From positions 1 to 24,000 of the forward strand of contig JALSIB010000004.1 of the NCBI GenBank assembly GCA_026981855.1: a stretch of DNA of 24,000 nucleotides. Reading direction: 5' to 3'. The notes under the pieces are model-generated. The model was not told the origin of the DNA. It did not search any database and was given only the letters and a program-made list of their open reading frames with translations. Shown one piece after another: positions 1 through 24,000 of this stretch. The stretch's first letter is position 1, and each line of letters opens with the position of its first letter. The position numbers were made by a program, and so were the translations under genes. Source of the stretch: Methylothermaceae bacterium (GTDB lineage: Bacteria > Pseudomonadota > Gammaproteobacteria > Methylococcales > Methylothermaceae).

Positions 1-123
1 TCAATGGGTTATTGCTATACACATTTTACCCGATCAGGAACCCCGATCCTCTCGTTTTGAACCCCTTTTTATCCGTATATCAATGCCTTGCGCTGACCGC
101 TTGGGAAAATTGGGGAGACACTA

Positions 124-1968
124 GTGATGATATCCTTTTGTCTCTTTTCGTTTGGAGGCTTGCAGAAGCCGATGCGTTTGGAACGTTTGTTTTCCCATCC
201 TGTTTTTCAGTTGTTTCTGCTCGCGGCGGCAATCGCTTCGGTGTATGGCCATGTCTTCGATGTTCCCTTCTACCTGGATGACCATCTCTCAATCGAGCGC
301 AACGAAGCCATCCGCAGCCTGGATTTCGATAGCCTCTACCGTTACAGCCCGAAGCGGGTCGTGGGCTATCTCAGCTTCGCGCTGGATTACCAGCTGCATG
401 GGTTGGAGCCGGCGGGATACCATCTTTTCAATGTGATCGTCCATGTGCTTTCGGCGTGGATGGCATGGGGGCTGGCAGGAATGATCCTGATGACGCCGGC
501 CATGAAAGAACGCCTGCCCTCTTCCGTCGCCCGGGGATTTCCTCTTGTGGTCGCCTTGATTTTCGCCCTGCACCCGCTCCAGACCCAGGCGATCACTTAT
601 ATCACCCAGCGTTTGGCTTCGTTGGCCGCGCTTTGGTACCTGGCTGCCCTGGCATGTTATTTCAAGGCCCGATTGTCACTTGAATGGCCCAGACGGACGA
701 TCTGGTTCGCCGGCTGTGGTTTGGCCGCCGTGCTCGCCTTCCATACCAAGGAGAACACCGTGACCCTGCCATTGGCCGTTTTGTTGGCCGAGTGGGCGTT
801 TTTCGCCCGCGGCCGCTATCGGGTGTGGTTCTCGGTTGTATTGTTGACGGCAGTGGGGGCGGGACTTGTGCTTTTGTGGGCCATGACCCATGTGGATACC
901 CCGTTTTTCCGCTATCTGGACGGCGCGACCCGGGAAACCCGCTGGTTCGACCGCGGTGATTATCTAGCGGCACAGATGAAAGCCTTGTGGTGGTATGTCC
1001 GTCTGTTTTTCTGGCCGTTCGGTTTGCGCCTGGATTATGCCGCCCACCGGCCGCCGTCGTGGAGTGATCCGGAGGTGCTCCTGGGTGCCGGGGGGCATGT
1101 GCTGGTCATTTTGACGGCTATCGGCTTCTTGCGCCGTTCTCCCCTGCCGGCCTTTGGCGTATTGTTCTACTATCTCGCCCACGCGGTGGAATCTTCAGTG
1201 ATCCCGATCCGGGATCTGCTGTTCGAGCACCGTACCTATTTGCCCAATTTCGGCCTCGCCTTGACCGCCGCATGGGGGCTTTCGATTTGGCGCCCTGTCC
1301 GCCGGATTCAAAGTGGCTGGTGGCGCCATGCGGTCACAGGATGCCTGATTGTCGCACTGGGCTTTCTGACCTGGCAGCGCAATCAATTGTGGCGTGATCC
1401 GGTGGCTTTCTGGCAGGCCAATGTCCGACTCGAACCCGAATCCTATCGTCCCTGGATGGAACTGGGCAATGCGTATTTCGATACCGGCCAAATCGAGGAG
1501 GCGCGGCGTGTGGCTCGGGAACTGGTGACGGTGCTGGAGCGCAATGGCTGGCAGCCCGGCAGGGAAGAGCTGACCGAAACCGAAGTTGGGAATATCGCCC
1601 TCGCCTACTCCCTGGTTCGGCGGCATCGGGACGCGGCCAGGGTGGCGCGTCATTATCTGAAGGTTTTCAGATCTCCGGAAGTCAAGGCCGGTTTCCATCT
1701 GGTGTTGGGTGATGAAGCGTTAATGCGCAAGGACTATGAAACCGCCGAAAAGCATTATCGCAAGGCAGTGGCGCTTGAACCTGGGCGGCTCGATGGCTGG
1801 TTGTCCCTGGGTGAGGCGCTGGGGGCCCAGGGACGATTGCGGGAAGCCCGCCAGGCCTTCCAGGAAGTGCTGAAAAGGGAGCCGGACAATCCACGGGCGC
1901 GCAGAAAGTTGGCGTTGGCCGACTATCTGCTGCAGCGGAGGGGCGATGCGCCTCCTTCACCTCGGTAA
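124..1968 (+). CDS. Multi-pass membrane protein with C-terminal TPR repeats; TMTC/PMT-like (GT-C type) putative glycosyltransferase
   Basis: 614-aa ORF. The N-terminal ~430 aa are highly hydrophobic, with motifs typical of TMTC/PMT_2-like proteins (FYLDDHLSI, YHLFNVIVHVLSA, HPLQTQAITYITQR). The C-terminal ~180 aa are TPR-like (NAYFDTGQIEEA, YETAEKHYRKAVALEP, LGAQGRLREARQAFQEVLKREPDN). GGAG lies 6 nt before the ATG at 124. An alternative start at ATG 172 (MRLERLF...) is possible. Confidence 0.7.
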   Translation: MMISFCLFSFGGLQKPMRLERLFSHPVFQLFLLAAAIASVYGHVFDVPFYLDDHLSIERNEAIRSLDFDSLYRYSPKRVVGYLSFALDYQLHGLEPAGYHLFNVIVHVLSAWMAWGLAGMILMTPAMKERLPSSVARGFPLVVALIFALHPLQTQAITYITQRLASLAALWYLAALACYFKARLSLEWPRRTIWFAGCGLAAVLAFHTKENTVTLPLAVLLAEWAFFARGRYRVWFSVVLLTAVGAGLVLLWAMTHVDTPFFRYLDGATRETRWFDRGDYLAAQMKALWWYVRLFFWPFGLRLDYAAHRPPSWSDPEVLLGAGGHVLVILTAIGFLRRSPLPAFGVLFYYLAHAVESSVIPIRDLLFEHRTYLPNFGLALTAAWGLSIWRPVRRIQSGWWRHAVTGCLIVALGFLTWQRNQLWRDPVAFWQANVRLEPESYRPWMELGNAYFDTGQIEEARRVARELVTVLERNGWQPGREELTETEVGNIALAYSLVRRHRDAARVARHYLKVFRSPEVKAGFHLVLGDEALMRKDYETAEKHYRKAVALEPGRLDGWLSLGEALGAQGRLREARQAFQEVLKREPDNPRARRKLALADYLLQRRGDAPPSPR

Positions 1969-3085
1969 GTACTACCCCCCTTATGCGGGGGGGATGGAGC
2001 AATTTCTGGGAGACCTTTTGCCCGCACAGCAAAAGGAGGGTGTGGAGCCTGCGGCCCTGGTTCATGCCGCGGGGAAACCGGAACGCCGGACCGATCCCTT
2101 CCCGCTTTGGCGTGTCCCCGCATACGGCCGTCTGCTGTATGCGCCTGTCAGCCCCGCGTACCCATTGTGGCTCGAGCGGATGATCCAGGACTTCAATCCC
2201 GATGTATTGCACTTGCATCTGCCAAACCTGTCGGCTTTCTGGGCTTTGTCATTACCTCGGGCGCGCCGTATTCCCTGGGTGATCCATTGGCATGCCGATG
2301 TGGTTTCTGCCTCCATCGATACCCGGCTTTCGATGGCCTACCGGCTCTATCGGCCTTTCGAGCAAAGCTTGCTGAAACGCAGTGCGTGCATTGTCACAAC
2401 CTCCCCCCCTTATCGTGATTCGAGCGAGCCGCTACGGCCCTGGTTGGACAAAACCGAGGTCGTCCCTTTGGGACTCGATCCCCGGCGCCTGCCCTCACCG
2501 GATGAAGAAGATCTTGTCTGGGCGCAACAGCTTTGGGGAAAAGCACGGTTTCGATTGCTCTGTATCGGCCGTCTCACTTATTACAAAGGACATCGATTCC
2601 TGTTACGGGCCATGGAACAAGTCGATGAGGGGCGTTTGATCTGTGTCGGCAGCGGAGAGATGCTGCCCTCCTTGGCGAAGCAAGCGGAACGGTGTGGGGA
2701 GGGTGTCCTTTTCACCGGTTCCATGCCCGATGCGCGCCGCAACGCCCTGCTGGCCACCTGCGATGCCTTGGTATTGCCTTCAGTCGAGCGGACCGAAGCT
2801 TTTGGAGTGGTGCTGCTGGAAGCCATGGCTTATGGCAAACCCGTGATCGCCACGCGGGTGAAGGGGGCGGGAATGGGGTGGGTGGTGGAGCATGGAGTGA
2901 CGGGATTACTGGTGGAACCAGGCGATGTGGAGGCGTTTGTGGCGGCTCTCGAGACTATGCGACAATACCCGGCAAGCGTCAGGGAGCAAATGGGTCGGTC
3001 TGGACGGGAAAAATTGATGCGCGAATTCCACATTCAAAAGTGTGCCCACAGCCTTTCGAAGATCTATACCGCCTTATGTGTCTGA
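1946..3085 (+). CDS. Glycosyltransferase family 4 (GT-B, retaining type)
   Basis: 379-aa ORF with the typical N-terminus MRLLHLGKYYPPYAGGME. C-terminal EX7E-type motif region: LVLPSVERTEAFGVVLLEAMAYGKPVIAT. It overlaps the upstream gene by 23 nt. Confidence 0.85.
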   Translation: MRLLHLGKYYPPYAGGMEQFLGDLLPAQQKEGVEPAALVHAAGKPERRTDPFPLWRVPAYGRLLYAPVSPAYPLWLERMIQDFNPDVLHLHLPNLSAFWALSLPRARRIPWVIHWHADVVSASIDTRLSMAYRLYRPFEQSLLKRSACIVTTSPPYRDSSEPLRPWLDKTEVVPLGLDPRRLPSPDEEDLVWAQQLWGKARFRLLCIGRLTYYKGHRFLLRAMEQVDEGRLICVGSGEMLPSLAKQAERCGEGVLFTGSMPDARRNALLATCDALVLPSVERTEAFGVVLLEAMAYGKPVIATRVKGAGMGWVVEHGVTGLLVEPGDVEAFVAALETMRQYPASVREQMGRSGREKLMREFHIQKCAHSLSKIYTALCV

Positions 3086-3182
3086 GACCGGCGACAGTTG
3101 AGGAGACTCGCCGCCGCAGAACATGGCGGGGGGTGTTTCTTGCCCTGCCCTTCCCGACAGGGGGGCGAGCGTATACAATACC

Positions 3183-3545
3183 ATGACCTACCAGTTGACA
3201 TCCGCCCTTTTGGGAGGCGCCCTGGCAATCGTGATCCTGTGGTTGATCTACAAGGATCACATGCACACCCGCCATGCCTTTTGGTGGATGGCCGTCGCCG
3301 CAACGGTCTTCATTCTGGGTTTTTTCCCCCATCTGGTCGACTGGCTCGGTACCCGACTGGGAATCGCCTATCCACCGGTATTGGCGTTGGTGGCTGCCAT
3401 TGGGGTGCTGCTGATCAAAATCCTGATCATGGACATTGAAAACTCCCGCCAGGAACGTGTGCTGAGGCGATTGATCCAGCGAATCGCCATTCTGGAAGCG
3501 GATCTTAAAAAATCGAACCGAACCAATCCACCCCACAAAAAATGA
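3183..3545 (+). CDS. Small membrane protein, DUF2304-like (glycosyltransferase-associated)
   Basis: The ORF is 3123..3545; the likely start is ATG 3183 (MTYQLTSALLGGALAIVILWLIYKDHMH). It has three predicted TM helices followed by an amphipathic C-terminal helix (RLIQRIAILEADLKK). Its position directly after a GT gene matches the DUF2304 context. Confidence 0.6.
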   Translation: MTYQLTSALLGGALAIVILWLIYKDHMHTRHAFWWMAVAATVFILGFFPHLVDWLGTRLGIAYPPVLALVAAIGVLLIKILIMDIENSRQERVLRRLIQRIAILEADLKKSNRTNPPHKK

Positions 3546-3622
3546 CTCGACACAAGCGTGCCCCTGCTTTGGGTACGGTTGTGAACGGTACGATTGGCGA
3601 GAAGAAGGATGGTTTGCGAAGA

Positions 3623-3698
<76 letters not shown>

Positions 3699-3720
3699 AT
3701 TTCTCCCATTCCCAGCGCCC

Positions 3721-3749
3721 ATTTACCCAAATTTTCCGAAATTTGTCAA
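3721..3749 (-). promoter_or_regulatory. Candidate sigma70 promoter for tRNA-Thr
   Basis: On the minus strand: TTGACA (3749..3744), a 17-nt spacer, then GTAAAT (3726..3721), about 22 nt upstream of the mature tRNA 5' end. The -35 is perfect; the -10 is weak. Confidence 0.3.
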
Positions 3750-4212
3750 CCATCCGCCATTTCGCCGCCCATCCCGATCAGGCACTCGAACTCGTTCTGA
3801 GCTGATCCCTTCCGACCCGGCAGGAACAGGACCGAATCCTGCGGTCCCGGACACGGCTGCGCGCAAGTCACCGGCACCACCCATCCGCTGCCACCTTTGC
3901 CTCCATTCCCGCGTAGATCGGGCCATCAGACTACGACCTCACCCTGCCTACGCCACAGTGGCAATAGATCTGCCGAGGGGGTGGGTCTCCGGGGTGAAGT
4001 TAGATGACGTCGTCCTGCATTCTGACCCCATGGCGTTGGGCTGCCAAAGCTCGGTTAGCCCCAGCACTAAACACACTAGCCGCGATGGCCCTCCTGTCCG
4101 CCTTCAACCTGGAACGGATGGCAGCGCTAAGGCACCAAAGTTTGCCAGAGAAAGCGGTCAGGATCTCTAGCAAACTTAGCTCCTGATAGATTCCTTATTA
4201 CCAAAGATAATA

Positions 4213-5139
4213 CTACATATCAATGCTATCCAGCGCCGATTTTATCGCATTCTCGTCAGGACGTACATATTCCAAGGTGACACGAACATCTGTATGCCCA
4301 AGCAAATATTGCAATATTTGCAGATCCACGCCGGGCAAGGCTGCCAGTCTTGTCGCAAATGTATGTCTCAGTCGATGAGGGCTGATCTTGACTTTCATAG
4401 CTTTGGACAAACGGCGGAAAAATCCAAAAACTTGGGTCGGTGTCATCTCACTACCCGCATAGGCGTCATTGAACAGCTGAATTCGGAAGACCTGTTCATT
4501 ATGCAGCTGTTTCAATGTTTTATGAGAGTATTTTTTACTCATCTCCGCCAAGTAACGAAGCTCCTTCTTGATCCGTCTTGGTATCGGAATCAGCCATTCC
4601 CTGTGGCTCTTGCTTCCTACATAGCTCATCAGGATCGTACCACGATCAAAGTCTATATCTCGCCAGCGCAAGGTCACCAATTGTTGTGTTCTCATGCCGG
4701 TGTGGAGCAAAGTCTTGAAGACAATGAGCCAAAACCAAGCCGGTTTGAATTTATCGGTACCATCACATTTTTCAAGATATTGGATCGCTTCCAGTATGGT
4801 TGGGGAAGAAAGCGTCTTCTTGACCTTTCCACCTTTCATGGGAGCGCGTACCTTTTGAAACGGATTTTCCGTCACGTATTCCTGCTCTATAGCATAGTTC
4901 CACATTGCACGCAATGTTCTTTGATACGTGTGCCACGTTGTTTCCGTTGCTCTTTTCAGCACATCATCTCTCCACGAGATCACCAGATCCAATTTAACCT
5001 CATCGATGTCTTTTGCCCGAGTATCATTGACGAATGCATTGACCACATTCCGGTAACTGATTTCAGTTCTTGGCCTCAAGGCGCTAACACGCAAATATTC
5101 CTCACAAAGTTCCTCTGGTGACACCAGATACTCCTTCAT
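4213..5139 (-). CDS. Tyrosine recombinase / site-specific integrase (XerC/D-like size)
   Basis: 308-aa ORF with the catalytic signature intact: TGMRTQQLVTLRWRDI (Arg), SPHRLRHTFATRLA (H-x-x-R), LLGHTDVRVTLEYV (His, Tyr). It has an N-terminal SAM-like core-binding region. Confidence 0.9.
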   Translation of the reverse strand: MKEYLVSPEELCEEYLRVSALRPRTEISYRNVVNAFVNDTRAKDIDEVKLDLVISWRDDVLKRATETTWHTYQRTLRAMWNYAIEQEYVTENPFQKVRAPMKGGKVKKTLSSPTILEAIQYLEKCDGTDKFKPAWFWLIVFKTLLHTGMRTQQLVTLRWRDIDFDRGTILMSYVGSKSHREWLIPIPRRIKKELRYLAEMSKKYSHKTLKQLHNEQVFRIQLFNDAYAGSEMTPTQVFGFFRRLSKAMKVKISPHRLRHTFATRLAALPGVDLQILQYLLGHTDVRVTLEYVRPDENAIKSALDSIDM

Positions 5140-5175
5140 CCCAATTAAGAATTGACCATATGAGTTTACATGGAA

Positions 5176-6042
5176 TCAGCGCCCCAAATATACAGAGGTA
5201 ATCTGCTCTCTGTTATGACCCATTTCACGGGATACTTCAAGGCGAGCCTGATGCTCGATAATGCGCTCCCCAGGGGTCAATTGACTTTTCGATGGGCCTC
5301 CCTCTGCGGGAGATTTCCATCCTGTCAGCTCTTCGTAGCGACGCTGGGCATAGGCATGTCTAAGCCCATGGACCTTCGAGAGTCCCGCGTTCTTACATTG
5401 ACGTTCGTAGACCTTAACCTGCTGCACGTAGGATCTGCTTTGAGGAATTAGTGATCCACGGCCAGCCAGACTACGTGCTTTTCTCAATACTTCTCGTTGT
5501 GAGTCTGTGCGAATCGGTACTTCACGACCGCGCCCTCCCTTGCACCAGCTAGGTTTGAGAACAATTTTATCCTCCTTGATGGCATAAGAGGGTTGAAATT
5601 TAATCGCTTCTTCTCTCCTCAGGCCGAATTCTCGTTGCAATTCCAAACTGACTCGCACATAGGGATCGGTGACCTTTGCCAGTTGCTCTTCGTATAACCG
5701 GATCGCCTTGTTTGCCTCGGCAATCACTTGCCTGCGTGGAATGTCATAATGATCATTGCTCTTGGCAATCAACGCCGGCTTGCCCACTTTTTGTGCCCAC
5801 CAACGAAGCACCGTCATCCGATTTTTGAGTGTAGCGGGGGACAATCCTTCTTCCTTCCAGCGTTGCAGCAGAGCATTCACATGGCGCCCCTTAAAACTTT
5901 TGGCACGCATTTTCCGATATCCCATCTCATGCAGCTGATTGGCGCACAGCTGCAATATATGGTGTCGTTGAGCTCGAGTGGCGTATGATCCTTCTGGATA
6001 TCTCTGACACAAATTCTTCAGGTCGTAATTCAAGTCACGCAT
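5176..6042 (-). CDS. Second tyrosine recombinase, Phage_int_SAM_2 + Integrase_1-like family
   Basis: 288-aa ORF with motifs GLRREEAIKF (Arg), HGLRHAYAQRRY (H-x-x-R) and GHNREQITSVYLGR (Tyr). GGAAGGG lies upstream of the ATG at 6042. It sits 36 nt upstream of, and is co-oriented with, the 4213..5139 integrase. Confidence 0.8.
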   Translation of the reverse strand: MRDLNYDLKNLCQRYPEGSYATRAQRHHILQLCANQLHEMGYRKMRAKSFKGRHVNALLQRWKEEGLSPATLKNRMTVLRWWAQKVGKPALIAKSNDHYDIPRRQVIAEANKAIRLYEEQLAKVTDPYVRVSLELQREFGLRREEAIKFQPSYAIKEDKIVLKPSWCKGGRGREVPIRTDSQREVLRKARSLAGRGSLIPQSRSYVQQVKVYERQCKNAGLSKVHGLRHAYAQRRYEELTGWKSPAEGGPSKSQLTPGERIIEHQARLEVSREMGHNREQITSVYLGR

Positions 6043-6436
6043 TATTTCCCTTCCGGCATCAAAACACCATCATCGAAATCGAAATTTAACGCTTAGTTTT
6101 AATGGTCCACTCTCCGGTCATGCTCGCATGACGGAAAGTACCTTCCCGGTCTTGGGACCCTGCTCTCTGCTAAATTCCCTGATCTGACTCGTGCATGACA
6201 GCCGGTGTCTCCTGTTGGGACTGCCGGACGTGTCGGCATTAACGCTCGGTTTCCATAATTCACCTCCTTTGTTTGTTGAACATAAAAAATGGAGGCGCAC
6301 ACGAACGCCGGGGTGAGCGATTTTCCCGGAACGCTGCCGAGGTGGCATGATGCGCCGATTTCCTGGCTAAGAAGAGGTATCCCCAAATCGAGGGATAGCA
6401 TATGAAGCATGGAACCTAAGGCTCCTGGATGAAGAT

Positions 6437-6666
6437 GCCCGAACAGGCGCTTAAGCCTGGTCATCGGATTTTTCGGGCCCGCGATGACGAGGGTGCAGGC
6501 CTATTGCCTGCGGGGGTACAGCTTTGACCCAAGCTGCCAAGGGCTAACGCGGGTTCAATTTTGTACGGATTTAATCCGTATTGTCAAGTATTGTCGTCCC
6601 ACCCCTCATTCTCCCTTGGATTGGGCCGCTGTCCCTACCGCACTTCGTGTGGTAGGGACAGCGGCC
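6437..6666. other. Hairpin-dense structured non-coding segment (candidate oriT / recombination site / structured RNA)
   Basis: Consecutive stem-loops: 6437-6443/6472-6478 enclosing 6444-6459 (caggc-gcttaa-gcctg); 6495-6511 (gcaggc-ctatt-gcctgc); 6519-6536 (cagctt-tgaccc-aagctg); 6565-6579 (acggat-tta-atccgt). A tandem direct repeat GTATTGTC lies at 6578-6585 and 6588-6595 (10-bp phase), followed by a 20-bp stem at 6624-6666. No convincing ORF is present. Confidence 0.4.
6624..6666. repeat. 43-nt near-perfect inverted repeat (20-bp stem, 3-nt loop)
   Basis: ggccgctgtccctaccgcac-ttc-gtgtggtagggacagcggcc. There are 19 Watson-Crick pairs plus one position that is G-U on a plus-strand transcript and C-A on a minus-strand transcript. 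No U-tract follows on either strand. Confidence 0.85.
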
Positions 6667-7075
6667 AACTCCCTGTCCAGGGGGGTATCATACGGCGACG
6701 TTGTTGCATAATTCCCAAGTTCCAGATGCCGGCGCCTAAGGGGAGGCAGCATTCAGCGAGGGGTTGGTAGTGCGGGCGGTGTTCCATCTGCCACTTCGGG
6801 CCTTAGAAAGGGTGGGAACGGGAGAGCAGGCACCCATCGTCGTTCCCAGGTGGAAACACCTTCTTCCGCCTCAAGATGTTGTTCGGTGACCGGCTCAGAA
6901 ATCGCCGAATAACCCTCGGTATGCCTGAATCCGTGCTGCTGACTGCATGACTACATGAAAGCTGAAAACGCCAGGAGAGACCCATTCATGCCGGAGTTAT
7001 GCAACAAAGCCTGTTGGCGACAGACTTTTTCCAGTACATGATTACCACACCGATTTCGAGAAGGAAACCCACAAA

Positions 7076-8101
7076 ATGAAAGCGTTTCTCTCCTCGCTCC
7101 CACAAATTTTTCGCCCAAAAAATGAGACGACTTTTCCGTCTGACAGGTCGAAAAAATTATCGCCTGCTGAATCTGAGTTAGCTAATATTGCTGCTGTTAC
7201 TGACGAAGTTTTTTATAAATTTTACCGACCTCCACTCATGAATTTTTTACGCCTATTTGAAACGGAAATCGACATTTATACACGTCTTTTTCAATCACTT
7301 CGGTTACGGGAGAGCGTCATTTTACCTTCTGGTTCCGATCCTCATATTGTGGCAGAACGCCGAGACGCATGGACTTACGGCGTCTTTTTGGCAGCATTAT
7401 TTGTTGATGCCAACCACTGGCCAGAATTACTCCAAGATCGATGTCCGTGGGGAGAGGACTTCACGTCGAAAACTGGTATCGCGAACAGGCACCCGCTATC
7501 CGGGTTCTGCATCGCATTATCATTGGTGCCAACGGCGGGATTGACCTGGTTATGGCAAGACGCAGAACTCTGGACAGAATGGGTAGGAGCGTTGCTAGGA
7601 GAATCACGGGGTAGCGGAGAAATTTTACGCATCGTCCATACCGCTGTTGGGCGGAAAACCTCTAAACCAGATCAACCGGAGTCTCGAGATTCGTCACTGC
7701 CGCAGCCCGGTATGGCAGATATAAATGAGGATACAATTCATGAATTAAAGGCCAACAATGAGAACGATAGGGACGAAAACGAAATTCCGGAAAGAATCTG
7801 TAACGATCCATTCCTGGATTGGCTGAAACGTGAGATAACAGCAGGCCGTATAAAGGTAGATGAAACTGGATTAGTGTACCAAACCGACGCCGGCTTATTA
7901 TTGAGAAGCCCAGAAATATTCAAGCGCTTCGCCGATGAAATCGGTGAGGACTGGCATCGGATACAAAATCGGTTTCTGCGAAGAAGATTTCATTGCAAAC
8001 GTGATGAGGGATCAAATATCCATCGGCTGGACATCAACGGAAAACAAGTCAGCGGAATATTGTTGTCCAAGAAATCAGTTTTGCAAATGCTGGATCTGTA
8101 A
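7076..8101 (+). CDS. TraI_2 / TraI_2_C (DUF1528)-like protein; short MOBH-relaxase-related protein without recognisable HD/His-cluster motifs
   Basis: 341-aa ORF. The C-terminal ~100 aa (DPFLDWLKREITAGRIKVDETGLVYQTDAGLLLRSPEIFKRFADEIGEDWHRIQNRFL...NIHRLDINGKQVSGILL) match my recollection of the TraI_2_C domain of PFGI-1/ICEclc-class relaxases. The N-terminus has only faint similarity (FYKFYRPPL, LPSGSDPH, WTYGVFLAALFVDANHW). An acidic low-complexity linker is present (NNENDRDENE). Confidence 0.7.
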   Translation: MKAFLSSLPQIFRPKNETTFPSDRSKKLSPAESELANIAAVTDEVFYKFYRPPLMNFLRLFETEIDIYTRLFQSLRLRESVILPSGSDPHIVAERRDAWTYGVFLAALFVDANHWPELLQDRCPWGEDFTSKTGIANRHPLSGFCIALSLVPTAGLTWLWQDAELWTEWVGALLGESRGSGEILRIVHTAVGRKTSKPDQPESRDSSLPQPGMADINEDTIHELKANNENDRDENEIPERICNDPFLDWLKREITAGRIKVDETGLVYQTDAGLLLRSPEIFKRFADEIGEDWHRIQNRFLRRRFHCKRDEGSNIHRLDINGKQVSGILLSKKSVLQMLDL

Positions 8102-8133
8102 GAAAAAAAGGAGAACCGGTTCAGTGAGAAAAA

Positions 8134-8703
8134 CTATGGGCGTATCGTCAATCTACCCCCCGGTAAATACCGATACAAGGTCGATGGCGCCACGCCTAAT
8201 TTTCTGGCCACTTCCTCCACGGTGATCTCGGGATTAGCCAGAAGCGTCCTGGCCATCTGCAAATCCCGTTCGGTCAGCGCTGGCGGCCGGCCGCCTTTCC
8301 TTCCCCTGGCGCGGGCTGCTTCCAGGCCCGCACGGGTGCGCTCGCGGATGATGGAACGCTCGAACTCGGCCAGCGCGCCGAAGATGTGAAACACCAACCG
8401 TCCGCCCGGTGTCGTGGTATCGATGTTCTCGGTGAGCGACTTGAAGCCGATGCCCCGCTTCTCCAGGTCCTCCACGGTTTCGATCAGCTGCCTGAGGGAC
8501 CGGGCCAGGCGGTCCAGTTTCCAGACCACCAGCACGTCGCCTTCCCGCAGGTAGTCCAGGGCCGCCTTCAGTTGCGGCCGGTCCCGTTGGGCGCCGGAGG
8601 CCTTTTCGATGAAGATGCGCTCACAGCCGGCAGCTTCCAGGGCGTCGGTCTGGAGCCTGGGATTCTGGTCCTGGGTGGAAACGCGGGCGTAGCCGATCAG
8701 CAT
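8134..8703 (-). CDS. Serine recombinase (resolvase / DNA invertase family)
   Basis: 189-aa ORF beginning MLIGYARVSTQDQN (catalytic Ser motif). Other motifs: VVWKLDRLARS, and a C-terminal HTH ending STLYRYLP. A GAAGGGGGG Shine-Dalgarno lies upstream of the ATG at 8703. Confidence 0.92.
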   Translation of the reverse strand: MLIGYARVSTQDQNPRLQTDALEAAGCERIFIEKASGAQRDRPQLKAALDYLREGDVLVVWKLDRLARSLRQLIETVEDLEKRGIGFKSLTENIDTTTPGGRLVFHIFGALAEFERSIIRERTRAGLEAARARGRKGGRPPALTERDLQMARTLLANPEITVEEVARKLGVAPSTLYRYLPGGRLTIRP

Positions 8704-8718
8704 GATGAATGCCCCCCT

Positions 8719-8958
8719 TCAGGCGGCTTGAGGCCAGTATAGGATTTCGACTTCCGTCCGATTCCGCCTGGCGTTCTGGACCAGGCCTTCCAATTGCCTG
8801 GCGGTTTCCTCACCGATCCAACTTTCGCCACATTGGCGGCACACTTTGGCGGGAACCTTGCGGACCACGATAAGGCAAGACTCCAGATCGACAGCGAACG
8901 TGGTCTGCCCCGGTTCTTTATCCCCTCCACAAAGGGGACAGCGATCAATCGAATTCAT
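8719..8958 (-). CDS. YgiT-type zinc-ribbon protein (MqsA N-terminal-domain-like), putative antitoxin
   Basis: 79-aa ORF with CPLCGG...CRQCGE (a four-Cys zinc ribbon) and no HTH domain. Its start overlaps the stop of the upstream DUF4258-like gene (ATGA at 8955-8958). Confidence 0.75.
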   Translation of the reverse strand: MNSIDRCPLCGGDKEPGQTTFAVDLESCLIVVRKVPAKVCRQCGESWIGEETARQLEGLVQNARRNRTEVEILYWPQAA

Positions 8959-9287
8959 GACTTCCTTGTTTTCCAGTCCATTTCGAACTTGTCCGGGCTA
9001 GGACGGTAAGCGGTGATGACATGACAGATCCCGTTGTTCTGCTCATCGAATGCCACGACCACATGCAAAGGATCCTCGCCGACGATATGTAATAACAGGC
9101 CGGCGGGAACCGGATAGGCGTCGGGATAGAATTCCACAATTTCGCCTTCCAGAATGGCCTGTTCCACCGATTCCATGCGGATGCCGCTCGTCAACAAACG
9201 CTCCAGTGCATGTTGCTTCCATTCGATGCTGCCAGCGCGAACCGCCTGGCGCACATTTCGCAACCAGGCTTCCCAATCCACTGCCAT
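8955..9287 (-). CDS. DUF4258-like protein, putative toxin of a type II TA pair
   Basis: 110-aa ORF. WKQHALERLLTSGIRMESVEQAILEGEIVEFYPDAYP...LHVVVAFDEQNNGICHVITAYRP resembles the DUF4258 family. It lies in a toxin-first arrangement with a zinc-ribbon partner. Confidence 0.7.
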   Translation of the reverse strand: MAVDWEAWLRNVRQAVRAGSIEWKQHALERLLTSGIRMESVEQAILEGEIVEFYPDAYPVPAGLLLHIVGEDPLHVVVAFDEQNNGICHVITAYRPSPDKFEMDWKTRKS

Positions 9288-9500
9288 ATTGCGGCTCTCC
9301 GAAAACTCATGGACATCATCCCTTATTAAGGATCAGGTTTCAAGGGACTGTTTTGATAGATGAAAGGCAGGCCAAAAGTGGGGTCCAGGAACCGATATGG
9401 GAATCTCCCGAAAACGGCCGTTTTTGAGAAAATCCAGGCATGTGGCCACAGATCAAGAAATTCCGATCGAAACTGGATACCACAGGAGACCGTTGGCAAT

Positions 9501-9535
9501 TTATCCACAAATTCTGGGGATGGATTTGTGGATGA
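9501..9535. promoter_or_regulatory. Palindromic site containing a perfect DnaA-box 9-mer and an inverted near-consensus copy
   Basis: TTATCCACA lies at 9501-9509. TGTGGATGA at 9527-9535 is the reverse complement of TCATCCACA (8/9). The 9-bp arms tccacaaat / atttgtgga are separated by 11 bp. The site is in a ~370-bp non-coding stretch. Confidence 0.35.
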
Positions 9536-9629
9536 CGGCTCTGGATCCTTGTGGTACCCCATGCCGTTCAGTTTGGCTAAACTTTCACCACTCACTTCCG
9601 CCGCCGATCCGATTCCCTCTATAGAGAGG

Positions 9630-9655
9630 ACCTGCCGGGGGAGCCCCCGGCAGGT
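9630..9655. terminator. GC-rich hairpin, possible terminator
   Basis: acctgccgggg-gagc-ccccggcaggt (an 11-bp GC-rich stem). It lies 26 nt downstream of the minus-strand stop at 9681. There is no clear U-tract, so rho-independent function is uncertain. Confidence 0.35.
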
Positions 9656-9680
9656 TCGGTAAACATTGCCACCTGAATGC

Positions 9681-9839
9681 TCAGGCGGATTTCAGCTTCT
9701 TCATTTCCTCGGCCAGTGTCCACAAGGCCCGGTTCAGGGCAACATTACCGTCGATCCCTTGAATCGGCCGCGTGGTCACACGCTTCCCTTGTCGGTTTCG
9801 ACCCCGAAGCCCGCCGCGGACCAGATTTTCCTGAACCAC
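9681..9839 (-). CDS. Possible small ribbon-helix-helix-like ORF (GTG start), or a remnant of a decayed gene
   Basis: The reading frame is open from 9899 down to the stop at 9681 with no ATG. A GTG at 9839 would give 52 aa: VVQENLVRGGLRGRNRQGKRVTTRPIQGIDGNVALNRALWTLAEEMKKLKSA. The pattern of a basic arm, a short strand and a helix is reminiscent of CopG/Arc proteins. No Shine-Dalgarno is present. Confidence 0.2.
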   Translation of the reverse strand: MVQENLVRGGLRGRNRQGKRVTTRPIQGIDGNVALNRALWTLAEEMKKLKSA

Positions 9840-9948
9840 ATTGAAGGTGGTCCATAAATTCCCGCGAGCGGTTATAGGCCAGATAGAGAATTTTCCGTTT
9901 CAGGCGGGCTGCAACCCTCGATGATAGCCAACTACTGGTTGGTCAAAT

Positions 9949-10149
9949 TCACAGTGGATTGCGACAGCTCTTGCGGTTTCGGATCTCGTCCGGCGTGGGG
10001 CGTTCCCGGACGAAGCGGAACGATCCGTCGGACCAGCATTCCAGGTATCCCCATTCCACGTCCCACTCCGATTCGCCCGGCCGGGGCGGGCGCTCCCACC
10101 AGGGCTCACGGCTGATCAGCACAGGTTCGTCACGTTGTTTGGATGACAT
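9949..10149 (-). CDS. Hypothetical small protein (66 aa), divergent from the KfrA-like gene
   Basis: ATG-started ORF with reasonable GC3 usage (MSSKQRDEPVLISREPWWERPPRPGESEWDVEWGYLECWSDGSFRFVRERPTPDEI...). No family was recognised. Confidence 0.3.
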   Translation of the reverse strand: MSSKQRDEPVLISREPWWERPPRPGESEWDVEWGYLECWSDGSFRFVRERPTPDEIRNRKSCRNPL

Positions 10150-10161
10150 GGAGCGGTCTGT

Positions 10162-10190
10162 GTGTAATAATGTAGTTTACGTAATTACAC
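10162..10190. promoter_or_regulatory. Inverted repeat in the divergent promoter region (candidate operator)
   Basis: gtgtaat-N15-attacac with a central tacgta palindrome, 19 nt upstream of the KfrA-like ATG (10209). KfrA proteins are known autoregulators that bind inverted repeats at their own promoter. Confidence 0.3.
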
Positions 10191-10208
10191 TAACACGAAA
10201 TCGTTTTC

Positions 10209-10886
10209 ATGGCCAGAACGGGAATCACCAAAGACCAAGTTTTCGAAGCAGCCCGGGAAATCCGGGACGAAGGTGGCACGGTGACCATCGCCGCTGTCCG
10301 AAGCCGACTGGGAAACACCGGCAGTTACTCGACCTATTCCCGTCATCTGGCTGAATGGCGCAAGCAGGAATCCTCGGAAAATCATGCGCCTCCCACACCT
10401 GCTTCGGTGGAAGCTATTGCCAGACGCTTATGGTCCGAGGCCTGGCGGCTGGCTTCCGAGTCCCTGGAGAATGCCAGCCGGCAATGGGAGAAGGAAAAAA
10501 AGCATCTGGAGTTCGAACTGCATAATCTGGCCATCGAGCTGGACCAATCCAAGCAGGCGTTCAACGAAGCGATGGACAAGCTGCAAAGCACAATGAAAGG
10601 ACTCATGGAAAAGACGCTGGCTTTCGAGCACCTGAAGGACGATCACGAAAAGCTCAAGAAGATCCATGAAGCCACTTTGAACAGAGTGGGTAAGCTGGAA
10701 CGGGACAATGCCGCCTTGCTCCAGAAGCTCGATTCGGCCGTCCGGGACATCACCAGACTGGAAAACGAACTTGCCGAGTCCCGGACCCAGGAACGGCGTG
10801 CGCTGAAAGAAGCCGCGGCACTGCGGGGGCAGCTGGAATCGTTGGCAAAAACAAAGGTCAGGCCCTTGAGGAGGAAGAAGTCATGA
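10209..10886 (+). CDS. KfrA_N-like DNA-binding protein with a long coiled-coil tail
   Basis: 225-aa ORF. The N-terminus MARTGITKDQVFEAAREIRDEGGTVTIAAVRSRLGNTGSYSTYSRHLAEWRK fits the KfrA N-terminal DNA-binding domain pattern. The remainder is heptad-rich coiled coil (LEFELHNLAIELDQSKQAFNEAMDKLQ...). Confidence 0.75.
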   Translation: MARTGITKDQVFEAAREIRDEGGTVTIAAVRSRLGNTGSYSTYSRHLAEWRKQESSENHAPPTPASVEAIARRLWSEAWRLASESLENASRQWEKEKKHLEFELHNLAIELDQSKQAFNEAMDKLQSTMKGLMEKTLAFEHLKDDHEKLKKIHEATLNRVGKLERDNAALLQKLDSAVRDITRLENELAESRTQERRALKEAAALRGQLESLAKTKVRPLRRKKS

Positions 10887-11107
10887 ACAAGTATTCAGTG
10901 CCTACTCATCCAGATCCGGCCGAGTCAGCCATGTTGGGCGTCATCGTGGAAGACATGCTGGCCGAAGCCGACAAACATGGTCAGGCACAGTGCATCTTCC
11001 GTCGGTACCGCATCCGTGCCCATCGTCTTGCCAGAAGCCGTTGGCGCCTGATGATCGGCGACGAAAACGGCACCCTGGTAGATGCTGATATCCACGTCGA
11101 TGCCTGA
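10883..11107 (+). CDS. Hypothetical protein (74 aa), translationally coupled to the KfrA-like gene
   Basis: Its ATG overlaps the upstream stop (ATGA at 10883-10886). No family was recognised. Confidence 0.5.
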   Translation: MNKYSVPTHPDPAESAMLGVIVEDMLAEADKHGQAQCIFRRYRIRAHRLARSRWRLMIGDENGTLVDADIHVDA

Positions 11108-11351
11108 CTCCGGCAGCTGGTACTGGATTCACCCACACAAGCGCCGCTGGTACCTGCTTCTGCTCGACCAGGATCTGTTTGGCGACTGGGTGCTCCTGCG
11201 CGCCTGGGGAAGTCTTGACAGCCGGTGGTGTGGCAAGAAAAAGGAAATCCTGGATGATACCGGGAACGCCGAAAGGCTGGTGAAAAAGATATGCCGGACC
11301 CGCCAGCGGCGCGGATATTATTTGGTTCAACCACCAAAGAGACAACGCTGA
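11100..11351 (+). CDS. Small WGR-domain protein
   Basis: WYWIHPHKRRWYLLLLDQDLFGDWVLLRAWGSLDSR...AERLVKKICRTRQRRGYYLV matches the WGR-domain pattern (YY-L-L-QPDLFG-W-L-REWGRIG...KRRRGY). The probable start is ATG 11100, overlapping the upstream stop; the ORF track starts at 11082. Confidence 0.7.
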   Translation: MPDSGSWYWIHPHKRRWYLLLLDQDLFGDWVLLRAWGSLDSRWCGKKKEILDDTGNAERLVKKICRTRQRRGYYLVQPPKRQR

Positions 11352-11358
11352 TTTCAAG

Positions 11359-11517
11359 GTATTCGTCGCCTCTCTGTCGGAAACCCTACAGCGGGTAATC
11401 GGCTATTACAGCCTCAGCGCGAACAGCCTGGATGCCGATGATCTGCCCGAATGGTTGAGCAGGCGATTACCCAGGCAGCTGGTTCCGGCGGTCCTGCTGG
11501 GAAGGCTGGCCACGGTG
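11359..11517 (+). pseudogene. Internal fragment of a GNAT-family (TacT/KacT-like) acetyltransferase toxin gene
   Basis: The frame of ORF 11455..11880 extended upstream reads VFVASLSETLQRVIGYYSLSANSLDADDLPEWLSRRLPRQLVPAVLLGRLA. This is the characteristic central block of GNAT toxins (GYYSLSA...LP...RRLPR-P-VPA-LLGRLAVD). No N-terminus and no acetyl-CoA Q/RxxGxG/A motif follow, and similarity is lost near 11517. Confidence 0.55.
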
Positions 11518-11550
11518 GAGACGGGTGCGGAATTCCGAGATCCACACCCA

Positions 11551-12141
11551 TCAAAGTGTCCGGCTACCCCGGCAGGATGGAAACCGCACGCAGCCCCAAA
11601 ATTCTGTCCCGGCCCGCTCTCCCCCGCGCACGGTCCGGACGGCCATCCGGGCGCCGCAACGGGGACAGCGGGGGCCTTCCGCCGGGTAGCGGGGGATTTC
11701 GAGATGGGATACGAGTTCGAGAAGGCGCCGTCCGTCGATCAGTTCCAGGCCGTTTTGCCGCCCGAAGATCCAGGCGGGACGGGTGTAGCGGCCGCTGGCG
11801 ACGAGGAAACCGCCCTCGGCCCGGCGGGCGGCCACCACGCCCAGCAGCTCGCGGACTTCACAGATACCGACCTGCCGTGAGCGCCAGCGTTTGCACTGGG
11901 CGACCCAGATTTTCCGGCCGCGCCTGAGCAGCAGATCGATACCGCCGTCCGCCCCCTCCCCTGTTTCGGCGGCCCAGTACCCCATCCGGCGGAACATTTC
12001 GCCGCTCAACGCCTCGAAAGACCGCCAGTCGAGCGCCCGGAGAGAGGCCAGGGACCAGGAGGTTCCGCCTCCTCCGTCCGGCCGTGGTTGTCGTGGCCTG
12101 GCCGGGCTTATATTATCCCTCACTGTATGTCTGTCGGACAT
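11551..12141 (-). CDS. Mrr_cat-type restriction endonuclease domain fused to a topoisomerase-type C4 zinc ribbon
   Basis: 196-aa ORF. WRSFEALSGEMFRRMGYWAAETGEGADGGIDLLLRRGRKIWVAQCKRW fits the Mrr catalytic core pattern (D...D-x-QCK). The C-terminal CPRCGARMAVRTVRGGERAGTEFWGCVRFPSCRG fits zf-C4_Topoisom. Confidence 0.85.
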   Translation of the reverse strand: MSDRHTVRDNISPARPRQPRPDGGGGTSWSLASLRALDWRSFEALSGEMFRRMGYWAAETGEGADGGIDLLLRRGRKIWVAQCKRWRSRQVGICEVRELLGVVAARRAEGGFLVASGRYTRPAWIFGRQNGLELIDGRRLLELVSHLEIPRYPAEGPRCPRCGARMAVRTVRGGERAGTEFWGCVRFPSCRGSRTL

Positions 12142-12277
12142 CGCAATCCATCCTGAAGAAAGGGGGCGTCATCAAGAAAGTACTCGAAAAGAAGGATCTG
12201 GAGTCTTCTATCTTGCTTACCGGTCCTACAAGGATGGAAGCAATACCGATTTTCCAACTCATATCGGCGGAAAATCA

Positions 12278-12403
12278 CTGCTGGACGAGTTGGAAAAACT
12301 TAGGCAGCTGCTCGATTCCGGCGCGATCACGCAGGAAGAATACGATACGCTCAAGGCGAAACTCCTCTCGCAAATCGACCCTTCCCTGGCAAAATCCGAA
12401 TAA
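12278..12403 (+). CDS. SHOCT-domain ORF with unresolved start (possible pseudogene)
   Basis: LLDELEKLRQLLDSGAITQEEYDTLKAKLLSQI is a clear SHOCT motif. The frame has no ATG or GTG between the divergent Mrr start (12141) and the motif; only CTG 12278/12281 and TTG 12290 are present. An ATG at 12234 lies in a different frame. Confidence 0.35.
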   Translation: MLDELEKLRQLLDSGAITQEEYDTLKAKLLSQIDPSLAKSE

Positions 12404-12427
12404 CAGACGAACACTGGAGGTGACATC

Positions 12428-12988
12428 ATGTGGTTGCTCGTACTCGCCATCGCATCGGTGCCCCTGACCGTGGCCGCCATAGGGATGACGGCCGTGGCCG
12501 GCTGGCAGGGCGGCTTCCGCCGCCGGGGTGTCGCCTGGCTGCTGTGGGGAACGCTCTTGCTGGTTTGTCTGGCCATAGCCGGCATCGGTTTGTCGTTCGG
12601 CTTCGACCTGGATCTGGCGTTGCTGGCCCCCCTGGCCGGGACGCCGCTGGCTTTCCTGATGTCCATGGCCGCGCTGGCCGCCATGAATCTCCACCGGATC
12701 GCCAGGGCGCTGGGGTGGCTCTTCCAGACCACGCGCCGCCTGGAGGCGCGGGCGCAAACCCTGGACAGGAAGGCCCTCGCCCTGCGCCTGGGGACGTTCC
12801 TGCTGGCCGCGGCCAGGCTGTCCCTGGAAGTGGTCGCCACCCTTGGGGTCGCGGTGCTGAAGGCCGGGTTTGAGTCTCTTGGGGAGGAGTCGGAAGAGCT
12901 CATAGAGTCTAGGCGGCATATAACCATTATTCCTATTGCCAAATTGGGAACAGCCTATATTGACGGCGACGGTAACATTGAGCTATGA
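12428..12988 (+). CDS. Hypothetical integral membrane protein (186 aa)
   Basis: GGAGG lies 7 nt upstream of the ATG at 12428. About four hydrophobic helices are followed by an amphipathic region. The last ~25 codons are abruptly AT-rich. No family was recognised. Confidence 0.6.
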   Translation: MWLLVLAIASVPLTVAAIGMTAVAGWQGGFRRRGVAWLLWGTLLLVCLAIAGIGLSFGFDLDLALLAPLAGTPLAFLMSMAALAAMNLHRIARALGWLFQTTRRLEARAQTLDRKALALRLGTFLLAAARLSLEVVATLGVAVLKAGFESLGEESEELIESRRHITIIPIAKLGTAYIDGDGNIEL

Positions 12989-13001
12989 CTATAACCTTGA
13001 A

Positions 13002-14573
13002 TCATTTCCCCCGAGTAGCGATCTTGCGGCCCACCATCATGGCTGACTGACCAGAAGCAATCGCGTCACTTTCGAAGCCTTTCATGAAAGAACTGAGAGA
13101 ACCATGAATACTCACCCCTGCATACCCCAGCAGCGTGAGCCACATCATGGGCACCAGCAAATACATCGTCCCAATCATCAGGTTCAGCAGCATGCCGGTG
13201 GTGTAGGCCGGGCCGTCTCCCACCATGGAACCAGTTCCCAAAAGGGCCTCTGAGACGGAAAGGGTGAGATTGTTGTCGAAGTAGACCAGAATCGCCCAGA
13301 TCGAGGTGAAGAACTTGATGCCGAAAAAGACCGCCGTCAGGGTCAGAAGGGTGGCGATGTCATACATGCCGATGATCAGGATGAACGGCAGAAGGGTGTA
13401 GAAAAAGCCGAGCAGGAACGCCTGGGCCATCGGCGCCATCTGTTTGATCAGATAAATGACGGGCAGCTTCTTGAAGTTTTCGAGCCCCAGTCCAAATATG
13501 GACATAATTTCTGCCACCGCTTGACTCACCATGGACTGGGACTGGTCGGCCAGATCCCCGGTATAACGAAACCCTTCCAGCGTGCTCTTTTCGTTCATGA
13601 TGACCTGCTTGAGCGCGAAGTCCTTAAAACTGTCCGCCCCGATAGTGCCGGCCAATTTCCCCAGTTTCGCGTTGACCGATGCGAACAGACTGTCCCCCTG
13701 GATGTTGTCGATCAGGCGCTTTCTCAGCCCCAATTTCGGCTGGCCGGGAGGACCCAACCACCAGTCGCGGCAAGAGGGGTGGGGCTCCAGGCCGGTTCTG
13801 GCGGAGTCGAACTGGGCGTCGCGGGAAGGCACGATGGGAAAACCGCGGACCGGATGTTCGGCCAGAATGGCCGGATAGAGTTTGGGGTGGGTCATGAACA
13901 GGTCGTTGGCCAGCCATTGCAGATCCGAAGCGGTCAGGTCGCCGGCGGAGATGCCGTAACGGCGGCGCAGATACAGCGCCTCGTCGTGACAGTCCTGCTT
14001 GAACTGTTGCACCTCACGGCGCAGGTCCGGATCGGTGATGGTGGTGTTGCTGAGCTTGTACTGGATGAACCGCATGTCCGGCGCCTCACAGGGGATCGAG
14101 GCGATGGTCGCGGCGTTGATGCCGTCGGCGAGCTTGGCCACCACGCCCCACCAGATCGGTACGTAGACACTGGCGGTCATGTTTTCGCCGAACACCACAT
14201 CGTAGGTGGTGCCCGTGTTGTCGCCGGTCACGGTCTTGTCCGAGCACATGGGCGTGAAGTGCATGGCGTTCGTCTTGATCTGGTACGAAGGCTCGAACGC
14301 CACCAGATAGACCAACGCCATGGTCAGCGTGTAATAGCCGACCGGCATGGAGGACAGGCGGCCGCCCTCGACGAAACCGAACTTCCACCAGGCCTTGGCC
14401 ATCTCGCGGATCAGCATGAAGATAAAAGGCAGCATATAGACCCCGATCGCCATCAGGATCGCCAGAATGCGGTTGTTCATGAACCACCCGAAATAGGTGG
14501 TGAAGATCTCCAGATAGTTGCTCATCGCCAGACTGATGTCGGCAAGCGGTTTGCCAATCATGGGGTTTTCCAT
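13002..14573 (-). CDS. Conjugal transfer protein with TraG N-terminal domain (mating-pair stabilisation type, ICE/MPF-G)
   Basis: 523-aa polytopic membrane protein. The N-terminus NYLEIFTTYFGWFMNNRILAILMAIGVYMLPFIF resembles TraG_N proteins of PAPI-1/ICEclc-type elements. AAGGAGG lies upstream of the ATG at 14573. It is the last gene of the T4SS operon. Confidence 0.85.
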   Translation of the reverse strand: MENPMIGKPLADISLAMSNYLEIFTTYFGWFMNNRILAILMAIGVYMLPFIFMLIREMAKAWWKFGFVEGGRLSSMPVGYYTLTMALVYLVAFEPSYQIKTNAMHFTPMCSDKTVTGDNTGTTYDVVFGENMTASVYVPIWWGVVAKLADGINAATIASIPCEAPDMRFIQYKLSNTTITDPDLRREVQQFKQDCHDEALYLRRRYGISAGDLTASDLQWLANDLFMTHPKLYPAILAEHPVRGFPIVPSRDAQFDSARTGLEPHPSCRDWWLGPPGQPKLGLRKRLIDNIQGDSLFASVNAKLGKLAGTIGADSFKDFALKQVIMNEKSTLEGFRYTGDLADQSQSMVSQAVAEIMSIFGLGLENFKKLPVIYLIKQMAPMAQAFLLGFFYTLLPFILIIGMYDIATLLTLTAVFFGIKFFTSIWAILVYFDNNLTLSVSEALLGTGSMVGDGPAYTTGMLLNLMIGTMYLLVPMMWLTLLGYAGVSIHGSLSSFMKGFESDAIASGQSAMMVGRKIATRGK

Positions 14574-14588
14574 GGATACCTCCTTCGG

Positions 14589-15116
14589 TCAGTGGAATGC
14601 GGATGAAAGAAAGGGAAGCAGTTCGAAGGTCGCCACCATGGCGAACGCCACCCAGCGCAGGGAGCACACCCGCTCGGTCACTTCCGGCGGGGTGCCCATC
14701 ATCCGGCCGTGGATATGAAACGCCCAGGGCCACAGAAACAACGGTGAAGCGGCCTTGACGGCGGCGGTCAGGACGGCGGGATTCCCTGTCCAGGGGAAAG
14801 AGAGCAGGGCGGCGCCCCAGCCGTGGGCGGTGGCGTCGAAGACGGTCAGCCAGGCCAGCAGGGGCAGCCGCTGGGAGGCCCATTGGCGGATGACCCGCTC
14901 CCGCCCGGGGAGGTTCGGGCCGAGCCTCGGCACCCAGGGCAGAAGCGCCGCCATGGTCAAGTAAGTGGCGAAGCGGAACCAGACCGCCCGGTTTTCCAAT
15001 CCCTCGAGCAGCGCCAGGGTCGCCTGGGGACGGGTCAGCAGCCCCAGGGCCAGGGAGACGGTCAGCGCCGCGGCCAGCAGGGCCAGGAACAGCTTGATGC
15101 GGGTGACGGGTTTCAT
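14589..15116 (-). CDS. Hypothetical membrane protein in the T4SS operon
   Basis: 175-aa ORF whose ATG directly abuts the stop of the upstream gene (15117). It has four or five hydrophobic segments. Its position between the TIGR03755-like gene and the TraG_N gene is as in related ICEs. Confidence 0.65.
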   Translation of the reverse strand: MKPVTRIKLFLALLAAALTVSLALGLLTRPQATLALLEGLENRAVWFRFATYLTMAALLPWVPRLGPNLPGRERVIRQWASQRLPLLAWLTVFDATAHGWGAALLSFPWTGNPAVLTAAVKAASPLFLWPWAFHIHGRMMGTPPEVTERVCSLRWVAFAMVATFELLPFLSSAFH

Positions 15117-16565
15117 TCAGGGCCCCAGTGGCGCTACAGCCGGCGCGGCCGGTTCAGATTCGGGCAGCTGGATCCCCCCGCCTTCGAGGTCTTTCATGTC
15201 ACGGGGCAGCTCGGGTTGGGCGCTGTCGCTCTCGTGGCGGGCACGCCGGTGCTTCATCCGCAGCACCGCCAGGGCGGTATTGGAAGACAGTTCCTTGCGG
15301 ATCCTCGATTCATAGAGCACGTCGTCGATCTCCCGCTCCAGGACGGCGATCTTGTCGTCGATGGCGGCGACGGCGGCCTGGTTGACCGACACATTGGGTT
15401 CTTGCCGGCCGGTGACCAGCAGGCGCCTCAAGACCATCGCCTTTTCGACCACCTGAGCGGTTGCCGCTTCCGCCGCCAGGCGGCCGGCGGCCGTGTCGCG
15501 CTCGGACGGCGGCAGGGCGCGCAGGCCGGCGATCACCTGGCGAGAGACCGCCACCCCCGGCGCCGACACTTTCTCCAGATTGTCCGGGGTGAGCGGCAGA
15601 CTGCCCGCGATCAGCTCTCCCAGCGTGGCGGAGACTTCTGCGGTCCGTTTCTCGATCTTGGGCCACAGTCCGTGGCCGGGCTGGGTTGTGGGAGCGGACC
15701 CGTCGACGGTGTGGATCAATTCCTCGCCCAGCACGTCCCGGGCGAAGGCCTCGGCATCGCCGGGTCCGGGCCACAAGGCCGACAGGCGCGTGCCGGCGGG
15801 CGCCGGAGCGCTCGAGAGAGGATCGGAGCGGTTGAGGGTGACGTTGTAGCCGGCCCGGGTGATATCGGTCACCACCTGGATGGGCGGCTGGTCTTCGCCG
15901 CCCTTGCGCTGGCCGCCGACCCAGGTGACGCCGTTTTTGCCGTTGTTGTCCTCGACGGTCTTGCGGGCGGTATCCACGTCGGTGGAGGCCGATTCGCTGC
16001 CGCCGCCTCCCATCATGCTCCGCCAGTCCTCGGATTTTGCGATGTTGATCCAGTCCTGATACGGATTCTTGCCCTCGGAGATCTCCTTTTCCATCTGCTC
16101 GCATGTTTTGTTGGCCAGGGAGATGGTCAGCCGTGCCCGGGCCAGGGCGTTCTGGAACAAATCATAGAGACCCGGATTGGCGCGTTGTAGAATGAGTGCC
16201 GGCAGGGAGGCGACCGCCGAACCGGCCGCCGACACCAAGGCCGAGAGCATATCCTCGGCGCCTGATTTCACGTCGTTGAGTATATTGGTGACCCCGAGCA
16301 AGGGATCGAACTTGCCGCAGCTGTAATGCAGCCCAAGGTCGACGCCGGCGCTCAGGTCGATGGTCGTGACGCTTGGGTTGGGTGGGACCGTGACCGGCTG
16401 GGCGCCCCCCACCTCGTAGTACCACTCGCCGTCGGCCGACGGAACGACGGGGGGATCGGCATTGACCGCCATAGCCGTGATCGAGAGCAGCAGACAGAAC
16501 GCCGCCGGCCCATTAAGGATCCGACGGCGGCCAGCTCGTGTATTCGATTTTATTTTGATATTCAC
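15117..16565 (-). CDS. ICE T4SS protein, TIGR03755 (PFL_4711)-like, secreted
   Basis: The ORF is open from 16655. The signal-like segment GPAAFCLLLSITAMAVNA-DPP points to a start at GTG 16565 (or ATG 16610). The start is uncertain, and either choice overlaps the upstream gene end (16513). The family call rests on position and size. Confidence 0.7.
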   Translation of the reverse strand: MNIKIKSNTRAGRRRILNGPAAFCLLLSITAMAVNADPPVVPSADGEWYYEVGGAQPVTVPPNPSVTTIDLSAGVDLGLHYSCGKFDPLLGVTNILNDVKSGAEDMLSALVSAAGSAVASLPALILQRANPGLYDLFQNALARARLTISLANKTCEQMEKEISEGKNPYQDWINIAKSEDWRSMMGGGGSESASTDVDTARKTVEDNNGKNGVTWVGGQRKGGEDQPPIQVVTDITRAGYNVTLNRSDPLSSAPAPAGTRLSALWPGPGDAEAFARDVLGEELIHTVDGSAPTTQPGHGLWPKIEKRTAEVSATLGELIAGSLPLTPDNLEKVSAPGVAVSRQVIAGLRALPPSERDTAAGRLAAEAATAQVVEKAMVLRRLLVTGRQEPNVSVNQAAVAAIDDKIAVLEREIDDVLYESRIRKELSSNTALAVLRMKHRRARHESDSAQPELPRDMKDLEGGGIQLPESEPAAPAVAPLGP

Positions 16566-17547
16566 CTTTGATCTCGCAACATTTGTAAGGGCGCCAGAGG
16601 TTCCAGGCATAATCACCCGACTCGGCCACCTTGCCATCGGCCCAGTCGGAACCATACAGATCGTTGACGCCGAACACCTCGCACGAGGCCGAGGCTTTGG
16701 GCGTCAACATCTGCCACTTGCAGGTGGTCGCGTTCCGCTCCATGCAATGGCCGGGCGGGAACACCAAATCGTCACCATCGGACGCCGGACCAGTCAGGGG
16801 GTTGTAAATATGCGGCTGGCCGTTCTGGGTGATGATGTCGGCGGTCCTTTGGGCGGTGACGGCGGCGGCCTTGGGATCGACAGCCTGATAGAGGAAGCCG
16901 ATCCTGGGATAGACGCTGCCCCAGGTGTTGAGAAAAAAGGTGCCAACCTCGCGCAATCCCGGAATCCAGCTGGGCGGCAGGTACTTTTCCACCAGGTTGT
17001 CGCGCCAGAAGGGGGAATCGACCGACGCCAGGAAGTGATACCGCATGTTCGAGGTCTGGCTGGGGCAGTCGATTTCACCGGCGATGGGATTGCCGATCGC
17101 GGCCGTGTCCTTGAAGATCAGGTCTTCGTGGGGTTGGTCCTTGTGATCGTCGAGGCCTTCCTCGGCCCGGTTTCCGCCGCCTTGTTTGCCGTGGTTGAGG
17201 TAGGAATAGAACATGCCCAGGGCGCCGGTTTCCATCTCGCCGTAAATCATATTGGCCTCGCTCCAGGGGATGTCGGCCCCGGCATTGCTGGCGGTGACCA
17301 CCACGTCGGGCTGGTAGTGGGCCCGAAGGTCCGATTCTTCCGTGTGACATTCATAAAGAGTGCACACCAGCCACACACAGACGCCGATGATTTCGTACTT
17401 GCCGCAGCTCCAAAAACCTGCCCACGACTGCATGGTGATCGACATCGTGGACAAAGCATCTTCAGATTCGCCTGATGAATCATCAGCACCACCGCAAGTC
17501 AGCCACAGCGCCAGGATCACCGCCGCCAGCAGCCGGCGCGGCTTCAT
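16513..17547 (-). CDS. ICE T4SS protein, TIGR03756 (PFL_4710)-like, secreted
   Basis: The true start is ATG 17547 (MKPRRLLAAVILALWLTCGGA, a signal peptide), which overlaps the stop of the upstream gene (ATGA). The ORF-track N-terminal extension to 17988 is Arg/Pro/Gly-rich junk that overlaps the 17544..17981 gene. Confidence 0.8.
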   Translation of the reverse strand: MKPRRLLAAVILALWLTCGGADDSSGESEDALSTMSITMQSWAGFWSCGKYEIIGVCVWLVCTLYECHTEESDLRAHYQPDVVVTASNAGADIPWSEANMIYGEMETGALGMFYSYLNHGKQGGGNRAEEGLDDHKDQPHEDLIFKDTAAIGNPIAGEIDCPSQTSNMRYHFLASVDSPFWRDNLVEKYLPPSWIPGLREVGTFFLNTWGSVYPRIGFLYQAVDPKAAAVTAQRTADIITQNGQPHIYNPLTGPASDGDDLVFPPGHCMERNATTCKWQMLTPKASASCEVFGVNDLYGSDWADGKVAESGDYAWNLWRPYKCCEIKGEYQNKIEYTSWPPSDP

Positions 17548-17981
17548 GGAGCGGCCTCCCCGAAATCGCGCCGCCATTGGGCCAGCACCTTCAGCGGATC
17601 GCTTTCGCCGTAGAGCACCATCCGGCCATCGACGACCGCGGCCGGCAGCCGTTTCAACCGGTATCGCCCGGCGAGCGACGGCCCGGCCATGGCCCTGGCC
17701 AGCCGGCTGCGCCAGGGTTCCTGGTCCAAGGCCTTCAGGCGCTTTTCGACGATGGCGCGGGCTTTCTTGCGGTCCGGCGGCAGTCCGCCGGCGTTGAGCA
17801 GGCCGTGAATCTCCTGTTTCATCCGTTTGGCCTCGTTCATGTCGTACACTTCGACGATGCAGCCCTGCCGTCGAACCTTCGCCAGGGAGGCCTCTGGCAC
17901 CCGGCCCTCGACGAAGAGCTGTATCAGGGGGCAGGCGCAGGCCTGCGGGACGATCAGGGCCAGGAGCCACAGGGGTCTCAT
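17544..17981 (-). CDS. ICE T4SS protein, TIGR03757 (DUF1525)-like
   Basis: 145-aa ORF with the signal peptide MRPLWLLALIVPQACA. There are ATGA overlaps at both ends (17978-17981 and 17544-17547). It holds the position directly after the ATPase, as in PFGI-1-class ICEs. Confidence 0.75.
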   Translation of the reverse strand: MRPLWLLALIVPQACACPLIQLFVEGRVPEASLAKVRRQGCIVEVYDMNEAKRMKQEIHGLLNAGGLPPDRKKARAIVEKRLKALDQEPWRSRLARAMAGPSLAGRYRLKRLPAAVVDGRMVLYGESDPLKVLAQWRRDFGEAAP

Positions 17982-20749
17982 TTTTCACCCCCCCGGATCC
18001 GGTCCAGTTCTTCGGCCACCTTTTCGGCGGCGGCCAGCTCGTCGATGCCGAATTTTTCCATCAGCTCGGCGCGTCTGGCCTTTTCCTCCTTCTCGGTCAT
18101 GGCCAGGGCCAACGACAGGGCCGGCGGGACGTTGCGGAATAGCAGCGCCATCTCGTCCGACAAGGCCACCCCCTCGGTATAGAGTGGCGGCTGCTTGCGG
18201 GCGGCCAGCAGCAGGGCCCGCTGTTCCTCGCTGAGAGCCTTGAAGCGGGCGATCTGGTCCACTTCGTCCTTGGGCATGACCAGGCACAGCCACCACTCGA
18301 TCATGTTCAGCAACCGGGCGGTGCTGTCGGGAAAATCCTGGAGATTCTGGGTTGCGACCCAGTACCAGGCGCCCAGTTTCCGCCACATCTTGACGATCTT
18401 GACGATATAGGGGGCCAGGAGGGGGTTGACCATGATCAGGTGGCATTCGTCGGTGAGCACCAGGGTCGGCCTCGGATCGTGCTGATACCGCTCGATCAGG
18501 CCGTGGATATGATTGATGAGCCCCATGTAGGCCACCGTCAGCTGGTCCTCATAGCCATCGCGCGCCAGGATGCCCAGATCGACGAATGTGGCATCCACCT
18601 CGGGCCAGGGAGTGCCCTCGCGGTTGAAAAAGTTGCCGGCCAGTCCCGTGCAGAACATCTCCATGGCGTCGGCCATCTCCCCGGCCCGCTTGCGGCGCGA
18701 TTCCTCCAGTCCCTCAAGGGTGCGCAGGGCCCTGACGACATCTTCGGTCAGCACCTGCCTCCGACCCACCCGTTTGACCTCCCGGGCGGCTTGGATCAGG
18801 GCCTTGCGTATGAGCAGACGGTCGGCGCGGCGCAGGCGCTCTTCTTCCCGGGGATCGCCGCCGGTGATCATGGTCCGGGCGGCGATTTCCATTTCGCCGA
18901 GCAGATCGCGCTCGGACAGATCCTCGTCTTCGTCGTCGTAGTCGTTGGTGGGATCGTCGTCGAGGTCGGTCGGCGAATCCAGATCCAGGTCGAGATGGTA
19001 GCGCCCGTCCAGTAGCTTGACGCCGTGCGCGAACGGCGGCACGGCGATGTCGGCATTGGGGGAGAATTGCACCCGGTTGACCGACAGCCCCTGTTTCTTG
19101 AACCACCGGGCCAGCAGGCCGAAGCTGTCCCCGGCCTCGATCACGAACAAGCGGGGGCGGTGCATGGCCATCATGTGCATCATCAGATAAACCAGGGTGG
19201 CAGACTTGCCGGCCCCGGTGGGGCCGATGATCAGCGTGTGGGCGTTTTTCTTCCGGTCTTTGAGGTTGAGCGGATCGAACATGACCGGCTCGCCGCCGCG
19301 GTTGAAAAACAGCATCCCCGGATGGCCGCTACCGGTGGAACGGCCGTAAAGAGGAGCCAGATTGGCGGCATGGCGCGAGAATAACAGACGGGAACGCCGG
19401 GCGTGTTTTTCGTCGAACTGATGGTCGTAAGCCATCGGCAGGTTTTTGATGTAGCTGTCGAGGGGGATCAGATCCTGCCGGTCTACGATCGGTTGCAAAC
19501 CCGAGGCGATGAGCAGGGACGCGGCCTGGCGCATTCGACCTTGGATGTCGTGAAGATCGCGGCCGCGCAGATAAAAAGCGGTCTGTAGCTGATAGAGCTT
19601 ATTGCCTCGAGCCAGCTCCTTGAGCGCCTTGTCGGCGTCCTCGGCGGCCAGTTCCGCTTCGGCCGAATCACCCACGGCGCGGCGGCGGATGTGGTGCAGG
19701 TGGTTCTTCACCTGGTCCTGGGCGAGGACCACCACGGTCATCGCCATGACCGTGCCCTCGGGCATGCGGTCGAACACCGAATAGATATGGTCGCCGATCC
19801 GCCGTTCGGCGGTCAGGGCCCCGATCTCGGGAATCCGCCGCAGCGCCTGGATGGTGATCGCCCGGTGCGGGAGACCGTCGAACCACCACAATCCGTTTTC
19901 CTGATCGGAATGGGGCAACCCCAGCATCAGCATTTCCGAGAAATCGTGCCCGAAGGGCCGCTCCGCTTCGCTTTCGGGCCAGGGTGTCTGGGCCAGGGCC
20001 GCCTCGGTATCGCCGGAGGTCAACAAGGGATTGGGATTGAGCCAGCGGAACATCCACTCGTACAGATCCCTGCCCTCCAGCCGTTTCAGGCGCACCCCGG
20101 CCGACATCAGCGAGACCGCCAGTTTTTCAGCCACCTCGTTGACCGCCAGTTCGGGCGTCAGCAACCCCAACCCCAGGCCGGTCACCCGCCGGTAGAGAGC
20201 CAGCCGCACTCGGCGGCGCACCCCCCGCCACGGGGCACCGGTGACGTTCTCGTCATGGAAAAGTCCCTGAGGCCGCTGGATGCTTTCCAGGTGCCTGCGG
20301 ATCACGTTCATCCAGGCCTGGTTATAGGGGGTGCCTCGGGCTCTGGGGGTGGCGTAACGTTCGATGTCGCCGGCCAGCTGGCCCAGGCTGGGTTCGTCCT
20401 GGACATAGAACTGGACGATCCAGGGGGATTCGTGATCCTCGGGAATGGATTCGTTGAGGGCCGCCTGAATCTTGTCGCGCAGCTCCACCATGAAGGCCCC
20501 GGGACGGGCTTCGACGCCGGCCACTTGGGCCTCGAACAAGGCCCCGACCGATTTGCCGTCGTCGAGCAGGAACGTCTTGCTCTCTTCGTCGTAATCCAGC
20601 CACGGCAGCAGATTGGTGAACGCACTGGGACGTTCGTACATCCGGCGGATTCTCGCCCGGGTCGGCGGCTTGTCGCTTTCGCGCCGGCGGGGAATGCCTT
20701 TGTCCTTGGCGGGGGATCGGCCAAGAAACGCGGGGGGCAGAAAACTCAT
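17978..20749 (-). CDS. Conjugative transfer ATPase, VirB4/TraC-like (TIGR03744, PFL_4706 class)
   Basis: 923-aa ORF. Walker A is LIIGPTGAGKSATL; the Walker B-like motif is PTLVLTDECHLI. The N-terminal block ERPSAFTNLLPWLDYDEESKTFLLDDGKSVGALFE is typical of this class. The ATG at 20749 overlaps the lipoprotein stop; an alternative start is ATG 20641. Confidence 0.95.
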   Translation of the reverse strand: MSFLPPAFLGRSPAKDKGIPRRRESDKPPTRARIRRMYERPSAFTNLLPWLDYDEESKTFLLDDGKSVGALFEAQVAGVEARPGAFMVELRDKIQAALNESIPEDHESPWIVQFYVQDEPSLGQLAGDIERYATPRARGTPYNQAWMNVIRRHLESIQRPQGLFHDENVTGAPWRGVRRRVRLALYRRVTGLGLGLLTPELAVNEVAEKLAVSLMSAGVRLKRLEGRDLYEWMFRWLNPNPLLTSGDTEAALAQTPWPESEAERPFGHDFSEMLMLGLPHSDQENGLWWFDGLPHRAITIQALRRIPEIGALTAERRIGDHIYSVFDRMPEGTVMAMTVVVLAQDQVKNHLHHIRRRAVGDSAEAELAAEDADKALKELARGNKLYQLQTAFYLRGRDLHDIQGRMRQAASLLIASGLQPIVDRQDLIPLDSYIKNLPMAYDHQFDEKHARRSRLLFSRHAANLAPLYGRSTGSGHPGMLFFNRGGEPVMFDPLNLKDRKKNAHTLIIGPTGAGKSATLVYLMMHMMAMHRPRLFVIEAGDSFGLLARWFKKQGLSVNRVQFSPNADIAVPPFAHGVKLLDGRYHLDLDLDSPTDLDDDPTNDYDDEDEDLSERDLLGEMEIAARTMITGGDPREEERLRRADRLLIRKALIQAAREVKRVGRRQVLTEDVVRALRTLEGLEESRRKRAGEMADAMEMFCTGLAGNFFNREGTPWPEVDATFVDLGILARDGYEDQLTVAYMGLINHIHGLIERYQHDPRPTLVLTDECHLIMVNPLLAPYIVKIVKMWRKLGAWYWVATQNLQDFPDSTARLLNMIEWWLCLVMPKDEVDQIARFKALSEEQRALLLAARKQPPLYTEGVALSDEMALLFRNVPPALSLALAMTEKEEKARRAELMEKFGIDELAAAEKVAEELDRIRGGEK

Positions 20750-21129
20750 GGCGCCACCTCCCCCGGCAGGGCGTACCGGGTGGTTTCATACATCGGAAAG
20801 GCCGTGGCGTAACCGGGAACCGGAGTGCCCGCCGGCGACAGATGGGGGAACACATACATCACTAAAGTAGGATTGGGGAGCGCCGGAAACACTTGGCCGA
20901 TCTCGGTGGCCTGGGTCCGGGTCCAGCCGGACAAGTCCCCACCACCCCGGGAGATCTCGCGCATCCGAAACACTTCACGAGGTTCATCGCGGCGATGCAA
21001 CGCATCCATGTGCCGGTGATAGATCTCGCTCATGGTCGGTCCCGTCTCCTTGATGATGTCGTCCTTGGTAGCGCAGCCGTCAATCAAGGCCGCCGACAGA
21101 CACAGTGGTATCAGCCATTTGCCAGTCAT
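20746..21129 (-). CDS. Conjugal transfer lipoprotein (TIGR03751-like)
   Basis: The start is at ATG 21129: MTGKWLIPLCLSAALIDGC has a lipobox (LIDG-C). GGAAGGAG lies 8 nt upstream. The start overlaps the 3' end of the upstream gene by 50 nt, out of frame. Confidence 0.85.
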   Translation of the reverse strand: MTGKWLIPLCLSAALIDGCATKDDIIKETGPTMSEIYHRHMDALHRRDEPREVFRMREISRGGGDLSGWTRTQATEIGQVFPALPNPTLVMYVFPHLSPAGTPVPGYATAFPMYETTRYALPGEVAP

Positions 21130-22498
21130 GGTCCAGTCTCCTTCCCTCAGGTTCGAAATCGATGGGCAGTTCCACATCCACATGGACGGCGACCTCGTGG
21201 CCACTGGGAACAAAAACCGCGTCGTACAGATCGGCGGCGCGCTCCTGAAGCCACTTGGCCACCTCCCCGGCGCCGCCGGCCAGGGTCTCGTAGCCGGCCA
21301 TTTGCAGGGCCTTGTTGGGATCGACCGTGGTGGTCACCACCCCGGTCAGCGGGGAGATCTGCTGGGTGGTCCGGCTTTGCGACAGGGCCTTGGCCGCGGC
21401 CTCCACGCCCTTGGCGGTCACCCGTCCGGCCAGGTAGGAGGCGGCATTGGAAATCCGCTTGCCGGTGATGCAGGGCACTCCGTAGGCGTCGGAGATCCAG
21501 CCCAGCGGCCGGTTGTTCTGACTCCTGCGCCGGTTGCGCTGGTTGCCGCCGGTCTGCTGAAGGGAGCCATCATCCGACGACAGGGTGCGAATGGTGCCGT
21601 CGTCGAAGAGATACGTCACCGAATGGACGACCCCGCGAACGCAACTGAGCGTCCAGTCGCCGACCGCCTTGCCGGAGAAGACCATACCGGCGACGTGGGG
21701 GATTTCCAGACCGTTGGCCGCCAGGTTTTCCGCGCCGACCAAGACCTTGAAGGGAAATGGATCCTCCACCTGCCCCTTGTGCGGCACCCGGCCGATGAGG
21801 GCGGTCATGGCGACCGAGCCGATCAGGGTGGCATTCCTGGGCACGGTATAGACCGGTTCCGCAACTTGTCCTGTGACGGCGGTATCCAGCGATTCGGCCG
21901 CCGCCTCGATCCGCTCGCGGGCGGCATGGGCACCGCCGCCCAACAGCCCTTTGACTTTGCCGGCTGCCTGGGACAGGGGGCCTTTCTCCAGGGCCTCGGG
22001 CGGAATATCCAAAGGATCGATCCACGTCAATTGAGTGGTCCGAACCGTCCCGCCTTCCAGGCCGAAGCCGGCCGGGACCTCTTGTCCGCCCCCAAATTGT
22101 TTGGCGTTGGCTTCGAGCACCTGCTGGCTCAAGGCCTCCAAGCGCTGCTTCAGGGCCGCCATCTGGGCATCGCGTTCACTCGCCTCGAGCTTTTGGCGCC
22201 GCTCAAGATCGCGCGTCACCTCCCGGCTCACCCGGCTGGCGACCTGATCGCGGATTTGTGTGAGGCGTTCGTTCTCGGCGCGCAGTTTTTCGGTTTCAGA
22301 TTTGAGCGCCGCCACTTCCGCCGTGAGGGTGCGGATGGTGTCCGCGGGGGTGTCTGCATCGGGCGAGGGCGCTTTGGGGACGGCGGTCATGGCGGCGCCG
22401 CCCGATCCACCGCCATCGCAGCCGCGCATGGCGACGACCACCACCACCAGAAGCGCGAAACCTGCCAGTAGCGGCAACAGCCGGTTGATGGCATTCAT
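21080..22498 (-). CDS. ICE T4SS protein, TIGR03752 (PFL_4705)-like (coiled-coil plus periplasmic domain)
   Basis: 472-aa ORF with the N-terminal TM anchor LLPLLAGFALLVVVVVAM, followed by a coiled coil (LTAEVAALKSETEKLRAENERL) and a C-terminal domain. ATGA overlap with the upstream gene at 22495-22498. Confidence 0.8.
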   Translation of the reverse strand: MNAINRLLPLLAGFALLVVVVVAMRGCDGGGSGGAAMTAVPKAPSPDADTPADTIRTLTAEVAALKSETEKLRAENERLTQIRDQVASRVSREVTRDLERRQKLEASERDAQMAALKQRLEALSQQVLEANAKQFGGGQEVPAGFGLEGGTVRTTQLTWIDPLDIPPEALEKGPLSQAAGKVKGLLGGGAHAARERIEAAAESLDTAVTGQVAEPVYTVPRNATLIGSVAMTALIGRVPHKGQVEDPFPFKVLVGAENLAANGLEIPHVAGMVFSGKAVGDWTLSCVRGVVHSVTYLFDDGTIRTLSSDDGSLQQTGGNQRNRRRSQNNRPLGWISDAYGVPCITGKRISNAASYLAGRVTAKGVEAAAKALSQSRTTQQISPLTGVVTTTVDPNKALQMAGYETLAGGAGEVAKWLQERAADLYDAVFVPSGHEVAVHVDVELPIDFEPEGRRLDHDWQMADTTVSVGGLD

Positions 22499-23286
22499 GG
22501 CGCAGCCTCCTCGAAGGGGCCGTTCGAGATCAGATAGACGGCGGTCTCATCGCCGATCTCGCCGGCTGGTTGCAAGCGGTTGTGCTGGAAAGTGGCCGCC
22601 CGCCAGGCGCCACGTAAATGCCTGGGGTCGAGCTCGACGGGGAACGGTTCCAGGTTGCGCAGCCTGACCGCGGTGACCGTGAGCCGGCCGCTGCGCCAGC
22701 TGGCGGCGGGCACGGACTCGATATGAGCCAGGCGGATCAGGGCGGGCACCGGGGTCCGGTCCACCGCGACCCGGCGCACGCCCCGGGGCGGTTGCCACAG
22801 CCGTTTGGGGGCATAGAGATGACGGGCGGCAAGGCGGGTCAGGGCGACATAGCCGAGGGGATTCGGGCGGCGCTTGGCGGTTTTCCCCTGGCCGGGGGAC
22901 AGCTGTCGGCCTGCGCTCTCTTCGAGCGCCGGATCGAGAATTTCCACGGGGTCCGTGGGAGCCTGTTTATCTGCCGACAGATCCACCAGCCACACCTTGC
23001 CCGAATTCAGCCCCTGGATTTGGATCCGGTGCGGCGGAAAGGGTTTGTCCGCCCGCCAGTACACCACACCGGCGGCGCTCTGGGTTCTGAGTACGCCATC
23101 GAGGCCGGCCGGCACCCCCACCCGGACATCCTCGGGGAAGGTCACCAAGCGCTCGGCGCCCACCTTGAGACGGACAGGCACCGGGGCCTTGCGCCACAGC
23201 ACCCGGACAGTTTCAGTGTCACCCACTGCCGACAGCGGCAGTAAGCTGAGACAGACCAGATATACCATCAAGATGCGCATCCTCAT
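22495..23286 (-). CDS. ICE T4SS protein, TIGR03749 (PFL_4704)-like, secreted
   Basis: 263-aa ORF with the signal peptide MRMRILMVYLVCLSLLPLSAVG. ATGA overlap at 23283-23286. The family call is by position and size. Confidence 0.75.
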   Translation of the reverse strand: MRMRILMVYLVCLSLLPLSAVGDTETVRVLWRKAPVPVRLKVGAERLVTFPEDVRVGVPAGLDGVLRTQSAAGVVYWRADKPFPPHRIQIQGLNSGKVWLVDLSADKQAPTDPVEILDPALEESAGRQLSPGQGKTAKRRPNPLGYVALTRLAARHLYAPKRLWQPPRGVRRVAVDRTPVPALIRLAHIESVPAASWRSGRLTVTAVRLRNLEPFPVELDPRHLRGAWRAATFQHNRLQPAGEIGDETAVYLISNGPFEEAAP

Positions 23287-23915
23287 TTATCCTCTTCCGG
23301 TTCCAGACGGCGGGGACCGGGCTCGGCGAAGCCATCGAGCGCCAACCCCCACGGATTTTGGTCGATGGACACATCGTGCCGGACCACCCGGATCGGATAG
23401 CGGGCCGTCAGATCCTTCACTTTCATTCCCTTGACGTACTCCACCACGTTGAGATCGAGGGTCACCACCCACACCCCGGGGGCGAGCACTTTCACCCGCT
23501 CTTCGCTGTATCCGTGACCGAACATCTCCTGCACGAAACGTATCCGTCCCCGCAGCTCGCCGCCTTGCCCGCGGGCGTGGAGGTCGGCCTTGAGACGCTC
23601 GAGGAAGGTCGGCGTCAGCATGTGTTGCAGCGCGTAAATTTCCTTGCCATAGTCCTCTTCGCCGTTGTCCGGCCAGTAGTTGAGCTGCTGGAAGACCCGG
23701 TAGGCGAAGGCATAGACGTTGGGCTTGGGCACCTCGTCCAGAGCGACCGTGGCCCCGTTGGACAGATCCGGCGGAATATGTACCCGGCGCACCGCCAGGG
23801 ACCGGGCCAGCAGGCTGTTTTGCATCACGATGTACACCACCTGTACGGCGATGACGGCCAGCAGAATGAAGACGACCAGGCGCAAGTTCAGGTTCTGGCT
23901 ACGATACTTGAACAT
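23283..23915 (-). CDS. ICE T4SS protein, TIGR03746 (PFL_4703)-like, single-pass membrane
   Basis: 210-aa ORF with the N-terminal TM segment LRLVVFILLAVIAVQVVYIV. GGAG lies upstream of the ATG at 23915. The family call is by position. Confidence 0.75.
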   Translation of the reverse strand: MFKYRSQNLNLRLVVFILLAVIAVQVVYIVMQNSLLARSLAVRRVHIPPDLSNGATVALDEVPKPNVYAFAYRVFQQLNYWPDNGEEDYGKEIYALQHMLTPTFLERLKADLHARGQGGELRGRIRFVQEMFGHGYSEERVKVLAPGVWVVTLDLNVVEYVKGMKVKDLTARYPIRVVRHDVSIDQNPWGLALDGFAEPGPRRLEPEEDK

Positions 23916-23919
23916 CGGC

Positions 23920-24000
23920 TCACTCCGTCCGTCCCAGACTCCATTGGCCTGAATATTCGATGTAGGGGGAACGGAACCAGAAATAGCGGGCGGTCAGCTT
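23920..24000 (-). CDS. 3' end of the upstream T4SS gene (TIGR03750-like by position), truncated by the window edge
   Basis: The minus-strand frame reads ...KLTARYFWFRSPYIEYSGQWSLGRTE-stop (TGA 23922..23920), 4 nt before the next ATG. Confidence 0.5.
   Translation of the reverse strand, partial: KLTARYFWFRSPYIEYSGQWSLGRTE

Follow-up and report, generated by a model that had tools for sequence, protein, structure and literature searches.

A probable integration and DNA-processing end module with a candidate MOB_M-type relaxase beside tRNA-Thr in an MPF-G ICE of a Methylothermaceae bacterium

The AT-rich block at nt 4190–8133 probably forms one end of an MPF-G (PFGI-1/SPI-7-like) ICE situated beside tRNA-Thr and would serve there as the module for integration and DNA processing, with a MOB_M-type relaxase and a presumably dead TraI-like partner. 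Four parts make it up: a 308-aa Xer-like integrase, a PF12834/PF12835 protein of 288 aa, a non-coding stretch of 1,033 bp (nt 6043–7075) and a TraI_2_C protein of 341 aa (Table 1). Most likely the block represents a known design in compact form and no new kind of element. As the first-pass annotation proposed, it stands in for the classical pair of large integrase and MOBH relaxase. The same annotation held the combination to be undescribed, which is not the case. MOB_M relaxases, an atypical, tyrosine-recombinase-like kind that has been recognised only recently, have been reported beside an integrase in MPF-G ICEs (bioRxiv 10.64898/2026.01.13.699239), and in Klebsiella, Citrobacter and Pantoea the integrase end of SPI-7/SGI-4-type elements carries a trio of PF12835, TraI-like and integrase genes (PMC6543542).

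Table 1. Features of the block and its borders, in window coordinates.
Feature	Position	Strand	Evidence
tRNA-Thr(CGU)	3623..3698	-	ARAGORN; Rfam 75.7 bits
tRNA-to-integrase-stop spacer	3699..4212	.	BLAST against related loci
308-aa Xer-like tyrosine recombinase	4213..5139	-	PF00589 91.6 bits; SAM_5
288-aa tyrosine-recombinase-like protein	5176..6042	-	PF12834 67.5 bits; PF12835 51.6 bits
Conserved non-coding leader	6043..6617	-	Three-way alignment, identity profile, scan
Inverted repeat, 26-nt arms and 3-nt loop	6618..6672	.	Repeat search; core GTCCCTAC…GTAGGGAC
Variable intergenic part	6673..7075	.	Unalignable with L011 or L013
341-aa motif-less MOBH-like ("MOBH3"-type) protein	7076..8101	+	PF07515 TraI_2_C 57.5 bits
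189-aa serine resolvase	8134..8703	-	PF00239 169.6 bits

The window is the whole 24,000-nt stretch of DNA analysed. GC content is 48.5% in the block versus 61.2% across the remainder of the window; the 122 other segments of the same length (3,944 bp) are all at 57.7% or above, the block alone lying beneath. GC3 is 50% in the integrase gene, 50% in the mobM-like gene and 43% in the traI-like gene, versus 64–82% in every other gene, including the host-side genes on the left. The tetranucleotide correlation to the T4SS region is 0.20 for the block and 0.84–0.88 for other segments. The edges are sharp, at about nt 4190–4210 and nt 8133. The composition is foreign to the ICE and to the host flank alike, and the earlier remark that the block is AT-richer than its surroundings is upheld by sliding GC, GC3 and tetranucleotides.

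The window encodes TIGR03755 (424 bits), TIGR03751, TraG_N, TraU, TraC and DUF3438 proteins, and a T4CP and a DtrJ-like gene are found farther along the same contig. A search for a MOBH relaxase found none on the contig up to position 33,929; the contig ends before the ICE does, and a true MOBH relaxase may lie in the remainder.

The 308-aa recombinase is encoded by the last gene ahead of tRNA-Thr. It falls under the cut-offs of the XerC/D/A models and shows 85–88% identity to the integrases of the related loci L011 and L013. It is probably the ICE integrase, and would integrate and excise the element at the tRNA-Thr site, with the attachment site placed within or adjoining the tRNA gene. The tRNA-Thr also adjoins the integrase in L011, L013 and L014, where the neighboring block is conserved, and the similarity between contigs ends exactly at the 3′ end of the tRNA. 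Nt 3623–3753 match nt 1184–1314 of L011 at 95%, so that the spacer part at nt 3699–3753 is common to both, and the integrase comes directly next in L011. The other 453 bp (nt 3754–4206, about 58% GC) match none of the related loci fetched and are peculiar to this window. The 5′ end of the tRNA-Thr points toward the integrase, a non-classical geometry that counts against reading the block as an ICE end module.

The 288-aa protein scores 51.6 bits against a PF12835 cut-off of 23 bits. Its tyrosine recombinase active site is complete, with R141, K167, H224, R227, H275 and Y284 invariant across the homologue alignment A5 (R, K, HxxR, H, Y). PF12835 serves as the "INT_DTR_like" or MpsA-type DTR signature (PMC10484663). 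Of MOB_M relaxases, 44% belong to MPF-G ICEs and 96% have an integrase nearby (bioRxiv 10.64898/2026.01.13.699239); MpsA and MobK are experimentally needed for transfer (PMC6414798, PMC8152469). The protein has more than 523 relatives in genomes. Among the best 80 of these, the homologue is the first gene, on the same strand, of an h199-h258-SLT-DUF2859-T4CP-DtrJ operon in 21, and this operon is also present on our contig, with the 288-aa gene outside the canonical spot ahead of it, which counts against the relaxase reading. Two plasmids, pSIO1 (4.9 kb) and one from Pleionea, have a homologue directly upstream of a T4CP gene. Only 10 of the 80 loci have a 308-aa integrase homologue within 10 kb. 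Pfam family identity and gene context make the 288-aa protein a probable candidate for a MOB_M-type relaxase, which would nick oriT in the manner of MpsA (SGI1) or MobK (pIGRK). The two recombinases of the block are probably not equivalent, the 308-aa protein being the integrase and the 288-aa protein the relaxase.

The non-coding DNA upstream of the 288-aa gene had been described as about 1 kb and hairpin-dense, and this is confirmed. Folding of nt 6440–6700 yields −63.9 kcal/mol, versus −40.5±3.7 for shuffled sequences (z=−6.3; none of 200 shuffles as low). The inverted repeat within it belongs to a class with the core GTCMCTAC…GTAGKGAC. For 60 of 79 homologous genes a repeat of this class lies 450–840 bp upstream, versus 2 of 79 in shuffled sequences. 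About 67 such sites exist in 1.33 Mb, 60 of them inside the 79 kb of upstream regions; pSIO1 carries the class as well. Covariation is seen in the outer stem: 7 of 14 pairs show compensatory changes, and 96.9% of cells pair versus 84.9% after shuffling. The loop ranges from 6 to 25 nt across the class, which favors a hairpin over a fixed crossover site. In many pairs of loci the gene-proximal side of the repeat is conserved and the distal side is not. Because the class recurs upstream of so many homologous genes, the repeat at nt 6618–6672, about 590 bp upstream of the 288-aa gene, is a candidate oriT repeat and may form the oriT core; the class lacks a known nic site.

The leader between the repeat and the 288-aa gene has no conserved ORF in the three-way alignment. 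It includes a promoter-like site (nt 6587→6558), a terminator-like hairpin (nt 6309→6294), an SD-like AAGGAGGTGA (nt 6269→6260) followed by a 5-codon mini-ORF (nt 6256→6239), and an invariant 98-nt stretch at nt 6120–6237. The leader may be regulatory, possibly RNA-encoding. A 121-aa ORF at nt 6099–6464 was rejected as a gene; it carries frame-shifting indels in relatives of 88–95% identity and has no gene call in the source. On the other side of the repeat, the promoter of the traI-like gene presumably lies within the variable intergenic part.

The 341-aa protein was first read as keeping only a TraI_2_C-like C-terminal domain. This has to be revised, as residues 1–195 align colinearly with the relaxase domain of TraI_2/TIGR03760 (E=9.5e-13, below threshold) and it is the catalytic motifs that are missing. 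A linker connects the degenerate N-domain of TraI_2 type to the TraI_2_C domain. The 3H and HD motifs were sought in the protein and are absent, including the His of HD, and the scores are 48.3 for TIGR03760 (cut-off 161.4) and 43.9 for MobH (cut-off 200). The family profile matches PDB 3KQ5 (E=7.5e-33) and 2IPQ (E=4e-10); the sequence by itself matches 3KQ5 only at E of about 1e-3. By profile, the protein is a full-length member of the motif-less MOBH-like family of "MOBH3" type. It would be catalytically dead, with no nicking by the MOBH mechanism. Its most likely role is that of an accessory to the relaxosome, a docking factor for the T4CP, or a factor in specificity or competition. A TraI-like gene is found within 10 kb at none of the 80 other loci homologous to the 288-aa protein (the best 80 of more than 523), showing that the partnership of the two is not general.

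Modular exchange of the block is supported by its foreign composition and by a homology breakpoint at the repeat edge: homology with L011 and L013 breaks at the 3′ edge of the repeat. Relatives are 88% identical as far as the edge of the repeat, 39–49% (protein) over the traI-like gene, whose flanks are 88–96% identical, and again 88% in the resolvase. These data agree with the earlier suggestion of a horizontally swapped end module. The whole module may have been exchanged as a unit, which would explain its low GC. The traI-like half would in addition have been replaced repeatedly, with the repeat as the recombination boundary and the left edge of the variable segment.

Three other explanations were weighed. 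The 288-aa protein could be an ordinary site-specific recombinase, resolving multimers at the inverted repeat or partnering the 308-aa protein as a second subunit, with the real relaxase past the contig end. Its full active site and N-terminal SAM-like, core-binding-type domain, which is shared with ordinary recombinases, unlike MpsA and MobK, would suit this, as would the palindromic conserved core of the repeat, which resembles a recombinase binding site, and the incompleteness of the ICE within the contig. Some homologues reside on small plasmids without T4CP or transfer genes (p250 is one), and there multimer resolution would be an equally plausible role. However, the spacer of 6 to 25 nt between the conserved cores misfits a fixed 6–8-bp crossover region, the homologue heads the T4CP operon in 21 of 80 genomes (those with the best of more than 523 relatives) and is T4CP-adjacent on two plasmids, the low frequency of a nearby 308-aa homologue argues against an obligate pair, and a serine resolvase is already encoded adjacent. 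We consider this explanation unlikely. That the 341-aa protein is itself a working minimal MOBH relaxase, leaving both tyrosine recombinases to integration and excision alone, is highly improbable. Its colinearity with TraI_2 and TraI_2_C, and a gene diverging from a hairpin-rich region in the usual relaxase/oriT layout, fit such a role. [quoted passage not shown] It also lacks the segment of about 100–150 residues that separates the conserved N-domain from the C-terminal domain in full-length MOBH relaxases, misses both curated cut-offs by far, and has an identity of only 39–49% between elements that have almost the same repeat.

The first-pass annotation also raised an independent nested IME, inserted in the ICE or tandemly accreted to it at tRNA-Thr and parasitising the adjacent MPF-G T4SS. 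The foreign composition and sharp edges would be expected of it; integrase, relaxase and oriT are all that an IME needs, IMEs house 56% of MOB_M relaxases (bioRxiv 10.64898/2026.01.13.699239), and in L013 the 10 kb or more that come after the block hold cargo and defence genes and no T4SS. Against it, neither direct repeats flanking the block, nor att repeats, nor a further whole or partial copy of the tRNA-Thr were found at about nt 8133 or elsewhere in the 34 kb of contig. The resolvase, at 64% GC immediately outside the block, occupies the same place after the traI-like gene in L011 and L012 (88–91% identity), where further rightward backbone is also conserved with the block. The contig offers the T4SS no other relaxase candidate, and 288-aa homologues belong to the MPF-G set in 21 genomes. 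In L011 the order ParA-tRNA-int matches what a complete SPI-7-type ICE shows at its attP junction; the circular Citrobacter element is an example. An independent IME is thus quite improbable, and we favor the end module of the ICE.

This end module resembles several known systems. With MpsA/MpsB (SGI1), MobK (pIGRK) and TcpM (pCW3), the 288-aa protein shares the tyrosine recombinase catalytic domain with its RKHRH-Y residues, and with MpsA the PF12835 family used as its signature. Also shared with MOB_M systems are a nearby integrase and, a few hundred bp ahead of the gene, a candidate oriT that is rich in GC and bears repeats. As in SGI1, a conserved non-coding stretch separates gene and oriT; SGI1 has an essential sRNA there (sgm-sRNA). 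The SAM-like N-domain is fused here, whereas SGI1 encodes it separately, as MpsB, and MobK and TcpM lack it. The present element has an MPF-G T4SS of its own and does not borrow one; the likeness to these systems runs through the Pfam family.

The 341-aa protein resembles the MOBH3 clade (PDB 3KQ5 from Coxiella; PDB 2IPQ, STY4665 of SPI-7) in having a TraI_2-like N-domain without 3H/HD plus TraI_2_C, a likeness seen by profile, as identity to other short motif-less homologues is only 22–28%. An alternative function was suggested for the clade (PMC6736028). By description, it also compares with CtiC of SGI1, a non-catalytic MOBH relaxase derivative that keeps the winged-helix type C-terminal domain of TraI in an element using a MOB_M relaxase. 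CtiC is a decoy that resembles the C-terminus of TraI. Unlike the 341-aa protein, which has an N-domain and lies in an element with its own T4SS, CtiC is 84 aa long, consists of the C-terminal domain only and targets the helper-plasmid MobI.

Among MPF-G ICEs, the 21 environmental gammaproteobacterial loci (for instance Sedimenticola selenatireducens DSM 17993) have the same PF12835 family at 55–61% identity, the inverted repeat class upstream, and downstream operon genes shared with this contig. There the gene heads the T4CP operon with no TraI-like gene within 10 kb, whereas on our contig the gene is found displaced, at the end of the ICE beside the integrase, and the MPF operon has the inverse orientation. 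The SPI-7/SGI-4-type ICEs compared (a Klebsiella tRNA-Phe ICE, Citrobacter pRHBSTW-00903_3, Pantoea pNBBC01-4 and SGI-4) share the integrase-proximal PF12834/PF12835 protein, the motif-less TraI_2/TraI_2_C protein, the small PF00589 integrase, ParA across attP and the MPF-G T4SS. Their trio is co-directional over 7–23 kb, interspersed with ArdC, anti-restriction and UvrD-helicase genes, and their TraI-like proteins are 429–590 aa. In contrast, the trio here fits in 4 kb, the relaxase-like and TraI-like genes diverge across the repeat region, the TraI-like protein is 341 aa, and the tRNA orientation is reversed.

The AT-rich block at the integrase end of the ICE is best read as the element's own Int/Dtr end, composed of an integrase, a relaxase of the tyrosine-recombinase-like MOB_M type, a candidate oriT and a dead MOBH-like partner. 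Its composition is distinctly foreign. The lower GC content noted in the first-pass annotation is confirmed by computation: the block has 48.5% GC versus 61.2% for the rest of the window, where the lowest value among other windows of equal length is 57.7% or more. GC3 is 43–50% in the block genes versus 64–82% in every other gene, host-side genes included. The tetranucleotide profile of the block correlates with that of the T4SS region at r = 0.20, versus 0.84–0.88 for the other segments.

The window corresponds to bases 15–24014 of the 35,359-bp metagenome contig ena:ERZ27262642:k141_567063, which spans only the integrase-side ICE junction; the opposite ICE end lies beyond 35,359 bp. Two MPF-G signatures of the secretion cluster score above cut-off (TIGR03755, 424 bits against 270; TIGR03751, 105 against 78). 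The remaining MPF-G genes, a T4CP gene and a DtrJ-like gene lie on the same contig (L004, contig 13297–33929), which carries a divergent operon h199-h235-h400-h258-h186-SLT-h158-DUF2859-T4CP-DtrJ. The first-pass annotation had remarked that the block takes the place of a large P4-type integrase and a large MOBH relaxase; neither is seen on the contig up to position 33,929.

Features of the window and of the AT-rich block (positions in the window)
Feature	Position	Strand	Remarks
TPR, GT4 glycosyltransferase and DUF2304 genes	124–3545		left (host) side
tRNA-Thr(CGU)	3623–3698	minus
Extra 453 bp relative to L011	3754–4206		about 58% GC
Block under study	4190–8133
308-aa integrase	4213–5139	minus
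288-aa PF12834/PF12835 protein	5176–6042	minus
Non-coding DNA	6043–7075		1,033 bp
Leader	6043–6617	minus	between inverted repeat and 288-aa gene
Inverted repeat	6618–6672		candidate oriT
341-aa TraI-like protein	7076–8101	plus
Serine resolvase, DUF4258 toxin pair, KfrA, Mrr-like nuclease	8134–12141		right of block; plasmid-like maintenance and defence set
79-aa gene and DUF4258 toxin-like gene	8719–9287
KfrA	10209–10886
Mrr_cat nuclease-like gene	11551–12141
MPF-G type IV secretion cluster	from 13002 on		TraG_N, TIGR03755, TraU, TraC, TIGR03751, DUF3438

The three proteins of the block are as first described, except that the 341-aa protein is not a bare C-terminal domain. The roughly 1 kb of non-coding DNA is indeed hairpin-dense, and nt 6440–6700 fold far better than shuffled sequences (z = −6.3). 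A 121-aa ORF at 6099–6464 was rejected as a gene, since relatives 88–95% identical carry frameshifting indels in it. Weak NCBIfam matches of the integrase to the gamma-mobile-trio proteins GmtY/GmtZ (E from 1e-4 to 3e-3) were judged non-significant. A plasmid DNA search with the block returned a single weak match of 375 bp, and on this result the block does not count as a known plasmid module. An Rfam scan of nt 3500–8300 found the tRNA alone.

The 288-aa protein is best read as a MOB_M-type relaxase, as its Pfam family and gene context suggest. It matches PF12835 with 51.6 bits (cut-off 23), the family that serves the Burrus laboratory as the "INT_DTR_like" signature for MpsA, the atypical relaxase of SGI1 (PMC10484663). 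Three tyrosine-recombinase-like relaxases have been studied, MpsA, MobK and TcpM (PMC6414798, PMC8152469). The group was named MOB_M in a 2026 preprint, which reports that standard tools miss its members and that 96% of them lie near an integrase and 44% in MPF-G ICEs (10.64898/2026.01.13.699239). The RK(H/Y)RH residues and the Tyr nucleophile expected of a MOB_M catalytic domain are present in the 288-aa protein, whose tyrosine-recombinase set is complete, with R141, K167, H224, R227, H275 and Y284 invariant in alignment A5. Unlike MpsA, MobK and TcpM, which are described without a core-binding or arm-binding domain, the protein carries the N-terminal SAM-like domain PF12834 in residues 1–88; absence of such a domain is a described trait of those three proteins and not a formal MOB_M criterion. 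The SPI-7-type homologues possess PF12834 as well.

Relatives of the 288-aa protein number more than 523 in a scan of one genome per species, and homologues occur on 234 plasmids by tblastn, many of them of 4–10 kb. In Vibrio pSIO1 and one Pleionea plasmid the homologous gene immediately precedes that of the type IV coupling protein. Among the best 80 genome neighbourhoods, 21 loci have the homologue (55–61% identity) as the first gene, on the same strand, of an h199-h258-SLT-DUF2859-T4CP-DtrJ operon followed by RAQPRD…DUF3438; all are from Gammaproteobacteria, Sedimenticola selenatireducens among them. The operon headed by the PF12835 gene in these loci is also found on the contig of the window. 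The 288-aa protein is thereby linked to conjugation genes and not to recombination targets, the linked genes being the T4CP in the homologue loci and the MPF-G T4SS in the window. In L004 the MPF operon (RAQPRD…TraG_N) and the T4CP operon diverge; in L034 and L081, the only two homologous loci to reach far enough, the MPF operon comes after DtrJ on the same strand. Seeing that the PF12835 gene heads the T4CP operon in the 21 loci, with a codirectional MPF operon in L034 and L081, the ICE of the window appears to be rearranged, with its PF12835 gene displaced to the integrase end.

The 4.9-kb plasmid pSIO1 (L009/L008) consists of the repeat, the PF12835 gene, a small ORF, the T4CP gene, one more small ORF and nothing else. 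It resembles a minimal mobilisation plasmid of this system; the MOB-suite call for it is non-mobilizable. The cultured isolate Sedimenticola selenatireducens DSM 17993 (L047, L063) harbors two T4CP operons headed by a PF12835 gene, each with an upstream repeat, and is a possible experimental host.

The first-pass annotation held that the 341-aa protein keeps only the C-terminal domain of TraI. This description does not hold, since residues 1–195 align colinearly with the MOBH relaxase domain (TIGR03760, E = 9.5e-13). The TraI_2_C domain (PF07515) occupies residues 245–335 with 57.5 bits, above its cut-off of 27.3, and the protein stays under all relaxase-domain cut-offs (TIGR03760, 48.3 against 161.4; NF041494, 43.9 against 200; PF07514, 17.6 against 23.9). 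True MOBH proteins show the alternative 3H motif SExHHH..GGLLxHxLE and the HD motif AALLHDxGK; in the same alignment (A1) the 341-aa protein is gapped where the first should be and reads AALFVDAN in place of the second. Like the other short proteins, it is without a segment of about 100–150 residues that in full-length MOBH relaxases leads from the conserved N-domain to the C-terminal domain. [quoted passage not shown] With the exception of P0007, in which part of the motifs is retained, all those tested stay under the NCBIfam relaxase cut-offs, compared with 355 bits for a true relaxase. Three more distant short TraI-like proteins (P0006, P0009, P0068) lie on contigs of so little length that their surroundings give no information.

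Both the HD and the 3H motifs are essential for cleavage (PMC6736028). Judged by its missing motifs, the 341-aa protein is therefore very unlikely to do the nicking. A profile of the motif-less proteins that includes it (A3) matches PDB 3KQ5 with E = 7.5e-33 and 2IPQ (STY4665 of SPI-7) with E = 4.2e-10; the 341-aa sequence alone matches 3KQ5 with E = 9.5e-4. Heilers et al. placed 3KQ5 and 2IPQ in a "MOBH3" clade that lacks both motifs and for which an alternative function was suspected (PMC6736028). The 341-aa protein would accordingly be named by architecture as MOBH3-type, having TraI_2-like and TraI_2_C domains without 3H and HD motifs and being related to 3KQ5 and 2IPQ. As regards a CtiC-type decoy, a small stand-alone winged-helix mimic of the TraI C-terminus that binds an oriT-recognition factor, the protein does contain TraI_2_C but is 341 aa long and has an N-domain. 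Three full-length relatives of 39–48% identity were found in a library of 1.84 billion representatives, where the next matches are many proteins of 300–410 aa and ordinary MOBH relaxases of 570–620 aa. Among 5.8 billion proteins the close matches are its own copy and one fragment only, and 185,579 species genomes contain no close relative.

The first-pass annotation did not recognise the combination of genes as a described module. A similar series is known. The end of a Klebsiella pneumoniae MPF-G ICE at tRNA-Phe, reached by tblastn, carries in order a PF12834/PF12835 protein (213 bits), anti-restriction, DUF3085 and ArdC genes, a motif-less TraI_2/TraI_2_C protein of 429 aa, a PF00589 integrase of 266 aa and the tRNA. 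The same series is present in the circular Citrobacter pRHBSTW-00903_3 and in Pantoea pNBBC01-4; in the former, ParA, an SPI-7-type DnaB and ParB lie across attP from the integrase. For SGI-4, two Xer-like recombinases and the traI-like ORF86, which neighbours a helicase, were also reported; they lie at the other end from parA (PMC6543542). The block of the window is thus a known ICE end in compacted and rearranged form. The Klebsiella end gave no match in E. coli genomes. A TraI-like gene lies within 10 kb in 0 of the 80 environmental loci, so the partnership of PF12835 and TraI-like proteins is specific to certain lineages.

The order of integrase, PF12835 gene, about 1 kb of non-coding DNA and TraI-like gene recurs in two sets of relatives, L011 and L013/L014, every time with tRNA-Thr beside the integrase; a resolvase comes next in L011 and in a further relative, L012. 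Nucleotide identity is 88% over nt 4207–6666 and again from nt 8152, and the stretch that begins at the 3′ edge of the repeat and ends with the traI-like gene cannot be aligned among the relatives. The PF12835 protein (92–96% identity), the integrase (78–88%) and the resolvase (88–91%) are conserved, and the TraI-like protein falls into four allele classes of 39–49% identity. A fifth contig, L003, carries the window's own TraI-like allele class at 86% identity. An unalignable TraI-like gene of such low identity between conserved flanks argues, to judge from these alignments, for replacement or very rapid divergence of the traI-like half, one boundary of which lies at the repeat.

Side features of the relatives were also seen. 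After the resolvase, L011 and L012 have a 278-aa gene and a D12-class methyltransferase gene, followed in L011 by DUF932. In L012 a DDE_Tnp_1 transposase gene (nt 2090–3268) stands just upstream of the TraI-like gene in place of integrase, PF12835 gene and repeat; this element was probably disrupted by an IS. The cargo of L013 (nt 9756–14348) includes a UvrD-helicase gene beside an OLD/AAA-TOPRIM gene (Gabija-like) and a type I restriction subunit, thereby placing defence genes close to the ICE end.

The inverted repeat consists of 26-nt arms and a 3-nt loop. Its core, GTC(A/C)CT(A/G)(C/G)…(C/G)(C/T)AG(T/G)GAC, is found upstream of the gene in 60 of 79 homologous loci versus 2 of 79 shuffled sequences, at 450–840 bp before the start codon. 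About 67 core sites occur in the 1.33 Mb of loci, and 60 of them are inside the 79 kb of upstream regions. Plasmid pSIO1 has one repeat (L009 nt 1373–1395), 540 bp upstream of its PF12835 gene. The outer stem lay outside the search pattern, and it covaries. Compensatory changes are present in 7 of its 14 pairs, and pairing is retained in 96.9% of cells, versus 84.9% for shuffled sequences and 27–59% when partners are slid. The spacing between the conserved cores ranges from 6 to 25 nt, which a hairpin or cruciform accommodates better than a recombinase crossover site, whose spacer would be fixed.

The 400 bp between repeat and gene are 75–97% identical in many pairs of loci, and the 400 bp beyond the repeat are usually less identical, often at background level, apart from a few exceptions. 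The repeat is therefore the edge of a conserved module. In SGI1 and pIGRK the oriT lies upstream of the relaxase gene, and SGI1 encodes an essential small RNA between them (PMC9299015). The position of the repeat at the module edge, taken with that arrangement, fits a candidate oriT. A literature search for the core sequence returned unrelated papers only, and a scan of viral contigs found no repeat. The loose pattern has a second match in the window (GTCCCTGG…CCAGGGAC, nt 1803–1834), inside the host-side TPR gene; it is probably due to chance because its outer arms do not pair.

The 5′ end of tRNA-Thr faces the integrase, an unusual orientation and the reverse of the Klebsiella case. In L011 (nt 1137–1314) the integrase, a complete tRNA-Thr and ParA follow each other as they do at the attP junction of the circular Citrobacter element, and similarity between the contigs stops exactly at the tRNA 3′ end. 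It would fit these junctions if the ICE carried the whole tRNA-Thr gene as attP and recombined within it. Compared with L011, the window has an additional 453 bp between the region upstream of the tRNA and the integrase stop, with no match in any fetched locus.

The block had alternatively been proposed to be an independent integrative mobilizable element (IME), nested in the ICE, that exploits the T4SS next door. In L013 cargo and defence genes follow the block and no T4SS is seen in the next 10 kb of this partly read contig; T4SS contigs from the same samples are 94% identical to that of the window. Against a separate IME, no direct att repeats flank the block, the only matches being imperfect chance ones of 15–16 nt, and no partial copy of the tRNA or of its flank longer than 13 nt exists in the window, L004, L011, L012 or L013 (34 kb of the contig seen). 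The block is also tied to the same backbone in its relatives, and the T4SS is without another relaxase candidate on the contig. We regard a nested or tandem IME as improbable and retain the ICE's own Int/Dtr end.

A more specific and tentative proposal, which we hold to be rather unlikely as a whole, would assign roles to these parts. Nicking would have passed to the tyrosine-recombinase-like enzyme in this MPF-G ICE lineage, leaving the ancestral MOBH relaxase as a partner that is catalytically dead and evolves fast (four or more allele classes, 39–49% identical, with flanks at 88–96%). As a T4CP adaptor or a CtiC-like decoy, this partner would determine the specificity of transfer or compete against rival elements. 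In this scheme a large uncharacterised MOB_M clade would have the covarying GTCMCTAC…GTAGKGAC hairpin as its nic-proximal oriT repeat, and the hairpin would at the same time be a hotspot at which ICE ends are reshuffled.

What is added to the known ICE ends is a conserved class of hairpin, a hypervariable TraI-like gene and a breakpoint at the repeat, each of which leads to a testable hypothesis. It was only very recently that MOB_M relaxases were seen to be widespread, and because standard tools go on calling them integrases, elements such as this one look relaxase-less or "non-mobilizable". As an oriT candidate for a large environmental group of these relaxases the repeat has comparative support, and it could serve to find hitchhiker islands that carry oriT only. 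There is evidence that motif-less "MOBH3" TraI-like proteins accompany MOB_M relaxases at the ends of ICEs and that they can be hypervariable, which makes the adaptor or decoy hypothesis directly testable. The block also offers an example of an ICE integration/processing end that was exchanged as a module, the breakpoint falling at the putative oriT.

Between the repeat and the 288-aa gene, the leader is conserved as well as or better than coding DNA, with an invariant 98-nt stretch at 6120–6237. A metagenome scan with a 24-mer of the invariant leader found two already known JGI contigs and no others. The leader has no sequence similarity to those of the 79 homologous loci, the repeat class and an SD-like motif alone being in common. 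On the minus strand a promoter-like TTGACA-18-CAAAAT (6587→6558), with the perfect palindrome TACGGATTTAATCCGTA (6564–6580) in its spacer, is followed by a terminator-like hairpin with a T-run (6309→6284), a strong SD AAGGAGGTGA (6269→6260) and a mini-ORF of 5 codons (6256→6239). The AAGGAGGTGA motif is kept in the leaders of 22 other homologous loci. This layout recalls the sgm-sRNA of SGI1, which is placed between mpsA and oriT.

Follow-up and report, generated by a model that had tools for sequence, protein, structure and literature searches.

The non-coding DNA at positions 6043–6690 of the window (the whole 24,000-nucleotide stretch analysed here) is likely to provide the cis-acting and regulatory functions for an MpsA-type (MOBM) mobilisation module with the mobSGI1 layout, within a conjugative element of the PFGI-1/ICEclc type. 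It extends from the start of a gene for an MpsA-like tyrosine-recombinase-fold protein to just beyond a long hairpin (6624–6666) which is a hallmark of this protein family. The DNA folds far better than expected by chance, its stems carry compensatory changes, and the wobble pairs point to folding of the strand that is sense for the MpsA-like gene.

Organization of the gap

The 1-kb gap between the flanking divergent genes (6043–7075) comprises three parts: an MpsA-linked part (6043–6690), an insertion sequence remnant (6805–7011) and the remaining stretches, which are lineage-specific. Alignment of four lineages showed a conserved non-coding block that begins at the gene and reaches about 6 nt past the 6624–6666 hairpin; DNA homology between lineages stops about 6 nt outside it. 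In three related lineages the MpsA-like protein is 92, 82 and 79% identical to that of the window, while the product of the TraI_2_C-like gene on the other side of the gap is 39% identical, a pseudogene and 41% identical, respectively. Since the block tracks the identity of the MpsA-like protein and not that of the TraI_2_C protein, 6043–6690 belongs to the left-hand gene (5176–6042) and not to the right-hand relaxase-like gene, to which an earlier note on this DNA had attached a possible oriT.

Folding of 6430–6700 was compared with shuffled sequences and gave z scores of –6.5 and –6.4 on the two strands, none of 200 shuffles being as good. This segment is single-copy in the 2.75-Mb genome. 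The GC content of the region is 54–58% compared to 43–50% in the three flanking genes. A comparison of the intergenic DNA with plasmids gave zero matches.

The gap had been described as non-coding DNA with no credible open reading frame. Indeed, it contains no intact conserved ORF, and a 5-codon mini-ORF with a strong Shine-Dalgarno sequence was rejected as a conserved coding feature because its ATG reads AAG in one lineage. The description as non-coding is nevertheless incomplete: the gap is not uniform, and 6805–7011 (plus strand) is the decayed 3′ end of a transposase gene, in which the C-terminus with an internal deletion is accompanied by a terminal repeat. This stretch matches contig-end repeats in two same-genus genomes, its translation aligns to a transposase tail and an intact relative matches DDE_Tnp_1 (PF01609, 1.2e-10). 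It belongs to the IS5 family, as a decayed remnant only. A small palindrome, CCCTG-TC-CAGGG (6671–6682), occurs in all four lineages; it is exact in three, has one altered arm position in the same-genus genome G004, and in the other three lineages its distance from the hairpin is about 90–110 nt greater. A tRNA-Thr gene lies near the region, with the tRNA junction on the far side of both recombinase-fold genes.

The MpsA-like protein and its downstream neighbour

The gene at 5176–6042 (minus strand) encodes a protein of 288 aa with a tyrosine-recombinase fold, which matches PF12834 (1.5e-18) and PF12835 (1.3e-13). PF12835 is the published signature for SGI1 MpsA (PMC10484663). Residues R142/R143, H225, R228, H229 and Y285 (R...HxxRH...Y) are invariant in 26 homologues. 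The protein is thus a candidate MpsA-type atypical relaxase (MOBM type) rather than an ordinary integrase. It belongs to a large family of more than 7000 homologues, many of 288 aa, with 571 matches among species-representative genomes. In the common family context, alpA is found downstream of the MpsA-like gene and a separate P4-type integrase adjoins the tRNA.

In the window, a gene for a full-length XerC/D-like tyrosine recombinase (4213–5139, minus strand; 308 aa) starts 36 nt after the MpsA-like gene, and all four related lineages retain it. Its product includes a complete PF00589 catalytic domain together with Phage_int_SAM_5 and is probably the ICE integrase. The trio formed by the XerC-like, MpsA-like and TraI_2_C genes is conserved.

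A hallmark hairpin upstream of MpsA-like genes

All repeats and hairpins listed in the earlier note were found in the sequence where it had placed them. Among these, the structure at 6624–6666 has, as described, a 20-bp stem with one G-T position and a 3-nt loop, and is kept in the related lineages. Its stem includes the box GTCCCTAC and an inverted copy (6631–6638/6652–6659). The family consensus of this box is GTCMCTAC, and box plus inverted copy are present in 75 of the 78 regions examined upstream of MpsA-like genes (positions –464 to –831 relative to the start codon), whereas 2% of shuffles contain them. There is covariation in the outer stem, with 96.7% of cells paired and compensatory changes in 10 of its 15 pairs; none of 500 shuffles scored as high.

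It had been proposed that the plus strand is the one that folds, a preference which rested on the single G-T pair. The wider comparison reverses this: in the conserved stems (four lineages) and the hairpin outer stem (38 sequences), wobble on the minus, gene-sense strand amounts to 18 G-U against 0 A-C. We regard 6624–6666 as the prime candidate for a protein-recognised oriT repeat, the alternative being a 5′ RNA hairpin. Two further possibilities were rejected: the hairpin is not an intrinsic terminator, because no U-run follows it on either strand (the plus strand lacks a T-run after 6666, as does the minus strand after 6624; a terminator scan did not list it), and it is not a REP-like repeated element, being single-copy in the genome.

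A putative promoter and a structured leader

A sigma-70-like promoter sequence directed toward the MpsA-like gene is found at 6558–6587 (minus strand: TTGACA, 18 nt, CAAAAT). Both hexamers are unchanged in all lineages and four spacer positions vary. It is the sole promoter-like site in 5950–7150, a count which alone is at chance level. In the wider family, promoter-like sites cluster 120–180 nt beyond the hairpin on the gene side (28 sites in 77 upstream regions), and sigma-70-type promoters are not enriched upstream of the hallmark hairpin in these 77 regions, where just one site was observed. The invariant hexamers suggest that 6558–6587 acts as a promoter.

The run of stem-loops reported at 6437–6666 is present and most of its members are conserved with compensatory changes, the exception being the hairpin at 6564–6580, which is not kept. 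Those at 6430–6536 form a conserved hairpin and pseudoknot domain on the minus strand. This includes the nested hairpin noted previously (6437–6478), also kept in related lineages, in which CCCGAA/TTCGGG (6438–6443/6472–6477) surrounds CAGGC/GCCTG (6444–6459). An 11-bp stem or repeat (6456–6466/6482–6492), likewise kept, interleaves with CCCGAA/TTCGGG. Two stems are retained beyond it, GCAGGC/GCCTGC (6495–6511), whose variation is a single U-G wobble, and CAGCTT/AAGCTG (6519–6536), and CATCTTCA (6430–6437) is the closing part of the domain. Across five sequences, 98.6% of cells in these stems are paired and 6 pairs are compensatory, compared to 32–40% of cells paired in slid controls; in one further stem, which MAFFT misaligned, inspection by eye reveals 2 compensatory pairs. 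Most of the stems that are kept show compensatory changes; for window-specific stems the support comes from four independent lineages only.

A domain of the same topology, with a strongly covarying pseudoknot, occurs in the structured leader of the wider family. We do not claim that it is homologous to the domain in the window, since the likeness is one of topology alone: a covariance model of the common type found the right place and strand with a non-significant E of 1.2, and BLAST and nhmmer comparisons between the window-type leader and 78 family leaders, run in both directions, revealed no similarity apart from the hairpin.

A second conserved structured block, of about 250 nt (6088–6340, minus strand), separates the hairpin domain from the start of the gene. 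Its identity is approximately 90% across lineages in which the flanking proteins share 59–92%. RNAalifold predicts 74 pairs, 10 with compensatory changes; where pairs vary, the minus strand has G-U and the plus strand A-C. The predicted structure makes this block a candidate counterpart of the sgm-sRNA core of SGI1 or a candidate structured 5′ leader. The covariation analysis of homologous regions that had been recommended thus revealed conserved and covarying stems in the hairpin outer stem, in 6430–6536 and in 6088–6340. The recommended Rfam scan gave no such return: with Rfam 15, 5800–7400 yielded generic hairpin matches only, far under gathering scores, with no match for 6088–6340. Over 15 related loci, Rfam recovered tRNAs and one group II intron and nothing else, and neither these loci nor the window leader showed a match to a hammerhead ribozyme.

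Comparison with mobSGI1 and other MOBM systems

The mobSGI1 module consists of oriT_SGI1, sgm-sRNA, mpsA and mpsB (Kiss et al. 2019, PMC6414798; Nagy et al. 2021, PMC9299015). Its oriT is upstream of mpsA and includes GC-rich inverted repeats in a locally GC-rich stretch, and the interval from oriT to mpsA encodes an essential sRNA that is transcribed in the direction of mpsA. The resemblance is drawn from Pfam family, gene order and distances. Each module encodes a PF12835-type protein with the tyrosine-recombinase fold, HxxRH and a C-terminal Tyr, and its gene is preceded by several hundred nucleotides of locally GC-rich non-coding DNA with GC-rich inverted repeats. In both, a structured conserved block read toward the gene separates the repeats from the gene, a second recombinase-related gene follows directly downstream, and there is a functional link to a MOBH-type protein, here a putative one.

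There are also differences. The position of mpsB is occupied here by the full 308-aa XerC-like recombinase, and not by a short MpsB partner restricted to the core-binding domain. SGI1 is a mobilisable island, whereas the host of the present module is a conjugative element that itself encodes type IV secretion, and a divergent gene in cis specifies the MOBH-derived protein, from which the HD motifs have been lost. Finally, the promoter is downstream of the long hairpin, while P5 of SGI1 is upstream of its 11-bp repeat.

Other MOBM relaxases, TcpM of pCW3 and MobK of pIGRK, are tyrosine-recombinase-derived nickases (PMC8152469; review PMC12857230), an activity for which the protein described here is a candidate by sequence. 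The oriT of pIGRK includes several imperfect inverted repeats and is intergenic, just upstream of mobK and beside its promoter (PMC8152469). However, these proteins are very divergent from one another, an RNA component has not been reported for pCW3 or pIGRK, and pIGRK needs a G-rich tract, which was not seen here.

The wobble asymmetry, which favours sense-strand folding, and the covariation in the structured leader would also be expected if the whole region, including the big hairpin, were solely an RNA leader of the MpsA-like/XerC-like operon (an attenuator or a processing or autoregulatory element), with the oriT located elsewhere. SGI1 itself has, about 650 nt upstream of mpsA and thus at a similar distance, a hairpin which is a terminator-like RNA element and can be deleted without serious loss of transfer, its oriT being nearer the gene. 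We nevertheless consider this reading unlikely. The conserved promoter is downstream of the hairpin, both here and in the wider family, with no enrichment upstream, and the hairpin has no U-run on either strand. Moreover, the SGI1 oriT is within the same leader, and the genome yielded no further candidate for a relaxase or an oriT: in this 99%-complete assembly no TraI_2, Relaxase, TrwC or MobA_MobL Pfam domain scored above threshold. The oriT and structured RNA or 5′ leader functions, both among the roles put forward in the earlier note, fit the evidence and probably both apply.

The TraI_2_C protein and other readings of the repeats

The divergent gene at 7076–8101 (plus strand) encodes a degenerate MOBH-derived protein of 341 aa, which has kept its TraI_2_C domain without the HHH and HD motifs or the central domain. 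The LPASExHHH segment is absent and LLHD has become LFVD. Scores are far below the family cut-offs (TIGR03760, 48 bits for a cut-off of 161; MobH, 44 bits for 200). Judging from these losses, its role is probably that of a partner without catalytic activity. The rest of the genome showed no TraI_2 domain. Among species-representative genomes, no sufficiently close relative of the protein was found. A word-indexed protein search returned only one partial relative (85% identity; 86% in the exhaustive search) on a 1.1-kb contig without the upstream region, and an exhaustive search of the representatives added only three, at 39–48% identity.

In ICEclc/PFGI-1-type elements TraI acts on oriT, and the hairpins might accordingly be the oriT of this MOBH-like protein. 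The element carries PFGI-1-class (ICEclc-type) transfer genes, 7076–8101 combines a TraI_2_C domain with weak TraI_2 and MobH matches, and the hairpin is situated between the two genes in a conserved gene trio. This reading is nonetheless improbable. In addition to lacking the catalytic motifs, the protein is represented by a pseudogene in one lineage, and the non-coding block is near-identical where the TraI_2_C protein is just 39% identical. The hairpin precedes 75 of 78 MpsA-like genes, and a tblastn search of the 80 loci sampled gave no relative of the TraI_2_C protein. Although the ICEclc/PFGI-1-class transfer genes and the TraI_2_C neighbour recall the oriT regions of MOBH elements (ICEclc oriT1/oriT2; SXT and IncA/C oriT beside mobI), the region co-varies with the MpsA-like gene, and neither a MobI-type gene nor 14-bp direct repeats are found here.

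The repeats had also been proposed as arm-type or accessory (attP-like) sites at which the two tyrosine recombinases would carry out integration and excision, and the two adjoining recombinase-fold genes and the nearby tRNA-Thr gene agree with this. We give it a very low probability. The sole direct repeat, GTATTGTC, is present at 6578–6585 and 6588–6595 as reported, but its second copy is not conserved, the first overlapping the invariant –35-like TTGACA. The conserved elements are instead hairpins whose compensatory changes and strand asymmetry imply single-stranded folding, and the big stem has no internal dyad of the core-site kind. The tRNA junction is beyond both genes, and in the common family context it is the P4-type integrase that is found by the tRNA. 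Chance palindromes in a functionless gene-free spacer can practically be dismissed: the GTATTGTC repeat, the 7-bp inverted repeat (ccaaggg 6537–6543/cccttgg 6613–6619, present as noted) and the 6564–6580 hairpin do behave in a chance-like manner, since none is conserved, but for the conserved elements a chance origin is already refuted by the folding z of –6.5, by a block more conserved than the flanking proteins and by a hairpin that 75 of 78 relatives share, compared to 2% of shuffles.

Proposed mechanism and implications

On the minus strand, the MpsA-type module would be read in the order hallmark hairpin (6666–6624), promoter (6587–6558), hairpin/pseudoknot domain (6536–6430), structured block of about 250 nt (6340–6088), MpsA-like gene and XerC-like recombinase gene. 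We suggest the MpsA-like protein as the nickase, which would cut one strand in or close to the hairpin region, with the oriT somewhere within 6430–6690. The leader may be transcribed toward the gene to give a structured RNA which, like sgm-sRNA in SGI1, would be required for transfer or regulate it. The divergent TraI_2_C protein, with its catalytic HD residues lost, may serve as an adaptor rather than as a nickase. More tentatively, and with some doubt on our part, it is possible that MpsA-type relaxases in general use a large uncatalogued structured RNA encoded in the leader and recognise a signature hairpin, with the GTCMCTAC box on its covarying stem, which would fold on a single strand. 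This self-transmissible proteobacterial ICE would then possess a hybrid relaxosome in which a recombinase-like nickase and an RNA act with a dead MOBH adaptor derived from an ancestral relaxase.

Tyrosine-recombinase-like relaxases are usually annotated as "integrases" and elements that use them are consequently counted as non-mobilisable; among the plasmids with a homologue, this is the prediction for 150 of 234. The GTCMCTAC hairpin, 0.46–0.83 kb upstream, provides a cis-site signature which would allow oriT prediction for the MpsA-like family. In SGI1, a helper TraI raises transfer by about 4 logs (PMC13635750), which raises the question of why a MOBH relaxase boosts MpsAB-dependent transfer and what the required RNA does. 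The fixed linkage with a MOBH protein that appears catalytically dead would make the element described here a natural system in which to address it.

Genes flanking the non-coding region and their relatives

The two genes left of the non-coding region, a XerC-like gene (4213–5139) and an MpsA-like gene (5176–6042), are co-oriented and encode proteins with a recombinase fold. The product of the second matches Pfam PF12834 and PF12835. PF12835 is the Burrus group's signature for MpsA, the atypical tyrosine recombinase-like relaxase of Salmonella Genomic Island 1, SGI1 (PMC10484663), whose relaxase class is now called MOBM (PMC12857230). R, HxxRH and the C-terminal Tyr are present in the window protein and invariant in 26 homologues. 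Upstream of mpsA, SGI1 has its 125-bp oriT, composed of GC-rich inverted repeats (PMC6414798). The interval between oriT and the gene encodes sgm-sRNA, an essential small RNA that is cut from a transcript of approximately 700 nt reading toward mpsA (PMC9299015). SGI1 transfer is raised about four logs with the MOBH relaxase TraI of the helper plasmid, a cofactor (PMC13635750).

The MpsA-like family includes more than 7000 proteins, with 571 hits in species-representative genomes, often as several copies per genome. Members are usually found in the order tRNA, P4-type integrase, conserved non-coding leader of about 750 nt, MpsA-like gene, alpA and cargo (L057 1088–4588; also L043 and L075), in up to four copies per genome, and these loci look like small mobilisable islands. 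Of 234 plasmids encoding a homologue, 150 are predicted to be 'non-mobilizable', including 5–15-kb Acinetobacter plasmids; their mobility is probably under-called.

To the right lies the gene for a 341-aa protein (7076–8101) which retains the TraI_2_C domain and whose similarity to MOBH relaxases is weak and sub-threshold. Aligned with canonical MOBH relaxases, neither this protein nor its short relatives have the LPASExHHH segment or the central domain, and LLHD is replaced by LF(V/F)D. A search of the genome with four relaxase Pfam domains (TraI_2, Relaxase, TrwC and MobA_MobL) gave nothing above the family cut-offs. Since the MOBH motifs are also missing, the MpsA-like protein is the only candidate nickase found. 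The simplest reading of the TraI_2_C protein is as a non-catalytic partner, a notable parallel to TraI as cofactor in SGI1.

The window also carries conjugation genes of the PFGI-1/ICEclc class (TIGR03746, 03749, 03752, 03755, 03756, TraC and TraG_N), adjoined by a tRNA-Thr gene. This tRNA-Thr(CGU) gene (3623–3698) is 96% identical to that of the same-genus genome G004 (L031 3950–4028), but the two point in opposite directions with respect to the recombinase genes. The end turned toward the XerC-like gene is the 3′ end in G004, which is the classical arrangement, and the 5′ end in the window. Further right (8134–9287), genes for a DUF4258 protein and a small zinc-ribbon MqsA-like protein, a possible toxin-antitoxin pair, lie upstream of and co-oriented with a serine recombinase gene.

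A composite non-coding region

A homologous gap flanked by the same three genes is found in four further lineages (G004, L112/L113 and L114–L116). The aligned gaps are conserved between the start of the MpsA-like gene and a point about 6 nt past the big hairpin (window 6088–6672). In three lineages, identity to the window is 92, 82 and 79% for the MpsA-like protein and 89, 60 and 59% for the XerC-like protein; the TraI_2_C protein is only 39% identical in the first and 41% in the third, and the second has a pseudogene. The non-coding region therefore belongs with the MpsA-like gene, and there is a sharp mosaic breakpoint at the hairpin's outer edge. Beyond 6088–6672, the sole alignable remnant in the gap is a small palindrome, CCCTG-TC-CAGGG (6671–6682), present in all four lineages (equivalents in L112, L114 and L031) with one arm position differing in G004. 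Its distance to the hairpin is 5 nt in the window and about 90–110 nt in the other lineages, which looks as though some 95 nt had been lost from the window. The segment 6805–7011 is an IS5-family remnant, since it matches contig-end repeats in two same-genus genomes and its translation yields a DDE_Tnp_1 transposase tail that has an internal deletion; a terminal repeat comes after it.

A hairpin conserved throughout the family

All features listed in the earlier note are in the sequence at the coordinates given there: the 20-bp stem with its 3-nt loop (6624–6666), the GTATTGTC pair, the 7-bp bracketing repeat and the nested hairpin. The segment 6430–6700 occurs once in the 2.75-Mb genome (99% complete) and folds far better, on either strand, than shuffles that preserve dinucleotide composition (z −6.5 and −6.4).

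Compared with leaders of 80 more distant loci (proteins 56–61% identical), the window-type leader has no detectable shared sequence except the big hairpin. In 78 upstream regions (76 distant loci, the window and G004) we searched for the strongest hairpin of each region. Most have a long stem with the window's box, GTC(A/C)CTAC, paired to its inverted copy. A relaxed test, requiring the first six box positions and their reverse complement within 70 nt, was passed in 75 of 78 regions and in 2% of shuffled sequences. The hairpin lies at −464 to −831 nt from the start codon (median −662).

An alignment of 38 different copies shows strong covariation in the seven outer pairs of the stem, which lie outside the selection criteria. 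Counting all 15 stem pairs, 96.7% of cells are paired and 10 pairs have compensatory changes; none of 500 shuffles reached this score and slid controls were 28–57% paired. On the gene-sense strand the outer pairs comprise 229 Watson-Crick, 18 G-U and no A-C cells, and the structure therefore matters as the single-stranded minus strand of the window. The plus-strand preference drawn earlier from a single G-T pair is thereby reversed. Several family members (L034, L035, L056, L088, L089 and L095) have another small hairpin, with GGTTAC/GTAACC arms and a loop of 3 nt (7 nt in L089), about 130–330 nt upstream of this hallmark hairpin.

A putative promoter and structured leader

A sigma-70-like site, TTGACA-18-CAAAAT (6587–6558, minus strand), is the only one in 5950–7150, where one is expected by chance. 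Both hexamers are invariant in all lineages and four spacer positions vary. The first GTATTGTC copy is conserved because it overlaps the −35 hexamer, whereas the second is not; the hairpin at 6564–6580 falls within the spacer and so is not kept across lineages. The wider family has a conserved promoter-like element, with an almost invariant TATACT, 120–180 nt downstream of the hallmark hairpin, and shows no promoter enrichment upstream of it.

Downstream of the window's putative promoter are a conserved CAGCTT/AAGCTG stem (two compensatory pairs in L114, seen by eye), a conserved GCAGGC/GCCTGC stem and a conserved pseudoknot, in which an 11-bp stem (6456–6466/6482–6492) is interleaved with CCCGAA/TTCGGG around CAGGC/GCCTG, followed by CATCTTCA. 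Across five sequences 98.6% of cells in these stems are paired, six pairs have compensatory changes and every wobble pair is on the minus strand.

The common-type family domain has the same topology: a hairpin, P2/P3 interleaved around P4, then CCATCTTC. Here 96% of cells are paired, 11 of 18 pairs are compensatory (0/500 shuffles as high) and wobble is G-U 15 versus A-C 2. Its covariance model finds its best match in the window at the right place and strand with an E value of only 1.2, and we therefore call the topologies alike but do not claim homology. In L057-type leaders (e.g. L057 2961–3055; alignments A10/A11), a strongly covarying pseudoknotted domain, absent from Rfam 15, is preceded by the almost invariant TATACT and an AT-rich tract and followed by a repeated CCATCTTC motif; by position, it may be the counterpart of oriT_SGI1 (AT tract plus 7-bp GC-rich repeat).

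Closer to the gene, 6088–6340 is approximately 90% identical across lineages, above the flanking proteins. RNAalifold predicts 74 pairs, ten with compensatory changes, and the pairs that vary read as G-U on the minus strand and as A-C on the plus. Common-type leaders are structured at the equivalent position. The Rfam scan suggested in the earlier note matched none of the hairpins, the pseudoknot domain, the 6088–6340 block or the common-type leaders.

A probable oriT and leader RNA region

On sequence grounds, 6043–6690 is probably the oriT-plus-leader-RNA region of an MpsA-type module. Within it, the hallmark hairpin is the favoured oriT candidate: it is the one feature kept family-wide, has a conserved box and a covarying stem, lies upstream of the conserved putative promoter, and its outer edge coincides with the mosaic breakpoints. 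The SGI1 map, however, argues against it. In SGI1 a hairpin some 650 nt upstream of mpsA is a terminator-like RNA element whose deletion causes no serious loss of transfer, and oriT is closer to the gene, where the window has its pseudoknot domain.

Modules of the MpsA/oriT/sgm-sRNA kind are already known from the literature. Added here are a hairpin signature, with strand asymmetry, that marks the whole family, a fixed set of three genes that includes one for a MOBH-derived protein that has lost its catalytic motifs, and the placing of such a module in a conjugative element with its own type IV secretion genes.
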